In this document: piece by piece, positions 1 to 64,000 of the stretch
How positions within the stretch are numbered: the first letter of the stretch is position 1
How the letters are laid out: each line of letters begins with the position of its first letter
Assembly (NCBI GenBank): GCA_041648975.1
Contig: JBAZNZ010000003.1
Span: 9,664-73,663, forward strand
Origin: Candidatus Omnitrophota bacterium
GTDB taxonomy: Bacteria > Omnitrophota > Gorgyraeia > 2-01-FULL-45-10
DNA length: 64,000 nucleotides
Direction: 5' to 3'
The notes under the pieces: model-generated
Databases searched by the model: none
What the model was told of the DNA's origin: nothing
The model's input: only the letters and a program-made list of their open reading frames with translations
Program-made: the position numbers and the translations under genes

Positions 1-823
1 GGGAGCGGATATAGTCCACAGTCCACAGTCCATAGTCCATAGTTTTAAGGAATGCGACATAACGGACGAAAAGGTTGTTCTCGATGTTGTTACGGAAGTA
101 AGGCCTGATATTGTCATCCATACTGCCGCAATGACGGATGTAGACGAATGTGAAACCAATAAAGATAAAGCTTATAAAATAAATTCCGAGGGGACTTGGA
201 ATGTGGCGCTCGGATGTAAAAAGATTAACGCATCGCTCATTTACATAAGCACCGATTTTGTGTTTGATGGGAAGAAGAAGGAGCCTTACAAAGAGTCGGA
301 TAAAGTCAGCCCATTGAGTGTTTACGGTGATTCGAAGCTTAAAGGCGAAGAGGCCGTGAAAAAGGCTATAAAGAGGTATTTTATCGTCCGAACGAGCTGG
401 CTTTACGGAGGGCATGGCAAGAATTTTGTGGATACCATTCTCTTGAAAGCGAAAGCCGGGCAAACGTTGAAAGTGGTCGATGACCAGTCCGGATCGCCTA
501 CATATACGAAAGACCTGGCTAAGGCGCTGCATGCGCTGTTGGACAAGATGTTCACTGGTAGCGGATTAGAAATTGCGGATTATGGAACATATCACGTGTC
601 AAATTCCGGCAGCGTCTCCTGGTGCGATTACGCGAAAGAGATAATAAGGTCAGCCGGTTTGAAGATAAAAGTGGCGCCGATCTCTTCGGAAGAATTAGAC
701 AGGCCGGCGAAAAGGCCGGCTATGTCTGTGCTGGATAATTCAAAGTTCAGGGTGTTTACGGATTACCGGATGCGTGGATGGAAGGAAGCGTTAAGGGACT
801 ATATGACTGCAAATGTTACGTAA
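1..823 (+). CDS. rmlD: dTDP-4-dehydrorhamnose reductase (RmlD), 5'-truncated at window edge
   Basis: Frame 2 is open from nt 2 with no upstream stop. Translation ...FKECDITDEKVVLDVVTEVRPDIVIHTAAMTDVDECE...YISTDFVFDG...PYKESD...PLSVYGDSKLKGE matches the conserved RmlD core (PDVVINAAAYTAVDKAE / STDYVFDG / YGxSKLxGE). The track start at 131 is an internal Met. Confidence 0.8.
   Translation, partial: GADIVHSPQSIVHSFKECDITDEKVVLDVVTEVRPDIVIHTAAMTDVDECETNKDKAYKINSEGTWNVALGCKKINASLIYISTDFVFDGKKKEPYKESDKVSPLSVYGDSKLKGEEAVKKAIKRYFIVRTSWLYGGHGKNFVDTILLKAKAGQTLKVVDDQSGSPTYTKDLAKALHALLDKMFTGSGLEIADYGTYHVSNSGSVSWCDYAKEIIRSAGLKIKVAPISSEELDRPAKRPAMSVLDNSKFRVFTDYRMRGWKEALRDYMTANVT
13..43 (+). repeat. Tandem heptanucleotide repeat (AGTCCAC)2(AGTCCAT)2 plus partial unit, inside the 5' part of rmlD
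   Basis: Direct reading of nt 13-43: agtccac agtccac agtccat agtccat agt. The unit length is not a multiple of 3. Confidence 0.6.
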
Positions 824-910
824 GGGTAGAGAAGGTTAATTAAGGTTACGTAAGGTTGATTTTTGTAACTTTACGTAACCTTCACTAACTTTCGTAACAT
901 TACGTAACCT
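816..910. promoter_or_regulatory. Array of four perfect copies of the 8-bp palindrome TTACGTAA (816, 846, 871, 900) plus a degenerate copy TTCGTAAC (891). Extended sites GGTTACGTAA are arranged head-to-head and form a 12-bp inverted repeat (842-853 / 871-882). Candidate operator or regulatory element upstream of the dehydrogenase gene.
   Basis: Read directly from the 102-bp gap between rmlD stop (821-823) and ATG 926. The motif spacing is 30/25/29 bp. GGAG Shine-Dalgarno at 914-917. Confidence 0.45.
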
Positions 911-925
911 AAATGGAGATAGAGT

Positions 926-2230
926 ATGTTCAAGGGACTTGAGAAGAAGATTCTAAGCAAAAAGGCGAAGATAGGCATAATAGGGCTCGGTTATGTAGGA
1001 CTGCCGCTTGCCGTCGTCTTCGCTAAAGGCGGATTTGAGACATACGGTATAGATATAGATAAGAAGAGGGTGGACAGGCTGAAGAGGGGCGAGTCGTACA
1101 TATTGGACGTGCCGGCCTCAGATGTCGCAAAGGCCCAGAAGAGCGGCAAGCTGACCGCGACCGCGGACTTCAGTGTCATTAAAAAGCTGGACGCCGTTAT
1201 AATATGCGTCCCTACTCCGCTCAATAAGACGAAAGAGCCGGACGTCTCATACATAGTGTCGGCCGTCGAGAACATAAAACGCCATATGAAACGCGGCCAG
1301 ATAGTCGTGCTGGAATCTACGACATATCCGGGCACTACCGAGGAGGTCATGCTGCCTGTCCTGGAGTCGAAAGACTTTAAGGAAGGAAAGGATTTTTATC
1401 TGGCGTTCTCGCCGGAAAGGATAGACCCGGGCAACGCCAAATATAAGACCGAGAATACCCCTAAGATAATCGGCGGCATATCCGAAGAATCTACGCGAAT
1501 AACGAAGATATTGTATGAACAGGTGATAGAGACGATCATCCCTGTGTCGTCCTGCAAAGTTGCGGAGATGGTGAAACTGCTGGAGAACACGTTCAGGATA
1601 GTGAACATAGGAATGGTGAACGAGTTGATGCTCATGTGCGATAAGCTGGGAATCGATGTATGGGAGGTAATCGAGGCGGCCAGGACAAAGCCTTACGGTT
1701 TTATGCCCTTCTATCCCGGACCCGGCGTCGGCGGCCATTGTATTCCCGTGGATCCGATATATCTATCGTGGAAAGCCAGGGGGCATGGTTTTGAAGCCAG
1801 GTTCATAGACCTGGCGTCCCACGTGAATTCACTTATGCCGCATTATGTGATCGAAAAGGTAACAAGCGGGCTTAACGACCATAAAAAGGCGCTTAAAGGA
1901 TCAAACGTTTTCGTGATGGGAGTTACCTATAAGAAAGACATAAAGGACCTTCGAGAGTCGCCGGCGCTGGAGATCATACATATTTTACAGCAGAAAGGCG
2001 CGAACGTTTCATATTACGATCCCTATCTTCCGTATTTGAAGATGGACGATATGGATCTGAAGTGCGTTAAATTCGATAAGCATACGTTTGAGAACGCGGA
2101 TTGTGTCGTCATAATCACAGACCATTCGAGCGTGGATTACAAATTTATGCTTAAGCACTCGAGGCTCGTGGTAGACACGAGGAACGTATTGAAAAACATG
2201 AAAGACAGGACCAAGATAGTGAGGTTATGA
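926..2230 (+). CDS. Nucleotide-sugar 6-dehydrogenase, UDP-GlcNAc/UDP-ManNAc dehydrogenase family (TviB/WbpA/WecC-like)
   Basis: N-terminal Rossmann GIIGLGYVGLPLAVVFAKGG, catalytic GGHCIPVDP, 434 aa. Typical of the TviB/WbpA family rather than short Ugd. Confidence 0.8.
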   Translation: MFKGLEKKILSKKAKIGIIGLGYVGLPLAVVFAKGGFETYGIDIDKKRVDRLKRGESYILDVPASDVAKAQKSGKLTATADFSVIKKLDAVIICVPTPLNKTKEPDVSYIVSAVENIKRHMKRGQIVVLESTTYPGTTEEVMLPVLESKDFKEGKDFYLAFSPERIDPGNAKYKTENTPKIIGGISEESTRITKILYEQVIETIIPVSSCKVAEMVKLLENTFRIVNIGMVNELMLMCDKLGIDVWEVIEAARTKPYGFMPFYPGPGVGGHCIPVDPIYLSWKARGHGFEARFIDLASHVNSLMPHYVIEKVTSGLNDHKKALKGSNVFVMGVTYKKDIKDLRESPALEIIHILQQKGANVSYYDPYLPYLKMDDMDLKCVKFDKHTFENADCVVIITDHSSVDYKFMLKHSRLVVDTRNVLKNMKDRTKIVRL

Positions 2231-3174
2231 TGGCGCGTTACCTGGTTACCGGCGGAGCCGGATTCATAGGATCGAATATAGTAGAAGAGCTTGTCAGGCG
2301 CAAGGCGAAGGTAAGGGTGCTCGACAGTTTCATCACCGGGAAGATGGAGAATATAAAACCTTTTATGGGCAGGATAGAGCTCGTAAAAGGTGATATACGG
2401 GATAAGAGGGCGCTTGGCAAAGCTCTTAAAAGCATAGATTTTGTAATCCATCAGGCGGCTCTTCGCTCAGTCCCTAAATCGGTTGACGATCCGTTCACGA
2501 CTAATGACATAAACGTATTCGGCACGCTCAACCTGCTCATGGCCGCGAAGAAGGCGAAGGTGAAGAGGGTCGTCTACGCTTCCTCAAGCTCGGTTTATGG
2601 GGACGCTAAGACTTTTCCACAGAGAGAGTCGGACCTTACGTCGCCGATCTCTCCTTACGGCGTATCGAAACTGGCGGCTGAGAACTACTGCATCACTTTT
2701 GCTAAGACGTTCGGGCTGGAGACCGTATCGCTCAGGTATTTTAACGTATTCGGCCCACGCCAGAATCCGGAGTCGAAGTATTCAGCCGTCATACCGATGT
2801 TCATATTCCAGATGATGAAAGGGAAGCCTCCGGTAGTCGAGTGGGACGGCAAGCAGGCCAGGGACTTTACGTATGTGGCAAATGTAGTCGAAGCGAATTT
2901 AAGGGCCTGCGTTACGCCCGGTATATCCGGAGAGGTATTTAATGTGGCATGCGGTACGAGCATTTCAGTTAACGAGATTGTGAATGAGCTGAATGAGATC
3001 CTCGGCACGGATATTAAAGCTATCCGCGCGCCCAAGAGAAGGGGAGATGTCCGGACTACATATGCGGACATATCTAAGATGAAGAGCTTGCTGCGGCCGA
3101 AAAAGATAGTGCCTTTCAGCGAAGGCCTGCGTCTTACCATCGACTGGTTTCTGAGGTCGAAAAGGACAGGGTAA
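2227..3174 (+). CDS. NAD-dependent nucleotide-sugar 4-epimerase (TviC/WbpP/Cap-like SDR)
   Basis: [16 protein letters not shown] Rossmann, YGVSKLAAENYC (YxxxK). ATGA overlap with the upstream dehydrogenase, as in the TviB-TviC arrangement. Confidence 0.8.
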   Translation: MMARYLVTGGAGFIGSNIVEELVRRKAKVRVLDSFITGKMENIKPFMGRIELVKGDIRDKRALGKALKSIDFVIHQAALRSVPKSVDDPFTTNDINVFGTLNLLMAAKKAKVKRVVYASSSSVYGDAKTFPQRESDLTSPISPYGVSKLAAENYCITFAKTFGLETVSLRYFNVFGPRQNPESKYSAVIPMFIFQMMKGKPPVVEWDGKQARDFTYVANVVEANLRACVTPGISGEVFNVACGTSISVNEIVNELNEILGTDIKAIRAPKRRGDVRTTYADISKMKSLLRPKKIVPFSEGLRLTIDWFLRSKRTG

Positions 3175-3176
3175 CT

Positions 3177-3719
3177 ATGTCACATATCCTTAAAAGATCT
3201 CTGGTTGTATTTTCCTTCCTGCTGGTGGTCTTGCTGGGATTTTTTTCGTCATCCCCGTATTTCAAGTCGCGCCTGGGCGGGGCGGTGAAACAGGTCGAAG
3301 AGATGGCGTACGATTACCATTTTAAGAAATTAGAGATATATCCGTCGGCTAGACTTTTTTTTATTCTTCCCGAAGGAGCGTACTCTACGTTTTACAGGAC
3401 CAGGTTCACGGACGGCATGGCATACCAGGTATTGTCGAACGTCTTCATAAACTCGTTCTTCCAACCTCTATTCCTGTGTATTTTTACCCCGCAGGTAGTC
3501 CTGCATTACCTGCTCCTGCCGTTTTTCTTATACGGCTCGATAAGGTATTTCAAGAAGGTCCCGCTCCTGATAATATTTTTTATCGTGTCTATGTTTGGTT
3601 TGTGTGTAAAGAATGCGGTGGTAGAAACCCTGGTGAGGCACAGGATGGTATGCGACTTAATATACATATCGATCGGTATAGCTGGTTTGACAGACTCGAT
3701 TACAAGAAAGTTATTCTGA
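3177..3719 (+). CDS. Hypothetical polytopic membrane protein (frame 0). Possibly a fragment of a larger frameshifted membrane-protein gene.
   Basis: ATG 3177 coupled to the upstream stop. Strongly hydrophobic 180 aa. Overlaps the next ORF by at least 74 nt in another frame. Confidence 0.35.
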   Translation: MSHILKRSLVVFSFLLVVLLGFFSSSPYFKSRLGGAVKQVEEMAYDYHFKKLEIYPSARLFFILPEGAYSTFYRTRFTDGMAYQVLSNVFINSFFQPLFLCIFTPQVVLHYLLLPFFLYGSIRYFKKVPLLIIFFIVSMFGLCVKNAVVETLVRHRMVCDLIYISIGIAGLTDSITRKLF

Positions 3720-4258
3720 TAGCTTTCCTGCTGCGGGTCATATTCGCTTCCGTATATGATATAGGCGTATCTGTTACGGGCAGGGATATCCTTCTGCCGG
3801 ACGGCAGGTTCTATTCGGCGATGGGCCGGTATATACAGATTTTGTTGAACGGCAACAGCGCGTTCCGGATCACCGATGCCATGGCGCCGCAGGACACACA
3901 TAGCCGGGAACTTCTTGCCGCAACGATAGCAAGGACCAAGGGAGGCCTTCCTGTCGTGGATAACGAGACAGGAGCTTTTCTTTATGTCGTAGGCGCCATA
4001 TATTTCCTGTTCGGGTATTTCCCGATCTTTGTGAGGATTTTTAATATCATCCTCAGCATCTCCTGCGTCTTTTTCATCTTCAGGATAGCGGCCAGGCATT
4101 TCGGCGAAACGCCGGCGAAGATATTTCTTATTATAGGGCTGTTCCTGCCCACGCAATTAGTTTATTCTATTACGCTTTCCAAGGACTTCACCAGGATGTT
4201 CCTTGTCTGTTTTGTTCTATGGATCATTTACGGAGGTGTGAGATGGAAAAGAGTATAA
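3646..4258 (+). CDS. Hypothetical polytopic membrane protein (frame 2), start uncertain. ORF open from 3476.
   Basis: First ATG in frame at 3646 (MRLNIHID...). Hydrophobic segments FLLRVIFASVY, FLYVVGAIYFLFGYFPIF and IIGLFLPTQLVYSI resemble N-terminal helices of GT-C/ArnT-like proteins. Confidence 0.3.
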
Positions 4259-4557
4259 AGAGGCTCATAATATTCCTTCTTGTATATCTTGTGCTTTTCT
4301 GGATAGGATTCAGGTCGGGCGAGATATATAACCGGATGAAGAACAAGGTCGCGATCGAAAGGGTAATAATACCGCAGTCCCCCAGATATTACTACATCGT
4401 AGAAAATAGTACGGGAAACTGGGGCAGTACCGTTACGTTTTCAAGAGTCGGTGAGGACGATACCATACTGCAGTTTTTCTTCAATGAAAAGCTCAGGCCT
4501 CTTCTCAAACTGCGCGACCTGAAAATATATAAAAATGACGGTGAAAGGATATATTAA
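4243..4557 (+). CDS. Hypothetical small membrane-anchored protein (frame 1), start uncertain. ORF open from 4219.
   Basis: MEKSIKRLIIFLLVYLVLFWIGF transmembrane anchor followed by a soluble about 80 aa tail. Overlaps the previous ORF. Confidence 0.3.
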   Translation: MEKSIKRLIIFLLVYLVLFWIGFRSGEIYNRMKNKVAIERVIIPQSPRYYYIVENSTGNWGSTVTFSRVGEDDTILQFFFNEKLRPLLKLRDLKIYKNDGERIY

Positions 4558-5502
4558 ATGAAAAGAGCAAAAAGCGTTCTTATCACCGGAGGGGCAGGTT
4601 TTATAGGATCGCATCTTTGTGAACGTTACATACGCAAAGGGTGTAGAGTCATATGCATGGACAACCTGATAACCGGCGGCATGGAGAACATCTCCCACCT
4701 TCTGCGTGATAAAAACTGCAGATTTATAAAACATAACGTTACCAAATATATCGATGTGAAGGGCCCGGTCGATTATATACTGCATTTTGCGTCTCCCGCG
4801 AGCCCGGTCGATTACATAAAATATCCGATACAAACGCTGAAAGTCGGCTCTCTGGGTACGCATAATGCGCTCGGTCTTGCCAAAGCAAAAGGAGCCAAAT
4901 TCCTTTTGGCGTCCACAAGCGAGATATATGGGGACCCTATGGTAAATCCTCAGCCCGAGACTTACTGGGGGCACGTGAACACCATCGGCCCGAGAGGCGT
5001 CTATGACGAGGCTAAGAGATTCGCGGAGGCTATAACTATGGCCTATCACAGGATACATAGAGTCGATACCAAGATAGTTCGTATATTTAATACATTCGGC
5101 GAAAGGATGAGGAAAGAAGACGGAAGGGTTATACCGAATTTCATAACACAGGCTATTAATAATAAGCCTATCACTGTATACGGCGCAGGTTTGCAGACCA
5201 GGAGCTTCTGCTATATTTCAGACCTGACAGAGGGTATTTGCAAACTCATGGTGTCGTCTATGCATGACCCTGTTAATATAGGAAATCCCCGTGAAATGAC
5301 TCTCTTGGAACTTGCGCGTATAGTTATAAAGATTACCGGAAGCAAAAGCAGGATGGTATTCAGAACATTACCCGTCGACGATCCGAAGGTCAGGTGCCCG
5401 GATATAAGGAAGGCCCGCCGGCTATTGAGATGGCAGCCGAAGGTAAGCATCGAAGAGGGCCTTGGCAGGACCATTGAGTTCTTTAAGTCGAAGACATGCT
5501 AA
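4558..5502 (+). CDS. UDP-glucuronate decarboxylase / UDP-xylose synthase (UXS/ArnA-decarboxylase-like SDR)
   Basis: [41 protein letters not shown] (YxxxK), NTFGERM. High similarity pattern to the UXS1 family. Shine-Dalgarno GGTGAAAGGA upstream. Confidence 0.8.
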
Positions 5503-5509
5503 GACATGT

Positions 5510-6943
5510 ATGAAAAAAATTCTTCTCATAAATCCTCCGTATTTTTACCAGATATTTTCCGGATCCATGGTCAGGGCGATGGTGAGCCCCGGCATAATGC
5601 CTCTGGGGTTGGCCTGTGTCGCAGCTTCTCTCAGGGAAATCTCCTTCAGGGTTGAGATACTGGACCTTAATCTCGTTAAAGACCCCGAAGCAACCTTGAG
5701 ATCCAAGATCAATTCATTTAAACCGGATATTGCGGGTGTTACTTTCACAACACCTTTGTCCGGTATAGCGAAAATTTTGGCCGGAATAATAAAAGACGCG
5801 GACCCGGGTATAATAACGGTCTGCGGCGGGCCCCACGTATCGATACTGCCGGAAGAGACGCTGAAAGATTCGAAGTTTGACGTAGCCGTCTTGAGAGAAG
5901 GGGATCTTTCGTTGAAAGAGATAGCCCTGGATGTTCCATTAAGCCGGATAGACGGAGTAGCCTATAAGGCGCAGGGCGGTATAATGGTAAATCAACCGAA
6001 ATCATATATAGAAAACCTTGATAAGCTTCCCTATGCCGGCGTGGACCTGTTCGATTCCGGTAAGTATACCTATCCAAGGGTTACCGCAAGGAGAAATCCC
6101 GTGGCCTCTCTCGAGACGAGCAGGGGATGTTTTTCGAGATGCTCCTACTGTAATAAATCCATTTTCGGACACAAGTTTCGGGCGAAGAGCGCGGGAAGGG
6201 TCGTCGATGAGGCTGAATTCATCCTGAAATCCGGATACAGGGAAATACACATTATAGACGACGGTTTTACGACCGACATGGAAAGGGCTTTTGCGATATG
6301 CAGCGAAGTGAAGAAGCGAGGCCTTAACTTCCCATGGTATGTACGCGGCGGCGTAAGGGTAGACAGGGTATCGAGGGATCTTCTGCGCGAGATGAAGAGC
6401 GCCGGATGTTACAGGGTGCCTTACGGGATAGAATCCGGCGATCAGTCTGTTCTTGATAATATAAGGAAAGGGATAACGCTTCAGCAGGTTGACAATGCCG
6501 TAAAATGGGCGAAAGAAGCGGGGATGATAGTAGACGGTTATTTTATGATAGGCCTCCCGGGAGAGACGGTCGCATCGGTGGAAAAGTCGATTGCCTTTGC
6601 CCGCAGCCTGGACCTGGATTACGCCAAATTCTCCATAACCGTTCCTCTCCCCGGGACGGAAATGTTTGAAAAACTGAAGAGGGACGGAAGGCTCCTGACC
6701 GAGGATTGGACCAAGTATAATTTCGCGCAGTCCCCGAGGTGCATATATAAGCATGAGAATATCAGCTGGAGCGACCTTGAGATGTACTATAACCGCGCTC
6801 ATAATAACTTCTATTTCAGGCCGGGTTATATACTAAGGCGCTTTATCGCCGGTGTGAAGAACGGCGAACTTCTCGCGTATATTAAAGCATTCTTCGATTT
6901 CGCGGGTAGTATTGTCGTAAACTTTAGGAGGACGCATGGATAG
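5510..6943 (+). CDS. Cobalamin (B12)-binding radical SAM protein (class B), copy 1
   Basis: N-terminal B12-binding-domain signature (MKKILLINPP..., CGGPHVS), radical SAM SRGCFSRCSYCNKS (CxxxCxxC). The track TTG start at 5462 was moved to ATG 5510. Confidence 0.85.
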   Translation: MKKILLINPPYFYQIFSGSMVRAMVSPGIMPLGLACVAASLREISFRVEILDLNLVKDPEATLRSKINSFKPDIAGVTFTTPLSGIAKILAGIIKDADPGIITVCGGPHVSILPEETLKDSKFDVAVLREGDLSLKEIALDVPLSRIDGVAYKAQGGIMVNQPKSYIENLDKLPYAGVDLFDSGKYTYPRVTARRNPVASLETSRGCFSRCSYCNKSIFGHKFRAKSAGRVVDEAEFILKSGYREIHIIDDGFTTDMERAFAICSEVKKRGLNFPWYVRGGVRVDRVSRDLLREMKSAGCYRVPYGIESGDQSVLDNIRKGITLQQVDNAVKWAKEAGMIVDGYFMIGLPGETVASVEKSIAFARSLDLDYAKFSITVPLPGTEMFEKLKRDGRLLTEDWTKYNFAQSPRCIYKHENISWSDLEMYYNRAHNNFYFRPGYILRRFIAGVKNGELLAYIKAFFDFAGSIVVNFRRTHG

Positions 6944-7820
6944 ATCCTTGAGCGTGATAGTTCCGGTGTTTAATGAAGAGGGCGGTATAAAGGCCGTTTT
7001 GGATTCCCTCATTTCGGAACTTGGGAATATAAAAATCCCGTATGAGATAATAGTTGTGGACGACGGTTCGGCGGACTCTACGGCCGAGATACTGAAGAGC
7101 TACAAAGACAGGGTCGGGATCATACGTCATCCGGAGAACATGGGTTACGGGCGGTCCATTAAGGACGGCATTCTCAAGGCGAAATATCCGTATATAGCAA
7201 TGCTTGACGGCGACGGTTCCTATCCCGTCGGAAGCATAGGCGATCTCTTCCGTAATATGGGCGAATATGACATGGTGGTGGGAGCGAGGACGGGAGATAA
7301 TTATAAAGGCGCGCTCTTGAAGTATCCGGCCAGGCTCGTTTTTTTATGGCTGAGCGAATTCGCGTGCGGCAGGCGCATCCCGGACGTCAATTCCGGGTTC
7401 AGGATCTTTAAGAAAGAGGTTGTGATGAAATACTTTAATACGTTATGCCTGGGGTTTTCGTTCACCACGACCATCACTCTGGCCATGTCGCTGGGAGGGT
7501 ATTTCATAAAATATATGCCGATCGAATACCACAAACGCAAGGGCGCTTCGAAGGTAAGGTATTTCAGAGATACCTTAAGGTCGCTCCAGATAATAGTGGA
7601 GACGATACTCTATTATAACCCTATAAAGATATTCATACTTTTATGCGGTTTCCTGTGGGCCGTTATGGTCATAGCAGTCGTTGCGTGCGCGTTTTTGGGA
7701 CTGGATTTTCTCACACTCCTGGCAATAGAATCATTCCTTGCGTCGTTTATAGTATTTGGTCTCGGCCTGATAGCGGATCTTATGAGAAAGATTGATCTTA
7801 AGAATTCCGATACCGAATAA
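6936..7820 (+). CDS. GT2 polyprenyl-phosphate glycosyltransferase (Dpm1/ArnC/GtrB-like) with C-terminal transmembrane helices
   Basis: SVIVPVFNEEGGI...YEIIVVDDGSADST DxD region. Two C-terminal hydrophobic helices. AGGAGGA Shine-Dalgarno at 6926-6932. Confidence 0.8.
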   Translation: MDRSLSVIVPVFNEEGGIKAVLDSLISELGNIKIPYEIIVVDDGSADSTAEILKSYKDRVGIIRHPENMGYGRSIKDGILKAKYPYIAMLDGDGSYPVGSIGDLFRNMGEYDMVVGARTGDNYKGALLKYPARLVFLWLSEFACGRRIPDVNSGFRIFKKEVVMKYFNTLCLGFSFTTTITLAMSLGGYFIKYMPIEYHKRKGASKVRYFRDTLRSLQIIVETILYYNPIKIFILLCGFLWAVMVIAVVACAFLGLDFLTLLAIESFLASFIVFGLGLIADLMRKIDLKNSDTE

Positions 7821-7836
7821 AATATAAGAGAGAGAT

Positions 7837-9591
7837 ATGTCCTGGAAAAGAGCCCTGCCTATTTTCCTCATTGGCTATATCGCGGCTAATTTAGTTTATG
7901 CTTCGCAAAAGACGGTTCTTGTAGATCCCGATGGCGCGTCGCGCGGAATGTTTGCGGTAATGGCCAAAGAGATCACACAGGATATCGCCTCGTCGAGATC
8001 TTTCTCCGCAGCCCGGATACTGCGGATAGTCAAAAAATATAATGCGCATTACCAGGTAGGCCCCGAACCGCTTTTTGTATGGACGCCGCTCCAATTATCC
8101 TACCTGTACCCATTAAGCTTTATTCCTCTTGATCACGAATTTGTCTTTGCCCTCACGAATCTTGCTTTTCTCATACTCCTGGCTGTATTCATATATAAAT
8201 TGGCTTATCTGACATTCGAGAATGAGGGATACGCGTTAATATCAAGCATATTATTTTTACTGCATCCCATTGTTTTCGATACCGCCATATCCTTGAGGCG
8301 GGGAATGGGGGAGACGGCTTTTCTTACAGCCGCAAGCTACTGTTTTGTCGTGTTTTTGAAGACCCGCAGCATAAGAGCGTTCCTCGATTCACTTATCATA
8401 GCGCTTATCGGCTTCTTTTACAGAGAAACAATGCTTCTTCCCGTCGTTGCCATTTGTGCGCTCGGAGTTTTCGTTATATCCCGCAATATACCATGGCCCG
8501 AGTATGCTAAAGGCTTTCTACGCTACCGCGGCAGGTTATCGGTGATCGCGGTATTATGCCTTATTCTTTTTTTATACCTGTCCTCTGAGATATATATGAC
8601 TAAAAAAGGCGTAGGAACCCTTTTAACGAAGGGAAAAGAATATAACAGCCAGCGCGTGAAGAATGTGGCCGTTAAAGGTCTCGTTACCATGGACGATTAT
8701 TTTAAAGTGGAGTCTGTATACGCGCCGCTTAGATTTGACAGGAACCTGTTTGAAAAGATGGAGCAGACGCAACCGGAGTTTTACTCAAAGATTCGGCTCA
8801 TAGAATCACGGTTTGGCATCCCGCACTATAAAAAATCATTTTTTATCGCAAGCACCATCTTTTATCAATGGTATCTTCTGCCTTTTTTCATTATAGGGAT
8901 CATCGCGGCCCGCAAAGCCGCTAAGATACGATATGCGTCCGGCTTTATCCTGTTCTCCGCGCTCCTTTACTTCGCGGCGCTCTCGCTGACAGGCACTATA
9001 CCCGATTTCAGCCTTCCTATGATACCCGCTGTCATGATATTTTGTACTTTAGGGATATTCGAAGTCGCCGGTAACCTGAATAAGTATTTAAAGGCCGCTT
9101 TATTTTGCGGGCTTTTTTTCATAATTACAATAAGCGGTTTATATGCGTTGCAAAATATCCAACTTCACCAAAGGATGCATGTAAGGTCTTCGCTGGTCAT
9201 AAGCGACATATTAAAAGATAACAGCGGAGGCGCTCCTTTTACATTAATGGTGGACAGCTATGTCGCTCCGGAATACGGCCTTCGCGCTGTTCAAATGGAT
9301 AAAGCAGGCGTGATGTATCTATTACCGGTTTCCGCTTTCACATTGAAGAAAGATAGATTGGCGGATTGCATGAAAAGGAAAGGGCTTAATCGGAGGTCGG
9401 GCTTTCTGGGCGATATATCCTGCCCTGGAATAGAATATATCGCGGCATTTTCCGAAAAACAATATGACTATTACAATTCGATAATATCGCCGGCAAAGAT
9501 GCCTTTCAATATAGATATGGTAATAAGCGAGCCTAGCGCCGCCACGAAAACATATATATATAAGAGGAATGATGATTACGACATTATTTAA
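7837..9591 (+). CDS. Polytopic membrane protein, putative GT-C fold glycosyltransferase (ArnT/PMT-like) with C-terminal soluble domain
   Basis: 584 aa with more than 10 predicted transmembrane segments, then an about 130 aa hydrophilic C-terminus. Sits immediately downstream of a Dpm1-like GT2, as in the ArnC/ArnT and GtrB/GtrC pairs. Confidence 0.5.
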   Translation: MSWKRALPIFLIGYIAANLVYASQKTVLVDPDGASRGMFAVMAKEITQDIASSRSFSAARILRIVKKYNAHYQVGPEPLFVWTPLQLSYLYPLSFIPLDHEFVFALTNLAFLILLAVFIYKLAYLTFENEGYALISSILFLLHPIVFDTAISLRRGMGETAFLTAASYCFVVFLKTRSIRAFLDSLIIALIGFFYRETMLLPVVAICALGVFVISRNIPWPEYAKGFLRYRGRLSVIAVLCLILFLYLSSEIYMTKKGVGTLLTKGKEYNSQRVKNVAVKGLVTMDDYFKVESVYAPLRFDRNLFEKMEQTQPEFYSKIRLIESRFGIPHYKKSFFIASTIFYQWYLLPFFIIGIIAARKAAKIRYASGFILFSALLYFAALSLTGTIPDFSLPMIPAVMIFCTLGIFEVAGNLNKYLKAALFCGLFFIITISGLYALQNIQLHQRMHVRSSLVISDILKDNSGGAPFTLMVDSYVAPEYGLRAVQMDKAGVMYLLPVSAFTLKKDRLADCMKRKGLNRRSGFLGDISCPGIEYIAAFSEKQYDYYNSIISPAKMPFNIDMVISEPSAATKTYIYKRNDDYDII

Positions 9592-9705
9592 ATCGTTTAA
9601 TATAAAATAAACACTCCCGCTTTATAATGCATCGCAATATCCCTATCTAATTGATAACAAACAAGTTATATAAATAGCTAATGGTCAGTACATTCTATTT
9701 TGATA

Positions 9706-9734
9706 TTGACATATTACTGATAAAATGCTATTAT
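9706..9734 (+). promoter_or_regulatory. Sigma70-like promoter TTGACA-N17-TATTAT
   Basis: TTGACA 9706-9711, exact 17-nt spacer, TATTAT 9729-9734. AT-rich 190-bp gap. GGAGAT Shine-Dalgarno at 9771-9776 then GTG 9782. Confidence 0.5.
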
Positions 9735-9781
9735 TCCCATTGTAATCTGACACTAATATCGCAAAAAAAAGGAGATCGAGC

Positions 9782-10888
9782 GTGAAGACACCGTTATTGG
9801 ACTTAAGGGCTCAATACAAACAGATAAAGTCAGACGTAGACAAAGCCATCCGTAAGGTTATCGACAACCAGAATTTTGTATTGGGCGAGGATGTAAAGAA
9901 GCTTGAAGTCGAAATTGCGTCATATTGCAACGTAAGATACGCTGTCGGGGTGGCTTCAGGCACGGACGCCCTGATATTATCGCTTAAGGCCCTCGGGATA
10001 AGGGAAGGAGATGAAGTCATCACGTCTCCTTTTACTTTTTTTGCGACTGCGGAGGCGGTCTCGATCGTCGGCGCGAAGCCGGTATTCGTTGATATCGATC
10101 CAAAGACTTTTAATATAGACCCGTCCCTCATCGAAAAGAAGATCAACAGAAATACAAAAGCGATAATACCGGTCCATTTATACGGCCAGTGCGCGGATAT
10201 GGACCCAATAGTAACAGTGGCTAAGAAAAATGGGCTTAAGATAATAGAGGACTGCGCCCAGGCCGTAGGGGCCAAGTATAACGGCATAAAGGCCGGCTCG
10301 ATGGGAGACGCGGGAGCTTTAAGCTTTTTCCCGAGCAAGAATCTCGGGGCCTTCGGTGACGGAGGAATGGTGATCACTAACGATGAAAAGATCGCCGAAA
10401 AGATAAAGATGCTGCGCGTCCATGGCAGCGCAGCCAGATACATCCATTCCGAAATAGGAATGAATTCCAGGCTGGATAATCTTCAGGCTGCAGTCCTAAG
10501 AGTAAAACTTAAACGTCTCGATAAATGGCTCGATATGCGGCGGCAGAAAGCTCGTTACTACAACGAACGCCTTAAGGGTTTACCTCTGACTACGCCCCAT
10601 GTTCCCTCGTATAATATACATACCTACCATCTATATGTCCTGAGGGTCAAGTCCGACCTTCAAAGACTTATGACCTTTCTGACGGATTCAGGCATTGAGA
10701 CCAGGACCTACTATCCAGTACCTCTTCATCTGCAGGAATGCTATAAGCACCTCGGGTATAAGGAAGGCGATCTTGTCCATGCCGAGTCGGCCGCGCGGCA
10801 GACATTCTCTATTGCCGTCTATCCTGAGATGAAGAGACAGGCAGCGGATCATGTGATAAATAAGATCAAGGCGTTTTTTGGAAAGTAG
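9782..10888 (+). CDS. DegT/DnrJ/EryC1/StrS-family PLP-dependent sugar aminotransferase (GTG start)
   Basis: Family-typical N-terminus VKTPLLDLRAQYKQIKSDVDKAI, plus TSPFTFFATAEAV and IIEDCAQAVGAKY. Confidence 0.85.
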   Translation: MKTPLLDLRAQYKQIKSDVDKAIRKVIDNQNFVLGEDVKKLEVEIASYCNVRYAVGVASGTDALILSLKALGIREGDEVITSPFTFFATAEAVSIVGAKPVFVDIDPKTFNIDPSLIEKKINRNTKAIIPVHLYGQCADMDPIVTVAKKNGLKIIEDCAQAVGAKYNGIKAGSMGDAGALSFFPSKNLGAFGDGGMVITNDEKIAEKIKMLRVHGSAARYIHSEIGMNSRLDNLQAAVLRVKLKRLDKWLDMRRQKARYYNERLKGLPLTTPHVPSYNIHTYHLYVLRVKSDLQRLMTFLTDSGIETRTYYPVPLHLQECYKHLGYKEGDLVHAESAARQTFSIAVYPEMKRQAADHVINKIKAFFGK

Positions 10889-10893
10889 CCGAT

Positions 10894-12765
10894 ATGTGCG
10901 GAATAGTTGGAGCCTTCAATCTAAATAACCGGCCTGTTGACCATGCCAGCATTGAAAAGATGGGCAGGGTCCTTTCTCACAGGGGGCCCGACGACGAAGG
11001 CTCGTTTTTTGACGGCAATATAGGCCTGGCACACCGTAGGCTTTCTATCATCGACCTATCCAGCGATGGCCATCAGCCTATGCATAATGAAGATAACACC
11101 TTGTGCATAGTACATAACGGCGAGATCTACAACTATCTGGAGCTCATGGCCGAGCTCAAATCCCTCGGGCATCTATTCAGGTCCCATTCGGATACGGAAG
11201 TCATAATCCACGCATATGAAGAATGGGGAGCCGGTTGTCCGGGCAAATTCAACGGGATGTGGTCGTTTGCCATATGGGACAGGGGCTGTAAGACTCTTTT
11301 CTGCAGCCGCGATAGGTTCGGGGTAAAGCCGTTCTATTATTTTATGGATAAGGACAAATTCGTCTTTGCTTCGGAGATCAAGGCCGTCCTGGAGTATGAC
11401 GGTGTCCCTAAAGCCCCCGACAATGACGCCATATACCGGTATCTCGCCAAAGGCTACGGATATATGGATACCGACGAAAATACCTTCTTCTCACGCATTA
11501 AACAGCTTAAGAGCGGTCATTGCCTGTCGGTATCAGCGGACAATTTTGAATGCAGGAGATACTGGAATATAGATTTTGAAAATAAAGACCACGCCATAGA
11601 TTTTGGACGCGCTAAAGAAAAATTTTCATTTCTGCTGGATGATTCGGTGAAATTAAGGCTGAGAAGCGATGTCCCTGTTGGCATATCCCTGAGCGGCGGG
11701 ATAGATTCGTCGTCGCTTGCTGTAGTAATGTCCGGGATGCTGGATAAGAAGATAGAGAGCTTCTCGGCATGCTTTGATATGGAAGGATTTGACGAGCGCT
11801 CCTATATCAACGAAACGCTAAAGGATAAGAAGATAGTTCCAAACTTTGTCTTTCCTGAAGCGAAATCGCTTATGAGTGAATTCGAGAAGATGGTATGGCA
11901 TCAGGACGAACCGTACAGCGGGGCCAGCGTTTATTCGCAGTGGCGGGTTATGGAAGAGGCTCATAAAAAAGGGATAAAGGTGCTCTTGACCGGCCAGGGA
12001 GGGGACGAGACCCTGGGAGGTTACTACAAATATTATCCTTATTACCTGGCTGACCTGTTCGCGTCGTTCAGATGGCCGTATTTTTCCATGGAGCTGAAGA
12101 CCCTAAGCTCGGTTGCCGGCTATTCACTATCGAGCGCTTTTTTCTCAACGATGAAAGTGATGGGTTCCAAGTGGTGCCCCGCATGGATCAAGGAAGGTAT
12201 AAACGGGGGTTTTGATCGCCGTCCGTTATTCCTCGACAGGGATTTCCCGGGCGCAGATCCGGTCAATAAGAAAGACCGCAGACGGGCCGGTTTCGGATCC
12301 TTCACAGACACGGAATTGTATAATTCTCTGGTAGTGTCGCCGCTCCCGTCACTCCTGCACATAGACGACAGGAACAGCATGGCCCATTCGGTAGAATCAC
12401 GCACGCCGTTCCTGGATTACAGGCTTGTAGAATTTCTCTTTTCGCTGCCGTACGACATGAAGATATCCAATGGCTATACGAAATACATATTGCGCGAGAC
12501 GTTAAAGGGCCGCTTGCCGGAGAGCATAAGGACTCGGCGCGACAAGATGGGTTTCGTCACGCCTACCGGCGTCTGGTTCAGGCGCGAGCTTAAAGACGAT
12601 ATATTGGAGATATTCAATTCCTCCGATTTCAAAAAGAGAGGAATATTCGATAAGAAAGGCGTGGACGAAGCGCTCTACGCGCATTTTTCCGGAAAGAGGG
12701 ACTTGTCATTTACTATATGGAGTTGGATTAACCTGGAGCTTTGGTTCAGGCGATTTTTTAACTAA
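10894..12765 (+). CDS. Asparagine synthase (glutamine-hydrolysing)-family amidotransferase (AsnB/WbpS/PseA-like)
   Basis: MCGIVGAF Ntn Cys2 start, class-II GATase domain, PP-loop SLSGGIDSS, 623 aa. Confidence 0.85.
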   Translation: MCGIVGAFNLNNRPVDHASIEKMGRVLSHRGPDDEGSFFDGNIGLAHRRLSIIDLSSDGHQPMHNEDNTLCIVHNGEIYNYLELMAELKSLGHLFRSHSDTEVIIHAYEEWGAGCPGKFNGMWSFAIWDRGCKTLFCSRDRFGVKPFYYFMDKDKFVFASEIKAVLEYDGVPKAPDNDAIYRYLAKGYGYMDTDENTFFSRIKQLKSGHCLSVSADNFECRRYWNIDFENKDHAIDFGRAKEKFSFLLDDSVKLRLRSDVPVGISLSGGIDSSSLAVVMSGMLDKKIESFSACFDMEGFDERSYINETLKDKKIVPNFVFPEAKSLMSEFEKMVWHQDEPYSGASVYSQWRVMEEAHKKGIKVLLTGQGGDETLGGYYKYYPYYLADLFASFRWPYFSMELKTLSSVAGYSLSSAFFSTMKVMGSKWCPAWIKEGINGGFDRRPLFLDRDFPGADPVNKKDRRRAGFGSFTDTELYNSLVVSPLPSLLHIDDRNSMAHSVESRTPFLDYRLVEFLFSLPYDMKISNGYTKYILRETLKGRLPESIRTRRDKMGFVTPTGVWFRRELKDDILEIFNSSDFKKRGIFDKKGVDEALYAHFSGKRDLSFTIWSWINLELWFRRFFN

Positions 12766-12774
12766 AGGCAGGAC

Positions 12775-13851
12775 ATGAATAGCATGAAAGACGTTCTAAA
12801 TGTATTCCGCGCAAATTATTCTTTCCGTCAAAAGATGAACTATCTGAAATACCGTTTTTCCGCGAAAGAGGAGACCCTGGGCTACGAACCGATAGTGATT
12901 TCTGTCGTAGCTACGGGACGCTGCACCCTTTCCTGCGACATGTGCCCTACGCACTCGAAGAAAATGCCTAAAGACTACCCGCATATTCAGAGTCCTTCGA
13001 AAGATATTTCATTCGAGGATTTTAAGCGAGCGGTGGACGCGCTCCCCAGGGCTTTACATGTCCATATAATAGGCTCCGGCGAGCCGCTTTTGAACAGGGA
13101 CTTTTTCAGGATAGCCGAATATGCGGCCGTTAAAAAGCGCATGAAGGTAAAGACATTCTCAAACGGCACTACGATAGAGAAGAACATCGATAACATTATC
13201 AACTCGCCGCTTGACGGTATTACCATAAGCCTCAACGGCCATTCTCCAGAGGAATTCAGCCGAATGACGGGATGCCCCAAAGAGACATATTCCAGGATAT
13301 ATGACGCTACGGCCAGGCTAATAAAGGCGCGCGATAGTTCAGGCTCGAAGGTCAAGGTCAAGCTCTCATTCATAATAGACAGGGTAAATTATGTGAATAT
13401 GCCGTTGATGATAGAAACAGGCGAGCGCCTCGGCGCGGATTCGATATTTTTCTGTAACTTTCTTCCGGCCCCTTACAAGGGGTTTACTGCGGACGAGCGC
13501 ATGATATTTACCTATGATTTGAGAGAAATCGATTTTATGAGGGGCGTCTATTCGCGGCTGGATCCGGTCATGAAAAAAAAGATCAGTCTTCCCGACGCGA
13601 TCGATCCTGGCAGGACCAAGAACGGCTGTAATACATATTTTACGCAGATACGCATTGACGGTGAAGGAAGGGCGTCGAGCTGCTCTATAATGCTCTTGAA
13701 TATGAAAGGTAGCGGCCGCGTATGGGATTACGGCGTGTGGAACAACGCGTTCTTCAGAAATATGCGGAAGACCTTCCTCTCGGACAGCGCCGGGCTGCTC
13801 CCCGAGCCATGCCGCGTATGCCCTGAAAATAAAGGCGTTATTTTAAGGTAA
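12775..13851 (+). CDS. Radical SAM protein with C-terminal Cys-rich SPASM/twitch-like domain
   Basis: GRCTLSCDMCPTH (CxxxCxxC). C-terminal cysteines (CNTYF, SSCS, CRVCPE). Confidence 0.75.
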   Translation: MNSMKDVLNVFRANYSFRQKMNYLKYRFSAKEETLGYEPIVISVVATGRCTLSCDMCPTHSKKMPKDYPHIQSPSKDISFEDFKRAVDALPRALHVHIIGSGEPLLNRDFFRIAEYAAVKKRMKVKTFSNGTTIEKNIDNIINSPLDGITISLNGHSPEEFSRMTGCPKETYSRIYDATARLIKARDSSGSKVKVKLSFIIDRVNYVNMPLMIETGERLGADSIFFCNFLPAPYKGFTADERMIFTYDLREIDFMRGVYSRLDPVMKKKISLPDAIDPGRTKNGCNTYFTQIRIDGEGRASSCSIMLLNMKGSGRVWDYGVWNNAFFRNMRKTFLSDSAGLLPEPCRVCPENKGVILR

Positions 13852-13859
13852 AAATATTT

Positions 13860-15398
13860 ATGAGAATACTTTTTATAGATCCATTGGGCGATGAGGAATC
13901 GACCGGCCTGAATATAGGGATAGCGTATTGCGCGGTGAGCCTGATTGAGAGAGGCCATACGGTCAGCATCCTGGATATGGTGAATCTGCGGCAGCATGAC
14001 CCGTTCGAACGCATAGAGGCGGCTGTGAAAAGCCTGGATCCCCATATTGTAGGGATCTCGATAACTAACATGAGTTTTAACAACTCCAGGTCCTGTATAA
14101 AAGATATGAAGCGTTATTTTAAAGGCAAGATATTGCTGGGGGGGCCTGAGATAACGGTGCTGGGCTCCAGGTCGCTGGAGATGATGCCGGAGGCGGATAT
14201 GGCGGTTATCGGCGAGGGAGAGAGAACTCTTCCTGAGCTGTTAAGCGCTCTCGAAGGAGAAAAGGACCTGTCGTCCGTCCAAGGGCTGGTTTGGCGCAGT
14301 CTCGGCAGGATAACGGCCAATCCTCCGCGCCCTTTTATCATGGATCTGGATTCAGTTTCTTTCCCGCAGTATGCCGCCTTCGGCGTAGATGCCATGGACG
14401 TTTATCCTATTATAACAAGCCGCGGCTGCCCCTATGGGTGCATATTCTGTTTTTCGCATCTTGGCAAGAAATGGAGGCCCAGGACCCCGGAGAACATCTT
14501 AAAAGAGATAAAAACGGCTAAAGAAGTTTATCGCGCAAAAATGTTCCATGTAACCGACGCCTCATTTAACGTAGACATAAACCGGGTGGAGAGGTTCTGC
14601 GACCTGCTGATAGAAAATAAGATCGACATGCCCTGGGTTATACAGGGGTTCAGGGCGGACAGGGTAACTGAAAAAATGGTAAAGCGGCTTCATGACGCGC
14701 GCTGCAGGCGCATATGGGTGGGTATAGAGACGCTCGAGCAGGATGTATTCAAAAATATCAATAAAGGGGAAACGATAGACCAGATAAAAAATAGCATTGC
14801 GCTGATGAAGAAGTACGATATGGAGATCTTTGGATACATGTTGATGGGTTTACCGGGAGATACATTCAAGAAAACTTTATGGTCATTTGAAAATGCCCGA
14901 AAGCTCGATCTGGATGTCCTGGCATACTCGTCATGCGTCCCTTTTACCGGGACAGCCATGGAGAAATGGGTGAAGGCGAATGCTGTCAGCCTGGAGGATT
15001 CGTATAACATATCCTCGATAGGAACGCGGTATGACCGTATCGCGTTCGAGACGAACGAATTCTCCGCGAAGGAGAGGGTGCGTGCGCGGATGATCTTAAA
15101 TGTAAAGAGCGGCAGCTATAATGAGCCGGGCCTGCATCCCGTTATTTTCAAGATAAAAAAATGGATATTGATATTGAGATACGATCTTGCCAATATATCG
15201 AAGCGCCTGAAGCAGTCGATCGTATACAGACATCGGTATAAAAAGAGCGTTGATAATATCAATCTTAAGAGGGGGATTTATTTCTCGCGGCTGCCCGACG
15301 GGACGTGGGGAGCGAAAAAAGGCGGATGCGAGCGGAAGGCGCAGGGTAAAAGAATATTTCTGGACCTTAAGCGCCTTGTCGCGCATGAAGTGGACTAG
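13860..15398 (+). CDS. B12-binding radical SAM protein, copy 2
   Basis: MRILFIDPLG B12-domain start, SRGCPYGCIFCFS. Confidence 0.85.
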   Translation: MRILFIDPLGDEESTGLNIGIAYCAVSLIERGHTVSILDMVNLRQHDPFERIEAAVKSLDPHIVGISITNMSFNNSRSCIKDMKRYFKGKILLGGPEITVLGSRSLEMMPEADMAVIGEGERTLPELLSALEGEKDLSSVQGLVWRSLGRITANPPRPFIMDLDSVSFPQYAAFGVDAMDVYPIITSRGCPYGCIFCFSHLGKKWRPRTPENILKEIKTAKEVYRAKMFHVTDASFNVDINRVERFCDLLIENKIDMPWVIQGFRADRVTEKMVKRLHDARCRRIWVGIETLEQDVFKNINKGETIDQIKNSIALMKKYDMEIFGYMLMGLPGDTFKKTLWSFENARKLDLDVLAYSSCVPFTGTAMEKWVKANAVSLEDSYNISSIGTRYDRIAFETNEFSAKERVRARMILNVKSGSYNEPGLHPVIFKIKKWILILRYDLANISKRLKQSIVYRHRYKKSVDNINLKRGIYFSRLPDGTWGAKKGGCERKAQGKRIFLDLKRLVAHEVD

Positions 15399-15401
15399 AG
15401 C

Positions 15402-16742
15402 ATGGGATCACGAAAACGGAAAGCGCTTCTCATATCTTACGCATGGCCGCCGATGGAAGGCATCGGCCTTTTGCGGGTGTTGAAGTTCGCTCAATACCTG
15501 CCGCTGTACGGATGGGAGGCGTCCATATTAACCGTAAAAACAGCGGCGGACAGCTCATCGTGCGACGAGGGCTTTGTTCAAGCCGGCACAAAAGTTTTCA
15601 GGTCTGAATACAGGGATCGCGCGGAAGATATCAGGCGGATTTTCAGGATTACTAAGAAGAGCGGCCTCGCGCATAGCGGCAGTTCTAATCGGGATCCGGA
15701 AAAAAAGAGGAGAAAAAATACTGTTCCGTCTTTTATGCGGGAACTCATAACGATGCCGGACGGCCAGATAGGGTGGTATCCTTTTGCCGTTCAATTGGGG
15801 ATGGAAGTCCTGCAGAAGAATAGGTTTGATATCGTTTTCAGCACATCGCCTCCCGAGACCGCCCATCTGATTGCCCGAAAGATGAAAAAAGAATATGGTA
15901 TCCCGTGGGTCGCCGATCTAAGGGACCTTTGGGCAGACGACCATTTTAGGCCCAGAACTATATTTAAAAAGGTAATGTTAAAATTCATAGAAAGGAATAC
16001 GTTGAGAGACGCCGATGCCGTGGTAACGGTATCGGAGCCATGGGCCCGGACGCTGCGGACTTCGTTGGGCAAAAGCTGCCCCGATGTTAAGGTGATAACA
16101 AACGCTTTTGACGACAATGATTTCGCTTCCATGCGGTACGGCAGAAATAAGAAATTCACCATAAGCTATACCGGGAAATTGCACAGGGAGTATCAGAGGG
16201 TAGATCCTTTTTTCAAAGCGCTCAGGGATCTTATAGCGGAAGGCCGCATAGACAGGAACAAAATATTTGTAGATTTTTTTATAATGGGTTATGACAAGCC
16301 GGATATAACGGCTATCGCAAAGATGTACGGGCTCAGCGACGTGGTAAGAGAGTCCGCAAAAGTCAGCTATTCCGAGTCCCTTAAGATACAGAAGGCGTCC
16401 GATGCCCTGCTTTTAATACAATGGATCGGTAAGGGCGGCGAAGGGTGCCATACCGCGAAGCTGTATGATTACCTGGGAGCGAGGAGGCCTGTGATTGCCT
16501 TGACGACCAGGGGAGGCGTTATGAAAGATCTGGTGCGGGCCACATCATGCGGTGCCGCAGTTTACGGCGATCACGATCTGCGGGAGAGCATATTGGGATT
16601 ATATACAGAGTATGTAGCTAAGGGGTATGTTGATTATACCGGGAACGAGTTGGAGATACAAAAACATACCAGGGCGATCAAGGCCGGAGAATTGGCCGGC
16701 CTTTTCGATTCACTTGTCGCCGATACGGGTAAATTAGAATGA
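15402..16742 (+). CDS. Glycosyltransferase, GT4-like (GT-B fold)
   Basis: N-terminal LLISYAWPPMEGIG..., C-terminal GKGGEG...RPVIALTTRGGV sugar-nucleotide-binding region. Confidence 0.7.
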   Translation: MGSRKRKALLISYAWPPMEGIGLLRVLKFAQYLPLYGWEASILTVKTAADSSSCDEGFVQAGTKVFRSEYRDRAEDIRRIFRITKKSGLAHSGSSNRDPEKKRRKNTVPSFMRELITMPDGQIGWYPFAVQLGMEVLQKNRFDIVFSTSPPETAHLIARKMKKEYGIPWVADLRDLWADDHFRPRTIFKKVMLKFIERNTLRDADAVVTVSEPWARTLRTSLGKSCPDVKVITNAFDDNDFASMRYGRNKKFTISYTGKLHREYQRVDPFFKALRDLIAEGRIDRNKIFVDFFIMGYDKPDITAIAKMYGLSDVVRESAKVSYSESLKIQKASDALLLIQWIGKGGEGCHTAKLYDYLGARRPVIALTTRGGVMKDLVRATSCGAAVYGDHDLRESILGLYTEYVAKGYVDYTGNELEIQKHTRAIKAGELAGLFDSLVADTGKLE

Positions 16743-18043
16743 AAAAAATATTTTTTCCTATAGATGCGGTTATTTTCCTGGTGTTATACTGCGCTCTCGC
16801 GCTCTGGCTCGCCGTGGTAACGGTATACTCCGCTTTCAATCCGCGCAAGAAGAAGATAGGCAAAAAAATGCTGGAATTGGCGCATTACAATATTAACGAT
16901 ATAGAGCGTGAGGGGCTGTCACATCCGGTCTTTGAATATGACCTCGGGGGCTATTTTGAAAATATAGTCACGGTCATTTTTTCAACTACGGATACAAAGG
17001 AGTCGGATAAAATATACAAGCCTTTCCATCGGATAATCAGCGTCCCTCAGCAGCCGGAAGGCATATTGAGGCGTCTCGGTTTTAGTAAGACCAACTTTGC
17101 ATTGAGCGTTATACGGCTTTTGTCTAAATGCGTCAAGGCGGCGAAGGAAGAGAAGGCGACATTTTTCAGGGCTCAGGATCCGCATATGCTGGGGCTTGCG
17201 GCTTTCCTTTGCTCCGCTATTGCAGGGATCCCGTATACCATACATGTGCTCCAAAACTACGATATCTCGACAAGACGCGTCCAGCGGATAGTCTTTCCTC
17301 CTTTTATATTTAGGTCCGTTGAGAACGGCATCGAGCGGATGATATTGAAAAATGCCTTATTTGTGACCGCCGGATGCGCCAATTATAAATTCTACGCGCT
17401 GTCTCACGGCGCCATGCCTGAAAGCGTTTTTTCATCCAGGATGCCGGCCGGGAAAGCCCATTTGAAGGAACCCGCTCTCCGCAAGGACCTGAAAGGCGAG
17501 CTGGGCCTTTCAGGCAAGCGCGTTATACTCTATGTGGGAAGGTTGGAAAAGGTAAAGTTCGTGGAAGACCTCATCCTGTGTTTTAAGGAAGTAGCGGTTT
17601 TAGCGGATGACGCAAGGCTTGTGATCGCCGGGATGGGCAGCCTGGGAGAGGACCTGAAAGCCATGGCAAGACGATCCGGCTTGGAGAATAAGACCCTGTT
17701 TCTCGGGAAAGTTTCCCGGGACCGTCTGGTGGACCTTTATTACACAGCCGATGTCATACTATTTACGCATGCCGGCGTTACTATCGTGGAGGCCCTGCTC
17801 GCTGAAAAACCTGTGGTAGCTTATGACCATGACTGGGCGGGGGAAGTAACAGGATATAACGAGAGAGGGCTGTTGGCGCAATTCAGGGATTTCCGCGCCC
17901 TGGCGCGCTGTGTTACGGAAATATTGAATGATAAAGAGCGCGCTGCGTCTCTTGGTTCAGCTGGAAGGAAATTCGCGCTTTCCTACTTTACCAGAGATGT
18001 GATATCCGGCATAGAACGTGCCGCTTTTGAGCGGTTCGAATAA
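16739..18043 (+). CDS. Glycosyltransferase family 4 with N-terminal transmembrane anchor
   Basis: ATGA overlap. N-terminal hydrophobic helix. C-terminal glycos_transf_1 region VILYVGRLEKVK...TIVEALLAEKPVVA. Confidence 0.75.
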   Translation: MKKIFFPIDAVIFLVLYCALALWLAVVTVYSAFNPRKKKIGKKMLELAHYNINDIEREGLSHPVFEYDLGGYFENIVTVIFSTTDTKESDKIYKPFHRIISVPQQPEGILRRLGFSKTNFALSVIRLLSKCVKAAKEEKATFFRAQDPHMLGLAAFLCSAIAGIPYTIHVLQNYDISTRRVQRIVFPPFIFRSVENGIERMILKNALFVTAGCANYKFYALSHGAMPESVFSSRMPAGKAHLKEPALRKDLKGELGLSGKRVILYVGRLEKVKFVEDLILCFKEVAVLADDARLVIAGMGSLGEDLKAMARRSGLENKTLFLGKVSRDRLVDLYYTADVILFTHAGVTIVEALLAEKPVVAYDHDWAGEVTGYNERGLLAQFRDFRALARCVTEILNDKERAASLGSAGRKFALSYFTRDVISGIERAAFERFE

Positions 18044-18055
18044 GGCGGTCTTATT

Positions 18056-19543
18056 ATGAAAAAGATGCTTAAAGCGACGGCTACGGCAAGCTCGATAACC
18101 GTATCCAATATCTTTACGGCGCTGGTTAGGTCCAAGTTTACGGCTGTTGTTCTCGGAACCTCGGGCGTAGGGCTTTTTTCCCAGGCGTTCAATCTGTTGA
18201 ACTTTTCCATAACGGTAGCGTCTCTGGGCATAGGCAGGGGAGTCACTAAGTACGTTTCCACATTTTCCGCGCAGGATAAGGAAGAAAAGACGTCGTATAC
18301 GATCTCTTTCGCGGTTATGACGCAGCTTGCGGCTACGGTGGCGCTGGCTGTTTTGATGATCGTTTTTTCCGGTTTTGTATCGCGCTACCTATTCCTTTCG
18401 GAAAGTTATTCGAGACTTGTGCTTTTTCTTGCGGTAAGCATCCCTCTGATAGTCTTATCCGGCACGTTTGAGGCGGTGCTTGTAGGATTTGGCCACTATA
18501 AAAATTTTACGTATGGCAGGGTTGCGGCGGCCCTTATTTCTCTTGTGCCGTTATTCGGCTTCATATATTTCATGGGATTCAGGGGGACATTCCCGTATCT
18601 TTTAGCCAGTTCCCTTATAGCGTTCGGCATAGGATACTACCTGATATACCGCAAAGTGCCGAGGGAGGTGTTCGCCTCTATATTTGATTTCCGTAATTTA
18701 ATAAAGAGGTACGATAAGGGCTTGAGCCGGATGATCCTGTCATACGGCGCGACGTCTTTTATTACGGGAGGGCTGGGGCTTTTTTGCGTAGTCTTCTTAA
18801 GGACTATACTCATTAACTATTTCGGCCCTGAAGCAAACGGCCTTTATCAGGTCGTATTCGCCATGTCCGCGAACTACCTGACGCTCTTTACCAACGGGAT
18901 ATGGGCCTACTTTTTCCCCAAGGTCTCTTCTCTGTCCGCCGGCCCGGACAAGCAGGAGTATATGAATGAATTGAATAACGCTTTGAGGTTCTGCCTTGTC
19001 GGGGTTATCCCGTTCGCCGTATGCTTATATATTTTGCGCGATGTTGTCATAAGGGTAGTATTCTCGGTGAAATTCCTTCCGGCCGCGGACCTTTTTTCTA
19101 CACAGCTTGCGGGAGACATGTTCTACCTGATCTTTTATCTGTTATGCGCATCGCTATTGGCCAGGGAGAAATTGAAGATGTACCTGGGCATAGGGCTCGT
19201 ATACAACGCCTGCCTTGTCGTGGTATTTCTATGTGCCGCAGGGCATATGGGCTTGAGGGCTATTACCTTCTCGTATATGGTCTCAAACATGGCCGCAGCT
19301 CTTATCCTCGTGTTTTATCACAGCAGGGTCCTGGGCGTAAAAATATCTCATGATAATTTGAAATTGGCCGTTAAGGGCGCGCTGGTGCTGGGGGCGGTAT
19401 TTTTCACCGGCGACTTCGGAATTTTGGGCGCTCTTCTCAAGACAGTCTTTACCGCGGTATGCATCTATTTCATATTGACGGAACATGAAAGAGGAAAGGT
19501 GTTCGGATATATAAGGTCCAAATTGAGCTATGGCAGAAGATAA
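18056..19543 (+). CDS. Wzx-type oligosaccharide flippase (MOP superfamily polysaccharide biosynthesis protein)
   Basis: 495 aa with about 12-14 transmembrane helices. AAGGCGG Shine-Dalgarno. Sits in a glycosyltransferase block. Confidence 0.7.
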   Translation: MKKMLKATATASSITVSNIFTALVRSKFTAVVLGTSGVGLFSQAFNLLNFSITVASLGIGRGVTKYVSTFSAQDKEEKTSYTISFAVMTQLAATVALAVLMIVFSGFVSRYLFLSESYSRLVLFLAVSIPLIVLSGTFEAVLVGFGHYKNFTYGRVAAALISLVPLFGFIYFMGFRGTFPYLLASSLIAFGIGYYLIYRKVPREVFASIFDFRNLIKRYDKGLSRMILSYGATSFITGGLGLFCVVFLRTILINYFGPEANGLYQVVFAMSANYLTLFTNGIWAYFFPKVSSLSAGPDKQEYMNELNNALRFCLVGVIPFAVCLYILRDVVIRVVFSVKFLPAADLFSTQLAGDMFYLIFYLLCASLLAREKLKMYLGIGLVYNACLVVVFLCAAGHMGLRAITFSYMVSNMAAALILVFYHSRVLGVKISHDNLKLAVKGALVLGAVFFTGDFGILGALLKTVFTAVCIYFILTEHERGKVFGYIRSKLSYGRR

Positions 19544-20495
19544 GATAAGTCTTATTATACCGATGCGGGACGAAGAGGGCTCGGCAAACGCTTTGCTGGC
19601 ATCGGTGTTCGAACAGAGCCGGATACCTGATGAAGTTGTAATTGCGGACGGCGGGTCGACCGACAGGACGCCGGAGATAGTGCGGTCTTTTATAGATAAG
19701 GGATATCCGGTAAATTTTATAAAGTCGGGCGACGCTTATCCGGGGAAGGCCAGGAATATCGCGATAGAGGCGTCGCGCAATGAGCTCATAGCGATGACCG
19801 ACGCGGGTATCACGGTCGATAAGGCGTGGCTTGAGAATCTATACAAAAAGATTAAGGAAGACGCTTCCGTAGATGTCGTATATGGAGTATTTGAGCCAAA
19901 AAAAGACACGATCTTTAAACGGTATTCCTCTATAGCGTTCGTGCCGCCGAAGAGGCACGTTGACGGCAGGCAGATGAGGACGTTCTTCCTTGCCTCTATG
20001 CTGCTTAAGAAGCGCGTCTGGAGGGACATCGGAGGATTGCCGGAAGACCTGAGGTCAGCGGAAGACAGGATATTCATGGAAGAGATAAAAGCGAAGGGAT
20101 ATAAGACGCTCTTCGCTCCCGACGCGCTTGTGACTTGGGACATACCGAGGGGGCCGAAAGAATTATTCGGCAGGTTTTTTCTCTATTCGTATCACGGCGC
20201 GCGGGCCGGAAGGATGAAGGATTGGCATATACCGGTGATCCGGATATATTCCGTTCTCTTGCTCATGGCCGCTATGGGGATAGTCATTTCGCCGCTCTTT
20301 TTTTACGCGCCTCTATTGCTTCTCATGGCAAGAGCTTTCGGGCTTATCCTGGAGAGGGAAGAGGGCGGGCTTTGGCATAAGCTAGATCCTATGCAATTCG
20401 CCGTGGTATTTTTCTGCATGCTTCTTATAGATGCAGCCATGTTCTCAGGCATGGTGAAGTATTTCTTAATAAATAGGAAAGAAAGATGCGCATAA
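19530..20495 (+). CDS. Glycosyltransferase family 2 with C-terminal membrane helices
   Basis: LIIPMRDEEG...VVIADGGSTDRT. Confidence 0.8.
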   Translation: MAEDKISLIIPMRDEEGSANALLASVFEQSRIPDEVVIADGGSTDRTPEIVRSFIDKGYPVNFIKSGDAYPGKARNIAIEASRNELIAMTDAGITVDKAWLENLYKKIKEDASVDVVYGVFEPKKDTIFKRYSSIAFVPPKRHVDGRQMRTFFLASMLLKKRVWRDIGGLPEDLRSAEDRIFMEEIKAKGYKTLFAPDALVTWDIPRGPKELFGRFFLYSYHGARAGRMKDWHIPVIRIYSVLLLMAAMGIVISPLFFYAPLLLLMARAFGLILEREEGGLWHKLDPMQFAVVFFCMLLIDAAMFSGMVKYFLINRKERCA

Positions 20496-23191
20496 CTTTA
20501 ATATATCCGCTGTTATCAAGAAGGCGCGCCTCTGTAGACGAGAATAAGCAGTTCTGGCCGCCGCTGGGTTTGGCATATCTTGCCTCTGTGCTCGAAGACG
20601 CCGGACACAGCGTCCAGATAATAGACAGGGATATAGTGTTGAGGCAGAACTCTCTCGATTTTGGGAAAACAGATCTTATAATGATAGACAGGATAGGGCA
20701 ATTCCGCTCGGATATGGTGGGGATAAGCGCAACGACCCCTAATATGCCGGACGTCGACCATATTTCAGGCGTTATAAAGAAGAACAGGGATATACCGATA
20801 GTTTTGGGCGGCACCCACGCGACAGGCGAGCCCGAGCTTTCCATAGAGGAGTTGAAGAATGTGGATCTCGTCGCCCGCGGCGAAGGTGAGAATATCGTTG
20901 TAAGCCTGGCAAATGGGTTAAATTGGCAGGATATAAATGGACTGACGTTCAGGAAAGGAGCCGATATTATATCGACGCCTGACGCCGAGCCGATATCCGA
21001 CCTGGACAAATTGCCTCTTCCCGCAAGACATCTTCTCGAGATGTCTTATTACACAAGGCCAAGCAGGTTCACGAGCAGGAACCTGAGCCTTAGGACTACT
21101 TCGATATTTACGGCCAGAGGATGCCCGTATAGATGTAATTTCTGCGCGGGGCCGCTGATATTCAACGGAAAGGTCAGGTATCATTCGCCTGAAAGGGTGG
21201 TAAAGGAGGCCGAGGAACTTGCAGACAGGTATGCTGTCGAAGCCTTATATTTTGCGGAGGATATGTTCCTGAGCAATAAGAAGAGGGCCGAAGAGGTGCT
21301 CAATCTTTTTATACAAAAGGGCCTCGACAAGAGGCTGCGGTGGGTCGCCCAGGCTAAGGCGAGCGTCATCACGGAAGACCTCCTGGCGTTCATGAAGAGG
21401 TCCGGGTGCATAGGCGTAGAATACGGGTTCGAATCCGGCTCGCAGCGCGTCCTGGATCTAATGAACAAAAAGATGAAAGTGGAAGAGAGTGTAATGGCCG
21501 CGAGCCTGGCGAAGAAGGCCGGCATGAGATTCCAGGCGAATATCATAGTGGGGTATCCGGGCGAAAAACCGGAAGACTTCAATATGACCATTAAGCTTAT
21601 CAAAAAGACCAGGCCTAACATGATCGGCTTTAACATATTTATGCCGCTTCCGGGAACACAGAGTTACAGAGACCTTAAAGCGGCTGGCAGGGAGCTGCCG
21701 GACTGGCAGGATGTCGGCGATCAGGAGAAGACTCAAGTCAATTACGCGGATATGGGTGAGGGCGTATTCGAAAAGATGTATCTAAGGGCCAGATTCACGA
21801 CGATATTGCCGATAAATTTTTATAATTTCGTAAAAGATAACATCGCCAACCCCGCCAGGCTTTTCAGTGTCCTCACTACGCAGTTCGGCGGGATAATGGT
21901 CAAAACCATGCGGGCGTTTCCGGCGATGCTCGGTGTTAAAAGACGGAAAACACGTGTTGTTTCCCGCATGAATATATTATTCCTGTCTTACAACGGACTT
22001 TTAGAGCCTATACTGCCATCCCAGGGTTTGTCTTATATGAAAGAGCTGAGCAAAAAAGGAGCGAGTTTTGTCCTGTTGACGTATGAGAAAGAGAAAGACC
22101 TGAGAAAGGCCGGAAGGAACGGAATAAAAGACCTGAAAGAGAGCCTTAAAAAAGAAGGTATAGAATGGCATATCCTGAGGTATCATAAATATCCACCGAT
22201 AATATCGACCGTATTCGATCTTACGATGGGCGTGTTATGGTCGTATTTTTTAATGATAGCGAATAATATCAGAGTGGTCCATGTTAGGGGCGTTACGCCC
22301 GGTTTTATCGCGCTCGCCCTGTCCCATATCAGGAAGATTAAAATAATTTTCGATATGAGGGGTTTCCTGGCGGAAGAATATGCCGCCGGCGGGATATGGA
22401 AAGAGGGAAGCGTTATCTATAATATGGTAAAGCGTCTCGAGAAGAATCTTTTAAAACGCGCCGACGCCGTCACAGTTCTTACTAACAAGCACTATGAGTT
22501 TAACGGGGCTTCCGGTTCCGTGAAGCCGGGTTCAAAACCTATGGAGGTCGTGCCATGCTGCGTAGACCTCGGTCGATTCAAACCGGACGCCGCGGAGGCT
22601 AAGCGTATCAGAAAAGAGACCGGCATCGGCAGCCGGTTCGTCTTCATGTATCCCGGTAAGATAGGGACGTTCTATCTTATGGACGAAATGATGGAGTTCT
22701 TTAAGTGCGCCAAAGCACTTATACCCGAAAGCCTGTTTTTAGTATTGACCAAAGACGCCAAGGAGCTTATCGCCGCGTCGGCAAAAGACCACGGTATAGA
22801 TCCGCAGGACATCAGGATAATGACCGCTGAATTTGATGAGATGCCCAAATATCTTAATCTTGCCGACGCCGGGATATTTTTCATCAACCCGTACAAAAAA
22901 ACAGGATCGTCGCCTATAAAGATGGGAGAGTTCCTTTCTTCCGGTATCCCGGTTATAATAAATCCGGGGGTCGGCGATACCGAGGAGATAGTCAGGTCGA
23001 ACCGCGTCGGTGTAGTCGTTGATAAATTCGACAGTGAACATTATGTAAGAGGGGTCAAAGAAATAACGGACCTCCTCGCCGGGGACGGCGGACTGAAAGA
23101 ACGGTGCAGGGACACTGCAAGAAGTTATTTATCGCTGGAAGAAGGCGTTAATAAATATTACAAAATATACGAAAGCCTGATCAAGGTATGA
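20486..23191 (+). CDS. Fusion protein: N-terminal B12-binding radical SAM domain (copy 3, about aa 1-480) plus C-terminal GT4 glycosyltransferase domain (about aa 495-901)
   Basis: MRITLIYPLL and RGCPYRCNFCAGP in the N-terminal half. In-frame continuation through MNILFLSYNGLLEPILPSQGLSY...glycos_transf_1 region GIPVIINPGVGDTEEIV. No stop codon between the domains. Confidence 0.8.
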   Translation: MRITLIYPLLSRRRASVDENKQFWPPLGLAYLASVLEDAGHSVQIIDRDIVLRQNSLDFGKTDLIMIDRIGQFRSDMVGISATTPNMPDVDHISGVIKKNRDIPIVLGGTHATGEPELSIEELKNVDLVARGEGENIVVSLANGLNWQDINGLTFRKGADIISTPDAEPISDLDKLPLPARHLLEMSYYTRPSRFTSRNLSLRTTSIFTARGCPYRCNFCAGPLIFNGKVRYHSPERVVKEAEELADRYAVEALYFAEDMFLSNKKRAEEVLNLFIQKGLDKRLRWVAQAKASVITEDLLAFMKRSGCIGVEYGFESGSQRVLDLMNKKMKVEESVMAASLAKKAGMRFQANIIVGYPGEKPEDFNMTIKLIKKTRPNMIGFNIFMPLPGTQSYRDLKAAGRELPDWQDVGDQEKTQVNYADMGEGVFEKMYLRARFTTILPINFYNFVKDNIANPARLFSVLTTQFGGIMVKTMRAFPAMLGVKRRKTRVVSRMNILFLSYNGLLEPILPSQGLSYMKELSKKGASFVLLTYEKEKDLRKAGRNGIKDLKESLKKEGIEWHILRYHKYPPIISTVFDLTMGVLWSYFLMIANNIRVVHVRGVTPGFIALALSHIRKIKIIFDMRGFLAEEYAAGGIWKEGSVIYNMVKRLEKNLLKRADAVTVLTNKHYEFNGASGSVKPGSKPMEVVPCCVDLGRFKPDAAEAKRIRKETGIGSRFVFMYPGKIGTFYLMDEMMEFFKCAKALIPESLFLVLTKDAKELIAASAKDHGIDPQDIRIMTAEFDEMPKYLNLADAGIFFINPYKKTGSSPIKMGEFLSSGIPVIINPGVGDTEEIVRSNRVGVVVDKFDSEHYVRGVKEITDLLAGDGGLKERCRDTARSYLSLEEGVNKYYKIYESLIKV

Positions 23192-24267
23192 AAGTGTTAT
23201 TTATAGTTCCGTATCCGAACGAAGGCGCCTCTAACCGTCTCAGGGTGGAGCAGTTCCTGCCGTATTTAAGAGCGAACGGCATAGAATATACCTTAAGGCC
23301 GTTTATCGGAAGGGGCTTTTACAGGATATTATACCTGCGTCATAAATACTTGAAGAAGATATTGTTCTTCATTTTTGCCACAGTGGCCAGGATCTCGGAC
23401 ATATTCAGGGCCATGGCGCATGATATAATATTTATTCACCGCGAGGCGTATCCATTCGGCCCGCCCGTATTCGAACATATATTCCGCTGTCTCGGCAAGC
23501 CGATCATATACGATTTCGACGACGCGATATTTTTGCGCAATACGAGCGGTATAAATAATTACATCGAGAGGTTTAAGAATCCGGGTAAGATATCGGGGAT
23601 AGTAAGCCTAAGCCGGTATGTCATAGCCGGCAACCGGTATCTTCGCGATTTCGCGGCTAGATTTAATATAAATGTTATAATAATACCCACCACCATAGAT
23701 ACCGATATGTACCGTCCGCCGGCCAGGCGGCCGGACAAAAAAGAAGTGGTCATAGGATGGATAGGGAGCAATACGACAAGAAGGTTCCTGCGGGATATGG
23801 AGGACGTATTCAAAGAATTGTCCGCCCGTTACGACAATCTGGTATTCAAGATCGTCGGCGGTTATCATCACTCCGAATTAAAGAACGTCGTGAATATTGA
23901 ATGGTCCATGGAAAGAGAGATAGAGCTCCTGGGGACATTCGATATCGGCATAATGCCGATGCCGGACGATGAATGGACGCGCGGGAAGTGCGCTTTCAAG
24001 GCGATACTGTATATGGCATGCGGTATCGTGCCGGTCTGCTCTCCCGTTGGGGTGAATACGGAGGTCGTGCAGGACGGGGTGAACGGTTACCTGGCCAACG
24101 ACAAGAGCGAATGGGTCGGGAAACTATCGGCCCTCATAGAGGATAGGGGCCTGAGGGAAAGGATGGCCGCCTCGGCCAGGGCCCTTGTGGAAAAAAAATA
24201 TTCGGTGAAAACTTATGAGCCGGTTTTTCTCAGGACATTGAGAGCGGCGGGAAGTGAAAATGGCTAG
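23188..24267 (+). CDS. Glycosyltransferase family 4
   Basis: MKVLFIVPYPNEGASNRL, IGWIGSNT, CGIVPVCSPVGVNTEVV. Confidence 0.8.
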   Translation: MKVLFIVPYPNEGASNRLRVEQFLPYLRANGIEYTLRPFIGRGFYRILYLRHKYLKKILFFIFATVARISDIFRAMAHDIIFIHREAYPFGPPVFEHIFRCLGKPIIYDFDDAIFLRNTSGINNYIERFKNPGKISGIVSLSRYVIAGNRYLRDFAARFNINVIIIPTTIDTDMYRPPARRPDKKEVVIGWIGSNTTRRFLRDMEDVFKELSARYDNLVFKIVGGYHHSELKNVVNIEWSMEREIELLGTFDIGIMPMPDDEWTRGKCAFKAILYMACGIVPVCSPVGVNTEVVQDGVNGYLANDKSEWVGKLSALIEDRGLRERMAASARALVEKKYSVKTYEPVFLRTLRAAGSENG

Positions 24268-25681
24268 GATAGCGTTCCTTCAGCATATATGGTACGAGAC
24301 AATGGGCCCCATGTATCTCTCGGCGTCGGTCAAGGCCCGCGGCCACGAATGCGAAATGTTCATAGGCAGGGAGGACAGGATACTGGATGAGATCACGCGT
24401 TACAGGCCGGACATAGCGTGCTTTTCCGTCATGACGGCGCAGTTTCCCTGGGCCATAGCCCTGGCCGAGAAGATAAAGAGAAGTAACAGCGATATCGTCG
24501 TAGCTTTCGGCGGCGCGCATCCGACATTTTTCCCTGAAATGATAGAAGAGAAATCTGTCGATGTGATATGCGTCGGAGAAGGTGAACTCGCTTTGTCGGA
24601 GCTTGCCGACGCCCTAGACGCCGGGAAGGATATCACGGCTATAAAGAACCTGCATGTAAAACCAGGGGGCAGGGTCTATAAAAACGAGGTCAGGGACTTC
24701 GTGTCCGATATCGATACCCTGCCGCCGCCTGACAGGGCGCTCTACTACAAGTATCCTTTTCTGGCGAAAAGCCCTGAGAAATCGTTCATGTGCGGCAGGG
24801 GATGCCCTTATAACTGCACCTTCTGTTTCAACCATATATACATGCGTCTTTACAAGGACAAGGGGCCGTTCGTAAGATATCGGAAGGTGGAGAGCGTGAT
24901 CAGGGAGCTTATCGATGTGAAGAGTAAATACGGCCTTGAGCTCGTATACTTCCAGGACGACACATGGGTGCTTAACAAAAAATGGCTGTATGAATTCCTG
25001 CCGCGATATAAAAAAGAGGTGAGGCTTCCCTTCATAGCTTATGTGCGGGGCAATATGGTCGATGATGAACTCGCTTTCAAGCTAAAGGATGCGGGCTGCA
25101 GGGTGGTCGATATGGGGGTCGAGACCGGTGATGAGGCGCGCCGCAACGCGATACTGAAAAAAGGGATAACGGATTTCGATCTGGAGAACGCGGCCCGGTT
25201 ATTCCGGAAGCACAAACTTATGTTCAGGACCACAAATATGCTGGGCCTGCCGGGAGAGACGATTGACCAAGCGCTGAGGACCCTCGATGTCAACATTAAA
25301 CTCAGGCCGAATTTCAGCTGGTGCTCGATATTCCAGCCGTTCCCAAAACTCGAGCTTACGGATATGGCCATAGCAGAGGGGTATATTCCTAAGGATGGGA
25401 GTCTGAAGATAGGGGGGTCATACAAAACGAGCCTTCTGAATATGCCGGACATAAAACGCATCGTAAACCTCCAAAAATTCTTCATAATAACGGTCAAGTA
25501 TCCGTCGCTGTCGCCGCTGGTCAAAATATTGATACGGTTTCCAAATAATGCCCTGTATGATGTTATCGGATTTTTATGCTACGCTTTCATGTATTACAGA
25601 TACACGGGCACAAGTTTCATAAGGCTTCTAAGGGAAGCGGTCAGGATGTTCTCGGAAAAAAGCTATGAACATGTATCATAG
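24260..25681 (+). CDS. B12-binding radical SAM protein, copy 4
   Basis: CGRGCPYNCTFCFNH. GTG 24254 / ATG 24260 start with 8-nt overlap of the upstream stop. Confidence 0.85.
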   Translation: MARIAFLQHIWYETMGPMYLSASVKARGHECEMFIGREDRILDEITRYRPDIACFSVMTAQFPWAIALAEKIKRSNSDIVVAFGGAHPTFFPEMIEEKSVDVICVGEGELALSELADALDAGKDITAIKNLHVKPGGRVYKNEVRDFVSDIDTLPPPDRALYYKYPFLAKSPEKSFMCGRGCPYNCTFCFNHIYMRLYKDKGPFVRYRKVESVIRELIDVKSKYGLELVYFQDDTWVLNKKWLYEFLPRYKKEVRLPFIAYVRGNMVDDELAFKLKDAGCRVVDMGVETGDEARRNAILKKGITDFDLENAARLFRKHKLMFRTTNMLGLPGETIDQALRTLDVNIKLRPNFSWCSIFQPFPKLELTDMAIAEGYIPKDGSLKIGGSYKTSLLNMPDIKRIVNLQKFFIITVKYPSLSPLVKILIRFPNNALYDVIGFLCYAFMYYRYTGTSFIRLLREAVRMFSEKSYEHVS

Positions 25682-25693
25682 CGGAAGACGGCA

Positions 25694-26665
25694 ATGATCG
25701 TAAAGACATACAGGTTAAAAGACAGAGGGGCCGCCGGCCAGGATATCTCGTCCTGGACAGAGGATTGGGATAAGGTGCAAAACCTGGCCCGGGGCGCGGA
25801 AGGCACAGACCGAAACCACCTCTCTTTCTTCCTGAAGAAATATTTTCCGCGCCCGCCCGCCAGGATACTCGACGGCGGATGCGGCACGGGCAGATATGTG
25901 ATATCGTACAGGTCAAAAGGATATGACATTACGGGGGTGGATTTCTCCGAGGAGACTATCAGGCGCATCAAGGCGGAGATGGGTGAGGATTATCCCGTCC
26001 AAACAGCTGATATAACGGCCCTTCCGTTCAAAGACGATGCGTTCGACTGCTATTTATCCGGCGGCGTAATGGAGCATTTCGAGGACGGCCCCGACAGGGC
26101 GCTTAGGGAAGCGCACAGGGTCCTGAAAAAAGGGAGCGGTATATTGCTTATGACCGTTCCTTATGTCAATGTCATTCGGAGGACACGGCTTTGTATTTCA
26201 GGCAAGAGGAAGGCCGGCGGACTTTTCCATAGAGTGGTTAAGAAGTGCGGTGTAGATACGGACAGCTGTCCGGGCCTATTATTTTGCGAATACGCTTTTG
26301 ACGCAGGCTCGATAAGTTTTTATCTTGAGAATAACGGGTTTAAAGTGAAGAAGGTCTACCCTACGGATTTTTTATGGGGTGAAATCGGTTCCCTGCTGCG
26401 CCGGTTTATGGTATCGCCACGCGCATCGTCGGGGACAGCGCCGCAGAAGACAGTATCCGCCGGCCAGATGGTAAGGGCCGGAATGGGACGTAATAATGCG
26501 ATAAGGGACACGATGTATGACCTGTTCGTTACGGAGAACAGAGAAAGATTGTTGTATAGATCGACGATCGGCAAGCTTAACCACCTGAGTGGTCATATGG
26601 TGCTCATAGTAGCCAGAGTTCTGCCGCGAACTGCGCAAGGAGAGGATGTCCATGAGCGAAAATAA
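25694..26665 (+). CDS. Class I SAM-dependent methyltransferase (type 11/12)
   Basis: ILDGGCGTGRYV motif I, GGVMEHFED post-I region. Confidence 0.8.
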   Translation: MIVKTYRLKDRGAAGQDISSWTEDWDKVQNLARGAEGTDRNHLSFFLKKYFPRPPARILDGGCGTGRYVISYRSKGYDITGVDFSEETIRRIKAEMGEDYPVQTADITALPFKDDAFDCYLSGGVMEHFEDGPDRALREAHRVLKKGSGILLMTVPYVNVIRRTRLCISGKRKAGGLFHRVVKKCGVDTDSCPGLLFCEYAFDAGSISFYLENNGFKVKKVYPTDFLWGEIGSLLRRFMVSPRASSGTAPQKTVSAGQMVRAGMGRNNAIRDTMYDLFVTENRERLLYRSTIGKLNHLSGHMVLIVARVLPRTAQGEDVHERK

Positions 26666-27401
26666 TAACGTAGATGTCAGCATAATCGTAGCCTGTTATA
26701 ATGACGCCCCTCATCTAAAGAACAATGTCGGCCAGATCATGGATATAATGGATACGACCAGATACTCATACGAGATCATATTTGTAGACGACAAGAGCCG
26801 CGATAATTCCAGGGATATGATAGATCAGATCATCGCCGAGCATCCCGGCCGGCGCCTGAGTAAAAAATTCCACGAACAGAATATGGGAAGAGGCCGCAGC
26901 GTTACCGACGGATTTATCGCCGCGAAAGGGAGGATCATGGGATATCTCGACATCGACCTCGAGATACACGCAAGGTATATACCTTCGGTGCTGCTCGAAA
27001 TAGAAAAAGGCGCCGACTTTGTCATTGCCAGAAGATTATTCGACCTCAATTATCATTCCATCGTACGGTTCATAGTGAGCAAGGGCTATATCAGGTTCTC
27101 CGGCATGGTCCTAGGCATGAAGGGGATAGATTCGGAAAGCGGGTTTAAGTTCTTTAACAGGAAGACGATGATGGGGGTAATAAATAGCGTCAAGGACGGC
27201 CACTGGTTCTGGGACACGGAGGTCGTCTGCCGGTCGAGACTCGCCGATAAAAAGATCATCGAGGTGCCGGCTCTATTTGTAAAATTACCGCACAAGCCCA
27301 GTACCGTAAGATTTTCAAAGGATATTGCCGATTATGTAATAAAGATATTCAAGTTCAGGCGGGAACTGCGGGAAGATATATGCAAAACAAAAGGGAGGTG
27401 A
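26646..27401 (+). CDS. GT2 polyprenyl-phosphate glycosyltransferase (Dpm1-like), second copy
   Basis: VSIIVACYNDAPHL...YEIIFVDDKSRDNS. Confidence 0.8.
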   Translation: MSMSENNNVDVSIIVACYNDAPHLKNNVGQIMDIMDTTRYSYEIIFVDDKSRDNSRDMIDQIIAEHPGRRLSKKFHEQNMGRGRSVTDGFIAAKGRIMGYLDIDLEIHARYIPSVLLEIEKGADFVIARRLFDLNYHSIVRFIVSKGYIRFSGMVLGMKGIDSESGFKFFNRKTMMGVINSVKDGHWFWDTEVVCRSRLADKKIIEVPALFVKLPHKPSTVRFSKDIADYVIKIFKFRRELREDICKTKGR

Positions 27402-27403
27402 AC

Positions 27404-29218
27404 ATGTCATACATATCATACGTGGCGGCTTTCGTATGTCTGTTTGCGGCTGGTTTTCTCACGACCCTTTTTACGCTCGAGATAAAGTCGATATACATAC
27501 AAGGAATATTTTGGAAGATGCCGCTCCCGGTAATATATTGGGGATTGGCTGTTCTATACGCATTCACCCATAGCAGGTTGTTTAAGGCCGGTTTTAAGAA
27601 CTCCCTGGCTCGTATAATAAAGCCCTGGCTCCTGGCGGAGCTGGCCGTTTTGCTGGTCGATCTTCATGTCAGGCTTGGCGCTTCAAATCCGCTTAACAAG
27701 GTGTATATGGTATACGTGATTGCTGTTATGCTGGCCGTTTTTGCCCTTGTGGGGTATCTTGCCGCGTGTTTTGCGAAAGACTGCTTTACAAAAAAGAGCG
27801 GTTTATTTGACATCGGATTAATATATCTTATGACATTCATTGCGCTTTCGGGCATTCTTTTGAAAAGCGGATTTGTTGCGGGGCTTCTGGCGATGGTTGG
27901 AGCGTTCGGCGCGTCGTTCGTCGTTGACGCCGGCGTCACATTCGGAAGAGCAGCGCGCGCAGTTTCGAAATTCTTTGAGAAGAGATGGAAATTCCTTGTA
28001 TTTGTGTATCTGCTGGCGGTCATTCTTCGCATCATGTTCGGGGTGATACTCATAATACAGACTGGGGAGCGTTTTACCGTCGCCAGCTGCGACGGACTCA
28101 GCTACGACGAGAACGCGCAGATGATAGCCAAGGATTTCAAATCCCTTTTTGACGGCTCGCTCGTCTTCGTCGTATTCGGTCCCTACTATTGGATATTCTT
28201 AGGCCTTATTTATAAAATATTCGGCAGGAACTTCTATGCGGTATCTTTCATACAGAGCATCCTGGCCTCTTTCATGGCGCCGCTGGTCTATTATATTATG
28301 CTCAAACTGACCAGCCAGGAGAGGATGGCCAGGCTTGCCGCCATATTGACGGCATTGTGCATGTCGCTTGTATATCTTGCCGCGGTGCTCCAGCCCGAGG
28401 CTCTCATGATACCGCTATTATACCTGTATGTGCTTTTACTGGCAGGCTATTCCGAAAAAGGAAAAAATATTATAGGTATATCGGCACTAACAGGGCTCGT
28501 CTTCGGCCTCATGAACGGCGTGCGGTCCATAATGGTCCTCTTTCCGGTGTTCGCCTTTATATGGCTTCTCTTTTTTGTAAAAAGCATGGGCCTGAGGTCG
28601 AAGGTGGTCAACTTCATACTGTTCCTCGCCGTTACGTTCATCGCGACCTACCCGGCGGAATACATGTACTCAAAATACCGGAACGCCGATTTTACGCAAG
28701 ATGCAAATACGCTCGTCATAAGCCAGGGGGTGGGGACGTTCAGGCACCATCATTCGGAACTCGACAAGCTCGGCTTCAACCCGTTCGCCAGTATCACAGG
28801 CTCGATAAAGGCGCTCCAGGAGCATCCCGTCGAGATCCCCACCATATTCCTTAAGAAAGTAGCGGTCAACATCCATGCCTTCTTTTTCATAACGTTCTTC
28901 GGGTTCTTCAATCCTTTTATTCTCGTCCTGCCGTCCAGGTACTATAACGCTTTCGGCTCGTACATGCTTTCCTACATATACATCTTTATCATACTTGGCG
29001 CATTCCTGTGGTTCTCGAAAAAAAACAGGCGGGACCTCGTCTGGCTGTTTTTCCTGATCTTTGTGTATTATTTCATATCGCATCCTCTGTTTTTTACCAT
29101 AAGGACCGGCCGCCACAGGGCGCCGCTCCATCCGTTCTTTATTATGCTGTTCGTGATAGGTTTCTATTATGTATGGGATTGTATTAAAAAATGGGAAAAG
29201 AACCGGAAGATAAAATGA
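27404..29218 (+). CDS. Polytopic membrane protein, putative GT-C (ArnT/PMT-like) glycosyltransferase, second copy
   Basis: About 604 aa, hydrophobic throughout. GGGAGGTG Shine-Dalgarno at 27393-27400 precedes ATG 27404. Downstream of a Dpm1-like GT2. Confidence 0.5.
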   Translation: MSYISYVAAFVCLFAAGFLTTLFTLEIKSIYIQGIFWKMPLPVIYWGLAVLYAFTHSRLFKAGFKNSLARIIKPWLLAELAVLLVDLHVRLGASNPLNKVYMVYVIAVMLAVFALVGYLAACFAKDCFTKKSGLFDIGLIYLMTFIALSGILLKSGFVAGLLAMVGAFGASFVVDAGVTFGRAARAVSKFFEKRWKFLVFVYLLAVILRIMFGVILIIQTGERFTVASCDGLSYDENAQMIAKDFKSLFDGSLVFVVFGPYYWIFLGLIYKIFGRNFYAVSFIQSILASFMAPLVYYIMLKLTSQERMARLAAILTALCMSLVYLAAVLQPEALMIPLLYLYVLLLAGYSEKGKNIIGISALTGLVFGLMNGVRSIMVLFPVFAFIWLLFFVKSMGLRSKVVNFILFLAVTFIATYPAEYMYSKYRNADFTQDANTLVISQGVGTFRHHHSELDKLGFNPFASITGSIKALQEHPVEIPTIFLKKVAVNIHAFFFITFFGFFNPFILVLPSRYYNAFGSYMLSYIYIFIILGAFLWFSKKNRRDLVWLFFLIFVYYFISHPLFFTIRTGRHRAPLHPFFIMLFVIGFYYVWDCIKKWEKNRKIK

Positions 29219-30654
29219 AAAAGGCGTTCCTTTTATATCCGCCTACCGGATTGTACGACAGGTCGGACCGCTGCCAGTCGTACCTGGAGAGTGAAACAGG
29301 GGCTTTGGTCTCTCCTCCGATGGACATACTTTATATGGCCGCTGTATTGGAGAAGGCCGGATACAGATGCTTTGTCAGGGACTATACCATCGAAAAGAAA
29401 GGGTGGGCCGATGTGCGCCTGGACCTCGAGAGAGAGCTGCCTTCCGTGCTCGTTGTGAGCACAACGATGTCTACGCTGAAAGAGGACTTGAAGGCCTGCG
29501 ATATGGCTAAGGGCATTAAACCTGACTGTCTAACGGTCGCTAAAGGAGGATATGTAGGGGATGACAGCGAGGCGCTGCTCAGGGTCAACGGGAACCTGGA
29601 TATATTTATCAATAACGAACCGGAATTCGTGATTCGGGAGATAGTTTCTCTATCGCGCCTGCAGGATATAAGAGGCATAAGCTATAGGGCATACGGCCGG
29701 ACCTTCACAAACCAGCCCAGGCCTTTTGGGGACGATCTCGATTCTCTTCCTCTGCCTGCCAGGCACCTGATAAGGAACGAATTATACAGGATGCCGGACA
29801 CGCGCAGACGGTTCACGACCATATTGACAGGAAGGGGCTGTCCGTTCAAATGCATTTATTGCATGGCAGGTAAGGTCGGCGGCGCACACCTGAGGCTGCG
29901 ATCGCCGGAGAACATCGTCCGCGAGCTTGAAGAATGCATGACGCGGTTCGGCATAAAGGATTTCTGGATGAGGGCGGACACGTTCACTTTCGATAAGAAG
30001 TGGGTTGCCGAGATATGCCGTCTTATCACAGATAAGGGGCTGCATATAAAGTGGATGACGAACAGCCGCGTGGACAGGATAGACGATGAGATGCTGTACG
30101 CGATGAAACGTTCAGGCTGCACGGTAATAGGTTTCGGCATAGAGAGCGGCAACCAGGGACTTCTCGACAGGATGAAGAAGGGTATAACCCTGGAGCAGTC
30201 GCGCAGGGCCGTGGAGATGTGCCGAAAGCACCGGATAAAGACCTACCTTAACTTCATCGTAGGGCTTCCCTGGGAAAGCGAGGAGACTTTCGAAGAGACG
30301 ATAAGGTTCGCGAAGTCGTTAAAGGCGGATATGTATAATTTCAGCATCTCATACCCATTTCCGGGGACGGAGTTGTATGAATATGTGAAAGAGAAAGGGC
30401 TCCTGAAGTCCGACGAGGATCTGAAGACTTACGGGTTTTTCGAGCCCGTCGCGGATACGCATTACATGAAGCGCGAGAGGCTGGGCCGGCTGAAGGAGGC
30501 CGCTTTCAGGAAGGTCATGCTCGACCCGCGTTTCGTTCTCAGGACCATATCGAATATGAGGTCGCCCGCCTTGATCGCGGCTTATTGCAGGGAAGCGGCG
30601 CGGCTTTTAGGCGTAATCTACGGGAAAACCAGGAAAGGGAAAGGGCCGAGATGA
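29215..30654 (+). CDS. B12-binding radical SAM protein, copy 5
   Basis: MKKAFLLYPP start (ATGA overlap), TGRGCPFKCIYCMAG. Confidence 0.85.
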   Translation: MKKAFLLYPPTGLYDRSDRCQSYLESETGALVSPPMDILYMAAVLEKAGYRCFVRDYTIEKKGWADVRLDLERELPSVLVVSTTMSTLKEDLKACDMAKGIKPDCLTVAKGGYVGDDSEALLRVNGNLDIFINNEPEFVIREIVSLSRLQDIRGISYRAYGRTFTNQPRPFGDDLDSLPLPARHLIRNELYRMPDTRRRFTTILTGRGCPFKCIYCMAGKVGGAHLRLRSPENIVRELEECMTRFGIKDFWMRADTFTFDKKWVAEICRLITDKGLHIKWMTNSRVDRIDDEMLYAMKRSGCTVIGFGIESGNQGLLDRMKKGITLEQSRRAVEMCRKHRIKTYLNFIVGLPWESEETFEETIRFAKSLKADMYNFSISYPFPGTELYEYVKEKGLLKSDEDLKTYGFFEPVADTHYMKRERLGRLKEAAFRKVMLDPRFVLRTISNMRSPALIAAYCREAARLLGVIYGKTRKGKGPR

Positions 30655-31421
30655 CCGGAAAAAGAGTGTCGGACTCATGGGAGGAATTCCTTAGCCGCGG
30701 CGGGGTCTATTTCCCGAAAGATGTGGACAGAGGATTCTTTTCGGACATATTGTCATCGCGCTGGGTAGTATCCCTATTGAAGGACGGATCCCGTAAAAAA
30801 TTCCTGTCGGCGGGATGCGGGCTGGGAAGGTTTGCCATTGCCATAGCCGCAGCAGGGCGGGATGTTGCTTTGATGGATTGTTCGGAAGAGTCTCTCAACG
30901 CCGCTAGACTGCTGGGGGAGATAGCCAAACGGCACTTCGGCGACATTAGCATCAGGTTCTTAAAGGACGACTTGGAACGTACCTCGTTCGCGGACGGCGA
31001 GTTCGATGTTACATTTAATGAGGGCGTTGTGGAGCACTGGCTTGACCGCGGCGAGAGGATAAAGGTGATAAAGGAAATGGCGAGGATAACAAGGGATGGA
31101 GGGGTTGTTTCGATAAGGGTAATTAATAATAAGAACCCTTTATATAATCTCATATACAAGAAAGCGCTGAGGGAAGACGTGCCTGCGCACCACAGGTATG
31201 ACATGAGAGAGCTAAAGGCCGAGATGGAAGACGCAGGGCTCGATCCTGTCCTGTGGGACGGTGAGACGATCAATGATCCGGACGAATACTCCGCGAACAA
31301 GCTCCTGATAAAGACGCTTCGCATTGCGGCCCTGGCAATAAACACGGCCCCCAAATTCGTCAGGGAGGCTTTCTGTCCTTCGATATTCTGCACGGCGATT
31401 GTAAGGAGGACGCGGCCATGA
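30651..31421 (+). CDS. Class I SAM-dependent methyltransferase, second copy
   Basis: LSAGCGLGRFAIA motif I, EGVVEHW. ATGA overlap with the upstream gene. Confidence 0.75.
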   Translation: MTGKRVSDSWEEFLSRGGVYFPKDVDRGFFSDILSSRWVVSLLKDGSRKKFLSAGCGLGRFAIAIAAAGRDVALMDCSEESLNAARLLGEIAKRHFGDISIRFLKDDLERTSFADGEFDVTFNEGVVEHWLDRGERIKVIKEMARITRDGGVVSIRVINNKNPLYNLIYKKALREDVPAHHRYDMRELKAEMEDAGLDPVLWDGETINDPDEYSANKLLIKTLRIAALAINTAPKFVREAFCPSIFCTAIVRRTRP

Positions 31422-32830
31422 GAGCGCTTTTAATAAACCCTTCGCAGGAAAAAGTCTACGGGATGAAGATGTCGCAGATATATCCGCCGCTGGGGCTACT
31501 CTACGTCGGCACTGTCATTAAACTATTAGGACACGAGGTTCGGCTGCTGGATATAGATATCGATAAAGTGACGCCTGTATCGTTCAGGGAAAAATTATCC
31601 GGCTTCAAACCCGGACTTATAGTTATAACGAGCGTCACTCCTACGGTCAAAGACGCCTTAAGCTGGGCGCGCGCCGTCAAAGAATACGACAGTTCCATCA
31701 GGGTTATCATAGGCGGGATACATGCCACTATCGATCCCGTCGTTACGGCCGAAAAGAAAGAGATAGATTTTGTGGTCGTGGGGGAAGGCGAGAAGACTGT
31801 CGAAGAGCTGGTAAAGGCGATCGATGAAGGGAAGAACGATTATTCCGGGATAAGCGGAATATTATATAAAGAGGGCGGGCGGGTCATCCGTAATAAACCG
31901 CGCGAGTTGATAGCGAACCTCGACGATATAACATTCCCGGACAGGAGCCTCCTCCGGTCGCTCAATGATTATGTCCCGCCCGATGCGGTGCGCACTCCGG
32001 TCGCGACCATAATGACTTCAAGGGGCTGCCCGGGCGATTGCACATTTTGCTGCACCAAACAGATATTCACCAGGCATGTCAGGCTTAGAAGCGTGAAGAA
32101 TATAATGGATGAGATTGATATGCTGGTCGCCCAGCACGGCGTTAAAGAGATACATATAGCGGATGACACATTTACGATAAATAAGCAAAGGGTGCTTGAT
32201 TTCTGCAAAGCGATCCTGCAGAGAAATTATGACCTGACACTCGAGTTCATGAACGGCATCAGGGCGGACTGCGTGGATGAGGACATATTGAAGGCGCTCA
32301 GGTCGATAAAGGTAAGGAACGTCGGTTTCGGAGTTGAATCCGGCAATAAGGAAGTGTTGAAGCTCGCCAGGAAGAACATAAGCCTGGATAGGGTAAGGAG
32401 CGCTTTCAAGCTGGCCAAAAAATTCGGCTTCGAGACGTGGGCGTTTTTCATCATAGGGCTTCCGGGAGAGACTGAACAAAGCGTCAGGGAGTCGATAGAT
32501 TTTGCCAAGGAGCTCGATCCGGATTTTGCAAAGTTCCTGATACTTAAGCCTTATCCCGGCAGCGAAGCATTCAGCTACCTTTCGGAAAGAGCTCTTATAG
32601 ATAATTATGATTATGACATGTACGGAGTATATACACAGCCCGTACATCACCTGCCGGGGATGTCAAAAGACGACATGATACGGTGGCAGAAGAAGGCTTT
32701 TACCGGTTTCTATCTGCGCCCCTCGAAAGTGATGAGCCATTTACTTCGGATAAGGTCCCTGACTCAGCTGTCCCTTGTAGCGCGCGGCTTTGTGTTCGTT
32801 GTTTTCAATATATTCAAAAGGCGGAAATAA
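31418..32830 (+). CDS. B12-binding radical SAM protein, copy 6
   Basis: MRALLINPSQ, SRGCPGDCTFCCTK. AAGGAGGA Shine-Dalgarno at 31403-31410. Confidence 0.85.
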   Translation: MRALLINPSQEKVYGMKMSQIYPPLGLLYVGTVIKLLGHEVRLLDIDIDKVTPVSFREKLSGFKPGLIVITSVTPTVKDALSWARAVKEYDSSIRVIIGGIHATIDPVVTAEKKEIDFVVVGEGEKTVEELVKAIDEGKNDYSGISGILYKEGGRVIRNKPRELIANLDDITFPDRSLLRSLNDYVPPDAVRTPVATIMTSRGCPGDCTFCCTKQIFTRHVRLRSVKNIMDEIDMLVAQHGVKEIHIADDTFTINKQRVLDFCKAILQRNYDLTLEFMNGIRADCVDEDILKALRSIKVRNVGFGVESGNKEVLKLARKNISLDRVRSAFKLAKKFGFETWAFFIIGLPGETEQSVRESIDFAKELDPDFAKFLILKPYPGSEAFSYLSERALIDNYDYDMYGVYTQPVHHLPGMSKDDMIRWQKKAFTGFYLRPSKVMSHLLRIRSLTQLSLVARGFVFVVFNIFKRRK

Positions 32831-32833
32831 GAG

Positions 32834-33565
32834 ATGAGAGCGAAAAATATAAAGCGCGCGGCCATTATTCTGGTGTGCGTGTTAATAGTCGCCGGCGTTC
32901 TTAACTTACAGGTTTCAATACGGCAGAACATCGACGGTAAGACGCGGAGGATCACTATGCCGCTTTATGTGAAGTGGATAGAGTTTCTGTCGCGCCATTA
33001 TGAATACGACAGGATCGCGAAAGAGGTCGCCTCCTCCCGCAGGACGGACGCGGAAAAGGCATTGGCCATTTTTAAATGGACCGGCGATAGTATTAAAAAA
33101 GTGCCGCAAGGCATGCCGGTAGTAGATGACCATATCTATAATATTATCGTGAGGGGGTACGGCACCGACAGCCAATCGCAGGACGTCTTTACTACACTCT
33201 GTTCCTATGCTCATGTGCCGGCATTCTGGGAGAGGGTCTACTACAACGACCGCAAGTCGATGTTCATTATGTCATTTGTCAAATTGAACGGCAAGTGGGC
33301 TATCTTCGATTCGTATAATGGGACGTATTTCATGACCGCGGACGGGAAGATTGCTACTATCGATGATATGTCCGGCAAGGACTTCGGGGATTCGTCTTAT
33401 AGGGGAGTTCCTTTTAGCGAGCTGAAACAGGAATTGGAGCGTATTTTGAATGAAAAAAGGACGACTCGTCCCGAGAAACAGATGCCCGCAAGAAGGATAT
33501 GGTTTGAGATCAAAAAAGTCTTGGGTATAGAGAAAGAGGATGAGAAGGAGAGCGGAGAGGTATAA
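32834..33565 (+). CDS. Hypothetical membrane-anchored protein (possible transglutaminase-like Cys/His domain)
   Basis: N-terminal transmembrane helix AAIILVCVLIVAGVL. Segment GYGTDSQSQDVFTTLCSYAHVPAFWERVYY loosely resembles the transglutaminase-core Cys region. Confidence 0.4.
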   Translation: MRAKNIKRAAIILVCVLIVAGVLNLQVSIRQNIDGKTRRITMPLYVKWIEFLSRHYEYDRIAKEVASSRRTDAEKALAIFKWTGDSIKKVPQGMPVVDDHIYNIIVRGYGTDSQSQDVFTTLCSYAHVPAFWERVYYNDRKSMFIMSFVKLNGKWAIFDSYNGTYFMTADGKIATIDDMSGKDFGDSSYRGVPFSELKQELERILNEKRTTRPEKQMPARRIWFEIKKVLGIEKEDEKESGEV

Positions 33566-33568
33566 TTA

Positions 33569-33597
33569 TTGACATAATGCAGGTACTATGGTATATT
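33569..33597 (+). promoter_or_regulatory. Sigma70-like promoter TTGACA-N17-TATATT upstream of the regulator gene
   Basis: TTGACA 33569-33574, exact 17-nt spacer, TATATT 33592-33597, 38 nt upstream of ATG 33636. Confidence 0.55.
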
Positions 33598-33635
33598 ACG
33601 TTTGAAATGTTCTAAACAAAGCGAAAGGTAATAAT

Positions 33636-34133
33636 ATGAATAGAAAATTGGAGATGGCTCAGGATAAATTCATAGAGAGCATAGGTAAGCTATGCGGCAG
33701 CTTCGGTCTTAACAAATTTGTTGCGCAACTATATGCTGTGCTTTATCTTAGCAACAAGCCGCTGTCTCTGGATGAGATGGCTGAGGAACTCGAAGTCAGT
33801 AAAGGCAGTGTCAGTATTAATATCAGGGAACTGGAGAAATGGGGCGCTGTAAAGAATATATGGGTAAAGGGTTCCAGGAAGGACTATTATGAGGCCGAAC
33901 TTGATATAAAGAAGGTATTTGCCAACAAGCTGAGATCGGCAGTGCAGAAGAGGATAGCGGAAGTATCCAACATGACGGATGAATTCAAGAAGATAACAAA
34001 GTCCGCCGCGACTGAGCTTACCGATGAGGAGAAGGTCATAGCGCAGGTATATGAGGAGCGGTTGAAGAAGATAGAGGAGTTGAAGGCTATGGCTGCGACC
34101 GCGTTGAGCCTCGCGGAAAAATTTCTACAATAG
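33636..34133 (+). CDS. GbsR/MarR-type winged-helix transcriptional regulator
   Basis: FIESIGKLCGSFGLNKFVAQLYAVLYLSNKPLSLDEMAEELEVSKGSVSINIRELEKWGAV matches the GbsR/MarR_2 helix-turn-helix pattern. Confidence 0.6.
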   Translation: MNRKLEMAQDKFIESIGKLCGSFGLNKFVAQLYAVLYLSNKPLSLDEMAEELEVSKGSVSINIRELEKWGAVKNIWVKGSRKDYYEAELDIKKVFANKLRSAVQKRIAEVSNMTDEFKKITKSAATELTDEEKVIAQVYEERLKKIEELKAMAATALSLAEKFLQ

Positions 34134-34142
34134 GACGGTAAT

Positions 34143-35327
34143 ATGAAAGATTTCGGATTTAGGGTAAGGACAAATTTGAAATACGGGGTAGGCGTTTCAG
34201 CCAGGCTGGGGATATTTGTAAAGGAATTGGGTTTCCATAAGGCCGCGATTATAATAGATGCCGGAGTCAAGAGCCTGGATGCTACCGCAAAAGCCGCCTC
34301 AAGTTTGAAGAATGAAGGGCTGTACGTAGAGACGTTTATAAACGATGTTGCCGAGCCGGACTACGATTATCTCGAGAATTATAAGGCCGGGTTTATGGAT
34401 AAGGGGTTCGAGGTGATAATAGGCATAGGCGGCGGCAGCACAATGGATCTGGCAAAAGGAATAGCCACTCTGGTCACGAATCCGGGCAAGGCTATCGAAT
34501 ATAGAGGGTTTCCGGCGCTGAAGTCCAAGCCGCTTCCAGTGATCGCCATCCCCACCACAGCCGGGACCGGGAGTGAAGCAACGTATAATGCCGTATTTAC
34601 AGACGCCGCCCAGAAGAAGAAGCTCGGCATCAATTCCGAATATAACTTTCCTGTTCTCGCCATTCTGGACCCGTCATTCATCCTGAATTGTCCGAAGAGC
34701 GTCGCCGTATCTTCCGGGATGGACGCGCTTACACATACGCTCGAAAGTTTTGTCCATAAGGACCATACGCCGATATCCAGAATTTTTTCGAAAGAGGCCT
34801 TCAGGTTAATATTTAACAGCCTGATGGTTATGCCTGATAAGCCGCACGATATAGAGATCTGCTCAAGGTTGCAATGGGGGGCATATCTGGCGGGGATAGC
34901 GCTTATCAACGCCGGCTCCGGCCCGTCGGGGGCGCTCTCATATCCGTTGGGTGCGCATTATAAAGTGCCGCACGGGATGGCGGGCGCGGTATTTCTTTCA
35001 ACCGTTACGGAATTTAACGTCTCGCGCGGTTACCAGGATTACGCCGAGCTTTACGACCTGATAGAGGGCTCTGTCAGGGGACTTTCCATAAAAGAGAAGA
35101 ACGAAGCTTTCGTCGAATATATGAAAGCCTTGGACGAGAAGATGGGTATCCCCTCGAAGCTTTCAGCGCTGGGGCTGAAAGAGAGTGATGTCTCTTTTTT
35201 GATAGATCAATATGATGTTTTGAAGAAGGCCATTGAGCAAAACCCTGTCGACATAAGTAAAAAAGACTTATCGGATATGCTCGGCAGGATGAGAGAGGAA
35301 AGGGACCTTAAAGATGCCAGGATTTGA
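34143..35327 (+). CDS. Iron-containing (group III) alcohol dehydrogenase family oxidoreductase (possible KdnB-like sugar oxidase)
   Basis: GGGSTMDLAKGIA glycine-rich motif. His-rich metal site region (ALTHTLESF..., HGMAGA). Confidence 0.8.
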   Translation: MKDFGFRVRTNLKYGVGVSARLGIFVKELGFHKAAIIIDAGVKSLDATAKAASSLKNEGLYVETFINDVAEPDYDYLENYKAGFMDKGFEVIIGIGGGSTMDLAKGIATLVTNPGKAIEYRGFPALKSKPLPVIAIPTTAGTGSEATYNAVFTDAAQKKKLGINSEYNFPVLAILDPSFILNCPKSVAVSSGMDALTHTLESFVHKDHTPISRIFSKEAFRLIFNSLMVMPDKPHDIEICSRLQWGAYLAGIALINAGSGPSGALSYPLGAHYKVPHGMAGAVFLSTVTEFNVSRGYQDYAELYDLIEGSVRGLSIKEKNEAFVEYMKALDEKMGIPSKLSALGLKESDVSFLIDQYDVLKKAIEQNPVDISKKDLSDMLGRMREERDLKDARI

Positions 35328-36489
35328 ATTGGTGGGCAAGGAGGAACGCCAGGCGGTACTCGATATATTTGATAAGTACGGCGGTATCCTGTTCAAGCAC
35401 GGATTTGACGGAATGCGCAACGGTTCTTTTAAAGTCCAGGAATTCCAGAAGGTTTTCGCGAAGAAATTCGGTTCAGGATACGCGCAGGCCGTTACTTCGG
35501 GCTCGGTGGCGCTGAAGGTAGCGCTGCAGGCTCTCGGGATCAGGCCCGGCGACGAGGTGATAACACAGAGCTTCACCTTTGTAGCCACGGTCGAAGCTAT
35601 AATGGAATGCGGCGCCGTCCCCGTAATTACGGAAGTGAACGAGACCCTTACCATGGATCCTGAGGACCTTAAACGCAGGATCACACAGAAGACAAAGGCG
35701 GTGATACCGGTCCATATGTACGGCGCTTCCTGCAACATGGATAAGATAATGAAGATAGCGAAAGACGCGGGGCTCAAGGTCCTGGAAGACAGCGCGCAGG
35801 CGATAGGCGGGAAATATAAGGGAAAGCTCCTGGGCTCGATAGGAGACGCGGGGGCGTTCAGTTTCGATTTCGGGAAAGCGGTCACCTGCGGCGAGGGTGG
35901 GATGATCATTACGGATGACAAAGAGATATACCAGAAGGCGATGGAGTTTGCCGATCACGGCCACCAGTGCAACCCGAACTTCCCCAGGGGCGAGGACACG
36001 AGACGGCAGGCCGGATTCAACTATCGCATGATGGAACTGCAGGGCGCGTTAGGGATCGTCCAGCTTGCCAAGCTTGACTACGCAATCTCTCAGCAGAAAA
36101 AGAATAAAGCGGAGATAATGGCGGGGATTAAAAATGTGAAAGGGCTCAAGTTCAGGTCCTTTAACGACGCGGAAGGCGAGACTGCCGATACGCTTACTTT
36201 TACCGTGGAGAGCGTCGAAAAAGCTAAAAAGTTCGTAGAGAAACTTAAGGAGAAGAAGGTAGGCACTAAGAACCTGCCGGACGCGTTCAATTGGCATTTT
36301 TCGGGGACGTGGGACCATCTGCTCTCCGGCCTGGACCCATATAAAGGGAAAGACCTCACCGGGTTGTGGCCGAGATCTTACGACCATTTGAGGAGGACGA
36401 TAGCGCTCCCGATCAATATAAAGATGTCCGGCGAACAGATCGACAGGATCGTTGGGTCTGTAAAAGAGATAGCTAAAGAGGTTTTATGA
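35314..36489 (+). CDS. DegT-family sugar aminotransferase
   Basis: AVTSGSVALKVAL, ITQSFTFVATVEAI, AFSFDFGKAVTCGEGG (PLP lysine). Confidence 0.85.
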   Translation: MPGFELVGKEERQAVLDIFDKYGGILFKHGFDGMRNGSFKVQEFQKVFAKKFGSGYAQAVTSGSVALKVALQALGIRPGDEVITQSFTFVATVEAIMECGAVPVITEVNETLTMDPEDLKRRITQKTKAVIPVHMYGASCNMDKIMKIAKDAGLKVLEDSAQAIGGKYKGKLLGSIGDAGAFSFDFGKAVTCGEGGMIITDDKEIYQKAMEFADHGHQCNPNFPRGEDTRRQAGFNYRMMELQGALGIVQLAKLDYAISQQKKNKAEIMAGIKNVKGLKFRSFNDAEGETADTLTFTVESVEKAKKFVEKLKEKKVGTKNLPDAFNWHFSGTWDHLLSGLDPYKGKDLTGLWPRSYDHLRRTIALPINIKMSGEQIDRIVGSVKEIAKEVL

Positions 36490-37118
36490 CGTTAGGTATA
36501 ATACCGGCCCGCGGAGGGTCTAAGGGCATACCGCGAAAAAATATAAAGATGGTAGCAGGTAAGCCCCTGATCGCATGGACTATTGAGGCGGCGAAGAAGT
36601 CGAAACTATTGGATCGCTTTGTGGTCTCGACGGACGACGCGGTAATAGCCAATATCGCAAAACGGTGCGGAGCGGACGTTATAAATCGCCCCGCGAGACT
36701 GGCGACGGATAAAGCGACGACGCTTTCCGCGTTGCAGCATGTGCTTTCGCTGATCGACACGGACACGGTAGTGCTGCTCCAACCTACTTCCCCGGTCCGT
36801 AGCCCGGGATTGATAGACAGGTGTATAAAGAAGTTTCGCAGGACGAAAGCGGACAATCTCGCGACAGGATTTATATGCAAATTCATGGAGTATGGCTCGT
36901 ATATAAATAAGAGGCGCCAGGACCTGAAAGGATTTTTCTACGACGACGGCAATGTATATGTTATAAAGGCAGACCTGATAAAGAAGGGAAAGATATTCGG
37001 TAAAAAGGCTGGACGTATATTTACCTCGAAAGAAGAGAACGTAGAGATAGACGATGAATTTGAATTATGGATGGCGGGAGAGATCCTGTCGAAACGCGCC
37101 GGCGGGGGCAGACAGTAA
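36486..37118 (+). CDS. Acylneuraminate cytidylyltransferase family (CMP-nonulosonic acid synthetase; NeuA/LegF-like)
   Basis: IIPARGGSKGIPRKNI CTP_transf_3 signature. ATGA and TAATG overlaps with neighbours. Confidence 0.8.
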   Translation: MTLGIIPARGGSKGIPRKNIKMVAGKPLIAWTIEAAKKSKLLDRFVVSTDDAVIANIAKRCGADVINRPARLATDKATTLSALQHVLSLIDTDTVVLLQPTSPVRSPGLIDRCIKKFRRTKADNLATGFICKFMEYGSYINKRRQDLKGFFYDDGNVYVIKADLIKKGKIFGKKAGRIFTSKEENVEIDDEFELWMAGEILSKRAGGGRQ

Positions 37119-38164
37119 TGCGAAGATATGTTACGATTGCGGGAAGGAAGATAGGAGAAGGCCGGCCGGTATTTATCATAGCCGAGGCCGGCGTGAACCA
37201 TAATGGCAGCCTTGCCATAGCGATGAAGATGGTCGACGCGGCTAAAAACGCCGGCGCCGACGCCGTTAAATTCCAGACCTTTAGGGCAGAGGAGCTTGTG
37301 GTGAAGGACGCGCCGAAAGCCGCTTATCAAAAGAGGGCGGTCCCCGGGAAATCGCAGTTCCAGATGCTCAAGTCGCTTGAGCTCTCCGAAGAAGCGTTTA
37401 AAAGATTATCCGATCACTGCAAAAAAAGAAAGATACTATTCCTCTCTACTCCGTTCGATCTTCAAAGCGCCACTCTCTTGAATAGGCTTGGAGTGTCCGC
37501 CTTTAAGATCAGTTCGGGTGAGATAACCAACACCCCTTTACTAAAACAGGCAGCCGGATACGGGAAACCGATCATCCTTTCTACCGGCATGTCAACTCTA
37601 CGTGAGGTGAGGGAAGCCGTTGATGTAATTTATTCGGCCGGCAACAGGCGCCTGATACTGCTGCACTGCACTTCTAATTATCCGGCGCGTTACGAAGACG
37701 CCAATCTAAGGGCGATCGTTACGCTTCAGAAAAATTTTGACTGTCCGGTAGGATATTCGGATCACACAGAAGGATTGGAGGCGTCGATTGCGGCGACGGC
37801 ATTAGGAGCCTGTGTTATCGAGAGACATTTTACCCTGGACAGAGCCATGAAGGGCCCGGACCATAAGGCGTCCTTAGACGTTAAGGGGCTGGAGGATCTG
37901 GTGAGGTCTGTCAGAAATACCGAAAAGTCCATGGGCGGCGGCATAAAAGCCCCTGCCTCCGCCGAGGAAGAAGTGAAGAGGATAGCAAGGAAGAGCGTCG
38001 TGGCGCTTGAAGATATCCCAAAAGGCCGAACAATAAGACGGAGCATGCTTACGGTGAAGAGGCCAGGGACAGGTTTGAGTCCTAAATACCTGTATATTCT
38101 GGATGGAAAGAAAGCCAAACTACGCATAAAGAAGGACGAGGTCTTGACCTCGGATATGATATGA
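37118..38164 (+). CDS. NeuB-family nonulosonic acid synthase with SAF domain (NeuB/LegI-like)
   Basis: FIIAEAGVNHNGSLAIA, DAVKFQTF, GYSDHTEG, C-terminal SAF region. The track start at 37067 was moved to ATG 37118. Confidence 0.85.
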   Translation: MRRYVTIAGRKIGEGRPVFIIAEAGVNHNGSLAIAMKMVDAAKNAGADAVKFQTFRAEELVVKDAPKAAYQKRAVPGKSQFQMLKSLELSEEAFKRLSDHCKKRKILFLSTPFDLQSATLLNRLGVSAFKISSGEITNTPLLKQAAGYGKPIILSTGMSTLREVREAVDVIYSAGNRRLILLHCTSNYPARYEDANLRAIVTLQKNFDCPVGYSDHTEGLEASIAATALGACVIERHFTLDRAMKGPDHKASLDVKGLEDLVRSVRNTEKSMGGGIKAPASAEEEVKRIARKSVVALEDIPKGRTIRRSMLTVKRPGTGLSPKYLYILDGKKAKLRIKKDEVLTSDMI

Positions 38165-39306
38165 AACGTAAAGTCTGCGTTATAACAGGGTCGCGGTCGG
38201 ATTATGGGATTCTCCAACCGGTGATGAAGGCGATAAAAAAATCTAAGCGCCTGGAACTCTTTGTTATCGCCACTTCCATGCATCTGATGAAGGAATTCGG
38301 CTATACGGTCCGCGAGATAGAGAAAGACGGTTTTCATATAAACAACAGGATAAACATTTCGTATTGGGAGGATACCGGCCATGCAATGGCGTTCTCCGTC
38401 GGGAAGGCCGTATCGATGTTCTCTGACAGTTTTCTCCGGCTGAAGCCCGATATAGTATTGGTGCTGGGCGATAGAGGAGAGATGCTTGCCGCGGCCATCG
38501 CCGCGAATTATATGAATATACCCGTCGCGCACATTCACGGAGGCGAGGTGTCGGGGCACATAGACGGACTTGTCAGGCACGCTATAACGAAGTTGTCCAA
38601 CATACACTTTCCCGCTACGGATAAGGCGAAAGAAAGGATAAAAAAGCTGGGTGAGAGGCCGGATACGGTCTTTAAAGTCGGCGCGCCTGCCCTGGATAGT
38701 GTACTATCCGGCCGTTACGCGGGCAAGAAAGAACTTCTTAAGAAATACGGCCTCAATGACGGTCCGACATTGATCGTGGTCCAGCATCCTGTAAGCGCCG
38801 AAACAGGCAAGTCGGCGTCGCATATGCGGACGACGCTGGAAGCGGTCAAAGAGTTACAGATACAGACTATTGTAATATACTCCAATGCCGACGCCGGAGG
38901 CAGGAAGATGATCGATGTGATAAAAAGATACGAGAGGCATTCGCTCATAAAAGCCTTTAAGAGCATACCGCACGCAGACTACCTGGGGCTTATGAGAATA
39001 TCGTCCGTCCTGGTGGGAAATTCTTCAAGCGGTATTATCGAAGCCGCTTCGTTCAAGCTTCCGGTCGTAAATATTGGCGATCGACAAAGGGGCCGCGAGC
39101 GTTGCGGTAACGTCATAGACGCCGATCATGGGATGAACGCAATTTTAAGGGCGATCAAAAAGGCGCTTTTCGATAAGAAATTCAGGAATAAGGTGAGACA
39201 TTGCAATAATCCTTACGGCGACGGTCACGCAGGGCAACGTATAGCAGACAGACTGGCCGCAATACGCCTGAACAAAGAACTGCTTGTTAAGCAATTGACC
39301 TATTGA
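38161..39306 (+). CDS. UDP/GDP-N-acetylglucosamine 2-epimerase (hydrolysing), NeuC/LegG family
   Basis: VCVITGSRSDYGILQP, HIHGGEVSG, 381 aa. Confidence 0.85.
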   Translation: MKRKVCVITGSRSDYGILQPVMKAIKKSKRLELFVIATSMHLMKEFGYTVREIEKDGFHINNRINISYWEDTGHAMAFSVGKAVSMFSDSFLRLKPDIVLVLGDRGEMLAAAIAANYMNIPVAHIHGGEVSGHIDGLVRHAITKLSNIHFPATDKAKERIKKLGERPDTVFKVGAPALDSVLSGRYAGKKELLKKYGLNDGPTLIVVQHPVSAETGKSASHMRTTLEAVKELQIQTIVIYSNADAGGRKMIDVIKRYERHSLIKAFKSIPHADYLGLMRISSVLVGNSSSGIIEAASFKLPVVNIGDRQRGRERCGNVIDADHGMNAILRAIKKALFDKKFRNKVRHCNNPYGDGHAGQRIADRLAAIRLNKELLVKQLTY

Positions 39307-39314
39307 GGGGCAAA

Positions 39315-39938
39315 ATGAAGAAAAGGGAAAAGATCGTGATATTCGGCGCCGGCGGGCATGGCAGGGTAGTCCTCGATATCCTCGCGGAGGCAGGCGCCGA
39401 TACAGCCGGTTTTATCGATGAGGATATACAAAAGGCAGGCTCTATTATAAACGGTTTTAAGGTCCTGGGAGACTGGAAGTATCTGGAGGGCAGGAAGGAT
39501 CTCTCTGTCGCCCTGGGTATAGGCGATAATGAAATGCGTGAGAAGATATTCAGAAAAGCAAAAAAGTTTGGCCTGGATATCCGCTCAGCCGTACATCCGA
39601 AGGCAGTCATTTCCAGAACGGCAAAACTTGGCGAAGGCGTTGTCATTATGGCCGGGGCGGTGGTCAATACTGGCGCCGCGCTGGAAGACGGGGTTGTGGT
39701 TAATACAGGAGCGACGGTCGATCACGATTGCCGTCTCGGAAGGTTCTGCCAGTTATGGCCCGGTTCGCATCTGGCGGGCACTGTAAGTGTCGGTGAATTT
39801 TCGTATATCGGTACGGGCGCATCCGTTATCAATAATATAAGAATAGGCAGGGAAGTCACAGTGGGCGCAGGGGCCGCGGTCATATCGGATATACCCGATA
39901 ACGTGAAGGCTGTAGGCGTGCCCGCAAAAATTATATAA
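39315..39938 (+). CDS. Hexapeptide-repeat sugar N-acetyltransferase (NeuD/PglD family)
   Basis: IVIFGAGGHGRVVLDIL N-terminal Rossmann-like region, then left-handed beta-helix hexapeptide repeats. The track TTG start at 39303 was moved to ATG 39315, which has a GAGGGG Shine-Dalgarno. Confidence 0.8.
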   Translation: MKKREKIVIFGAGGHGRVVLDILAEAGADTAGFIDEDIQKAGSIINGFKVLGDWKYLEGRKDLSVALGIGDNEMREKIFRKAKKFGLDIRSAVHPKAVISRTAKLGEGVVIMAGAVVNTGAALEDGVVVNTGATVDHDCRLGRFCQLWPGSHLAGTVSVGEFSYIGTGASVINNIRIGREVTVGAGAAVISDIPDNVKAVGVPAKII

Positions 39939-39949
39939 GGAAATATGTC

Positions 39950-41329
39950 ATGAAGCTGAAAAACCTTAAAGATGTCATTGCCGGCGCGGGGTCGTCGATA
40001 AAAGACGTCATGAGACTTATCGACCATTCGGGCTTGAGAGTAGCTTACATAGTAGACGCGCAAAAAAGATTGGCAGGAGCCATAAGCGATAGCGAGATCA
40101 GGAAGGCGATCCTGCGGGGTGTGGACATTCGTAACAAAGCGTTGGATATAGCCAATCCCGACCCGATCGTCTTCCGGGAAGAAGACGCGGCAAATCCTTA
40201 TTCCGCGGAGCGGGCCGTCAAGCGCTTGCTGGAGAAGATGCCGGACAGCCGCTATATTCTTGTCGTTGACAGGAATAGCCGGCCGAAAAAGATCGTGCGC
40301 TGCCGGGCATTCACAAGCGTGGCGAATAAAGAAAAACATGAACATACGGGAAGGAAGATACTTGTGGTGGGCGGCGCGGGATATCTGGGATCTATCCTTG
40401 TAAGAAAGCTTCTCGCGCGCGATATCAAGGTCAGAGTCCTCGATATCCTGATGTACGGGTCAAAATCGGTAGAGGGCCTTCTTAAAAACAGGATGTTCGA
40501 ACTTGTAAATGGCGATATGCGTGACATATCTACAATAGTCAGGGCGCTGTCGGGCGTCGACGCGGTTGTCAACCTTGCGGCGATAGTAGGCGACCCGGCC
40601 TGCAAAAACAGGCCTGAAGCGGCGATAGAGACAAACTACCTCGCGAATAAGGCCTTGGCCGAGGCGTGCAAGTATCACCAGATAAACAGGTTCGTCTATG
40701 CCTCTACGTGCAGCGTGTACGGGACGATGGATGGGAATAAACTACTGGACGAAAATTCCGCCCTCAATCCGGTTTCGCTCTACGCCAGGTCCAAGATACA
40801 TGCCGAGGAGGGGATACTAAGCCTCATGGACGAGAACTTCTCCCCGACCATATTGCGGATGGGGACATTATACGGCTGTTCGCCGAGGATGAGGTTTGAC
40901 CTCGTAGTGAATACAATGACTAAAACAGCGGTGAAGTCAGGCAGGATATCGGTCCATGGAGGCGGTAAACAGTGGCGTCCTATGCTGCATGTCGACGATG
41001 CCGCCGAGGCCTACATAAAATGTCTGGAGGCCCCTATTCACAGGATAAGAGGCGAGATATTCAATGTCGGCTCGGAAGACGAGAACTACAGGATAATCCG
41101 CCTGGCAGAGATAGTGAAGGGGTGTGTACCGGGCTCGAAGCTGGTAATGGAGGGGAAGGCAAATGATCCGAGGAACTATTCGGTCTCATTCGCCAAGATA
41201 AGGAAGGCCCTGAAGTTCAGGCCTGTCGTCAGGATGGAGAAGGGCGTCATGGACATAAAGAAGAAGATAGGCGAGGAGATCGATAACGTGGACGATCCGA
41301 AATATTATAACGTGGAATACAGCCAATGA
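39950..41329 (+). CDS. Fusion of tandem CBS domains with an NAD-dependent epimerase/dehydratase (SDR) domain
   Basis: N-terminal about 120 aa CBS-pair-like region (VMRLIDHSGLRVAYIVD...AISDSEIRKAIL). Then VVGGAGYLGSILVRKL Rossmann and YARSK (YxxxK). Confidence 0.75.
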   Translation: MKLKNLKDVIAGAGSSIKDVMRLIDHSGLRVAYIVDAQKRLAGAISDSEIRKAILRGVDIRNKALDIANPDPIVFREEDAANPYSAERAVKRLLEKMPDSRYILVVDRNSRPKKIVRCRAFTSVANKEKHEHTGRKILVVGGAGYLGSILVRKLLARDIKVRVLDILMYGSKSVEGLLKNRMFELVNGDMRDISTIVRALSGVDAVVNLAAIVGDPACKNRPEAAIETNYLANKALAEACKYHQINRFVYASTCSVYGTMDGNKLLDENSALNPVSLYARSKIHAEEGILSLMDENFSPTILRMGTLYGCSPRMRFDLVVNTMTKTAVKSGRISVHGGGKQWRPMLHVDDAAEAYIKCLEAPIHRIRGEIFNVGSEDENYRIIRLAEIVKGCVPGSKLVMEGKANDPRNYSVSFAKIRKALKFRPVVRMEKGVMDIKKKIGEEIDNVDDPKYYNVEYSQ

Positions 41330-42510
41330 ACCATAAAGAGAAGCCGGCGATATTAGGCGGAAAACCCGTTTTCAAAGAACCGGTCCCCATTACCAGGCCC
41401 ACTATCGGCCGCATAGGGCGCCTGAAGAAAGCGTTTGGGGAGATATTGCGCACCAGGATGATCACGAACTCGGATTACGTCAGGCGTTTCGAATCGAAGC
41501 TGTCGAGGCATATAGGGGTAAAACACGCCGTTGCACTTTCCAGCTGCACAAGCGGGCTCATGCTGATAATGAAAGCGCTTGAGCTGAAGGGTGAGGTGAT
41601 AATGCCGAGCTTCACCTTTCACGCTACTGCCCACGCGGCAGTATGGAACGGCCTTAAGCCGGTATTTGTCGACTGCAATATAGATACCTACAATATTGAC
41701 CCGGACGAAGTGGAAAGATCCATCACATCCAGAACGTCGGCGATAGTCGCAGTGCACATATTCGGGAACCCGCCGGACATAGGAGCCCTGACCAAGATAG
41801 CTAAAAGGCACGGGCTGAAGCTGGTCTTTGATGCCGCCCACGGCCTCGGATCCGCATATAAAGGGAAGAGGGTGGGTTGTTTTGGGGACGCCGAATCGTT
41901 CAGTTTGAGTCCCACCAAACTTCTGACCACCGGCGAGGGCGGCGTAGTGACGACGAATAATGACCGGATCGCCAATTTCGTCCGTATGGGCAGGACGTAT
42001 GGGGATCCTGGTAGTTACGATCCCGCGTTCTCGGGCCTCAGCTCGAGAATGACGGAGTTTTCCGCGCTGCTCGGTATCGAAGGGCTCGACCTCCTGGAAG
42101 AAAACGCAAGACGGAGGAACAGGCTGGCCGGATTGTACAAAGAACTGTTATCCGGGATACCCGGCCTGAGTTTTCAGAAAATAGATAAAAGCCTCCGGTC
42201 GAGCTATAAGGACTTCTCGGTCCTGGTCGATAAGGATATGTTCGGCTTGTCGAGGGACTTACTCTTTGATTCTTTGGCCGCCGAGAACATTAGCGCCAAA
42301 AAATATTTTTATCCTCCTGTACACCGCCAGAGAGCATTCGCCTCTTTCGGCCAGGCCGGCAAAAAGCTAAAAAATACAGAAATACTGTCCGACAACTCAT
42401 TGAGCCTGCCGCTCTATTCCGATATGCCGGAGTCCGACGTAAGTAAGATATGTCTTGCCGTGCGCCGCTCGCATCGTTATGCCCGGGAGATATCGAAGGC
42501 CGAGAGATGA
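41326..42510 (+). CDS. DegT-family sugar aminotransferase
   Basis: PAILGGKPVF, SCTSGLMLIM, SLSPTKLLTTGEGG. Confidence 0.85.
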   Translation: MNHKEKPAILGGKPVFKEPVPITRPTIGRIGRLKKAFGEILRTRMITNSDYVRRFESKLSRHIGVKHAVALSSCTSGLMLIMKALELKGEVIMPSFTFHATAHAAVWNGLKPVFVDCNIDTYNIDPDEVERSITSRTSAIVAVHIFGNPPDIGALTKIAKRHGLKLVFDAAHGLGSAYKGKRVGCFGDAESFSLSPTKLLTTGEGGVVTTNNDRIANFVRMGRTYGDPGSYDPAFSGLSSRMTEFSALLGIEGLDLLEENARRRNRLAGLYKELLSGIPGLSFQKIDKSLRSSYKDFSVLVDKDMFGLSRDLLFDSLAAENISAKKYFYPPVHRQRAFASFGQAGKKLKNTEILSDNSLSLPLYSDMPESDVSKICLAVRRSHRYAREISKAER

Positions 42511-43664
42511 AAAAGATATGTTTTTTCTTACAGACGCCTCTCACAAGACGCGATTATGAAAGATTCGGAGTAGAGTTGCTTAGAAATATTGGGTTTGAGG
42601 TATTGTTCCTGGATATGACGGCAGTCATGAATCCTGATTATAAGTCATCAGAAAAGATTGCTACGGATAGTACAGTATACTGTAATACTTACGATGATGC
42701 AGATAAATTTCTGAGGGATAGCGGGGATATGTTCGGTATAGACATGATAGGCGCCCGCGTGATAAACGTATTTTTTTACAGGATATTGAAAAGACATAAG
42801 GTACGCTATGCCGCTTTTTGTGCTAATAGTATTCCGACCTCTTATTCCTGGAACAGCAAAGGCATGGATCTTATCGGAAATATAAAAATATTATTTGGAA
42901 GCATAGTTTGGCGGCTTCCGAATTCATTGTTGGGGCTGCCTACGCCAGATTATGTCTTAGCCGGCGGAGAGAGATATTCTCCAAAACGACCTCAACCCGG
43001 CAGTGCCACGCGGGTAATATGGGCACATTCACTTGATTACGATAAATATCTGGAATATTGTTTGAGCGACCGCATTCCTCTTATTGACGGAGGGTATGCC
43101 GTTTTTCTTGACGAATATTTTCCGCTACATCCAGATTATAATATAAAAGGCGGTATGCATAAAAATCCTTTTAGCGAGGACAGGCAAGGCGAATATTATA
43201 CAGGAATGAACAGGTTTTTTTCTTATCTGGAAAACCGTATTGGCATACCTATCGCTATCGCTGCACACCCGAAGTCGAAGTACGAAGACATGCCGGGTGT
43301 GTTCGGAGAGCGTAAGATGTTTAAAGGTAAAACTATAGAATTGGTGTCGCGCGCCAGATATGTAATAGCACACGTCAGCACTTCCGTAAATTTTGCGGTA
43401 TTGTTCAGAAAACCGATAGTATTCGTTACCATGAATGCGATGGAAAGTACGCCTTATGGTCCTTTAATATCGAATTTCGCATCTCAATTTAATGAGAGGG
43501 TTGTCAATATAGATCTTGACCCTGCCGGTTGGCCTGCGAAAGAACCGGTTATTGTGGCAGAGGGGCCGTATAAGGAATACGTTAGGCGTTTTATCAAAAC
43601 CGACGGTTCTCCGCAACTTCCGTTCTGGCAGATAGTGGGCGACAGGCTAAAGGCTTATAACTGA
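42507..43664 (+). CDS. Hypothetical protein; candidate GT-B-like (sialyl/NulO- or capsule-type) transferase
   Basis: No signature motif recognised. Two His-Pro dipeptides (FPLHPDY, AAHPKSKY). Sits just after the CMP-nonulosonate pathway. ATGA overlap places the start at 42507. Confidence 0.3.
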   Translation: MKKICFFLQTPLTRRDYERFGVELLRNIGFEVLFLDMTAVMNPDYKSSEKIATDSTVYCNTYDDADKFLRDSGDMFGIDMIGARVINVFFYRILKRHKVRYAAFCANSIPTSYSWNSKGMDLIGNIKILFGSIVWRLPNSLLGLPTPDYVLAGGERYSPKRPQPGSATRVIWAHSLDYDKYLEYCLSDRIPLIDGGYAVFLDEYFPLHPDYNIKGGMHKNPFSEDRQGEYYTGMNRFFSYLENRIGIPIAIAAHPKSKYEDMPGVFGERKMFKGKTIELVSRARYVIAHVSTSVNFAVLFRKPIVFVTMNAMESTPYGPLISNFASQFNERVVNIDLDPAGWPAKEPVIVAEGPYKEYVRRFIKTDGSPQLPFWQIVGDRLKAYN

Positions 43665-43665
43665 T

Positions 43666-45633
43666 ATGACTAAGATGGCAGTATTCGAAAAGTTGAGTTT
43701 CATCTCGCTTCCCATCGCGGCGGGTTATCTGGCCATGGGATATGAGGTGGGCTATTTCGATAAGAACGTATCGTCCGCTTTTTCAGTGTTATACGGATAT
43801 TTTCATCGCACCGGGAAGATCAAGAAAATGCCGCCGGAAGACTTTACTCTTGCGATGCAGTATGAAGCCCATAACGCGGCGCTTGACATCGTAGAGAGCG
43901 CATATGAGGTGCGCTTCAGTAAGAGCGGTGCCATAAGGCTTATAGCAAGGATGATGGGTTCCGACCTGGTCCATTCTATTTACAAAAAAGCCCTCCTTGC
44001 AAGGATATACGATTATTATCGTATGCAGTCGGTGTTGAATAAGATGGCGGTTGACGCCGGTCCCGGCAGCCGGCTTTGTTTTGTCGCCTGCGATTATATG
44101 GTCATGGAGAAGATGACCGCTTTCGGCAAGCCGCGCGGCGGTCTCGATAAACGTTTTTTCATATCATGGTGGTCGCGCATATTGTCATTAGCTGCGGGGA
44201 TGGGCGGTTATATAGCAAATATATTCTGCCTTTTTGCCTTTCCCGTATGGATATCGGCCAAAGTGAAAAAGGTAGACCGTGACAAGCCGCTGGTAAAGGA
44301 CTATCAGGCCGGTATCCGCGTATATCAGGGAGATTTCGGGATGTGCGGCAAATACCGCTCCATGGATTTTATTCTCGATGGCAGGGACCTCAATGCCTCG
44401 AATGTCCTTTTCTGCGCGGAGACGTATTTGTCCGGGGACTACGTTTCCGAGATAAGAAAACGTGGATACAGCCTTGTTGTCCTGCCGGAGATACTGTGCC
44501 GTGTCAGCCGCGCATTCTTAAAGGAAAAGGTATTCAAAGTCTTTCTGCCTTTCTGGGCCCAGTCCATGGCCGCCTCTTTGACGGAAAGCGGTTTTATAAC
44601 CAAGACGACCGTGACCATATTACGCGATTATCTCCTGTGGTCCAGGTTCCTGGATGAGTTCCGTATTAAGCACTACGCAGTCTACAACAATTATGAACGT
44701 GGGCACATAACGAGGAACATCCTCCTTTCGAAGAGGGACGTCACTACCTGGTATTATATACATTCCGGTCACAATCCGGACCTCTTCAATGCCCCGGACG
44801 AACCCGATTACAGACATACATTCTTCTCCTATATGTATTATGACAGGTTCCTGTCTTGGGGCGGCAGGGTGACGCGGTATTATTCATCTTTCATTACCCA
44901 TATTGGGAAGTTTGAGAACTCGGGATGCCTGTGGTCGGAGCATGTGAGGAAGGCGGCGGAGGACAAAGAACTTTATTCCTCAAAGCGAAGGTCTATTCTC
45001 AAAAGCCTGGGCAGGGACTCGGGCAGGATAGTGGCCGTATTCGATACGACGGTAGGAGCGGATGCGCCCCTGCAGCTTGAGGACATGGCCGCTTTTGTGA
45101 CTGGCATAGTGAGGCTTATGGATGAAGACCCTGATATCGTGGTCGTTTTCAAGGAAAAATGGCTGTGGAATGAATTGCTGGAGCGTGAACCCGGGATAGC
45201 GTCTTATTATCAGAAGCTTTATGAGCATGCGCGCTGTTACCGTACAGGAGGCAGCAACAGGGACTCCACGGAAGTGATGGCTGTTTCCGATCTTGTCATA
45301 TCCGCTCCTTTTACGGCACCTACAACGGAAGCGCTCGGCGCCCGGAAAAAGGCGATCTATTTCGATGCCACGAACAGGTTCAGGGGTCGTTTCTACGACA
45401 CGTTCCCGAAGCTGGTTGCTCATAATTATAATGAGTTGAAAGGCCTTGTACGTTACTGGCTGGACGAGGCTTCGGACAAGGATTTCAGCGACTATCTCGA
45501 CAGGCATATAAAAGGCAAGATAGACGCTTATGTCGACGGCAGGGGAATAACGAGATTCCGCGCCTTTCTGTGCGGAAAGGAAGAGGCAGCCAAGCATGGT
45601 GAAGATAGCTACGCCCATATCGGGTCTTTTTAA
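43666..45633 (+). CDS. Hypothetical large protein (655 aa), function unknown
   Basis: Long uninterrupted ORF with uniform codon usage and no recognisable motif. Confidence 0.3.
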   Translation: MTKMAVFEKLSFISLPIAAGYLAMGYEVGYFDKNVSSAFSVLYGYFHRTGKIKKMPPEDFTLAMQYEAHNAALDIVESAYEVRFSKSGAIRLIARMMGSDLVHSIYKKALLARIYDYYRMQSVLNKMAVDAGPGSRLCFVACDYMVMEKMTAFGKPRGGLDKRFFISWWSRILSLAAGMGGYIANIFCLFAFPVWISAKVKKVDRDKPLVKDYQAGIRVYQGDFGMCGKYRSMDFILDGRDLNASNVLFCAETYLSGDYVSEIRKRGYSLVVLPEILCRVSRAFLKEKVFKVFLPFWAQSMAASLTESGFITKTTVTILRDYLLWSRFLDEFRIKHYAVYNNYERGHITRNILLSKRDVTTWYYIHSGHNPDLFNAPDEPDYRHTFFSYMYYDRFLSWGGRVTRYYSSFITHIGKFENSGCLWSEHVRKAAEDKELYSSKRRSILKSLGRDSGRIVAVFDTTVGADAPLQLEDMAAFVTGIVRLMDEDPDIVVVFKEKWLWNELLEREPGIASYYQKLYEHARCYRTGGSNRDSTEVMAVSDLVISAPFTAPTTEALGARKKAIYFDATNRFRGRFYDTFPKLVAHNYNELKGLVRYWLDEASDKDFSDYLDRHIKGKIDAYVDGRGITRFRAFLCGKEEAAKHGEDSYAHIGSF

Positions 45634-46363
45634 AGATAAGGCCGCCGCGCTCTCTATATCGGCGCATTCGGACTGCCTGGAGTTCCGCGACCATAGCCTG
45701 GGCTCAGAGCTTAAGAAGCAGGAGATATTTCATTGCGACCTGCAACCTATACATGTTTTTAGCGATAAAGAGACAGGTTACTTGCGGCATGTCAAAAAAA
45801 ATAAGCCGGGATTGAAGCTTGTTACTTTTCACATCGCTTCATGCTGCGACAGGCCCAGGCTTAAAGGCGGCATGTTCGAGCCAGGCGGCAGGCGTTACAC
45901 GAGACAGGAGTTGCTGAGGACGGCCGGGCGCAATTTCAGGGCGATAAAGAGGATATTTGGCAGTAAGACGAAGATCGCCGTCGAGAACAACAACTTTTAT
46001 CCTACGGGCGCGTATAAATATATCACGGACGCGGATTTCGTTTCGGAGATGGTCCGCGGGAATGCCATATATTTCGTGTTTGACATCGCGCACGGCGTGA
46101 TAACGTCCCGAAACAGGGGGATCGACTACCGCGGATACAAGAGGGCGCTTCCGATGGACAGGGCGGTGCAGTTGCATGTAAGCGCCCCGGGATCGCGACA
46201 CGGCATTGCCTATGACGCGCATAGGCTGCCGGGCGATAATGAGTATGGGGAGGTCAGGGAGCTGCTGGCGGAATATCCCGGTATAGAATATGTGACCGTG
46301 GAGTATTATAAAGGCGCCAAGGATCTTGTCGCCTCACTGGAAAGGATGAGAAGGTTGCTATGA
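45596..46363 (+). CDS. Hypothetical protein; possible DUF692/xylose-isomerase-like TIM-barrel (MNIO-like) enzyme
   Basis: PISGLF, CLEFRDHS, LVTFHIAS, IAVENNNFYP and FVFDIAHG loosely parallel the conserved DUF692 blocks (GVGLR, WVEIHSEN, LSLHGVGLS, LENVS, LLDVNH). Confidence 0.3.
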   Translation: MVKIATPISGLFKDKAAALSISAHSDCLEFRDHSLGSELKKQEIFHCDLQPIHVFSDKETGYLRHVKKNKPGLKLVTFHIASCCDRPRLKGGMFEPGGRRYTRQELLRTAGRNFRAIKRIFGSKTKIAVENNNFYPTGAYKYITDADFVSEMVRGNAIYFVFDIAHGVITSRNRGIDYRGYKRALPMDRAVQLHVSAPGSRHGIAYDAHRLPGDNEYGEVRELLAEYPGIEYVTVEYYKGAKDLVASLERMRRLL

Positions 46364-47130
46364 GCTATCTAGACGGACAGTTCGGGCTCAGGGATAAAGT
46401 GGCGCTGATTACCGGTGCCTCGGGGCAGCTCGGCCGGCGGCTGTGCGAAAGTTTCGTCAAGGCGGGGGCCAAGGTGGCAGGGCTGGACAAGGTCATATCG
46501 AAAGCGAAGACAGACGGCGTCGAATATTACAGAGCCGATATAACGAAGAAGAAGGATGTTGAGGGTGCTCTGGGGCGCGTAGCCGGGAAATACGGGACCA
46601 TAGATATAATGATCAACAACGCGGGTGTCAGCGTTTTCGAGCCTTTCGAGAAGAGGCCCGAGAAGAGCATAGACCATGTCATGGACGTGAACCTGAAAGG
46701 GACGTTCTTCTGCATCCAGTCGTACGTCAATATATTCGACAGGTGTAAGCTGAAGAAGGGCTCGATCGTCAACGTTGCCTCCTTTTACGGCGTCATATCT
46801 CCGGACTTCAGGATATATACGGACTGCAAGAGAAAGAATTCCGAGATCTACGGGGCTACCAAGGCCGGTGTCATACAGATGACTAGATATTTCGCCGTCC
46901 ACCTGGCTTCCAGGAATATCCGGGTGAATGCGGTATCTCCGGGCGGGATATACAATCCCGATAATCCGCAGGGGAAAGATTTCATAAAGAACTATTCGGC
47001 GAGGTGCCCCATGGGAAGGATGGCCAGGGACGGGGAGATCGCGGGGGCCGTCATGTACCTTTCCGGTGACGCGGCAAGCTATACGACCGGGCACAATATA
47101 GTAGTAGACGGCGGCATGAGCTGCTGGTGA
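46360..47130 (+). CDS. Short-chain dehydrogenase/reductase (classical SDR)
   Basis: ITGASGQLG, NNAGV, YGATKAG (YxxxK). Confidence 0.8.
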   Translation: MSYLDGQFGLRDKVALITGASGQLGRRLCESFVKAGAKVAGLDKVISKAKTDGVEYYRADITKKKDVEGALGRVAGKYGTIDIMINNAGVSVFEPFEKRPEKSIDHVMDVNLKGTFFCIQSYVNIFDRCKLKKGSIVNVASFYGVISPDFRIYTDCKRKNSEIYGATKAGVIQMTRYFAVHLASRNIRVNAVSPGGIYNPDNPQGKDFIKNYSARCPMGRMARDGEIAGAVMYLSGDAASYTTGHNIVVDGGMSCW

Positions 47131-47147
47131 GAGAAGGCGGGTGCGAT

Positions 47148-47999
47148 ATGGGTTACTCAAGAAAAGACCTTAAAGATTACGGGCTCGGCACAAATAACGG
47201 CATCTACGTTATAGCGGAGATAGGTATAAACCACATGGGTGACATCGACTCCGCCAGGAACCTCATAGGGTCAGCGCGCAGGGCCGGCGCGGACGCGGTG
47301 AAATTCCAGACTTATGTGACAGAAAGAAGGACGCATAAAGGCTCTCCGATATTCGATATACTGAAAAGGTGCGAGCTTCCGTTCGAGGCCTTCAGGGAGC
47401 TTAAGGATTATTCGAGTTCGCTCGACATAGAATTTTTCTCGACGCCTTTTGACGCCGAGAGCGTGGATTTTCTGGAGAGCATCGGCTGCCGCATATACAA
47501 GGTATCGTCGTTCGATGTGACGAACCATGCGCTTCTTTCCAGGGTCGCCGCCACGGGCAAGACTGTCATGATGTCCGTAGGCATGGCCAATATGGGCGAG
47601 ATACAGGACGCTTACAATATCCTGAAAGGCGGGACCTCAAAGGTCGCGCTGTTACATTGTATCTCCGCGTATCCGTCCAGGCCGGAAGACGCGAACCTGG
47701 CCGCGATATATGTCCTGAAGGAAAAATTCGATTGTCTGATAGGCCAGTCCGACCATACGAACGATATCGTGATACCGTTGTATGCGGCCTCGGCCGGAGC
47801 GCAGGTCGTCGAGAAGCATTATAAGATCGATGAACGGATGGACTGCGTGGATGCGGCCGTGTCTATTACTGAGAAACAGATGGCCGGGATGGTGGAAGAG
47901 ATGAGAAAGCTCGATAAGGCGCTTGGAAGGGGCGAGCTGGGGGTGAGGCCCGCCGAAAAAGGCTGCGAGATATTCCGGAGAAAAGCGGGGGCGCGATGA
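47148..47999 (+). CDS. NeuB-family synthase catalytic (TIM-barrel) domain lacking the C-terminal SAF domain
   Basis: YVIAEIGINHMGD, DAVKFQTY, GQSDHTND. Stops about 60 aa short of SAF-containing NeuB. The start was moved from GTG 47127 to ATG 47148. Confidence 0.75.
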   Translation: MGYSRKDLKDYGLGTNNGIYVIAEIGINHMGDIDSARNLIGSARRAGADAVKFQTYVTERRTHKGSPIFDILKRCELPFEAFRELKDYSSSLDIEFFSTPFDAESVDFLESIGCRIYKVSSFDVTNHALLSRVAATGKTVMMSVGMANMGEIQDAYNILKGGTSKVALLHCISAYPSRPEDANLAAIYVLKEKFDCLIGQSDHTNDIVIPLYAASAGAQVVEKHYKIDERMDCVDAAVSITEKQMAGMVEEMRKLDKALGRGELGVRPAEKGCEIFRRKAGAR

Positions 48000-49069
48000 A
48001 TAAACTTTACGTTTTTCAGGATGGGAGGAAGAATGATTATTCTAAGGAACTGGAGTGCGCTTATAAGACGTACGGCAAGGGCTCTCCGAAGTCGAAATTT
48101 CGCGGTATTTCCGTGGACAAGCTCATCGACCACTCCACAGAGGTGATCATATCGAACGGGCTGCCCAAGAACTGGTATTTCATACTGAAGGGCCTCAACA
48201 TAGTGACGATCACGCTGGACAGGCTGGATAAGCATTTAAATCTGGCCGACATAGTCATAGATTTCAAGAGCCAGGACAGCAACAGGTATTTTACGGGCCC
48301 CGATTATTCCATACGCAACAATAAGGACCTGGAATTCGACAGCATAGCGAACCTGATCAAGAAGCTAGAGTGGGACTCGGGGTTCTTCGGTTTCCCCGTG
48401 GCCCTGCTCAGCTCGCGCTATCTTACGGAAAACATAATGCACCGAATAGAGAAGTTCATAAAGCGCGAGAATATAAGACTGGTCGAGTATCTCTGCAACT
48501 GCCACGACAGCCGGAGCGTCAAGATTGCCGAAAAGAACGGTTTCCATTTCGCCGACATTCGGCTCTCATTCGAAAAGGTCCTCAGGGAAAAGCATGGTCC
48601 GCAAATGCCGAAAGCGATACGGTTCGGAAAGGCTGATAAGAAGGATGTGAGGACGCTCAAGCATATCAGCGAGGACCTGTATAAGGACAGCAGGTACTTT
48701 TTCGATACCAATTTCAACAGGAGTAAGATAAACGAATTCTACCAGAACTGGATAGAGAAAGCCGTCCTGGGAAAATACGACGATGAATGTTTCTGCCTTT
48801 ATACGAATGGCGTTCCCGTGGCTTTCTGCTCGTTGAAATATAATATAGGATCGAGCGTCACCATAGGGTTGTTGGGGCTCTCCAACGAATATCAGGGCAA
48901 GGGGCTGGGCAAGGTGCTGCTATACAGCATCTTCGATATGCTGATCGACAGGGGGGTATCGAGAGTATCCGTCGTCACGCAGGGGCGTAATTATGCGGCC
49001 CAGCGCCTATACCAGAACGTCGGGTTCCTTACCAAGGCCACGGAGCTCTGGTACCACAAATGGATCTGA
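47996..49069 (+). CDS. GNAT-family N-acetyltransferase with an N-terminal about 180 aa domain of unknown function (PseH-like; N-domain possibly a PseG-like remnant)
   Basis: C-terminal GNAT core EYQGKGLGKVLL...RNYAAQRLYQNVGF. Confidence 0.7.
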   Translation: MNKLYVFQDGRKNDYSKELECAYKTYGKGSPKSKFRGISVDKLIDHSTEVIISNGLPKNWYFILKGLNIVTITLDRLDKHLNLADIVIDFKSQDSNRYFTGPDYSIRNNKDLEFDSIANLIKKLEWDSGFFGFPVALLSSRYLTENIMHRIEKFIKRENIRLVEYLCNCHDSRSVKIAEKNGFHFADIRLSFEKVLREKHGPQMPKAIRFGKADKKDVRTLKHISEDLYKDSRYFFDTNFNRSKINEFYQNWIEKAVLGKYDDECFCLYTNGVPVAFCSLKYNIGSSVTIGLLGLSNEYQGKGLGKVLLYSIFDMLIDRGVSRVSVVTQGRNYAAQRLYQNVGFLTKATELWYHKWI

Positions 49070-49968
49070 TGGAGAAGATATCGAGGTTTACCCTGGGCGC
49101 GGCGCAATTAGGGCTGCCTTACGGCATTTCCGGCAGGCCTCTCGTGGACTCGCCGGAGGACATACTGCGAGCCGCCCGCGAAGCGGGTATAGACACGATC
49201 GATACCGCTAAGGCATACGGAAACAGCGAAGAGATGATCGGCCGGTATCTGAAAAAGAACGCGGGATGGTCACCTGATATAATAACGAAGATAAAGATAG
49301 AGGGCGCAAGCGCCGCTGAGCTCGTTCGCGAGGTCGAGATGAAGTTGGACGACAGCCTGGAGAAGCTCGGCCGCAAAAGCATATACGGCCTCATGCTCCA
49401 TAATTACGGAGCGTTAGCCAGGCATAAGCGCTCTCTTGTCGACGCGATGGCGCAGTTGAAAGCGGCCCGTAAGGTAGCCAAGATAGGCATTTCGGTTTAC
49501 GGCGCCGATGAGCTGAAGATCTCGCTGGGATATGATGAGTTCGAGATATTTCAGGGGCCGGTAAACTTGTTCGACCGCAGGATAACGAGTTCGGGATCGT
49601 TGAAAGAGATAGTCCGGCGTAAAAAGTCTTTCTTCGCAAGGTCGGTGTTTCTGCAGGGGCTTTTTTTCATGGATGACGAAGCATTGGCCGGCAAGGTCCC
49701 GGAAGCCCGGACCTATATAGGTAAGCTGAGGGGATTGTCCGAAAAATCGGGCATGAGTGTGGCGGAACTGGCATTTTCATATACGGGAAGCATCGAGGGC
49801 ATAACGAGCCTTGTGTTGGGAGTCAAAAGCAGGAAACAGTTGAGCGATCTGATAGCGTTGTTAAAGACAAAACCCATCGCGCGGGACCTTGCGGGACAAA
49901 TAGAGAAGATATTCTCGGATGTGCCGCAGTATGTATACGATCCCAGGAGATGGCCTAACGCGGTATGA
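49060..49968 (+). CDS. Aldo/keto reductase
   Basis: IDTAKAYGNSEEMIG, LMLHNY. Confidence 0.8.
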   Translation: MDLMEKISRFTLGAAQLGLPYGISGRPLVDSPEDILRAAREAGIDTIDTAKAYGNSEEMIGRYLKKNAGWSPDIITKIKIEGASAAELVREVEMKLDDSLEKLGRKSIYGLMLHNYGALARHKRSLVDAMAQLKAARKVAKIGISVYGADELKISLGYDEFEIFQGPVNLFDRRITSSGSLKEIVRRKKSFFARSVFLQGLFFMDDEALAGKVPEARTYIGKLRGLSEKSGMSVAELAFSYTGSIEGITSLVLGVKSRKQLSDLIALLKTKPIARDLAGQIEKIFSDVPQYVYDPRRWPNAV

Positions 49969-50948
49969 CTATGAAGCGATATAAAACGGCAATAGTAGGG
50001 CTGGGGAATATAGCGTGGAAATTCGACGCGAGGGTAAGGTCGGCGGACCCGCTTACTCATGCGGGCGCGTATATGAAAAATCCCCGGACTGTCCTTGTCG
50101 GCGGCTGCTCGCCCGACAAGCAGGACCGCAGAGATTTCGAAAAAAGATACGGGGCGCCGGCATTCGCGGGCATAGAGGAGATGATCGGGAAGACGGAGCC
50201 CCATATAGTAAGCATATGCTCCCCGTCTGCTCTTCATTACGAGCACGTGGAGTACAGCCTCCGCAAGAGGGTGCCGATGATATGGCTGGAGAAGCCGCCT
50301 ACATTGACGGTCGAAGATATTGACGGCCTTATATATAAGGTAAGGGCAGCCGGTTCGTCCAGGTTACTGGTCAATTACCAGAGGCGCTATTGCCGGTCTT
50401 ACGCCCGGCTTAAAGAGCTTTTGGCGCGCCGAGCCCTGGGCAGGATCGTCTCCGTGAACTTGACGTATTCGAGAGGGCTGGCGACCAACGGTTCCCATAT
50501 CCTTGATATGGCGTTTTTCCTTACGGGAGACAAAGTAGATGCCGTGATCGGGCCTGTCTCTCCGGCTTCCGGGTCTGCCAATCCGTCGTTTATGATGAAA
50601 CTGGCCGGCGGGATCCCGTGTTCCGTATCCGGCATGGACCTGCCGTATCATTGCATCGACGTATCGGTCACCTGCGAACGGGGGCGCGCTTCCATAATAC
50701 ACGGCGGCATGAAGACCGTCTGGGAGATGAAGGAAGAACATGAGCTTTTCCCCGGGTTCTACAGGCTGCGTGACGCGGCGAAGAACCTTATAGGGCCAGG
50801 CGGTTTCAAGGGAAGCATGACTGCTGCGCTTGGTGATATTATTAACGCTCATGAAAAGAGAAGGGAGCCTGTGAGCAGCCTTCGCACCGCCAGACGCTCG
50901 CAGCTTGTGATGGAAGAGGTCAATAAAAGGATAAAGGCGGCGGGATGA
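49965..50948 (+). CDS. Gfo/Idh/MocA-family NAD(P)-dependent oxidoreductase
   Basis: TAIVGLGNIAWKF Rossmann, EKPP motif (WLEKPPTL). Confidence 0.8.
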   Translation: MTMKRYKTAIVGLGNIAWKFDARVRSADPLTHAGAYMKNPRTVLVGGCSPDKQDRRDFEKRYGAPAFAGIEEMIGKTEPHIVSICSPSALHYEHVEYSLRKRVPMIWLEKPPTLTVEDIDGLIYKVRAAGSSRLLVNYQRRYCRSYARLKELLARRALGRIVSVNLTYSRGLATNGSHILDMAFFLTGDKVDAVIGPVSPASGSANPSFMMKLAGGIPCSVSGMDLPYHCIDVSVTCERGRASIIHGGMKTVWEMKEEHELFPGFYRLRDAAKNLIGPGGFKGSMTAALGDIINAHEKRREPVSSLRTARRSQLVMEEVNKRIKAAG

Positions 50949-52060
50949 AGATACTTGCGGTTTCGGGAGATGTAGGCGGGGCCAGGGCCGTAATGCCGGT
51001 CCTGAAGAAGCTCTTTGACGAGAAGACGCCGTTCGTCATATCGGATAACGGTTTTCTCGGTAAAGAAGCGCCTGCCGAATGGCCGCGCGCGGTCCTGCCG
51101 GATTGGAGCGACAGGGATTCCGTGAAGGGGCTTATTGAAAAAGAGGGCGTCACACTTGTGATCTTCACTACGAGCGTCAAGGACGCTGTGCCTCTCGGCG
51201 TTGCCCGGGCCGCGCGGAACGCAGGTTTGCCTGTGATATGCATATTGGATAACTGGATGACCTACCGCAAACGCATGGAGGTCGACGGCCTGGAGACATT
51301 CCTTCCGGACGTATATGCGATGATGGACGAGCTTGCCTTTGAAGAGGCCGTAGCCGACGGCCTGCCGCCTTCGATACTGAAGGTCACAGGCCAGCCCGCA
51401 CTGGCGTCCATCGCGGAGTCCTACAGGTCGATGCGCAGAGAGGACTATGCGGACAAACTGCGTTCCTGCGGGATAATGAAGGATAAACAGCTTATAGTCT
51501 TTATCTCGGAACCCGCGGAGAAGGACCAGGGGGCGGGACCGTCATCGACGAATTTCAGGGGTTACACGGAGAAGACCGTGTTGCGGCAGTTGTGCGCCTG
51601 TTTGCAGCCGTATTCCGGCCGGATCCAGATAGGTATAGCGCCCCATCCGCGCGAAGACCAGGAGGAATTGAGCAGGTCCTGGGAGGCGTACCGGGGCGGC
51701 CTGACGGGCGGTATATTGAAAAATACAAGCGGCAGGGAATCGGTATTCCTTGCGGACGGCGTAGCGGGCATGGCATCCATACTTCTTTATGAGGCGTACC
51801 TGGTGGGCAAGCCTTCCATAAGTCTTCAGCCCGGCCTGAGACTGCCGCAGTTAGCCTTTATGAAGAAGAAGAAAGGGTGCCGCTTTCTCGACGATCCGGG
51901 ATCGTGGAAAGAGTATGTAGACGGCTGGATAGCCGATGTCAGGAAAGCGCCGGGGGCGCACAAGATCGACCCGGAGCTTGAATTTCACCTGAAGGCCTCG
52001 GACAGGATCATACGCACCATAAAGGATTCCATGAAGCTTATTAAAAAGAAGGGGGCTTGA
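50945..52060 (+). CDS. Hypothetical two-domain Rossmann-like (GT-B-like) protein, unknown specificity
   Basis: ILAVSGDVGGARAV N-terminus. Second half LIVFISEP...IAPHPRED. No clear family signature. Confidence 0.3.
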   Translation: MKILAVSGDVGGARAVMPVLKKLFDEKTPFVISDNGFLGKEAPAEWPRAVLPDWSDRDSVKGLIEKEGVTLVIFTTSVKDAVPLGVARAARNAGLPVICILDNWMTYRKRMEVDGLETFLPDVYAMMDELAFEEAVADGLPPSILKVTGQPALASIAESYRSMRREDYADKLRSCGIMKDKQLIVFISEPAEKDQGAGPSSTNFRGYTEKTVLRQLCACLQPYSGRIQIGIAPHPREDQEELSRSWEAYRGGLTGGILKNTSGRESVFLADGVAGMASILLYEAYLVGKPSISLQPGLRLPQLAFMKKKKGCRFLDDPGSWKEYVDGWIADVRKAPGAHKIDPELEFHLKASDRIIRTIKDSMKLIKKKGA

Positions 52061-52062
52061 GC

Positions 52063-52782
52063 ATGAATGTGGCGATAATACCCGCCAGAGGCGGGAGCAA
52101 GCGGGTACCAAAAAAGAATATCAAACTTTTCATAGGCAAACCGATCATAACGTATTCCCTGAAAGAGACCGTGGACAGCGGACTCTTCGATAGGGTCATA
52201 GTCTCTACCGATTCGGAAGAGATAGCGGCAATAGCCAGGAGCGCCGGGGCGGAGGTCCCGTTCATGCGCCCCGCCGAACTGTCGGACGATCATACACACA
52301 TAGCGGACGTCGTAGAACATGCGATCAAGTGGCTTAAGGCGGACGGCTGCGACGTTGAATATGTATGCTGTATATTCTGCACAGCCCCGTTCATACAGAA
52401 AAAATATCTAAAGGAAGGCCTTGAGAAGATAAGGAAGACCAAGACCGATTCGGTATTCACGGTCACCAGCTTTCCGTTCCCCATATTGCGGGGGATGAGG
52501 ATAACCGACAAAGGGACCCTCGAGATGTTCTGGCCGCAGTATGAATTCACCAGGTCCAACGACCTCGAGGAGGCATATCATGACGCGGGGCAGTTCTACT
52601 GGCTGGAGGCCGACCGCTTCCTCAAGAATAAGAGATTTTTTACGAAAGACGCCCTTCCGATAATCCTGCCCAGGTATCTTGTGCAGGACATAGATACCCC
52701 GGAGGACTGGGAGACGGCCGAGATGCTGTATGAATCCATCCAGAGAAAAGATAATAAAAAAGAGGAGGGAGTAAGAAGATGA
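52063..52782 (+). CDS. Acylneuraminate cytidylyltransferase family (PseF/LegF-like CMP-nonulosonate synthetase), second copy
   Basis: VAIIPARGGSKRVPKKNI. The start was moved from TTG 52057 to ATG 52063, which has an AAGGGGG Shine-Dalgarno. Confidence 0.8.
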   Translation: MNVAIIPARGGSKRVPKKNIKLFIGKPIITYSLKETVDSGLFDRVIVSTDSEEIAAIARSAGAEVPFMRPAELSDDHTHIADVVEHAIKWLKADGCDVEYVCCIFCTAPFIQKKYLKEGLEKIRKTKTDSVFTVTSFPFPILRGMRITDKGTLEMFWPQYEFTRSNDLEEAYHDAGQFYWLEADRFLKNKRFFTKDALPIILPRYLVQDIDTPEDWETAEMLYESIQRKDNKKEEGVRR

Positions 52783-54110
52783 AGTTGGCTATTAACGGCG
52801 GAAGCCCGGTAAGAAAGAAACTGTTCCCAGGATACAACTATATAGGCGCGGAGGAGAAAGCCGAGGTCATGAGGGTGCTCGATTCCGGAGTGCTGTCCCA
52901 GTTCCTGGGGTGCTGGCACGCCGACTTTTACGGCGGGCCCGAAGTGAGGACACTCGAAAAGGAATGGGCCGAGTATTTCGGCGCCAAGCACGCTATCTCG
53001 GTAAATTCCTGCACCTCCGGGCTGATATGCGCCGTAGGGGCCACAGGCGTGGAACCGGGGGAGGAGATAATAGTGACTCCGTACAGCATGTGCATATCCG
53101 CCGCGGCGCCCCTGTTCTACAACGCCGTCCCCGTTTTTGCCGATGTTGAGGAGGATTACTATTGCCTCGACGCCGATTCTATCGAAAAACGCATCACGCC
53201 GAGGACGCGCGCCATACTGGTCGTGGACCTTTTCGGCATGCCGTATGACGCCCAGAGGATAAACGCCATCGCGAAGAAGCACGGCCTGATAGTCATAGAG
53301 GATACCGCCCAGGCGCCCGGCGCCCTGAATAACGGCAAGTATACGGGGACGCTCGGACACATGGGAGTCCATTCGCTGAATTATCATAAGCATATCCATT
53401 CGGGCGAAGGCGGCGTCATCCTGACCAATGACGACAAGCTGGCGGAGAAGGTCCAGCTGATACGCAACCACGGGGAGGCCGTCGTCGAGAAAAAAGGAAC
53501 GAAAGATATAGTGAACATCATCGGGTATAATTTCAGGATGACGGAGATGGAGGCGGCCGTAGCGAGGTGTCAGCTCAGGAAGCTGAAGAAACTCTTATCC
53601 GATCGCCAGGACAACTGCGCCTATCTGAACGAAAAGCTCGGGCAGGTCCCCGGTATCGTCCCGACGAAGCTGAGGAAGGGATGCACGCATTCCTACTATG
53701 TCCATCCCCTGAAATATAAAGAAGAGGTCACCGGCGTGCCCCGGAACGTCTTCATAGACGCGGTCAGGGCGGAGCTCGCGCCGTTGGCGCTGCGCGAAGG
53801 CGAAGGCGTAAAGATAACGTCCGGTTACTGCAGGCCGCTGTATTTACAGCCGATATTCCAGAAGAAGATCGCTTACGGGTCCAAGGGTTGCCCGTTCACA
53901 AAACCGTGGTATGAAGGCAGCGTAAGTTATGACAAGGGAATATGCCCCACCGTCGAGCGCCTCTTCGAGAAAGAGCTGTTTATCCACGAGATGATAAGCC
54001 CCCCGATGACGAGAGAGGACCTTAACGATGTGGTCAAGGCATTCGAGAAGGTATACGAGAACAGAGAAGAGCTAATGCAGAAAGCAGCAGGAAAGGAGAC
54101 AGTTAGATGA
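52779..54110 (+). CDS. DegT-family sugar aminotransferase (PseC-like)
   Basis: SCTSGLICAV, HSLNYHKHIHSGEGG (PLP lysine). AGAGGAGGGA Shine-Dalgarno. Confidence 0.85.
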   Translation: MKLAINGGSPVRKKLFPGYNYIGAEEKAEVMRVLDSGVLSQFLGCWHADFYGGPEVRTLEKEWAEYFGAKHAISVNSCTSGLICAVGATGVEPGEEIIVTPYSMCISAAAPLFYNAVPVFADVEEDYYCLDADSIEKRITPRTRAILVVDLFGMPYDAQRINAIAKKHGLIVIEDTAQAPGALNNGKYTGTLGHMGVHSLNYHKHIHSGEGGVILTNDDKLAEKVQLIRNHGEAVVEKKGTKDIVNIIGYNFRMTEMEAAVARCQLRKLKKLLSDRQDNCAYLNEKLGQVPGIVPTKLRKGCTHSYYVHPLKYKEEVTGVPRNVFIDAVRAELAPLALREGEGVKITSGYCRPLYLQPIFQKKIAYGSKGCPFTKPWYEGSVSYDKGICPTVERLFEKELFIHEMISPPMTREDLNDVVKAFEKVYENREELMQKAAGKETVR

Positions 54111-55492
54111 AGTTGCTATTCGTGATGTATGACAATGAAGGGCCGAAAAACAGTATGCCGGTCGGGCCGTGCTACGTGGCGGCCTATGCCAAGGAGAACG
54201 GATACGGCGATATAGCCTACTACAGCCAGGATGTTTATCATTATCCGGAAGAGCATCTTACGAAGTATCTTGATGACAACCGTTTCGATGTGGTGGGCAT
54301 CGGTTTTTGCGCCGGCTATTTCCAGCTGAAAAAGATCAAGATGATATGCGACGCCATCCACAAGTCGAAACACAGACCCTTTATAGTGTTGGGCGGTCAT
54401 GGGCCGAGCCCCGTGCCGGAGTTTTACATTAAATACATGGGCGCGGATGCCACTGTTTCGGGCGACGGAGAGCTGCCGTTCCTGAATCTTGTGAAGGCGC
54501 TTGAGAACAAGACTCCTCTTAGCAAGGTAAAAGGGATATCCTACCGGGACGGCGATAAGGTGGTCGTGAACGAACGGGAAGCGGCCATAAAAGACCTGGA
54601 TAGTCTGCCGTTCCCTCTTTACGAACTCCTGCCTATGGAATATTATCTTGCCGCCAAACTGGCGGGCCAGAGCGCTACAGACCGCATGATATATCTTACG
54701 CCAAGCAGGGGATGTACGTATAATTGCAATTTCTGCCAGCGGCTTGAGCCCGGGATCCGCCTCAGGTCTCCCGGCAACATAGTAGAGGAGATAAAAAAAT
54801 ACAAGAAGGACTACAACGCGACGTTTATACATTTTGTAGATGAGCTGTTCATGTTAAGCAAGAAACGTATCTATGACCTTACGGAGGCATTTCTGAAGGC
54901 GGACCTTAATATAAAATATTTCTGCACGGGGCGCCTCAACATCGCCGATGAGGAGATACTCGGCATGATGAAACGCTCGGGTTGCGCATATATAGACTAC
55001 GGCATAGAACAGTTCGATAACGCTGCTCTCGCTGCCATGGATAAGCAGCAGACCGAGGATGATATAATCCGCGGCATAACGGCGACACAGAAGGCCGGCA
55101 TCAACATCGTATTTAATATAATATTCGGCAATATCGGGGATACGAAAAAAAGCCTTCGTAAGTCGATAGAACTGCTGAAGAAATACAATGATTACGGCCA
55201 GGTCAGGGCGATCAGGCCGGTAACGCCGTATCCGGGCTCGCCTCTTTATTATTATGCCATAGATAAGGGGCTTCTTAAGGGGCCGGAGGATTTTTACAGG
55301 AAGCATACGAATCTTGAGCTTCCGACGGTGAACTTCACCAGCATACCGGACAAAGAGTTCATAGACCTGATGTTCGAGGCTAATAAGGAAATACTTCACG
55401 ACCACTACGACCATGTAAGAGATGAGACCATTGAAACTTTCCGGAAGGTCTATTATGAGAAGGACGCGAGTTTCAGGGGGACGAGGCATTAG
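54107..55492 (+). CDS. B12-binding radical SAM protein, copy 7
   Basis: MKLLFVMYDN, SRGCTYNCNFCQRL. Confidence 0.85.
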   Translation: MKLLFVMYDNEGPKNSMPVGPCYVAAYAKENGYGDIAYYSQDVYHYPEEHLTKYLDDNRFDVVGIGFCAGYFQLKKIKMICDAIHKSKHRPFIVLGGHGPSPVPEFYIKYMGADATVSGDGELPFLNLVKALENKTPLSKVKGISYRDGDKVVVNEREAAIKDLDSLPFPLYELLPMEYYLAAKLAGQSATDRMIYLTPSRGCTYNCNFCQRLEPGIRLRSPGNIVEEIKKYKKDYNATFIHFVDELFMLSKKRIYDLTEAFLKADLNIKYFCTGRLNIADEEILGMMKRSGCAYIDYGIEQFDNAALAAMDKQQTEDDIIRGITATQKAGINIVFNIIFGNIGDTKKSLRKSIELLKKYNDYGQVRAIRPVTPYPGSPLYYYAIDKGLLKGPEDFYRKHTNLELPTVNFTSIPDKEFIDLMFEANKEILHDHYDHVRDETIETFRKVYYEKDASFRGTRH

Positions 55493-55495
55493 AAT

Positions 55496-56545
55496 ATGAA
55501 GAATAAGGCCGCGGAAAAGGAATGGAAGCAGCTACGGTATACCAGGGACCCGGACGAGATGATCGCCGGTGTAGTGGGTAAAGAGTATATGGAATACCGC
55601 AAGCGCTGGGAGCGCGCCGGCCGGTTGCAGGTGACCGGCAAATATCCGACGCATCTCGATTTCGAATTCCGGTACGGGTGTAACTTGAAATGCCCCTATT
55701 GCATACTCCAGATAGGGTCCTCGGAATTGGGCGAAAACCACCCTTATCACATCAGGAATAAGTCGCTCAGCATCACGTTCGAGAAGTTCGAGGAGATACT
55801 CAAAGAGGGTATATCGCATGGGCTTTCGTCCATTACGATAGGCGGCAATAATGAACCCCTGCTGACGCGAGATGTCGCCAGATACATAAAACGCGCCAGG
55901 GAACTGGGCATAGTAGATGTAATTATGCTTACCAACGCTACATTGCTTACGGAGAAGATCTCCGCAGAGCTGCTGGATTCCGGAATAACCAAGATATATT
56001 TCTCCCTGGACGCCATACGGCAAGAGACATACAGGATAGTGCGCAAGGGCGGCGATTTCGGTAAGGTCATGAAGAATATAGAATATTTCCTGAAACTGAA
56101 GAAAGAGAAAGGGCAGGTCCTGCCGATAACCAGGGTCTCTTTCGTAAAGAATAAGCTGAACGAGGCCGAAGCGGAAGAGTTTGCCGAGTACTGGAAAACA
56201 AAGGTCGATTTCCTTTGCTTCCAGGCGTTCGTGACGCCGGCCTACGGGTATTCGGGCTATGAGACGCTCCGGAAAAAGTTCCAGATGGAGAACAAGGAGC
56301 TGAAAGAACCGGGCGTCTGCAGCCAGCCTTACCAGCGCCTGACTATTTACAGCGACGGGTCCGTGCATCCCTGCTGCCGGTGGTACGGATCGACCATAAT
56401 CCTGGGAAATATTAATTCAGAGAGTATCTATGATATATGGAATTCCGCAAAGATGAAAAAATTCAGGCTTGCGGTAAATGACAGCGTTCCGGATAATGTG
56501 CCCAAGGAATGCCGGATATGCAGGAAGACTATCTTTGGTGAATAG
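55496..56545 (+). CDS. Radical SAM protein with C-terminal SPASM-like domain, second copy
   Basis: YGCNLKCPYCILQ. C-terminal CSQPY...HPCCRWYG...CRICRK. Confidence 0.75.
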   Translation: MKNKAAEKEWKQLRYTRDPDEMIAGVVGKEYMEYRKRWERAGRLQVTGKYPTHLDFEFRYGCNLKCPYCILQIGSSELGENHPYHIRNKSLSITFEKFEEILKEGISHGLSSITIGGNNEPLLTRDVARYIKRARELGIVDVIMLTNATLLTEKISAELLDSGITKIYFSLDAIRQETYRIVRKGGDFGKVMKNIEYFLKLKKEKGQVLPITRVSFVKNKLNEAEAEEFAEYWKTKVDFLCFQAFVTPAYGYSGYETLRKKFQMENKELKEPGVCSQPYQRLTIYSDGSVHPCCRWYGSTIILGNINSESIYDIWNSAKMKKFRLAVNDSVPDNVPKECRICRKTIFGE

Positions 56546-56548
56546 ATA

Positions 56549-58033
56549 ATGGCCACAGCGGAACATAAGATAAAAAATATATTGTTCTACCTTATACCTT
56601 CTTTCATAGGCAACGCGCTGCCTTTTATCACGCTTCCTATAATAACGCGTTTCCTGTCGCCGCAGGATTTCGGCATATCGGCTCTTGCTATGAGCACGAC
56701 GCTGATCATAGCGAATATCCTGGTATGCAATGTCGATACGGCGGCGTACCGGTACTATTTTGAATACAGGAAGAACGCGAAAGAAGTGGCGGGATTGATA
56801 AATACGAGCCTGGCGTATATTTTACTGGTCGGCGTCGTCTCCATTCCGATCGTCTATTTTGCCAGTAACGCTATTTCGAGGCTTATTATAGGTTCTGCGG
56901 AATATGCGCAGGCTTTATTCATTTCGTACATAAGCGCCTGCCTTTCCGTGCTGGTAAATTTTTATCTGATGTTCTACCGGAATATGGAAAAGGCCAAAGA
57001 TTTCTCTTATTTAAAGACAATCCAAACGCTTATAGGCACGATACTTACTCTGGTATTGATCATAAAATTCAGAATGGGTTATATGGGGCTCATATACGCG
57101 ACGTTCGGATCGTTTCTTATCGCGTTCCTGGTAGTTTCCGCGCGGTTCATGATAGATTTTCCTTTTCATTTCAGGGCTAAGATGCTTATCGATAACCTGA
57201 AATACGGGATACCGCTTTTGCCTAATATGTTCAGCGGCTCCATATACCAGTTCTTTGATAAATACATGCTGCAGAGGATCGTCTCGCTGTCGAGCACAGG
57301 CATATTCAGTATAGCGCAGAACATATCTACGAGGCTCTTCACGTTCATGACCGCGGTCCAATCGACGTTCGAGCCGATATTCATGAAAGACATGTTCGAC
57401 CGCGGCGCCGAAGGGGCGAGATCGGTCGGAAGGAATTTCACGGTATTTACATACATATCGCTGTCCGTCATCCTCGGCACTATATTGTTCGGGGAGGAGA
57501 TAATCTATATCCTGGCCCCGAGCAGCTATTATGGGGCTATAAATGTTTTCATGATCCTCCTGGGCGCTATATCAATGCAGACATTCGGCAAGATCGTCGG
57601 GCCGCAGCTGGCATATCCTAAAAAAGCCTATCTGTCGTTCCCCATAAGCCTTGCGGGGCTGGCAGTCAACATATCGCTGAACCTGTTCCTTATACCGAAG
57701 TGGGGGGCGTCCGGCGCCGCGTTCGCTACATTCGTTACCATCGCTTTGAGTAATGCCATATCGGTCTTCATAGCGCAAAAATTCTACAAAATAGAGTATG
57801 AGAAATTTTTCCTGCTGCTTATATATTCGAATGTTTTTATCAGCACATTCCTGCTGATATATATGAGGCTGATTGACGCCCCGATCCTGCTTAAGTATGG
57901 GTTGAAGATAGCGTCGTTGGCCGCTTACGCTTATGCCGGAGTAAGGGCCCGGATAATTACAAAAGGCAACATCAGGATCGTTATGAACATATTAAGATTA
58001 AGAACCTCTACTGAAAAATATGTAGAGATATAG
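56549..58033 (+). CDS. Wzx-type flippase (MOP superfamily), second copy
   Basis: PFITLPIITRFLSPQDFG N-terminal signature. About 14 transmembrane helices. Confidence 0.7.
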   Translation: MATAEHKIKNILFYLIPSFIGNALPFITLPIITRFLSPQDFGISALAMSTTLIIANILVCNVDTAAYRYYFEYRKNAKEVAGLINTSLAYILLVGVVSIPIVYFASNAISRLIIGSAEYAQALFISYISACLSVLVNFYLMFYRNMEKAKDFSYLKTIQTLIGTILTLVLIIKFRMGYMGLIYATFGSFLIAFLVVSARFMIDFPFHFRAKMLIDNLKYGIPLLPNMFSGSIYQFFDKYMLQRIVSLSSTGIFSIAQNISTRLFTFMTAVQSTFEPIFMKDMFDRGAEGARSVGRNFTVFTYISLSVILGTILFGEEIIYILAPSSYYGAINVFMILLGAISMQTFGKIVGPQLAYPKKAYLSFPISLAGLAVNISLNLFLIPKWGASGAAFATFVTIALSNAISVFIAQKFYKIEYEKFFLLLIYSNVFISTFLLIYMRLIDAPILLKYGLKIASLAAYAYAGVRARIITKGNIRIVMNILRLRTSTEKYVEI

Positions 58034-58045
58034 AAAGGACCGATC

Positions 58046-58816
58046 ATGATAGACCTGAAAGCCAGGTTAAAAGCCAATAAGCTTACTATAGGATCCTGGA
58101 TCACGCTTGCGTCCCCGGCCATACCGGAGATCATGGCCCGGTGCGGGTTCGACTGGCTCACAGTCGATATGGAACATTCGGCTATAACCATCGAAATTGC
58201 CCAGGACCTTATACGGATCATCGGGCTGTCAGGCGTCGTGCCTCTAGTGCGCGTCGGCAAGAACGACCCTAATCTAATAAAGAGGGTCATGGATGCCGGT
58301 GCGCACGGCGTGATCGTGCCTATGGTGAATTCGCCGGAAGATGCCGAGAGGGCGGTCAGCGCCGTCAAATATCCGCCTGTCGGGAAGAGGGGCGTCGGCC
58401 TTGCGCGGGCGCAGGGGTACGGCCTTGAATTCGGGAAGTATAAAAACTGGGTCAATAAAAAAAGCGTAGTTGTCGTCCAGGTAGAGCATATAGACGCGGT
58501 CGAAAGCCTAGAAGGCATACTCGCGACCCCGGGGGTGGATGCTTTTATTGTGGGACCGTATGACCTGTCGGCTTCGCTGGGAAGACCTGGGGAATTCGAA
58601 CATCCCGACGTCAAGGCGGCGCTTAAAGAGGTGATTTCTGTATCGAAACGGATGAATAAATGCGCCGGGTTTCACGTCATCCCGCCGGACAGCCGGCTGC
58701 TTGCTAAAAAATCCGAAGAAGGCTATAGGTTCTTAGGGTTCAGCCTCGATACGCTCTTTTTGGGCCGGTCATGCATGGATGAAACAACCGCCGCGCGCAG
58801 GAAGATGAGGAGATAA
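58046..58816 (+). CDS. HpcH/HpaI-family class II (pyruvate-specific) aldolase
   Basis: GSWITLASP, DWLTVDMEHS, GVIVPMVNS, VGKRGVG. AGAAAGGA Shine-Dalgarno. Confidence 0.8.
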   Translation: MIDLKARLKANKLTIGSWITLASPAIPEIMARCGFDWLTVDMEHSAITIEIAQDLIRIIGLSGVVPLVRVGKNDPNLIKRVMDAGAHGVIVPMVNSPEDAERAVSAVKYPPVGKRGVGLARAQGYGLEFGKYKNWVNKKSVVVVQVEHIDAVESLEGILATPGVDAFIVGPYDLSASLGRPGEFEHPDVKAALKEVISVSKRMNKCAGFHVIPPDSRLLAKKSEEGYRFLGFSLDTLFLGRSCMDETTAARRKMRR

Positions 58817-58819
58817 GAG

Positions 58820-59611
58820 ATGAATATCGCAGCTATAATACCCGCCAGGATGGCGTCGACAAGATACCCCGGAAAGCCCCTTGCCAGGATACTCGGCATG
58901 GAGATGATAGGCCATGTCTATTTCCGCAGCCGCATGTCCAAGCTCCTTAACGGTATATATATAGCCACATGCGATAGCGAGGTGAGTGATTACGCGAAAT
59001 CGATAGGCGCGCCGTACATCATGACAAAGGATACTCATGAGAGGGCGTCCGATCGCGCGGCGGAGGCTATGCTTAAGATCGAGGCGGATACCGGAAAGAA
59101 GCTGGACATAGTCGTGATGATACAGGGCGACGAGCCGATGATTGCGCCGGAAATGATAGACGAGGCCGTGAGGCCGCTTGTCGAAGACAGCTCGATACTC
59201 GTGTCGAACTCCATGGCCGATATCATGACCAGGCAGGAGCAGGAGGACCCGAACGAGGTGAAGGTCGTTGTCGATAATGACGGCTTTGCGTTATACTTTT
59301 CGCGCGAGCCGATACCGTCATGGAAGAAAGGCGCGAAGGCCGTGCCGATGCGCAAACAGGTATGTATAATACCTTTCAGGAGGGATTTTCTTTTGAAGTT
59401 CAACGGGCTTAAGCAGACGCCGCTCGAGATCGTCGAGTCGGTCGACATGCTGAGGGTCCTCGAAAACGGATATAAGGTAAAGATGGTCCCGACGAAATAT
59501 GTGACGTACAGCGTCGATACGCCGGAGGATCTAAGGACCGTCGAAGAGGCCATGAAGGGCGATAAGCTCCTGGCCGGGTATTTCCGGGCCGCAAAGGCAG
59601 GGAGGGGGTAG
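58820..59611 (+). CDS. KdsB-family cytidylyltransferase (CMP-3-deoxy-ulosonate synthetase)
   Basis: AAIIPARMASTRYPGKPL (KdsB IIPARxxSTRxPGKPL signature), VVMIQGDEP. Confidence 0.8.
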   Translation: MNIAAIIPARMASTRYPGKPLARILGMEMIGHVYFRSRMSKLLNGIYIATCDSEVSDYAKSIGAPYIMTKDTHERASDRAAEAMLKIEADTGKKLDIVVMIQGDEPMIAPEMIDEAVRPLVEDSSILVSNSMADIMTRQEQEDPNEVKVVVDNDGFALYFSREPIPSWKKGAKAVPMRKQVCIIPFRRDFLLKFNGLKQTPLEIVESVDMLRVLENGYKVKMVPTKYVTYSVDTPEDLRTVEEAMKGDKLLAGYFRAAKAGRG

Positions 59612-59615
59612 CCGT

Positions 59616-60056
59616 ATGGAAAAGGTCTCCGCGCTGAAAATAGAGGACTTTAAGGAAGGCAAGAGCTATTCGTTCGAAAAGACCGTGACGGCCGCGGACA
59701 TCGACGTCTTTGCCGCTATAACGGGCGATATCAGTCCTCTGCATATGAGCGATGAGTTTGCCCGGGCTAGAGGGTTCAAAGGCAGGGTCGCGCACGGCGT
59801 GCTCCTCGCGGGATTTGTGTCGAAGATTATAGGCGTGGACTTTCCCGGCGAGAACTGCCTCCTACAGACCATGAGCCTGAAATTTTCCACGCCATGTTAC
59901 GCCGGAGACACATTGCGTATCACCGCGTCCGTCAGCCAGGTTTCAACCGCCGCAGGCGCAGTGGTCCTTGATATAGTGATAGAAAATGCGGCAGACCGCG
60001 TAACTGTGGCAAAAGGGAAAGCGCAGGTAGGTTTTACGAAGACGACAGGAAAATAA
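59616..60056 (+). CDS. MaoC-like (R)-specific enoyl-CoA/ACP hydratase, hot-dog fold
   Basis: ITGDISPLHMSDEFA, RVAHGVL. Confidence 0.8.
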   Translation: MEKVSALKIEDFKEGKSYSFEKTVTAADIDVFAAITGDISPLHMSDEFARARGFKGRVAHGVLLAGFVSKIIGVDFPGENCLLQTMSLKFSTPCYAGDTLRITASVSQVSTAAGAVVLDIVIENAADRVTVAKGKAQVGFTKTTGK

Positions 60057-61693
60057 TGAAGGATATAGAGTTCATTTTTATAGCGCAGTCGGAGACGATC
60101 GATTACGGAGGGTATTCAAAGCTGCCCGCCGACAGGATCGAACTTTACAGGGATCTCGTCTATCCGCGCATGGTGTATTTTAAGGGAGCCTTCCGTTCGC
60201 ATCTCGACCTGATAAATTATTTTACGGAAGGAAAATTCTTTAACGAGGCAGGATACGCTGAGCGCCGTAAGCTTCTTAACATGTGGAACCTGCCCGGCAT
60301 GAACAGCCTCCATCTTGCGAACTACCTCGCGCAATACGGCATTGCGGCTAAGGTTATAAATAATTTCGACGCGGAATGGGATATATTCCGCGACGCGTAC
60401 GGATCCGCGAAACGCCCTCCGATCGTCGGCATTTCGACTACGTTCCATCTTTCTTATATGGAGGCTAAGCGTATCGCAGGAGAGATAAGGAAGGAATATC
60501 CGGACGCTGTCATAGCGCTGGGCGGCGCATTCGTGAACGAGCAGTCCATAAACGGGGAACTCAGGGACATGGAAAAGCCTATGCGCAAATACGGCATAAA
60601 TTACATACTCCATGCGTTCAATTCCGAGGCCGATCTGAGGGACCTTGTCCTGGCCTCAAGAAAAGGCGCGCTGCCGGGCAGCGTTAACAACCTCGCCTAT
60701 CTCGGCGGCGGCGATCTCAAGTCCTGCGCATTCGGGACGACGGGGACGAAATGGAACGACCCTGTCCTGGAGGATGATCCCGAGTTATGGGATAAGCTGG
60801 ATATGAAGTTCGTGAACCATACCGTCCAGACGAGGACTTCGTACGGCTGCCCGTTCTCCTGCGCGTTCTGCTCATATCCGAAGACGGCGAAAAAATTCTG
60901 CCAGATGGACATCGATGCTGTCGAAAAACAGGTAAATGGGCTTCTGAAGATTCCGGGCGTCGATAAGATAATATTCGTCGACGATACATTTAACGCGTCT
61001 CCTGCCCGTTTTAAGGACATATGCCGCAGTCTCGGCAAATATAATTTTGAATGGTTCGCCTTCCTGCGGGCCAACCTTATAGATGAGGAAACGGCAAGGC
61101 TGATGGTCAGGTCCGGATGCAGGGGCGTCTATCTCGGTATAGAATCGGCCGATGACGCTGTGCTGAAGAATATGAACAAGAAGGCCACGCACTCTCAATG
61201 TCTCGAGGGCATAAGGTTTCTGAAGAAATACGGCGTAACTACCGTGGCCGCGTTTATAATAGGTTTTCCGGGCGAGACGGAAGAGACCCTTAAGGAAGAT
61301 GTAGAGTTCATAGAGTCGAGCGGGGTCGATTTTTACACCCTGAAGGAGTTTTATTACATGAAGCATACGGCCGTATACGAGGATCGCGGCCGGTTCGGCC
61401 TGTCGGGCATTGGGAACAAGTGGCGGCACGATACGATGGATTACAAAAAGGCGCAAGCTGCGAAGATAGATATGTTCAGGTCAATCAAAAACAGCGTATA
61501 TGTCGATGCGGATACGAGCCTGTGGTATATAGCTTACCTTTATGACCAGGGATACGATATAAGCCGGACAGCGGCGGCACAGCGCCGTATAAACGGCATC
61601 GCGGCCCGGCAGATAGACGGTATGACGGATGATAACGACAGGCTCTTTAAAGAGCTAGGCGAAATATTATCGAAAGAGGCGGTGCGCAAATGA
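60056..61693 (+). CDS. B12-binding radical SAM protein, copy 8
   Basis: TSYGCPFSCAFCSYP. TAATG overlap with the upstream gene. Confidence 0.85.
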   Translation: MKDIEFIFIAQSETIDYGGYSKLPADRIELYRDLVYPRMVYFKGAFRSHLDLINYFTEGKFFNEAGYAERRKLLNMWNLPGMNSLHLANYLAQYGIAAKVINNFDAEWDIFRDAYGSAKRPPIVGISTTFHLSYMEAKRIAGEIRKEYPDAVIALGGAFVNEQSINGELRDMEKPMRKYGINYILHAFNSEADLRDLVLASRKGALPGSVNNLAYLGGGDLKSCAFGTTGTKWNDPVLEDDPELWDKLDMKFVNHTVQTRTSYGCPFSCAFCSYPKTAKKFCQMDIDAVEKQVNGLLKIPGVDKIIFVDDTFNASPARFKDICRSLGKYNFEWFAFLRANLIDEETARLMVRSGCRGVYLGIESADDAVLKNMNKKATHSQCLEGIRFLKKYGVTTVAAFIIGFPGETEETLKEDVEFIESSGVDFYTLKEFYYMKHTAVYEDRGRFGLSGIGNKWRHDTMDYKKAQAAKIDMFRSIKNSVYVDADTSLWYIAYLYDQGYDISRTAAAQRRINGIAARQIDGMTDDNDRLFKELGEILSKEAVRK

Positions 61694-63573
61694 ACGGTCA
61701 GGATAAAAAAGAAGCCTTGAGGAAGGTCAAAGAGGACATCAAACGCTCCGAATATAAGAGCGCATTTTCGCGCCTCGATCTCATAACCAGCCACGACGAC
61801 GATTTTGTCCTGCAATCGAGGTATGCCGCCCTTTTCAGATCGATCAGGACGGAAGGCCTCGATCTTAAAAAGATCCGTGTAGCGGTGCTTGCGACCAGCA
61901 CCGTCAGCCATTTCAACGATATATTAAGGTACTGGCTGGCGAAAGAAGGATTCGACGCCGACATATACGAATCGGAGTATGATACTGTCAGGCAAACGAT
62001 AATGGACAAGAACAGCCCCCTCTACGACTTCGGACCGGACATAGCCGTGATATTTACGAATTACAGGGATGTCGCGTTCGATGTGCCGCCGGGCAGCTCC
62101 CGCGAGGAAATTAAAAGCGCGGTTTCGTCGGCGGTCCGCGATGTAGCGTCCCTCTGGGACGCGCTTAACAGGAATTCGAAATGCCATATAATACAGAATA
62201 ACGCGGACCTGCCGTACCACCGCACTTTCGGAAACTTCGAAGGCGCGGCACCATGGACGAAGATCAATGTCCTGAGGCTGTTCAACCTTGAGCTCGCCAG
62301 CGCGGCCGTGCCCGGCGTGACCATATTCGATCTCGATTTCGTATCGTCGGCGTACGGTAAACGCAAATGGCATGACGCCGAGTATTGGTACCATTCCAAA
62401 CACGCTTTCAGCCTGGATGCGACAGGGCTGGTCGCACACGACCTGTCTAAGGTGATAGGCTCGATAAAAGGGCGGGCAAAAAAATGCCTCGTCCTCGACC
62501 TCGACAATACCATCTGGGGCGGAGTAATAGGCGATGACGGTATCGAGGGCATCGCGCTCGGCAGCGGTCCCGACGGCGAAGCATTCGCGGATTTCCAGCG
62601 GTATCTCGCGCTCCTGAAGAGACGCGGGGTCATACTTGCCGTATGCAGCAAGAACGACGAGGAGACCGCCAAAGAGCCGTTCCTCAAACACCCGGACATG
62701 CACCTTAAGCTGGAGGACATGGTCGTATTTAAAGCGAACTGGGATGATAAGCCGTCCAATATAAGGCAGATAGCGTCAGAGCTGAACATAGGGCTCGACG
62801 CAATAGTCTTCGTCGACGACAATCCGGCCGAGCGGGAGCTCGTGAGAAGCACTCTTCCGATGGTGAGCGTCCCGGAACTGCCGCCGGACCCGGCCGGTTA
62901 CGTCCACGCGTTGACAAGCCACTCATATTTCGAGACGGTCTCATTCTCCGACGAGGATAGGGCTCGGACCGAATATTATAAAAGTAATGTCACGCGCCTG
63001 GGGTTTCAAAAGCAGTTTACCGATCTCGCCGATTATCTGAAGAGCCTTGGCATGGAGATGGCGGTATGGACATTCGACGATTTCAACCTCCCCCGTATAT
63101 CGCAGCTTGTGAATAAGTCGAACCAGTTCCATCTTACTACGACCAGATACACCGAACAGGAACTGAGATCGATGCGGGACGACCCCAAGAGGATCTGCCG
63201 GTCATTCAGGCTTAGGGACCGTTTCGGCGACAACGGCCTGATATCGGCGGTAATACTTGAGAAGAAGACGCCCGGCGAGGCGGTGATAGATACCTGGGTC
63301 ATGAGCTGCCGCGTCCTGTCGAGAAGCTGCGAGGAATTTATCTGCCGGGAGATGATAACCCTGGCAGAAGAGGCAGGTGTGAAGAGGATAACGGGTAAGT
63401 ATATACCGACGAAGAAGAACAGGCTCGTCAGCGGATTATACGAAAGACTCGGCTTCCGTACCGCAGGTCAGGAAGCCGAGGCGTTTCTATGGTCGCTCGA
63501 TATCGGCCGGGGGACAACGCTTCCGGAGACATTCATAAAGAGGGCCGTTGAAACAGATAGTGTAAGGATGTAA
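61690..63573 (+). CDS. FkbH-like HAD-superfamily (subfamily IIIC) phosphatase/acyltransferase with C-terminal GNAT-like domain
   Basis: CLVLDLDNTIWGG HAD motif I, AVCSKND, VFVDDNP. Then a C-terminal acyltransferase-like domain, as in FkbH/OzmB glyceryl-ACP synthases. Confidence 0.75.
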   Translation: MNGQDKKEALRKVKEDIKRSEYKSAFSRLDLITSHDDDFVLQSRYAALFRSIRTEGLDLKKIRVAVLATSTVSHFNDILRYWLAKEGFDADIYESEYDTVRQTIMDKNSPLYDFGPDIAVIFTNYRDVAFDVPPGSSREEIKSAVSSAVRDVASLWDALNRNSKCHIIQNNADLPYHRTFGNFEGAAPWTKINVLRLFNLELASAAVPGVTIFDLDFVSSAYGKRKWHDAEYWYHSKHAFSLDATGLVAHDLSKVIGSIKGRAKKCLVLDLDNTIWGGVIGDDGIEGIALGSGPDGEAFADFQRYLALLKRRGVILAVCSKNDEETAKEPFLKHPDMHLKLEDMVVFKANWDDKPSNIRQIASELNIGLDAIVFVDDNPAERELVRSTLPMVSVPELPPDPAGYVHALTSHSYFETVSFSDEDRARTEYYKSNVTRLGFQKQFTDLADYLKSLGMEMAVWTFDDFNLPRISQLVNKSNQFHLTTTRYTEQELRSMRDDPKRICRSFRLRDRFGDNGLISAVILEKKTPGEAVIDTWVMSCRVLSRSCEEFICREMITLAEEAGVKRITGKYIPTKKNRLVSGLYERLGFRTAGQEAEAFLWSLDIGRGTTLPETFIKRAVETDSVRM

Positions 63574-63581
63574 GGAGGGCT

Positions 63582-63833
63582 ATGACCGGCAAGAGGGATT
63601 CTATAAAGGAGCGCCTGAACGGGATTTTCAGGGAAGTCTTTGACGACGATACGATCGAGATATCGGATACTATGACAGCGAAGGATATCGCCGAGTGGGA
63701 TTCGCTGAATCATATAGTACTCGTAGTCGCCGTGGAGAAAGAGTTCGGCCTGAAGCTTAACGCCGCAGAGGTCGGGAAGCTGGAGAATGTCGGATCGATG
63801 CTGACGCTCCTCGAAGGCCGCGCTACAAAATAA
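63582..63833 (+). CDS. Acyl carrier protein (phosphopantetheine attachment DSL motif)
   Basis: 83 aa, IAEWDSLNHIVLVVAVE. Perfect TAAGGAGGG Shine-Dalgarno, 6-nt spacer. Confidence 0.8.
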   Translation: MTGKRDSIKERLNGIFREVFDDDTIEISDTMTAKDIAEWDSLNHIVLVVAVEKEFGLKLNAAEVGKLENVGSMLTLLEGRATK

Positions 63834-63846
63834 TAACGAGGCACGG

Positions 63847-64000
63847 ATGGATTTCATATCTATTAAATTTGCCGTCTTTGTAATGCTTGCGCTTACCGCA
63901 TTTTCGGTCTGTCCGAAAGCGCGCCGCATGAGTGTTATCATGCCGTTTATCAATCTGGCGTTCCTAGCCACGTTTGTGACCGATCTGCGGCAGCTTGCGC
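63847..64000 (+). CDS. MBOAT-family membrane-bound O-acyltransferase (DltB/AlgI-like) N-terminus, 3'-truncated by window edge
   Basis: MDFISIKFAVFVMLALTAF... matches the characteristic MxFxSxxFxxFxxxxL MBOAT start. Immediately follows the ACP, as in dltC-dltB. Confidence 0.5.
   Translation, partial: MDFISIKFAVFVMLALTAFSVCPKARRMSVIMPFINLAFLATFVTDLRQLA

What the first reader, a model, noticed from the sequence alone, without database searches (positions are those of the whole stretch)
24260..31421. Repeated cassette architecture: B12-rSAM plus class I methyltransferase, then (GT2 Dpm1-like plus GT-C) in between
Gene order is B12-rSAM (24260), SAM-MTase (25694), Dpm1-like GT2 (26646), GT-C-like membrane protein (27404), B12-rSAM (29215), SAM-MTase (30651), B12-rSAM (31418). 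The two rSAM-plus-MTase pairs share architecture (GGVMEHF versus EGVVEHW in the MTases). They flank a polyprenyl-P-sugar synthase/GT-C pair of the type used for periplasmic, lipid-carrier-dependent glycosyl transfer. This suggests a modular sequence: make a polyprenyl-P-monosaccharide, methylate it (C- and O/N-methylation), then transfer it outside the cytoplasm.
Basis: partly seen in the sequence, partly recalled or inferred. Interest (0 to 1): 0.55.

Follow-up and report, generated by a model that had tools for sequence, protein, structure and literature searches.

The report
Radical-SAM-decorated lipid-carrier glycosylation module
An uncultured Omnitrophota bacterium carries a conserved gene block that most likely loads a sugar onto a membrane lipid carrier, alters it with three radical enzymes and a methylase, and attaches it outside the cytoplasm; the genes and order are as reported, but the two "cassettes" are not duplicates.

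Summary
The reported gene order is correct. It reads B12-type radical SAM (rSAM_A), class I methyltransferase (MT_A), Dpm1/GtrB/ArnC-like GT2, GT-C, rSAM_B, MT_B, rSAM_C. All seven genes sit in one tightly overlapping operon inside a 64 kb surface-glycan cluster of an Omnitrophota MAG.

The duplication idea fails. rSAM_A and rSAM_B share 25% identity, the weakest of rSAM_A's matches to paralogs near the block. The two methyltransferases share 28% over the SAM-binding core only.

What is conserved is a block: rSAM_A-[X]-GT2-GT-C-rSAM_B-MT_B-rSAM_C(-transglutaminase-like)-HTH. Its parts recur at 50-75% identity in four other metagenomic loci with different flanks. Slot X holds MT_A only in this window. 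Relatives carry a WecE/ArnB-like aminotransferase there, or nothing.

The GT-C defines an uncharacterised subfamily of about 600 aa with an extra N-terminal membrane domain of about 200 aa. Across distant members it sits beside B12-type radical SAMs, class I methyltransferases and a polyprenyl-phosphate sugar synthase, either a GT2 or a UbiA-type phosphoribosyltransferase.

The lipid-carrier, periplasmic-transfer reading is therefore well supported. "C-methylation" is not established. rSAM_B's nearest relatives are AprD4, a cobalamin-free sugar dehydratase, and HpnJ, which makes a cyclitol. I found no literature on this association.

The parts
24260..25681 (+). rSAM_A: B12-binding-domain radical SAM enzyme, 473 aa, with CPYNCTFC at residue 182. 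Conserved first gene of the block.
   Evidence: Pfam B12-binding 73 bits and Radical_SAM 73 bits. Orthologues are 72% identical in L002 and 68% in L052. rSAM_A-like genes lie directly upstream of a GT-C in L032, L035, L053 and L054. The best NCBIfam match is HpnJ at 120 bits, far below the 578-bit cut-off.
25694..26665 (+). MT_A: class I SAM methyltransferase, 323 aa. It occupies the variable slot X and is specific to this genome.
   Evidence: Methyltransf_11 at 3e-21. No orthologue in any fetched locus; the best hit is 60 bits. The slot holds a DegT aminotransferase in L002, L003 and L031 and is absent in L052.
26652..27401 (+). GT2: soluble GT-A glycosyltransferase of 249 aa, resembling polyprenyl-phosphate sugar synthases (Dpm1, GtrB, ArnC).
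   Evidence: Glycos_transf_2 at 7e-20. PDB best hits are DPMS 5mlz at 7e-11, GtrB 5ekp and ArnC. The DID and SGF motifs align with DPMS. No TM helix is predicted. Orthologues are 66% identical in L002 and 39% in L052, where the gene is relocated.
27380..29218 (+). GT-C glycosyltransferase, 612 aa. Residues 1-200 (27380-27980) form an extra N-terminal domain of about six helices with no family match. Residues 200-612 are the GT-C core, with Asp238 and Asp243 in the first outer loop.
   Evidence: PMT_2 at 36 bits, above the 26-bit cut-off. D238 and D243 are invariant. The AF2 model has pLDDT 75, and Foldseek hits are STT3, AglB, PglB, ALG3, ArnT and Pmt. The N-terminal part has no Pfam hit at E<=1. 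In the exhaustive search, 135 cluster representatives match at E<=1e-10, and most of the best-scoring ones are about 600 aa and align from query residues 10-50, so they share the extension.
29191..30654 (+). rSAM_B: radical SAM enzyme, 487 aa, with a weak B12-domain signal, CPFKCIYC at residue 217, and further family-invariant Cys at 28, 249, 276 and 310.
   Evidence: Radical_SAM 103 bits and B12-binding 34 bits. The AF2 model has pLDDT 90, and the best Foldseek match is AprD4 6fd2 with TM 0.73/0.78, followed by MgmA. The best NCBIfam match is HpnJ at 221 bits, below the 578-bit cut-off. Orthologues are 67-70% identical in L002, L051 and L052.
30651..31421 (+). MT_B: class I SAM methyltransferase, 256 aa, with ATGA-type 4-nt overlaps with both rSAM neighbours. 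Conserved member of the block.
   Evidence: Methyltransf_11 at 2e-15. Orthologues are 52-56% identical in L002, L051 and L052. The best PDB match is the D-glucose O-methyltransferase 6uv6 at 1.6e-7.
31418..32830 (+). rSAM_C: B12-binding-domain radical SAM enzyme, 470 aa, with CPGDCTFC at residue 204.
   Evidence: B12-binding 80 bits and Radical_SAM 101 bits. Orthologues are 69% identical in L002, 75% in L051 and 54% in L052, and L031 has a 577-bit match. The best NCBIfam match is BchE at 242 bits, below the 481-bit cut-off.
32834..33565 (+). Membrane-anchored transglutaminase-core-like protein, 243 aa. It travels with the block in some relatives.
   Evidence: Transglut_core is weak at 1e-3. 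One N-terminal TM helix is predicted. The orthologue is 55% identical in L051, and a homologue lies at the block edge in L052.
33636..34133 (+). MarR/TrmB-like HTH regulator, 165 aa, conserved at the 3' end of the block.
   Evidence: HTH_11 and MarR_2. It is 71% identical in L002 and 70% in L051.
5462..9591 (+). A second, non-orthologous triad of the same logic in the same cluster: a B12-rSAM (5462-6943), a Dpm1/AglJ-like GT2 (6936-7820) and a GT-C without the N-terminal extension (7837-9591).
   Evidence: Pfam. NCBIfam gives AglJ 91 bits, Dol-P-hexose transferase 70 bits and PpgS 55 bits for the GT2. The two GT2s are 26% identical, and the two GT-Cs give no BLAST hit.

Best explanation
The region is a conserved operon module for lipid-carrier-dependent glycosylation outside the cytoplasm, and it uses a radically tailored sugar. 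The soluble GT2 transfers a monosaccharide from a nucleotide sugar to polyprenyl (undecaprenyl) phosphate at the inner face of the membrane. Three cytoplasmic radical SAM enzymes of the B12-binding-domain class (A, B, C) and the methyltransferase MT_B remodel that sugar, either before or after it is loaded on the lipid. In this genome the extra methyltransferase MT_A adds a further modification, whereas relatives use a WecE/ArnB-like aminotransferase in that position. After the lipid-linked sugar is flipped, the GT-C transfers it to an envelope acceptor, most likely the polysaccharide or LPS made by the surrounding cluster. The logic is that of ArnB/ArnC/ArnT or GtrB/GtrC.

What is shown: the domain identities, the GT-C fold, the operon structure, conservation of the block, and its family-wide linkage to rSAMs, methyltransferases and polyprenyl-P-sugar synthases.

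What is inferred: the substrate, the order of steps, the chemistry of each rSAM (C-methylation, dehydration or ring contraction), the acceptor, and any role of the GT-C N-terminal domain.
For: 1. Domains and operon.

2. GT2. It is nearest to DPMS, GtrB and ArnC, with the catalytic DxD aligned.

3. GT-C. The fold and the invariant Asp loop are confirmed.

4. Orthologous blocks in different flanking contexts:
- L002: A-DegT-GT2-GTC-B-MT_B-C-HTH, at 50-72% identity.
- L051: GTC-B-MT_B-C-TGl-HTH, followed by nonulosonic acid genes.
- L052: TGl-A-GTC-B-MT_B-C-GT2.
- L003 and L004: fragments of the same block.

5. Distant members of the N-extended GT-C subfamily, at about 25-30% identity (L030, L031, L032, L035, L047-L050), again sit next to B12-rSAMs and class I MTases. 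They also have either a GT2 or a UbiA protein. The UbiA proteins tested (L047, L048) score above the NCBIfam cut-off for decaprenyl-phosphate phosphoribosyltransferase, at 298 and 274 bits against 234.

6. A B12-rSAM lies within 3 kb of the GT-C in 9 of 15 loci with the extension, against 1 of 23 loci without it (Fisher p=2.5e-4).

7. Starting instead from rSAM_B homologues, all three contexts with enough flank contain PMT_2 GT-Cs and MTases. The fourth, L051, is cut at the contig end, and a GT-C C-terminal fragment remains there.

8. The slot-X aminotransferase in L002 scores 471 bits, above the 375-bit cut-off for dTDP-4-amino-4,6-dideoxygalactose transaminase, and 263 bits to ArnB. This gives an ArnB-ArnC-ArnT-like gene order.

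9. A B12-rSAM fused to a GT4 in the same cluster (20486-23191) suggests that this class of enzyme works alongside glycosyl transfer here.
Against: - No substrate or product is known, and everything comes from uncultured organisms.
- No dedicated flippase is recognisable: there is no GtrA, ArnE/F or SMR domain, and the GT-C N-terminal domain has no family match.
- The GT2 scores far below every NCBIfam equivalog cut-off and lacks the C-terminal TM helices of GtrB and ArnC. It could therefore be an ordinary GT-A acting on a lipid-PP-oligosaccharide.
- The rSAMs could act on other sugars of the 64 kb cluster, which holds 8 B12-type rSAMs.
- The contexts used for the statistic are few and not phylogenetically independent.
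- In L054 no GT2 or UbiA gene is visible within the 11 kb held.
Confidence: 0.55

Rival explanations
1. The two rSAM-plus-methyltransferase pairs are a tandemly duplicated tailoring module, one C-methylation and one O/N-methylation each, flanking the GT2/GT-C pair.
For: The domain architecture is the same. The GGVMEHF and EGVVEHW motifs align. rSAM-then-MTase adjacency recurs in other loci, for example L032, L047 and L052.
Against: - rSAM_A versus rSAM_B is 25% identity and 125 bits, lower than A versus C (171 bits) or B versus C (212 bits).
- The methyltransferases share 28% over 125 aa of the generic SAM-binding core and differ in length, 323 versus 256 aa.
- Orthologues in other genomes are 52-75% identical, so the paralogues split long before these lineages did.
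- MT_A is absent from all related blocks.
Confidence: 0.05
2. The block is a lipid-carrier glycosylation module, but one or more of the radical SAM enzymes are not methylases. They would carry out sugar 1,2-diol dehydration or deoxygenation (like AprD4), oxidation to a keto sugar that feeds the aminotransferase seen in relatives, or ring contraction to a carbocycle (like HpnJ or OxsB). MT_B then methylates the product.
For: - The rSAM_B model (pLDDT 90) is structurally closest to AprD4 in complex with paromamine (TM 0.73/0.78, E 3e-29), ahead of the methylase MgmA.
- AprD4 does not bind cobalamin (PMC12931638), and the B12-domain score of rSAM_B is marginal at 34 bits against a cut-off of 32.
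- The best NCBIfam profile for rSAM_A, rSAM_B and the rSAM at 5462 is HpnJ, which makes BHT cyclitol ether from a lipid-linked glucosamine (PMC12324291).
- An rSAM sits directly next to a DegT aminotransferase in L002 and L031.
- The rSAM_B family has four extra invariant cysteines.
Against: - Identity to AprD4 is only 23%, and all NCBIfam scores are far below their cut-offs.
- Most characterised members of the class are C-methyltransferases (PMC12931638).
- rSAM_A and rSAM_C have strong B12-binding domain scores, 73 and 80 bits.
- No AprD3-like reductase is present in the block.
Confidence: 0.3
3. The genes are neighbours only because they lie in a very large, rSAM-rich glycan cluster. The rSAMs and methyltransferases would tailor other components, such as the nonulosonic acids encoded downstream or the lipid carrier or membrane lipids, and would have no functional link to the GT2/GT-C pair.
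For: The window holds 8 B12-type rSAMs, 2 other rSAMs and at least two nonulosonic acid pathways. In L051 the B-MT_B-C triad is followed by nonulosonic acid genes, as in the window.
Against: - The block keeps its composition while the flanks change. In L002 the flanks are carbamoyltransferase and SxtJ upstream and an ABC transporter with sulfate activation genes downstream.
- The association is reciprocal, from the GT-C anchor and from the rSAM_B anchor.
- It is specific to the N-extended GT-C subfamily.
- The genes overlap by 4-28 nt.
Confidence: 0.1

Closest known systems
Arn pathway of lipid A modification (ArnB aminotransferase, ArnC GT2 undecaprenyl-phosphate sugar synthase, ArnT GT-C)
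   Same: A GT2 related to ArnC by sequence (PDB 9hwj at 4.5e-7; NCBIfam PRK10714 at 45 bits) is followed by a GT-C. In the relatives L002, L003 and L031 a DegT aminotransferase with 263 bits to ArnB precedes the GT2, which gives the ArnB-ArnC-...-ArnT order. The logic is the same: build a modified sugar, load it on polyprenyl phosphate, and transfer it outside the cytoplasm.
   Different: The block has no ArnA, ArnD or ArnE/F equivalents. The GT2 lacks the C-terminal TM helices. The GT-C has an extra N-terminal six-helix domain and is not close to ArnT (Foldseek TM about 0.3). Three radical SAM enzymes and one or two methyltransferases have no counterpart in Arn.
GtrA/GtrB/GtrC O-antigen glucosylation, and DPMS plus Pmt or ALG GT-Cs
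   Same: Among solved structures, the best matches of the GT2 are Pyrococcus DPMS and the cyanobacterial GtrB. The GT-C matches PMT_2, and its Foldseek hits include Pmt, ALG3, ALG9 and ALG12.
   Different: There is no GtrA-like flippase gene. The tailoring enzymes are absent from Gtr and DPMS systems. All scores are below equivalog level.
Decaprenyl-phosphate (phospho)ribose/arabinose donors with Emb/Aft GT-Cs (UbiA-type DPPR synthase, Rv3806c family)
   Same: Distant members of this GT-C subfamily (L047-L050) are adjacent to a UbiA-family gene, and the two tested (L047, L048) pass the NCBIfam cut-off for decaprenyl-phosphate phosphoribosyltransferase. The subfamily as a whole therefore appears to use polyprenyl-monophosphate sugars.
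   Different: The window itself has a GT2, not a UbiA enzyme. No DprE1/E2-like epimerase was seen, and the GT-C is not an Emb/Aft orthologue.
B12-binding-domain (class B) radical SAM enzymes acting on sugars or lipid-linked sugars: GenK, GenD1 and MoeK5 (C-methylases), AprD4 (diol dehydratase), HpnJ (cyclitol ether formation after the GT2-like HpnI)
   Same: The domain layout and the CxxxCxxC motif match. rSAM_B is structurally closest to AprD4, and the best NCBIfam profile is HpnJ. HpnI/HpnJ is a precedent for a glycosyltransferase plus a class B rSAM working on a lipid-bound amino sugar (PMC12324291). The review PMC12931638 lists GenK, GenD1 and MoeK5 as Csp3 methylases.
   Different: None of the three proteins reaches any curated family cut-off, so they are uncharacterised subfamilies. 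The rSAM_B family is large, with more than 2,000 homologues at E<=1e-40. None of the known systems includes a GT-C.

Membership tests
Polyprenyl-phosphate glycosyltransferase (GT2; DPMS/Dpm1, GtrB, ArnC, PpgS type) | GT-A catalytic domain with a DxD motif that aligns with those enzymes | tested here: met
   Glycos_transf_2 at 7e-20. DID aligns to the DAD of PfDPMS, the SGF loop is conserved, and the alignment spans residues 7-235.
Polyprenyl-phosphate glycosyltransferase (GT2; DPMS/Dpm1, GtrB, ArnC, PpgS type) | Closest characterised relatives are polyprenyl-P sugar synthases rather than polymerising or oligosaccharide-extending GT2s | tested here: met
   The PDB ranking is DPMS 7e-11, GtrB 6e-9 and ArnC 4.5e-7, ahead of chondroitin synthase. 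The NCBIfam top hits are PgfS and ArnC.
Polyprenyl-phosphate glycosyltransferase (GT2; DPMS/Dpm1, GtrB, ArnC, PpgS type) | Reaches a curated equivalog score for a named enzyme | tested here: not met
   The best NCBIfam score is 54 bits against a cut-off of 500.
Polyprenyl-phosphate glycosyltransferase (GT2; DPMS/Dpm1, GtrB, ArnC, PpgS type) | C-terminal transmembrane anchor (GtrB, ArnC and archaeal DPMS type) | tested here: not met
   No hydrophobic segment is predicted in the 249 aa. This is compatible only with the soluble Dpm1/PpgS-like type.
Polyprenyl-phosphate glycosyltransferase (GT2; DPMS/Dpm1, GtrB, ArnC, PpgS type) | Transfers a sugar from an NDP-sugar to polyprenyl phosphate | not testable with these tools
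   Needs an enzyme assay.
GT-C fold glycosyltransferase (PMT_2 / GT39-GT83-like) | Polytopic membrane protein that matches a GT-C family model above its threshold | tested here: met
   PMT_2 at 36.3 bits against a cut-off of 26.1. About 15 or more hydrophobic helices are predicted.
GT-C fold glycosyltransferase (PMT_2 / GT39-GT83-like) | Conserved acidic motif in the first extracytoplasmic loop | tested here: met
   In SCDGLSYDENA, D238 and D243 are invariant in A1 (6 sequences, down to 26% identity), and D238 is also invariant in A2 (12 sequences).
GT-C fold glycosyltransferase (PMT_2 / GT39-GT83-like) | GT-C three-dimensional fold | tested here: met
   The AF2 model has pLDDT 75 and pTM 0.75. 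The 36 best Foldseek PDB hits are all GT-C enzymes (STT3, AglB, PglB, ALG3, ArnT, Pmt, PimE, AftA) at probability 0.89-1.0. TM is about 0.3-0.4, lowered by the extra N-terminal domain.
Cobalamin-dependent (class B) radical SAM methyltransferases | Radical SAM core with the CxxxCxxC cluster motif | tested here: met
   The motif is present in A (residue 182), B (217) and C (204).
Cobalamin-dependent (class B) radical SAM methyltransferases | N-terminal B12-binding Rossmann domain | tested here: inconclusive
   PF02310 gives A 73 bits and C 80 bits, which are clear, and B 34 bits against a cut-off of 32, which is marginal. AprD4 and ArsL have related domains but bind no cobalamin (PMC12931638).
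Cobalamin-dependent (class B) radical SAM methyltransferases | Membership of a characterised methylase subfamily (GenK, Fom3, PhpK, HpnR, MgmA, TokK and others) | tested here: not met
   All NCBIfam scores are far below their cut-offs, and the top profiles, HpnJ and BchE, are non-methylases. The best structure for rSAM_B is AprD4.
Cobalamin-dependent (class B) radical SAM methyltransferases | Binds cobalamin and transfers a methyl group to carbon | not testable with these tools
   Needs cofactor analysis and an assay.
Arn (Ara4N) lipid A modification pathway | Full gene set ArnA (dehydrogenase/formyltransferase), ArnB, ArnC, ArnD (deformylase), ArnT and ArnE/F | tested here: not met
   Only ArnC-like and ArnT-like functions are present in the block, plus an ArnB-like gene in relatives. 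The block has no formyltransferase, deformylase or SMR flippase. It works like Arn but is not a member.

The most novel reading that the evidence does not exclude
Radical SAM enzymes of the B12-binding-domain class act directly on a polyprenyl-phosphate-linked monosaccharide. They would methylate it at carbon, deoxygenate it, or contract its ring, creating a kind of lipid-linked sugar donor not yet described. A previously unrecognised GT-C subfamily would use this donor, and its extra N-terminal six-helix domain would serve as a built-in flippase or as the membrane dock for the radical enzymes. The pathway would be widespread in Omnitrophota, Aureabacteria and other anaerobic candidate phyla.
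Probability: 0.25. Interest if true: 0.75.

Novelty: new variant of a known kind. Interest (0 to 1): 0.55.

Why it matters
If the block works as inferred, lipid-carrier side-branch glycosylation of the Arn, Gtr or DPA type gains a variant whose sugar is remodelled by up to three radical SAM enzymes. That chemistry is known so far mainly from antibiotic and hopanoid pathways, not from envelope glycans.

The analysis also gives a testable function to three things. The first is a large uncharacterised family of B12-domain radical SAM proteins, with more than 2,000 homologues of rSAM_B at E<=1e-40. The second is a GT-C subfamily with a novel N-terminal membrane domain. The third is the unusual abundance of radical SAM genes in surface-glycan clusters of uncultured anaerobic phyla such as Omnitrophota, whose cell surfaces are thought to matter for their host-associated lifestyles.

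Tried and rejected
1. Tandem duplication. All-against-all BLAST of the window's rSAM, MTase, GT2 and GT-C paralogues found only family-level similarity, so this was rejected.

2. Identifying the GT-C N-terminal 200 aa. A Pfam scan at E<=1 found nothing: no GtrA, SMR or EamA. The domain remains unexplained.

3. Sequence search of the GT-C against the PDB. Only spurious TM matches came back. Structure prediction plus Foldseek was needed.

4. The word-indexed homologue search for the GT-C found only 5 close relatives and few others. The exhaustive HMMER search showed the true family size.

5. Literature. Four searches on Omnitrophota, radical SAM and glycosyltransferase, on B12-rSAM with polysaccharide, O-antigen, LPS or capsule, and on GT-C or polyprenyl returned nothing on this association.

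6. Assigning each rSAM to a named subfamily by NCBIfam. No score was above a cut-off.

7. Orthology of the rSAMs and MTases in the distant loci L047-L050 and L030-L032. These are only superfamily-level matches, 170-230 bits for rSAMs and under 50 bits for MTases. The recurring 'rSAM then MTase' adjacency there is therefore a theme, not conserved orthologous pairs.

Full report
**Observation**

The window is one continuous plus-strand surface-glycan cluster. It encodes nucleotide-sugar enzymes, two Wzx flippases, GT1, GT2 and GT4 transferases, and at least two nonulosonic acid pathways (two NeuB, three CMP-transferases). It also holds, strikingly, eight B12-binding-domain radical SAM proteins and two other radical SAM proteins.

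- rSAM_A, 24260-25681
- MT_A, 25694-26665
- GT2, 26652-27401
- GT-C, 27380-29218
- rSAM_B, 29191-30654
- MT_B, 30651-31421
- rSAM_C, 31418-32830

Gene calls on the source contig agree. Junctions are between -28 and +12 nt, and all three rSAMs have CxxxCxxC.

The source is a Candidatus Omnitrophica/Omnitrophota MAG. Identical proteins are named so in NCBI.

**Test of the duplication idea**

rSAM_A and rSAM_B share 25% identity and 125 bits. That is lower than A versus C (171 bits) or B versus C (212 bits), and of rSAM_A's matches to the window's other B12-rSAMs only those to 5462, 13860 and 54107 are weaker.

MT_A and MT_B align for only 125 residues at 28%. That stretch is the SAM-binding Rossmann core, which includes the GGVMEHF/EGVVEHW motif.

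By contrast, orthologues of rSAM_A, B and C in other genomes are 54-75% identical, and those of MT_B are 52-56% identical. The pairs are therefore not a duplicated module. They share only superfamily membership.

**Synteny**

Four other metagenomic loci carry the same genes at orthologue-level identity:
- L002 (=L005), from a MAG labelled Planctomycetia: A-DegT-GT2-GTC-B-MT_B-C-(47 aa)-HTH. Its flanks are unrelated: carbamoyltransferase and SxtJ upstream, an ABC transporter and sulfate activation genes downstream.
- L051: (GT-C C-terminus)-B-MT_B-C-TGase-like-HTH, followed by DegT, CMP-transferase and NeuB, as in the window.
- L052: TGase-like-A-GTC (split into two ORFs)-B-MT_B-C-GT2, followed by another rSAM-MTase-GT2-GTC set.
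- L003 and L004: short fragments, DegT-GT2-GTC-GTC' and GTC-B.

The conserved core is thus A, GT2, GT-C, B, MT_B and C, usually with the HTH regulator and often with a membrane-anchored transglutaminase-like protein.

MT_A is found only in the window. No fetched locus has a hit above 60 bits. Its position is occupied by a DegT aminotransferase in L002, L003 and L031. The L002 copy passes the NCBIfam cut-off for dTDP-4-amino-4,6-dideoxygalactose transaminase (471 bits against 375) and scores 263 bits to ArnB.

**The GT2 and the GT-C**

Among solved structures, the best relatives of the GT2 are Pyrococcus dolichol-phosphate mannose synthase, GtrB and ArnC. Its DID motif aligns to the DAD of DPMS, and an SGF loop is conserved. 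It has no TM segment and reaches no NCBIfam equivalog cut-off.

The GT-C scores above the PMT_2 threshold and has invariant Asp238 and Asp243 in the loop following the helix at 202-235. An AlphaFold model (pLDDT 75) matches only GT-C enzymes in the PDB: STT3, AglB, PglB, ALG3, ArnT, Pmt and PimE.

Its first 200 residues or so form about six additional helices with no family match.

An exhaustive HMMER search found 135 cluster representatives at E<=1e-10. Most of the best-scoring ones are about 600 aa and align from query residues 10-50, so they share this extension. This is an uncharacterised GT-C subfamily.

**Family-level neighbourhoods**

Distant members of the subfamily (25-30% identity) were examined in their contigs: L030, L031, L032 and L035 (Pfam check of L032) and L047-L050.
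- Each of these loci has at least one B12-domain rSAM. In most it lies within 3 kb of the GT-C, and in several it directly abuts it.
- Class I methyltransferases are present.
- A putative polyprenyl-phosphate sugar synthase is present. It is either a small GT2 or, in L047-L050, a UbiA-family protein. The two tested (L047, L048) exceed the NCBIfam cut-off for decaprenyl-phosphate phosphoribosyltransferase, at 298 and 274 bits against 234.
- L050 also has Wzy_C, a GT9 heptosyltransferase and a WecA-like gene, which suggests an LPS context.

In my count, a B12-rSAM lies within 3 kb of the GT-C in 9 of 15 loci with the extension. Most of the negatives are contigs of 2-4 kb. The figure is 1 of 23 for loci whose GT-C lacks the extension (Fisher p=2.5e-4). 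The loci are few and not phylogenetically independent.

I then anchored independently on rSAM_B homologues (more than 2,000 at E<=1e-40, spread over Omnitrophota, Aureabacteria, Elusimicrobia, Spirochaetes and Sumerlaeota). Of four contexts, three contain PMT_2 GT-Cs plus methyltransferases. The fourth is cut at the contig end, where a GT-C C-terminal fragment is still visible.

The window itself contains a second, non-orthologous rSAM / Dpm1-AglJ-like GT2 / GT-C triad at 5462-9591, and a B12-rSAM fused to a GT4 at 20486-23191.

**What the radical SAM enzymes might do**

None of A, B or C reaches any curated NCBIfam cut-off. The top profiles are HpnJ (A, B) and BchE (C), neither of which is a methylase.

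By sequence, the nearest solved structures are AprD4 and 9CCB. 9CCB is the glutamine C-methylase MgmA/QCMT.

A high-confidence model of rSAM_B (pLDDT 90, built from 50 homologues) is structurally closest to AprD4 (TM 0.73/0.78). AprD4 is the radical SAM 1,2-diol dehydratase that deoxygenates an aminoglycoside sugar. MgmA, TsrM, OxsB, CysS and TokK follow.

The 2026 review PMC12931638 states three relevant points. Most characterised B12-dependent rSAMs are C-methyltransferases, including the sugar methylases GenK, GenD1 and MoeK5. BchE, OxsB, ThnL and HpnJ catalyse other reactions. AprD4 and ArsL do not bind cobalamin.

HpnJ forms BHT cyclitol ether from the glucosaminyl hopanoid made through the HpnI glycosyltransferase (PMC12324291).

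rSAM_B has only a marginal B12-domain score, and its family has four extra invariant cysteines. A carbohydrate substrate is therefore plausible for these enzymes. C-methylation is only one of several possible chemistries, and for rSAM_B it is not the best-supported one.

The best solved relative of MT_B is a D-glucose O-methyltransferase at 1.6e-7, which is a weak hint. MT_A gives only generic hits.

**Most likely mechanism (confidence about 0.55)**

The block appears to be an Arn- or Gtr-like side-branch glycosylation module.
1. The GT2 loads a monosaccharide on polyprenyl phosphate.
2. The three cytoplasmic radical SAM enzymes and MT_B remodel the sugar, before or after loading. MT_A contributes here, and a WecE/ArnB-like aminotransferase contributes in relatives.
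3. The lipid-linked sugar is flipped.
4. The GT-C transfers it to an envelope glycan.

Shown: the domains, the folds, the operon structure, block conservation and the family-wide linkage.

Inferred: the identity of the sugar, the stage at which the rSAMs act, their chemistry, the acceptor, and the role of the N-terminal GT-C domain. A fused flippase or docking platform is an untested idea for that domain, and no separate flippase gene is recognisable.

**Rivals**
- Tandem duplication: rejected.
- The same module but with non-methylating radical chemistry (AprD4- or HpnJ-like): about 0.3 for at least one enzyme.
- Mere co-location in an rSAM-rich cluster: about 0.1. It is disfavoured by conservation across different flanks and by the reciprocal association.

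**Comparison with known systems and novelty**

The module works like ArnB/C/T, GtrB/C and the DPA/Emb-Aft systems, but it is not a member of any of them. It lacks ArnA, ArnD and ArnE/F, GtrA and DprE, and no equivalog cut-off is met.

The added radical SAM layer and the N-extended GT-C have no described counterpart. Four literature searches found nothing on such an association.

I rate it a new variant of a known kind, with interest 0.55. It is a solid and apparently unreported conserved neighbourhood that points to new sugar chemistry, but it has no biochemical evidence and only uncultured sources.

Noticed in passing
window 20486-23191 (+): A 901-aa fusion of a B12-binding radical SAM enzyme (residues about 1-430) with a GT4/GT1 glycosyltransferase (residues about 518-862). 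L029 has a 980-aa ORF with a 480-bit match to rSAM_C, which may be a similar fusion.
   Followed up: partly
window 5462-9591 (+): A second triad: a B12-rSAM, a GT2 that resembles AglJ, Dol-P-hexose transferase and PpgS, and a 584-aa weak PMT_2 GT-C without the N-terminal extension. It is not orthologous to the block under study.
   Followed up: partly
window 3177-4258 (+): Two overlapping ORFs in different frames (3177-3719 and 3476-4258). The second ends inside a partial PMT_2 match, so this may be a frameshifted or decayed GT-C gene.
   Followed up: no
window, whole (5462, 13860, 20486, 24260, 29191, 31418, 54107, 60056; plus 12775 and 55496): Eight B12-domain radical SAM genes and two other radical SAM genes (one SPASM type) lie in a single 64 kb glycan cluster. 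The seven compared pairwise are 25-33% identical to each other.
   Followed up: partly
window 34143-42510 and 46360-54110 (+): There are at least two nonulosonic acid (legionaminic/pseudaminic-type) pathways. They include NeuB at 37067 and 47127, CMP-transferases at 36486, 52057 and 58820, several DegT aminotransferases, a PglD-like acetyltransferase, a GNAT, and an AsnB-like amidotransferase at 10894.
   Followed up: no
window 45596-46363 (+): A TIM-barrel protein matches the MbnB/TglH/ChrH RiPP-modification family (PF05114, 1.6e-9). It follows two large ORFs with no Pfam match (42450-43664 and 43666-45633).
   Followed up: no
window 29191-30654; alignment A3: The rSAM_B family (50 sequences, down to 42% identity) has invariant Cys28 (in a DRCQ motif), Cys249, Cys276 and Cys310 in addition to the CxxxCxxC motif. 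This may indicate an auxiliary Fe-S cluster. Their spatial arrangement could not be checked.
   Followed up: partly
L052 1994-3638: The GT-C orthologue is split into two ORFs, matching query residues 14-274 and 330-604. This could be a frameshift, a pseudogene or an assembly error. The same contig carries a second N-extended GT-C at 11568-13328.
   Followed up: no
L002 2686-2967 and 6297-6659: In the related MAG, a 93-aa SemiSWEET-like (MtN3/PQ-loop) protein sits next to a small GT2, and an SxtJ-like protein plus a carbamoyltransferase lie just upstream of the conserved block. PAPS synthesis genes lie downstream, which suggests carbamoylated or sulfated glycans.
   Followed up: no
L003 3514-3852 and L004 28-384: The ORFs flanking the GT-C in these two short contigs also match the GT-C (109 and 137 bits). 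This suggests tandem GT-C paralogues in those organisms.
   Followed up: no
window 58046-63573 (+): An HpcH/HpaI-type aldolase, a third cytidylyltransferase, a 545-aa B12-type rSAM and an FkbH-like/HAD protein lie at the 3' end of the cluster.
   Followed up: no

What the first reader, a model, noticed from the sequence alone, without database searches (positions are those of the whole stretch)
34143..42510. Legionaminic-acid-like nonulosonate pathway with unusual additions: Fe-ADH plus aminotransferase pair and a CBS-SDR fusion
This block carries the full Leg/Neu-type gene set. 
- Downstream of the Fe-ADH/DegT pair are a DegT aminotransferase (35314), a NeuA-type CMP-synthetase (36486), a NeuB with SAF domain (37118), a hydrolysing 2-epimerase NeuC/LegG (38161) and a NeuD/PglD hexapeptide acetyltransferase (39315). 
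- The block ends with a dehydratase/epimerase SDR (39950) and another DegT (41326). 

Two features are atypical. First, the pathway opens with an iron-type alcohol dehydrogenase directly followed by an aminotransferase. This arrangement is reminiscent of the KdnB/KdnA pair that oxidises then aminates a sugar position (8-amino-Kdo chemistry), suggesting an extra amino group or oxidation on the product. Second, the 4,6-dehydratase-like SDR is fused to an N-terminal CBS-domain pair, implying adenosyl-ligand or energy-status regulation of entry into the pathway.
Basis: partly seen in the sequence, partly recalled or inferred. Interest (0 to 1): 0.6.

Follow-up and report, generated by a model that had tools for sequence, protein, structure and literature searches.

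The report
Sialic-acid-like sugar pathway adding extra amine
An operon in an uncultured Omnitrophota bacterium, found nearly unchanged in several other uncultured phyla, appears to build a sialic-acid-like nine-carbon sugar that keeps its terminal hydroxyl and then converts it to an amino group, a sugar type not yet described.

Summary
Positions 34143-42510 hold eight overlapping or closely spaced genes: Fe-ADH, DegT aminotransferase, cytidylyltransferase, NeuB, NeuC, hexapeptide acetyltransferase, CBS-SDR fusion and a second DegT.

- **Aminotransferase 35314:** it is KdnA-like. KdnA is its best solved relative (285 bits, 42% identity; next hit 182 bits).
- **Fe-ADH:** it is not a KdnB orthologue, but an Fe-ADH lies directly upstream of KdnA-like genes in at least 59 of 81 related loci.
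- **CBS pair:** it is real.
- **SDR:** it is not 4,6-dehydratase-like. It is closest to Cj1427, a sugar-nucleotide C4-dehydrogenase, and carries an invariant S-T-C-S where dehydratases have T-D-E.

The same cassette recurs in Omnitrophota, Margulisiibacteriota and unassigned metagenome contigs, with looser versions in Gottesmanbacteria, Spirochaetota and methanogens. The KdnA family splits into a NeuB-linked clade, which includes this gene, and a KdsB-linked clade that probably makes Kdo8N.

Best model (inferred, not shown): C4 oxidation without 6-deoxygenation, amination, N-acetylation, hydrolysing 2-epimerisation and NeuB condensation. The Kdo8N-type oxidation and transamination of the retained terminal alcohol then follow, giving a 5,7,9-triamino nonulosonate. 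I found no paper describing this. It is a new variant of a known kind.

The parts
33636..34133 (+). Small HTH regulator (MarR/GbsR-CudC-like), probably part of the unit
   Evidence: It matches HTH_11, MarR_2 and TrmB and CudC at 86 bits, below cut-off. It ends 9 nt before the Fe-ADH gene. A homologue (219 bits) lies directly upstream of the Fe-ADH in L001. HTH genes also lie upstream in L004, L005 and L006.
34143..35327 (+). Iron-type (group III) alcohol dehydrogenase, the proposed oxidase of the terminal alcohol of the nonulosonate
   Evidence: Fe-ADH 136 bits and ADH_Fe_C 118 bits. Best solved relatives are methanol, 1,3-propanediol and lactaldehyde enzymes (196-158 bits); KdnB scores only 84 bits. 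It sits directly upstream of the KdnA-like gene in at least 59 of 81 loci. GGGS, Asp and two His ligands are kept, but the third His ligand (FucO His263) is Gly, as in the whole NeuB-linked clade.
35314..36489 (+). KdnA-like PLP aminotransferase (AT1), the proposed aminating enzyme for the oxidised side-chain carbon
   Evidence: DegT 296 bits. Best solved relative is KdnA 5k8b at E 1e-83 and 285 bits, with the next hit at 182 bits; identity is 42% over 338 aa. JGI names its homologues Kdo8N transaminase. It falls in the NeuB-linked clade of the family.
36486..37118 (+). Short (210 aa) NeuA/PseF-like cytidylyltransferase, the CMP-activating enzyme
   Evidence: CTP_transf_3 99 bits; PseF model 133 bits, below its cut-off of 206. 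The same 206-212 aa protein follows AT1 in L001, L004, L005, L006 and L087, and a 220 aa version in L090.
37118..38164 (+). NeuB-family nonulosonate synthase with SAF domain
   Evidence: NeuB 336 bits plus SAF; TIGR03569 457 bits, cut-off 400. Best solved relatives are B. subtilis SpsE (221 bits) and N. meningitidis NeuB (209 bits).
38161..39306 (+). Hydrolysing NDP-sugar 2-epimerase (NeuC/LegG type)
   Evidence: TIGR03568 446 bits, cut-off 236. Best solved relatives are the A. baumannii GDP/UDP-diacetylbacillosamine 2-epimerase (244 bits) and the human GNE epimerase domain (225 bits).
39315..39938 (+). PglD/PerB-type N-acetyltransferase acting on an NDP-4-amino sugar
   Evidence: PglD_N plus hexapeptide; TIGR03570 228 bits, cut-off 161. 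Best solved relatives are PerB (170 bits), the Neisseria PglB acetyltransferase domain (160 bits) and PglD (101 bits). A formyltransferase takes its place in L001, and one is added in L005 and L090.
39950..40312 (+). CBS pair (Bateman module) at the N-terminus of the SDR
   Evidence: Pfam CBS 31.7 bits for residues 10-55. The AF2 model shows two beta-alpha-beta-beta-alpha units with pLDDT 83-94, followed by a disordered linker at 124-132. It aligns to the CBS pair of PtmE-like nucleotidyltransferases at E about 1e-12. PF00571 is recorded for most homologues.
40352..41329 (+). Extended SDR domain, Cj1427-like NDP-sugar C4-dehydrogenase and not a 4,6-dehydratase
   Evidence: Best solved relative by sequence is Cj1427 6vo6 (150 bits) and by fold (TM 0.91, E 2e-27). 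GGAGYLGS and YxxxK are present. S-T-C-S-V-Y-G is invariant across 48 homologues in place of T-D-E.
41326..42510 (+). DesI-like NDP-4-keto-sugar C4 aminotransferase (AT2)
   Evidence: DegT 345 bits; DesI model 316 bits, below its cut-off of 650. Best solved relative is DesI 2po3 at 243 bits. It always follows the CBS-SDR in the cassette.
42507..43664 (+). Uncharacterised GT-B fold protein, a candidate CMP-nonulosonate transferase
   Evidence: No Pfam or NCBIfam match. The search found only 129 relatives, with 'hypothetical protein' as the only name among those listed and one carrying a GT52 Pfam hit. His254-Pro255 and Ser291 are invariant. The AF2 model (pLDDT 91) has two Rossmann domains and matches only generic GT-B enzymes at TM about 0.5. 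Homologues lie within a few kb downstream of the NulO genes in L001, L005, L006, L008, L009, L013 and L077.
43666..45633 (+). PFTS-motif polysaccharide biosynthesis protein
   Evidence: TIGR04417 253 bits, cut-off 100. A homologue (412 bits) lies in the Methanolobus locus L077.

Best explanation
This is a conserved operon for a CMP-activated nonulosonic acid. It is built on the legionaminic-acid logic but without 6-deoxygenation, and it finishes with the chemistry that makes Kdo8N.

Proposed order of steps:
1. The CBS-SDR oxidises C4 of an NDP-HexNAc (UDP- or GDP-GlcNAc) and releases the 4-keto sugar with its 6-OH intact.
2. AT2 aminates C4.
3. The PglD/PerB-type enzyme N-acetylates the new amine. 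In sister loci a formyltransferase replaces it or is added.
4. The NeuC/LegG-type enzyme removes the nucleotide and epimerises C2.
5. NeuB condenses the product with PEP, giving a 5,7-diacylamido-3,5,7-trideoxy-nonulosonate that still has its 9-OH.
6. The Fe-ADH oxidises the terminal alcohol to an aldehyde, and the KdnA-like aminotransferase converts it to an amine. This parallels KdnB/KdnA acting on C8 of Kdo. The product is a 5,7,9-triamino-3,5,7,9-tetradeoxy-nonulosonate.
7. The short cytidylyltransferase makes the CMP-sugar, and the GT-B protein at 42507 probably transfers it.

The CBS pair sits on the first committed enzyme and probably gates entry by binding a nucleotide-type ligand.

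Shown here: gene content, family assignments, motif states and conservation of the cassette. Inferred: substrates, order of steps, position of the third amine, and the CBS ligand.
For: - **KdnA relationship.** AT1's best solved relative is KdnA by about 100 bits.
- **Conserved pairing.** An Fe-ADH lies immediately upstream of AT1 homologues in at least 59 of 81 loci.
- **Two clades.** In one clade the pair sits beside NeuB, NeuC and a NeuA/PseF-like cytidylyltransferase. This clade includes methanogens, Actinomycetota and CPR bacteria, groups not known to make Kdo (my knowledge, not tested). In the other clade it sits beside bona fide KdsB.
- **SDR is not a dehydratase.** Its closest relative by sequence and fold is Cj1427, which releases a 4-keto sugar without dehydration (PMC10680097). 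S-T-C-S is invariant where dehydratases have T-D-E.
- **Same SDR clade elsewhere.** Every SDR scoring at least 148 bits to the window's SDR domain in these loci, with or without the CBS pair, has S-T/S-C-S.
- **No dehydratase inside cassettes.** No dehydratase-motif SDR lies within the cassettes. Those present in L009 and L090 are followed by their own DegT, and in L090 also by their own NeuB and cytidylyltransferase.
- **Parallel in L089.** A CBS-SDR is followed by an RmlC-like cupin and an SDR-NeuB fusion, matching the Cj1427 oxidase-epimerase-reductase scheme.
- **Acetyltransferase type.** Its closest solved relatives are NDP-4-amino-sugar N-acetyltransferases.
- **Swapping at the acyl step.** A formyltransferase replaces or joins the acetyltransferase next to SDR/AT2 in L001, L005 and L090.
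- **Recurrence.** The full cassette is in the window, L001, L004, L005, L006, L009, L087 and L090.
- **Minimal module.** Fe-ADH-AT1-NeuB-CTase occurs in a Marinimicrobia genome with no sugar-nucleotide SDR or second aminotransferase among the genes flanking it.
Against: - There is no biochemical or mass-spectrometric evidence.
- The position of the third amine is inferred by analogy only. An Fe-ADH could oxidise a secondary alcohol at C8 or C4 instead.
- A dehydratase could be encoded outside the 64-kb window, since the contig is 104 kb.
- The Fe-ADH lacks one canonical metal ligand, so its chemistry may differ from that of standard members.
- CBS-SDR/AT2 also occur without the Fe-ADH/AT1 pair in L088, so the two modules are separable.
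- NeuB and NeuC could not be placed in Leg or Neu clades with the references available.
- The nucleotide carrier is unknown, and the window holds no nucleotidyltransferase of the PtmE type.
Confidence: 0.5

Rival explanations
1. The pathway makes a true 9-deoxy legionaminic-type sugar, with the dehydratase encoded elsewhere or the SDR dehydrating through unusual residues. The Fe-ADH/AT1 pair then oxidises and aminates the secondary alcohol at C8. The product would be a 5,7,8-triamino-pentadeoxy nonulosonate of the kind I recall being reported from Tenacibaculum maritimum (from memory, not checked here).
For: The six-gene Leg-type set is complete at family level. NeuC's best solved relative is a diacetylbacillosamine 2-epimerase. 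NeuB's best solved relative is SpsE, the B. subtilis Leg synthase (PMC7439481). The three-ligand metal site of the Fe-ADH resembles that of polyol dehydrogenases acting on secondary alcohols (plus my knowledge of glycerol dehydrogenase).
Against: The SDR family invariably lacks the Asp/Glu pair and matches a non-dehydrating C4-dehydrogenase best. No dehydratase-type SDR lies in the cassette in any of eight loci. KdnA, the closest characterised relative of AT1, aminates a terminal aldehyde.
Confidence: 0.17
2. Two independent pathways share one operon. NeuC, NeuB and the cytidylyltransferase make ordinary Neu5Ac, which Fe-ADH/AT1 convert to 9-amino-9-deoxy-Neu5Ac. Separately, CBS-SDR, AT2 and the acetyltransferase make an unrelated NDP-4-acetamido-4-deoxy-hexose for the same glycan.
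For: Both modules occur apart. Fe-ADH-AT1-NeuB-CTase occurs without SDR/AT2 in L022. NeuB-NeuC-acetyltransferase-CBS-SDR-AT2 occurs without Fe-ADH/AT1 in L088. The NeuB and NeuC models pass the Neu-type equivalog cut-offs.
Against: In L088 the SDR/AT2/acetyltransferase still sit directly beside NeuC and NeuB. In L089 the SDR partner is physically fused to NeuB. Fixed gene order and overlapping genes across phyla argue for one pathway.
Confidence: 0.18
3. The Fe-ADH/AT1 pair makes Kdo8N for the lipopolysaccharide core, as in Shewanella, and only happens to lie next to nonulosonate genes.
For: JGI annotates AT1 homologues as Kdo8N transaminase. A sister clade of the pair lies next to KdsB. The window also encodes a KdsB-subfamily enzyme at 58820-59611.
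Against: The window's AT1 belongs to the NeuB-linked clade, not the KdsB-linked clade. AT1 overlaps the NeuA-like cytidylyltransferase gene by 4 nt. The same arrangement occurs in methanogenic archaea, Actinomycetota and CPR bacteria, groups not known to make Kdo (my knowledge, not tested).
Confidence: 0.04

Closest known systems
CMP-legionaminic acid pathway (C. jejuni LegB/C/H/G/I/F; B. subtilis SpsM/C/D/G/E/F)
   Same: It has the same six enzyme roles from the same families: SDR on an NDP-HexNAc, C4 aminotransferase, PglD-type N-acetyltransferase, hydrolysing 2-epimerase, NeuB-type synthase and cytidylyltransferase (PMC7439481).
   Different: The first enzyme is not a 4,6-dehydratase, so the 9-deoxy feature that defines Leg is not expected. 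An extra Fe-ADH/KdnA-like pair is present. The SDR carries a CBS pair.
Kdo8N pathway of Shewanella oneidensis (KdnB oxidase plus KdnA transaminase)
   Same: An Fe-ADH-family oxidase is encoded next to a KdnA-family aminotransferase (42% identity) and a cytidylyltransferase for a 2-keto-3-deoxy sugar acid. The logic is alcohol to carbonyl to amine.
   Different: The Fe-ADH belongs to a different subfamily from KdnB (84 against 196 bits) and lacks one His ligand. The genomic partners are NeuB, NeuC and NeuA-like rather than KdsB, so the likely substrate is a nine-carbon acid.
Cj1427 / Cj1430 / Cj1428 GDP-heptose modification system of C. jejuni
   Same: The SDR domain's best match by sequence and fold is Cj1427, a C4-dehydrogenase that hands a free 4-keto sugar nucleotide to downstream enzymes, including a PLP enzyme. 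L089 reproduces the oxidase plus cupin epimerase plus reductase layout.
   Different: Identity is only 31-32% in the structural alignment. Here the downstream enzyme is an aminotransferase, the context is nonulosonate synthesis, and a CBS pair is fused. Dependence on alpha-ketoglutarate is unknown.
PtmE-type CBS-nucleotidyltransferases of legionaminic acid clusters
   Same: They carry the same kind of N-terminal CBS pair (26-29% identity, E about 1e-12), placed on the enzyme that commits a sugar to a nonulosonate pathway.
   Different: Here the catalytic domain is an SDR rather than a nucleotidyltransferase, and the window has no PtmE-like gene.

Membership tests
Legionaminic acid biosynthesis (Leg pathway) | An NDP-GlcNAc 4,6-dehydratase (LegB/PglF/SpsM type) that creates the 6-deoxy, later 9-deoxy, position | tested here: not met
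   The SDR has S-T-C-S-V-Y-G instead of T-D-E or T-D-K, invariant in 48 homologues. It scores 99 bits on the LegB model against a cut-off of 475. No dehydratase for this pathway was found: the only motif hit in the window, S-T-S-E at 4558, has a UDP-glucuronate-decarboxylase-type motif and lies near a UDP-glucose dehydrogenase gene.
Legionaminic acid biosynthesis (Leg pathway) | C4 aminotransferase followed by a PglD/LegH-type N-acetyltransferase | tested here: met
   AT2 is DegT (345 bits) with DesI as best solved relative; it scores 189 bits on the LegC model, below the cut-off of 420. The acetyltransferase passes TIGR03570 and is closest to PerB, PglB and PglD.
Legionaminic acid biosynthesis (Leg pathway) | Hydrolysing 2-epimerase, NeuB-type synthase and CMP-synthetase | tested here: met
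   TIGR03568 446 bits against 236; TIGR03569 457 bits against 400; CTP_transf_3 99 bits. These models do not separate Leg from Neu.
Kdo8N system (KdnB/KdnA) | KdnA-type PLP aminotransferase | tested here: met
   KdnA 5k8b is the top solved relative at 285 bits and 42% identity.
Kdo8N system (KdnB/KdnA) | KdnB-type oxidase | tested here: inconclusive
   An Fe-ADH family member is adjacent and conserved. It is closer to methanol, propanediol and lactaldehyde enzymes than to KdnB (196 against 84 bits).
Kdo8N system (KdnB/KdnA) | Acts on Kdo, with KdsB/Kdo genomic context | tested here: not met
   The adjacent cytidylyltransferase is NeuA/PseF-like and NeuB follows it. The KdsB-linked loci form a separate clade.
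Cj1427-type NDP-sugar C4-dehydrogenase | Extended SDR with Ser/Thr-Tyr-Lys triad, no dehydratase acid/base pair, and best fold match to Cj1427 | tested here: met
   GGAGYLGS, T253 and Y278-x3-K282 are present. Foldseek gives TM 0.91 and E 2e-27 to 6vo6/6vo8.
Cj1427-type NDP-sugar C4-dehydrogenase | Releases the 4-keto product and recycles tightly bound NADH with alpha-ketoglutarate | not testable with these tools
   This needs an enzyme assay. The property is known for Cj1427 (PMC10680097).
CBS-pair (Bateman) regulated enzymes | Two tandem CBS motifs forming one module | tested here: met
   Pfam CBS 31.7 bits for motif 1. The AF2 model shows two beta-alpha-beta-beta-alpha units.
CBS-pair (Bateman) regulated enzymes | Binds an adenosyl or other nucleotide ligand that changes activity | not testable with these tools
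   The G-x-x-S-D-S-E-I-R segment, with G43, D47 and R51 invariant, lies where I recall the ribose-binding motif of CBS domains to be (the motif itself is from memory). Binding was not tested.
Canonical Neu5Ac pathway (NeuC/NeuB/NeuA plus NeuD) | The hexapeptide protein is a sialate O-acetyltransferase (NeuD) | tested here: inconclusive
   TIGR03570 covers both NeuD and PglD. All of its closest solved relatives are NDP-4-amino-sugar N-acetyltransferases.

The most novel reading that the evidence does not exclude
The cassette makes a class of nonulosonic acid not yet described: 5,7,9-triamino-3,5,7,9-tetradeoxy-nonulosonate, with 7-acetyl or 7-formyl variants between loci. This sugar, or simpler 9-amino relatives, would be used by Omnitrophota, Margulisiibacteriota, CPR bacteria, Spirochaetota and methanogens. 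Loci with only some of these genes suggest the same for Marinimicrobia and Actinomycetota, and possibly for Prochlorococcus and SAR11 cells. The CBS pair on the first enzyme would serve as a nucleotide or CMP-sugar sensor, analogous to CMP-Neu5Ac feedback on animal GNE.
Probability: 0.4. Interest if true: 0.75.

Novelty: new variant of a known kind. Interest (0 to 1): 0.62.

Why it matters
Nonulosonic acids cap cell-surface glycans and help decide recognition by phages, hosts and immune systems. Every well-established bacterial 5,7-diamino nonulosonate I know of is 9-deoxy.

A route that keeps the terminal hydroxyl and then swaps it for an amine would add a new, charge-altering member to the family, because the free amine would offset the carboxylate. 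It would also show that the Kdo8N chemistry was reused on nine-carbon sugars.

The prediction is concrete: a specific mass and a specific first-step product. One carrier of the Fe-ADH/KdnA-like/NeuB module is a cultured organism, Methanolobus psychrotolerans YSF-03, so the prediction can be tested directly.

The analysis also flags a widespread annotation error, since homologues of AT1 are labelled Kdo8N transaminase in organisms not known to make Kdo. It further predicts Kdo8N itself in Desulfobacterota.

Tried and rejected
- **Leg versus Neu placement of NeuB and NeuC.** Comparison with solved structures was not decisive: SpsE 221 against N. meningitidis NeuB 209 bits, and A. baumannii Leg-type epimerase 244 against human GNE 225 bits. 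No reference set of characterised LegI and LegG sequences was available.
- **Literature.** Searches for KdnA/KdnB with nonulosonic, triamino nonulosonic, Kdo8N with Fe-ADH, and 9-amino-9-deoxy with Leg/Pse found nothing relevant. The Vibrionaceae cluster survey and the mass-spectrometry surveys do not mention such genes or a three-nitrogen backbone.
- **Papers not held.** The KdnA/KdnB and Cj1427 structure papers were unavailable, so substrate-contacting residues could not be mapped.
- **Second CBS motif.** Pfam did not detect it. The structure model settled the point.
- **Truncated cytidylyltransferase.** Rejected, because a 206-212 aa product recurs in five sister loci and a 220 aa one in L090.
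- **Fe-ADH as a decayed gene.** Rejected, because the His-to-Gly change is shared by the whole NeuB-linked clade.
- **GT-B protein at 42507.** The fold search gave only generic GT-B matches. Calling it a sialyltransferase-like enzyme rests on the His-Pro motif and on context.

Full report
**Setting**

The window is a Candidatus Omnitrophota metagenome-assembled contig. The aminotransferase at 35314 is identical to an NCBI protein from a 104-kb Omnitrophota contig. All convincing ORFs lie on the + strand. The whole 64 kb is one glycan-biosynthesis region with glycosyltransferases, many B12-binding radical SAM enzymes, methyltransferases, two NeuB genes and three cytidylyltransferases.

**Check of the observation**

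- NeuB (TIGR03569, 457 bits), NeuC (TIGR03568, 446 bits) and the hexapeptide acetyltransferase (TIGR03570, 228 bits) pass NCBIfam's curated cut-offs.
- The two DegT proteins, the Fe-ADH and the cytidylyltransferase pass only the Pfam family thresholds.
- Neighbouring genes overlap by 1-14 nt or are at most 11 nt apart, so the block is an operon.
- It probably extends on both sides. A small HTH regulator lies 9 nt upstream. Downstream lie an unannotated 385-aa protein (42507-43664) and a PFTS-motif polysaccharide protein (43666-45633; TIGR04417).

**The Fe-ADH/aminotransferase pair**

The aminotransferase at 35314 (AT1) is a clear relative of KdnA, the Kdo8N transaminase of Shewanella.
- KdnA is its best solved relative at 285 bits. 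The next hit scores 182 bits.
- Identity is 42% over 338 residues.
- JGI already names many of its homologues Kdo8N transaminase.

The Fe-ADH is not a KdnB orthologue. It scores 84 bits to KdnB, against 196 bits to methanol dehydrogenase and 158-175 bits to propanediol and lactaldehyde enzymes.

The pairing itself is conserved. I scanned one genome per species with an AT1 alignment and added metagenome contigs. This gave 89 loci with an AT1 homologue, 81 of them with enough upstream sequence to judge. An Fe-ADH lies within 400 bp upstream in at least 59 of those 81.

A neighbour-joining tree, read together with gene context, splits the family into two groups.
- **NeuB-linked clade.** The pair lies beside NeuB, usually with NeuC and a NeuA/PseF-like cytidylyltransferase. 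The window's gene belongs here. The clade also includes Spirochaetota, Magnetovibrio, Gottesmanbacteria, Marinimicrobia, Bacteroidota, Actinomycetota, Methanoregula and the cultured Methanolobus psychrotolerans. KdnA-like genes beside NeuB also occur in Arcobacteraceae, Prochlorococcus and Pelagibacteraceae, but no Fe-ADH was detected in those loci (L013, L020, L067).
- **KdsB-linked clade.** This is mainly Desulfobacterota. No NeuB lies within 10 kb, and where a cytidylyltransferase is adjacent it passes the KdsB cut-offs. This looks like genuine Kdo8N synthesis outside Shewanella.

Archaea, Actinomycetota and CPR bacteria are not known to make Kdo (my knowledge, not tested here). In the NeuB-linked clade the substrate is therefore most likely the nine-carbon acid.

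**The CBS-SDR**

The CBS pair is real.
- Pfam detects the first motif above threshold.
- The AlphaFold model (mean pLDDT 88.7) shows two beta-alpha-beta-beta-alpha units in residues 1-121. A disordered linker follows, then the SDR.
- The region aligns with the CBS pair of PtmE-like CBS-nucleotidyltransferases found in sister loci.

The fusion is a widespread, uncharacterised family. All 120 listed relatives (46-67% identical) are annotated only as epimerase/dehydratase. They come from Omnitrophota, Margulisiibacteriota, Saganbacteria, Peregrinibacteria, Daviesbacteria, CPR3 and Nanoarchaeota.

The SDR domain is not dehydratase-like.
- Its best solved relative by sequence (150 bits) and by fold (TM 0.91) is Cj1427.
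- Cj1427 oxidises C4 of GDP-heptose and releases the 4-keto sugar to downstream enzymes without dehydration (PMC10680097).
- RmlB-type dehydratases in the same alignment read S-T-D-E-V-Y-G. This family reads S-T-C-S-V-Y-G, with Ser252, Cys254, Ser255, Tyr257 and Gly258 invariant in 48 homologues.
- CBS-less SDRs of the same clade (S-T-C-S-N-Y-G) accompany the KdnA-like gene in Spirochaetota, Magnetovibrio, Hyphomicrobiales and Pelagibacteraceae.
- A motif scan found no dehydratase-type SDR inside any cassette. Those present nearby are followed by their own DegT (L009, L090), and in L090 also by a separate NeuB and cytidylyltransferase, or belong to dTDP-rhamnose genes.
- In a Nanoarchaeota contig the CBS-SDR is followed by an RmlC-like cupin and an SDR fused to NeuB. 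This is the Cj1427/Cj1430/Cj1428 layout attached to a nonulosonate synthase.

**The other enzymes**

- AT2 is closest to DesI, a C4 aminotransferase for a 4-keto sugar nucleotide.
- The hexapeptide enzyme is closest to PerB, the Neisseria PglB acetyltransferase domain and PglD. All of these are N-acetyltransferases for NDP-4-amino sugars. The SDR, AT2 and acetyltransferase therefore form an oxidise-aminate-acylate trio on a sugar nucleotide.
- In sister loci the acetyltransferase is replaced by a formyltransferase (L001), or joined by a formyltransferase and a PIG-L deacetylase (L005, L090). This is the kind of variation reported for a Leg-type cluster in Kuenenia.

**Conservation**

The order Fe-ADH, AT1, short cytidylyltransferase, NeuB, NeuC, acyl- or formyltransferase, CBS-SDR, AT2 recurs in the window and in L001, L004, L005, L006, L009, L087 and L090. 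In those loci AT1 identity falls to about 55% and CBS-SDR identity to about 49%.

The two additions are separable.
- L088 (Peregrinibacteria) has NeuB-NeuC-acetyltransferase-CBS-SDR-AT2 without the pair.
- L022 (Marinimicrobia) has Fe-ADH-AT1-NeuB-cytidylyltransferase without an SDR or AT2.

**Model**

Two independent lines point the same way.
1. A first enzyme that should leave the 6-OH in place.
2. An enzyme pair whose characterised relatives convert a terminal CH2OH to CH2NH2 on a 2-keto-3-deoxy acid.

I therefore propose a 5,7-diacylamido nonulosonate that keeps its 9-OH and is then aminated at C9 before CMP activation. The CBS pair sits on the committing enzyme here, and on the nucleotidyltransferase in PtmE-type pathways. 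That placement fits a role in gating entry, but its ligand is unknown.

The protein at 42507 is a reasonable candidate for the transferase.
- It has a confident GT-B fold.
- Its small family has invariant His-Pro and Ser residues. From memory, these recall the HP motif of bacterial sialyltransferases.
- Homologues lie downstream of the nonulosonate genes in seven other loci.

**Caveats**

- Everything about substrates and positions is inference.
- The Fe-ADH of the NeuB-linked clade has lost the third canonical metal ligand (FucO His263 to Gly, Ala or Ser), while the KdsB-linked clade keeps it. This is unexplained, and it leaves room for oxidation of a secondary alcohol (C8) instead.
- A dehydratase could lie outside the window.
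- NeuB and NeuC could not be assigned to Leg or Neu clades.
- The rivals, scored in the structured fields, are an 8-amino Leg derivative, two separate pathways in one operon, and Kdo8N synthesis.

**Novelty**

I found no paper that links KdnA- or KdnB-like genes, or a Cj1427-like oxidase, with nonulosonate synthesis. I also found none describing a 9-amino or three-nitrogen nonulosonate backbone. The library does not cover most subscription journals, so this absence is weak evidence.

All the parts belong to known families, and the novelty lies in how they are combined. I rate it a new variant of a known kind, with moderately high interest.

Noticed in passing
window 34143-35327; L001-L011, L015, L021, L022, L077, L087, L090: In the Fe-ADHs of the NeuB-linked clade, the third canonical metal ligand (FucO His263) is replaced by Gly, Ala or Ser (motif G-S-G-P-S-G-A-L-S-Y-P-L-G). 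The KdsB-linked Desulfobacterota partners and the Actinomycetota partners keep the His. The meaning is unknown.
   Followed up: partly
L018, L024, L042, L055, L063, L082, L086 (Desulfobacterota and one unclassified MAG, including the cultured Desulfogranum japonicum DSM 18378): KdnA-like aminotransferase genes lie next to cytidylyltransferases that pass the KdsB cut-offs, most of them with an Fe-ADH directly upstream. This predicts Kdo8N in lipopolysaccharide well outside Shewanella.
   Followed up: partly
window 45596-54110: This is a second nonulosonate-type gene set. It holds an MNIO-like protein, a classical SDR, a SAF-less 290-aa NeuB (47127-47999), a WecD-like GNAT with a long N-terminal extension, an aldo-keto reductase, a GFO/IDH/MocA oxidoreductase, an unknown 371-aa protein, a PseF equivalog (52057-52782, 319 bits) and a 443-aa DegT. 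No PseB-type dehydratase is present anywhere in the window.
   Followed up: partly
window 58046-63573: This is a third sugar-acid set: an HpcH/HpaI-type aldolase, a cytidylyltransferase that passes KdsB subfamily cut-offs (58820-59611), a MaoC dehydratase, a PhpK-like B12 radical SAM methyltransferase and an FkbH-domain protein. The product is unknown.
   Followed up: no
window 5462, 13860, 20486, 24254, 29191, 31418, 54107, 60056: The cluster holds eight radical SAM genes of the B12-dependent type: seven with a B12-binding domain, and a PhpK-like one at 60056 in which Pfam saw only the radical SAM domain. One of them (20486-23191, 901 aa) is fused to a GT4 glycosyltransferase.
   Followed up: no
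L089 2838-7473 (Nanoarchaeota contig): A CBS-SDR is followed by an RmlC/FdtA-like cupin, a 672-aa SDR-NeuB-SAF fusion and a cytidylyltransferase. This looks like an oxidase-epimerase-reductase route feeding directly into a nonulosonate synthase.
   Followed up: no
window 39950-41329, residue Cys254: The Cys in S-T-C-S-V-Y-G is invariant across the CBS-SDR family and is also present in the CBS-less relatives. It occupies the position of the dehydratase Asp. Cj1427 has Asn there. A possible catalytic role was not explored.
   Followed up: no
window 42507-43664 and 43666-45633; L077 11898-16968: The unannotated GT-B protein and the PFTS-motif protein are both also present downstream of the nonulosonate genes in Methanolobus. 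An ABC transporter lies between them in L077, and ABC transporter genes also lie next to the Fe-ADH in L006 and L022.
   Followed up: partly
L004 17211-18748; L088 5009-6399: HisH/HisF-like glutamine amidotransferase and cyclase pairs lie beside the cassette, immediately after AT2 in L004. From memory, such pairs form acetamidino groups on nonulosonates.
   Followed up: no

Follow-up and report, generated by a model that had tools for sequence, protein, structure and literature searches.

The His-Pro (HP) dipeptide is known to contact CMP in GT38/52/80 and GT99/107 enzymes, including sialyl- and Kdo-transferases (PMC2169525, PMC12887879). In T. forsythia, the Pse/Leg transferases are GT-B proteins that resemble TagB and carry an HP motif (PMC5420450), and Pse is transferred by a GT-B enzyme in the case of KpsS1 (PMC12887879). 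Enzymes attaching sialic-acid-like sugars are poorly known, and the two protein families investigated in this study, those of ORF1 and ORF2, are good candidates for this role because they combine predicted glycosyltransferase folds with sialic-acid-like pathway neighbours in many bacteria and archaea. Both genes were found in a giant sugar-coat gene cluster of an Omnitrophota MAG, in a window (the whole stretch of DNA that was analysed) of 64,000 nucleotides, where they are flanked by a legionaminic-type CMP-nonulosonate (NulO) cassette A and then by a PseF-containing cassette B. The original prediction had named them candidate NulO or capsule-type transferases; this reading was supported by fold, by the separateness of the two genes and by co-occurrence, while transferase activity, donor and acceptor are inferred.

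Organization of the locus

The genes of the locus, with their window coordinates, are as follows.
36486..42510, + strand: cassette A, legionaminic-type CMP-NulO pathway (Pfam, NCBIfam)
36486, + strand: CMP-transferase of cassette A (Pfam; its alignment to the PseF-type paralog covers residues 3-186 of the latter)
37067, + strand: NeuB of cassette A (NCBIfam NeuB_NnaB above cut-off)
38161, + strand: NeuC-type epimerase of cassette A (NCBIfam NeuC_NnaA above cut-off)
39303, + strand: NeuD/PglD-type acetyltransferase of cassette A (Pfam/NCBIfam)
39950, + strand: CBS+SDR dehydratase (4,6-dehydratase-like SDR) of cassette A (Pfam/NCBIfam)
41326, + strand: DegT aminotransferase of cassette A, last pathway gene before ORF1
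42507..43664, + strand: ORF1, 385 aa, candidate glycosyltransferase for a legionaminic-type CMP-nonulosonate; soluble protein of predicted GT-B fold, from a large family without a name
43666..45633, + strand: ORF2, 655 aa, candidate membrane-associated transferase for a pseudaminic-type NulO; TIGR04417/PF27878 member of predicted TagF/OtsA-like GT-B fold
45596..54110, + strand: cassette B, second NulO cassette (profile annotation)
47127, + strand: divergent NeuB of cassette B
50945-52060, + strand: unannotated GT-B-like protein of cassette B, carrying 'IGIAPHP', directly before the PseF gene
52057, + strand: PseF equivalog of cassette B (NCBIfam)
52779, + strand: DegT of cassette B

As had been proposed, a complete CMP-sugar pathway lies directly upstream, and all six Leg-type steps are present in the six genes of cassette A without ORF1 or ORF2 (Pfam, NCBIfam). 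Cassette B also has a TIM-barrel protein, an SDR, a GNAT, an AKR and a GFO oxidoreductase. The predicted coupling of the two long ORFs to their neighbours was observed: the DegT aminotransferase gene upstream (41326-42510) ends in a TGA (42508-42510) that shares bases with the ATG of ORF1 (42507-42509) in an ATGA overlap, and ORF2 runs at its 3' end into the following ORF (start at 45596). The gap between ORF1 and ORF2, given earlier as 2 nt, is in fact 1 nt (43665), between the TGA stop at 43662-43664 and the ATG at 43666. A longer ORF1 could start from an ATG at 42450; the start at 42507 was kept because the NCBI protein with 100% identity to ORF1 (P0001) has 385 aa and homologs start at the same Met.

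ORF1 and ORF2 are real, separate genes of two conserved families. A single frameshifted gene, which had been raised as an alternative, was ruled out because both families exist as stand-alone proteins (about 390 aa and 650 aa, respectively), often apart and with other genes between them in other genomes.

Protein families and predicted folds

The ORF1 family comprises 4858 clusters at 50% identity (counted as representatives) from bacteria and archaea, and has no Pfam or NCBIfam model of its own; none of 396 homologs carried a Pfam domain. The earlier statement that neither ORF has a recognisable motif held for Pfam-A, where nothing was found at E<=1 for either, and failed for ORF2, which matches NCBIfam TIGR04417, 'polysaccharide biosynthesis PFTS motif protein', with 253 bits against a cut-off of 100, and whose homologs carry PF27878 PFTS_polysacc. 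The ORF2 family is thus already named, though uncharacterised, and a search for PFTS or TIGR04417 found no literature.

Both proteins are predicted to adopt the GT-B fold, with AlphaFold2 models of pLDDT 92 and pTM 0.90 for ORF1 and pLDDT 88 and pTM 0.89 for ORF2, and no unrelated non-GT fold emerged from the structure prediction and Foldseek search that had been proposed as a check. Against the PDB, the matches listed for both models were GT-B enzymes only, including GtfB, OleD, 2-epimerases and PseG for ORF1 and OtsA/Tps1, TagF, TarL and NeuC for ORF2; GT1, OtsA, TagF/TarL, NeuC and PseG-type proteins were matched at E 1e-8 to 1e-6, with TM-scores of only about 0.5. A viral structure library also returned glycosyltransferases for ORF1. 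The suggested comparison with GT38, GT52, GT80 and KpsC/KpsS yielded the general fold and no membership by sequence model for either ORF, and generic GT-B proteins, instead of sialyl- or Kdo-transferases, made up the best 50 Foldseek matches listed for each model. Probabilities in hhalign against KpsC, KpsS, NeuS and NeuE were at most 8%, and neither Pfam (E<=1) nor hhalign linked the two proteins significantly to a characterised CMP-sugar transferase. The sub-threshold NCBIfam matches of ORF1-family members concentrate in orphan, NulO-linked families of GT-B transferases, namely TIGR04372 (7/76 members), the LIC12162 family (2 of 76) and the BFO_1060 family (1 of 76). In strain FDC 92A2, BFO_1060 corresponds to the NulO transferase candidates of T. 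forsythia (PMC5420450).

Conserved motifs

The segments concerned are the following.
43110..43136, + strand: ORF1 D202-E203-Y-F-P206-L-H208-P209-D210, conserved acidic/His loop straight after the first strand (198-201) of the C-terminal domain
43266..43271, + strand: ORF1 H254-P255 ('IAIAAHPKS'), candidate CMP-binding HP motif after strand 249-253 of the C-terminal Rossmann domain
43377..43385, + strand: ORF1 S291-T292-S293 (STS) loop ('VIAHVSTSVNFAVLFRKP'), candidate phosphate-binding loop after strand 285-288
44158..44262, + strand: ORF2 residues about 165-199 ('FFISWWSRILSLAAGMGGYIANIFCLFAFPVWISAKV'), hydrophobic helical hairpin (helices 168-190 and 192-199)
45151..45159, + strand: ORF2 K496-E497-K498 ('VVVFKEKW'), following strand two of the C-terminal domain
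45226..45231, + strand: ORF2 H521-A522, reading HARC where the family consensus is H-P-R-C
45307..45318, + strand: ORF2 P548-F549-T550-A551, site of the name-giving PFTS motif of the family

Residue conservation in ORF1 was scored over 76 homologs. Exactly two HP dipeptides were found, as predicted, H208-P209 ('FPLHPDY') and H254-P255 ('IAAHPKS'), both conserved; D202, P206, P255 and S291 are invariant, and H208, D210, H254, H289 and T292 are kept at 90% or more. The claimed likeness of these dipeptides to the CMP motif of GT-B sialyltransferases stood for H254-P255, which follows a strand and aligns with NeuS 'IKPHP' (E. coli) and KpsS 'IKHHP', while the STS loop, 37 residues downstream of it, aligns with NeuS 'TSSS' and KpsS 'INSTAG', all in alignments that are not significant. 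Both elements share the register of the NeuS/KpsS CMP-binding motifs, and a weak TIGR04372 glycosyltransferase match of ORF1 falls on the STS stretch. However, ORF1 reads A-A-H-P where (K/R)-x-H-P is expected of the known motif, and it lacks the D/E-D/E-G motif, reading 'ANS' at the aligned position. Comparison of the D202-D210 loop with the KpsS QxxxD region was ambiguous, D237 pairing with D202 in one alignment and with D210 in another.

The hairpin of ORF2 is likely a membrane-association segment; its Kyte-Doolittle(19) hydropathy reaches 1.76 at residue 181, against a family median of 1.39. Among 57 ORF2-family sequences, K496 occurs in 96% and K498 in 92%; where KpsC has K-V-H-P ('IWVKVHP'), the aligned ORF2 has K-E-K, so that HP is missing from its canonical place after the strand. 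H521, kept in 91% of the family, aligns with the ORF1 HP. The position of the PFTS Ser, which is Ser in 94% of the family, is Ala in ORF2, and a conserved E555-A-L-G558 helix comes after it. With its K-x-K motif and OtsA-like matches, ORF2 could instead use an NDP-sugar donor.

Genomic context and gene fusions

ORF1 relatives are encoded in 138 GTDB species. The NeuB/NeuA co-occurrence that had been suggested as a check was strict: a CMP-transferase or NeuB lies within 10 kb in 46/47 complete ORF1-relative loci (8 kb or more on each side), and in the 80 loci kept a CMP-transferase was found in 64 and NeuB in 56; NeuB was also present in 17/21 PFTS-relative loci of at least 9 kb. The order is polar, from a Leg-like cassette through ORF1 to a second cassette: Epimerase_2 precedes ORF1 in 28/56 and follows it in 2/56, PFTS follows it in 12/56 and precedes it in 1/56, and HpcH follows it in 10/56 and precedes it in 1/56. 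The loci are, however, not independent observations, and horizontal spread of one cassette may partly explain this synteny.

Fusions, each known from one or two metagenomic contigs, join an ORF1 domain to a Wzx flippase in L127 (the 901-aa protein P0382, encoded at the usual place) and PFTS to a CMP-NulO synthetase (CTP_transf_3) in two genomes (L042, 811 aa; L066, 818 aa). In four archaeal loci (L003, L019, L036, L040), a separate Wzx gene follows ORF1. PFTS is an additional gene in pseudaminic-acid cassettes that are complete without it; two of these (L023, L048) also have PseB-, PseC-, PseG-PseH-, PseI- and PseF-like genes.

Proposed function and alternative explanations

On balance, we lean towards ORF1 and ORF2 being two different GT-B glycosyltransferases, each dedicated to CMP-NulO from the flanking cassettes. 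Both are probably dedicated CMP-NulO transferases, ORF1 being the better case. The C-terminal Rossmann domain of ORF1, a soluble protein and the last gene product of the legionaminic-type cassette, would most likely bind the CMP-NulO of that cassette, with H254-P255 and the STS loop on the CMP/phosphate and E278 on the ribose. It may add the NulO to a lipid-linked glycan on the cytoplasmic side of the membrane, just ahead of the Wzx flippase, and D202, D210, H174 and D179 are candidate catalytic residues for the proposed transfer, be it inverting or retaining. ORF2, a TagF-like GT-B protein probably held at the membrane by its hairpin, would most likely transfer the other NulO (pseudaminic or PseF type), with K496/K498, H521 and the P-F-T-(S/A) loop as putative donor contacts.

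It is unlikely that one or both are ordinary NDP-sugar (UDP/GDP/dTDP) glycosyltransferases building the acceptor glycan beside the NulO and co-located only through joint inheritance, the real NulO transferase being another gene, such as the HP-motif protein at 50945-52060. The best Foldseek matches, GT1 for ORF1 and OtsA (GT20) for ORF2, are indeed NDP-sugar enzymes, K496-x-K498 replaces the K-x-H-P of CMP-dependent enzymes, that third candidate lies immediately 5' of the PseF gene, and other unannotated KxHP proteins also occur in these loci. Against this, the invariant HP and STS pair of ORF1 keeps the CMP-binding register, two genomes encode PFTS and a CMP-NulO synthetase as a single protein, and the coupling of both families to CMP-transferase genes spans phyla at 30-40% identity while other GT genes vary.

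Still less probable is that the two are GT-B-fold pathway or tailoring enzymes, whether a nucleotide-sugar hydrolase, a hydrolysing epimerase (PseG/NeuC/LegG-like) or a CMP-NulO remodeller. For both models the Foldseek matches include UDP-GlcNAc 2-epimerases, NeuC and PseG, three ORF1-family members gave weak Epimerase_2 matches (best E 0.069), and PFTS frequently lies inside the order SDR-DegT-PFTS-CMPt-NeuB. However, cassette A already has its NeuC-type enzyme above the NCBIfam cut-off and PFTS cassettes their own PseG-PseH, PseG or CMPt-PseG genes, and a soluble pathway step is hard to square with the ORF1-Wzx fusion and adjacency, with two PFTS paralogs per locus (L085, L086) or with the PFTS hydrophobic segment.

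The ORF2 layout (strand-FDTTFG, strand-KEK, 'SACFTS..EALGA', 'KKAIYFD...Y.D') is one that we take to resemble TagF-like enzymes (PF04464). That ORF2 is a TagF-like phosphotransferase or polymerase, joining alditol- or sugar-phosphate from a CDP-activated donor into a phosphodiester-linked polymer with no NulO glycoside, is very improbable: this layout, TagF and TarL at Foldseek ranks 2 and 4 and the membrane-association segment speak for it, but Pfam Glyphos_transf was not matched at E<=1, the PFTS-adjacent cytidylyltransferases found in a search covering the CMP-NulO/Kdo type (CTP_transf_3) only were all of that type, and the PFTS fusion partner is itself a CTP_transf_3 enzyme.

Genomic setting of ORF1 and ORF2

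The scan of ORFs with family models showed that the entire 64 kb constitute a glycan megacluster, organised as a single co-directional gene array on the + strand, in which three CMP-ulosonate cassettes (A, B and C) were recognized. ORF1 and ORF2 are placed exactly between cassettes A and B.

Features of the window around ORF1 and ORF2 (window coordinates)
36486-42510 (+), cassette A: CMP-transferase (CMPt), NeuB, NeuC-type epimerase, NeuD/PglD-type acetyltransferase, CBS-domain SDR dehydratase and DegT aminotransferase
42507-43664 (+), ORF1, 385 aa
43666-45633 (+), ORF2, 655 aa, the 'PFTS' protein (TIGR04417/PF27878)
45596-54110 (+), cassette B: divergent NeuB and PseF equivalog (318.8 bits, cut-off 205.7)
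58046-59611 (+), cassette C: HpcH-type aldolase and KdsB-like cytidylyltransferase

Judging from its enzyme set, in which NeuB and the NeuC-type epimerase both score above the NCBIfam cut-off, cassette A is a predicted pathway for a nonulosonic acid (NulO) of the legionaminic (Leg) type. The NCBIfam match of the CMPt at 36486 spans the N-terminal half only; the idea that this 210-aa protein is a truncated gene was rejected, as its alignment with the PseF-type paralog extends over residues 3-186 of the latter.

ORF1 is coupled to the gene upstream, as originally predicted, its ATG overlapping the TGA of the DegT gene (ATGA at 42507-42510), and the gap between the ORF1 stop and the ORF2 start, first given as 2 nt, has to be corrected to one base. 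We rejected the possibility that the two ORFs are one frameshifted gene, as their families are independent and often non-adjacent elsewhere. Records matching at 100% exist for both in a Candidatus Omnitrophota MAG, namely P0001 (385 aa, 'hypothetical protein') and P0121 (655 aa, 'polysaccharide biosynthesis PFTS motif protein').

Predicted fold

AlphaFold2 models based on family alignments (pLDDT 92 and pTM 0.90 for ORF1, pLDDT 88 and pTM 0.89 for ORF2) display alternating beta/alpha elements in two halves, that is, the two Rossmann-like domains of a GT-B fold. Foldseek searches against the PDB at E<=1e-3 returned 175 matches for ORF1 and 189 for ORF2, and the best 50 of each were all GT-B enzymes, with no sialyl- or Kdo-transferase among these 50 for either ORF. 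The matches listed for ORF1 include the GT1 enzymes GtfB and OleD, UDP-GlcNAc 2-epimerases and PseG, and those listed for ORF2 include trehalose-6-phosphate synthases, TagF, TarL, NeuC and 2-epimerases. TagF and TarL, which are teichoic-acid enzymes with CDP-activated donors, were ranked second and fourth for ORF2. TM-scores were ~0.5 for both ORFs (target-normalised in the case of TagF and TarL), values which make the fold class secure without pointing to one family. A viral structure library yielded generic GT-B glycosyltransferases only, and profile searches of the PDB by sequence gave noise only for both families. The original prediction, which had taken the adjacent ORFs for candidate novel NulO- or capsule-type transferases, is borne out at the level of structure, as both are predicted to adopt GT-B folds and neither has a confident match to an unrelated family. 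The hhalign probability between ORF1 and ORF2 was 2%, so that a common origin beyond the fold is not demonstrable.

The ORF1 family and its conserved residues

A word-indexed search disclosed 396 ORF1 homologs, all unnamed and none with a pre-computed Pfam domain, in the same homolog table that does show PF27878 on PFTS homologs. By exhaustive profile search, the family comprises 4858 representative clusters (50% identity) at E<=1e-3 and 2810 at E<=1e-30. Relatives are encoded by 138 GTDB species of both bacteria and archaea, with carriers such as Omnitrophota, Margulisiibacteriota, Elusimicrobiota, Syntrophales, Desulfovibrionaceae, Planctomycetes, Nitrospirae, Campylobacterales, a Legionella MAG, Syntrophomonas wolfei, Methanolobus, Methanoregula, Methanoperedens and Woesearchaeota. 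Two named non-MAG records, Syntrophomonas wolfei subsp. methylbutyratica JCM 14075 and Methanolobus psychrotolerans YSF-03, harbor a homolog, and tblastn of a plasmid collection with ORF1 and ORF2 gave no match.

Neither ORF matches any Pfam-A family at E<=1, including PF07388, PF07922 and PF05159; the initial remark that both lack a recognised motif therefore holds for Pfam, but not for NCBIfam, where ORF2 scores firmly on TIGR04417. The residues conserved in an alignment of 76 ORF1 homologs map, in the AlphaFold2 model, to the presumed GT-B active-site region.

Conserved residues of ORF1
R15/D16/R19, after the first strand
H174, D177 and D179
D202-E-Y-x-P206-F-H208-P-D210, loop after the first strand of the C-terminal domain; D202 invariant
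H254-P255, following strand 249-253 of the C-terminal domain; P255 invariant; candidate CMP-contact HP motif
H289-x-S291-T292-S293

The two His-Pro dipeptides noticed at the outset (H208-P209 and H254-P255) are both kept in the 76 aligned homologs. The HP motif binds the CMP-sugar in the GT38/52/80 sialyltransferases (PMC2169525), and (K/R)xHP binds CMP in the GT99/107 Kdo transferases (PMC12887879). By conservation and by alignment to the HP of NeuS, this feature of bacterial GT-B sialyltransferases is present in ORF1, with the CMP contact being predicted. Low-confidence alignments place the ORF1 HP on 'IKPHP' of NeuS and 'IKHHP' of KpsS and its STS on 'TSSS' and 'INSTAG', respectively. They also pair the KpsS 'EEG' with ORF1 'ANS', and a conserved D/E-D/E-G, which in the sialyltransferases marks the catalytic-base region of the N-terminal domain, is missing from the ORF1 family alignment.

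Comparison with known transferases

In non-significant sequence comparisons, the nearest hints for ORF1 lead to KpsS-type enzymes and the NulO transferases of T. forsythia. In retaining ulosonic-acid transferases (GT99 WbbB, GT107 KpsC/KpsS and GT118 KpsS1), the Gln of QxxxD binds the carboxylate and the Asp is the nucleophile. KpsS1 of A. baumannii is a GT118 retaining pseudaminyltransferase, and the donor of KpsS/KpsC is a CMP-ulosonic acid (PMC12887879). Like ORF1, KpsS is a two-domain GT-B protein of ~400 aa with an HP after a C-terminal-domain strand and a Ser/Thr loop ~37-45 residues further on, and the full-length hhalign alignment, which is not significant, keeps the motifs and the N-terminal 'LLQGP' / 'FLQTP' in register. 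The QxxxD of KpsS and KpsC falls in the loop that in ORF1 contains D202 (invariant) and D210 (conserved), with two alignments disagreeing on which of them corresponds to KpsS D237. On the other hand, ORF1 has no PF05159 match and no conserved Gln of QxxxD, and it reads A-A-H-P in place of K-x-H-P and 'F.AN..P' in place of 'FEEGYLRP'. Profiles of ORF1 and ORF2 gave nothing significant against KpsC, KpsS, NeuS, NeuE and NeuC from the kps/neu locus of E. coli UTI89 (K1 type). The hhalign probability of the ORF1 family against KpsS was ~4-5% and not significant (3.9%, E 0.011, with a KpsS profile that held sequences of >=63% identity only and did not improve the comparison), and that of the ORF2 family was 0.7% against KpsS and 4.0% against KpsC.

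With the GT38 (NeuS/polyST), GT52 and GT80 (PmST1) enzymes, ORF1 shares the GT-B fold, an HP motif and, by prediction, the CMP-NulO donor, its HP and STS being placed on 'KPHP' and 'TSSS' of NeuS; it differs in that it lacks model-level membership (among the 76 homologs, the Pfam models for polyST and GT52 were matched only weakly and by single members, E ~0.05-0.06), and that its cassettes are of the 5,7-diamino NulO kind (Leg- or pseudaminic (Pse)-type), not Neu5Ac.

The Pse/Leg-derivative transferases Tanf_01245, TFUB4_00887 and BFO_1060 of T. forsythia, the last being the counterpart in strain FDC 92A2, adjoin the CMP-NulO locus and are TagB/TagF-like GT-B proteins with HP; genetic data favour a role in adding NulO to a glycan linked to lipid or protein (PMC5420450). 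The fold of PFTS is likewise TagF-like, and one ORF1-family member matches NF046086, the NCBIfam model of the BFO_1060 family, at E 0.007. That match is sub-threshold and confined to one member, however, and the T. forsythia enzymes, which were compared by description only, have ~445 aa with DXD and D/E-D/E-G.

Additionally, ORF1 weakly matches the TIGR04372 glycosyltransferase family (E 0.026), and sub-threshold NCBIfam matches within its family are to TIGR04372 in 7/76 members, to the LIC12162 family (TIGR04331) in 2/76 and to the BFO_1060 family in 1/76. TIGR04372 and TIGR04331 are likewise uncharacterised putative GT-B families, matched over the STS-loop region, but none of these matches reaches its curated cut-off (best E 5e-4 to 8e-4) and the ORF1 family is separate and unnamed. 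In Herbaspirillum, an LIC12162-family gene adjoins sialic-acid genes (PMC6679464). The sub-threshold matches of the ORF1 family gather on orphan transferase families with a link to NulO.

Maf proteins, whose genes likewise neighbour NulO pathways, use CMP donors to transfer Pse, Leg or Neu5Ac (PMC9298399, PMC11339370). They act directly on flagellin, whereas ORF1 is linked to Wzx flippases, and flagellin genes were not found among the window ORFs scanned. Maf proteins are not known to be GT-B enzymes. In all, the ORF1 family is large, lacks any model or literature, and from its sequences would stand outside GT38/52/80 and GT99/107/118, though putatively similar to them in working.

Genomic context and fusions of ORF1

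In 80 ORF1 loci, ORFs were called and then searched with the window's own proteins, which detected CMPt in 64 and NeuB in 56. Among the 47 loci whose flanks each reach 8 kb or more, 46 have CMPt or NeuB within 10 kb, and in 31 such genes lie on either side of ORF1. Among 21 PFTS loci that span 9 kb or more and were picked regardless of ORF1, NeuB was found in 17 and CMPt in 12. Co-occurrence with NulO genes, a check proposed at the outset, is thus observed for both families. Pre-computed Pfam tables of four independent contigs display the same context as the 80 loci.

Immediate neighbours were counted by the order of annotated genes, as stop-to-start ORF calls over-extend starts. The NeuC-type epimerase lies upstream of ORF1 in 28/56 loci and downstream in 2/56, while PFTS (1/56 upstream, 12/56 downstream) and HpcH (1/56 and 10/56) show the opposite distribution. 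This polar order points to a usual layout of Leg-like cassette, ORF1 and second CMP-ulosonate cassette, and we assign ORF1 to the sugar of cassette A because the upstream partner is the constant one.

Fusions are also found. P0382 (901 aa; locus L127, 6106-8811) consists of an ORF1 domain followed by a Wzx/Polysacc_synt flippase and occupies the usual ORF1 position, 3' of CMPt and 5' of the HpcH cassette; in archaeal loci, a stand-alone Wzx gene lies directly 3' of ORF1. P0269 and P0334 are SAM-methyltransferase-ORF1 fusions of 722 and 770 aa.

ORF2 and the PFTS family

ORF2 scores 253.2 bits against a TIGR04417 cut-off of 100, with residues 68-595 covering profile positions 33-521 of 522, and PF27878 is pre-annotated on all its homologs; by these full-length matches it is assigned as a new member of a named, uncharacterised family. 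Searches for literature on 'PFTS motif', TIGR04417, TIGR04372 and PF27878 found none. In a larger alignment of 57 PFTS sequences, 16-44% identical to ORF2, the conserved residues are D234, D238, R350, W423, F459-D460, K496, K498, H521, R523 and D542, as well as S551, E555, D567, R630 and R632. In alignment with KpsC, 'VVVFKEKW' of ORF2 pairs with 'IWVKVHP', so that Lys occupies the expected position of the HP His (K-E-K against K-V-H-P), and 'FDTTVGA' pairs with 'VDQTFND', the QxxxD segment, in which neither the Gln nor the nucleophile Asp is conserved. The family does have a conserved H-P-R-C, away from the canonical post-strand HP site, which in ORF2 reads H521-A522 (45226-45231), and the name-giving motif is P548-F549-T550-A551 (45307-45318) in ORF2, where 94% of the 57 members have Ser. 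This copy departs from its own consensus at these two motif positions (HA and PFTA) and may not be fully active. Residues 165-199 make up a pair of hydrophobic helices (Kyte-Doolittle peak, 1.76). The fold is similar to that of TagF (PF04464), but ORF2 has no Glyphos_transf match at E<=1.

The closest PFTS relatives retain the adjacency to ORF1 (7/41 loci), and two loci have two PFTS paralogs each. Because PFTS often lies inside the frequent gene order SDR-DegT-PFTS-CMPt-NeuB, it was tested as a pathway hydrolase; the role of a missing PseG-like hydrolase was rejected, since PFTS cassettes hold their own PseG and PseH, as a PseG-PseH fusion in loci L023 and L048, a PseG-like gene in L066 and a CMPt-PseG fusion in L009. 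Single-ORF fusions joining PFTS, up to residue ~570, to a CTP_transf_3 cytidylyltransferase, which is a CMP-NulO synthetase domain, were observed in two Omnitrophota MAGs (L042 13297-15729, 811 aa; L066 13183-15636, 818 aa) and tie PFTS to a CMP-activated sugar.

Interpretation

Leg, Pse and their kin decorate capsules, LPS, S-layers and flagella and shape immune and phage recognition. NulO biosynthesis is well known, though the attaching enzymes are much less so, the few known cases being the Maf proteins, KpsS1 (GT118) and the TagB-like enzymes of T. forsythia. Beyond flagellin glycosylation, Leg/Pse transferases are scarcely known (PMC5420450, PMC6137143, PMC11356810), and the archaeal Leg transferase "has yet to be identified" (PMC6137143); ORF1 and ORF2 are therefore useful, testable candidates and no surprise in kind.

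The best-supported reading, to which we incline by a little over even chances, is that ORF1 and ORF2 are a pair of glycosyltransferases dedicated to CMP-NulO donors, a reading drawn indirectly from genomic coupling and from the fusions to Wzx and to a CMP-NulO synthetase. ORF1 would handle the sugar of legionaminic type and act on the lipid-linked glycan just before flipping, and the second sugar, of PseF type, would fall to ORF2 as a TagF-like enzyme associated with the membrane. More tentatively, and with the odds rather against it, the ORF1 family may be the missing dedicated Leg-type transferase of lipid-linked glycan pathways, and hence a new CAZy GT family, with PFTS as a second new CMP-NulO (Pse-type) family that has Lys for His-Pro and some members fused to their own synthetase. 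If both are true, they would explain how 5,7-diamino NulOs are delivered to surface glycans in many uncultured phyla and in methanogens. These are two large candidate families, each with defined residues and with natural fusions that hint at donor and pathway step, and such enzymes would be of use in the chemoenzymatic synthesis of Leg- and Pse-glycans.

The Foldseek matches to OtsA and GT1 enzymes, the KxK of ORF2 and a third GT-B-like ORF with an HP motif (50945-52060), directly 5' of the PseF gene, would suit NDP-sugar transferases merely co-inherited with NulO genes, which we consider rather unlikely. That the two are instead GT-B-fold enzymes of the pathway itself is improbable, as the pathways are already complete and the gene fusions also weaken this explanation. 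TagF-like phosphotransferase chemistry for ORF2 is very improbable, since the cytidylyltransferases found beside its family are all of the CMP-NulO/Kdo type, the one kind that the search covered.

Further genes of the array

The third GT-B-like ORF just named (+, 371 aa) has no Pfam/NCBIfam match; with its N-terminal 'KILAVSGDVGG', 'IQIGIAPHPRE' and 'GMASILLYEAYLVGKP', it looks like a third GT-B-type protein by sequence. It lies directly 5' of the PseF-equivalog gene at 52057 and could be the real transferase or a hydrolase of cassette B; comparison with PseG-like proteins from related loci revealed no similarity.

Cassette A is headed by an iron-type alcohol dehydrogenase (FeADH) and DegT aminotransferase pair (34143-36489, +), which recurs upstream of ORF1 homologs in 13/56 related loci ('FeADH DegT CMPt NeuB ...'), suggesting that the NulO or its precursor undergoes an additional oxidation and transamination. 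A small HTH (MarR/TrmB-like) regulator gene (33636-34133, +) lies mid-array just 5' of the cassette, and the 4,6-dehydratase-like SDR within it (39950-41329, +) carries an N-terminal CBS domain, an architecture shared by locus L001.

The cassette C type, also present in loci L002, L003 and L127, uses an HpcH/HpaI-type aldolase and KdsB-like cytidylyltransferase in place of the NeuB synthase, and the HpcH cassettes of related loci add a 2-hydroxyacid dehydrogenase, SDR, HAD phosphatase and cyclase. Unannotated proteins of 550-650 aa lie 3' of the HpcH-cassette methyltransferase (L002 15452-17404, L003 16037-17686, L127 11242-12978), with no detectable relation to either ORF1 or PFTS, and may transfer the HpcH-derived sugar. 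A K-x-H-P motif is present in both of the sequences inspected, from L002 ('IIIKCHP') and L003 ('VLLKFHP').

The window encodes three GT2 and four GT4-type glycosyltransferases (one of the latter joined to a B12-radical-SAM domain), one GT-C-like PMT_2, two Wzx flippases, an asparagine synthase, an FkbH-like protein and ten radical SAM enzymes. Between a GT2 and a DegT gene, a 584-aa polytopic membrane protein without Pfam match (7837-9591, +) may be a Wzy-like polymerase or GT-C-like enzyme. The radical SAM count is unusually high.

Radical SAM enzymes of the window
5462, 13860, 20486, 24254, 29191, 31418 and 54107 (+), seven with a B12-binding domain
12775, 55496 (SPASM) and 60056 (+), three without a B12-binding domain

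The one at 20486-23191 (+) is a 901-aa fusion of a B12-binding radical SAM domain (~19-372) with a GT4-type glycosyltransferase (~518-860).
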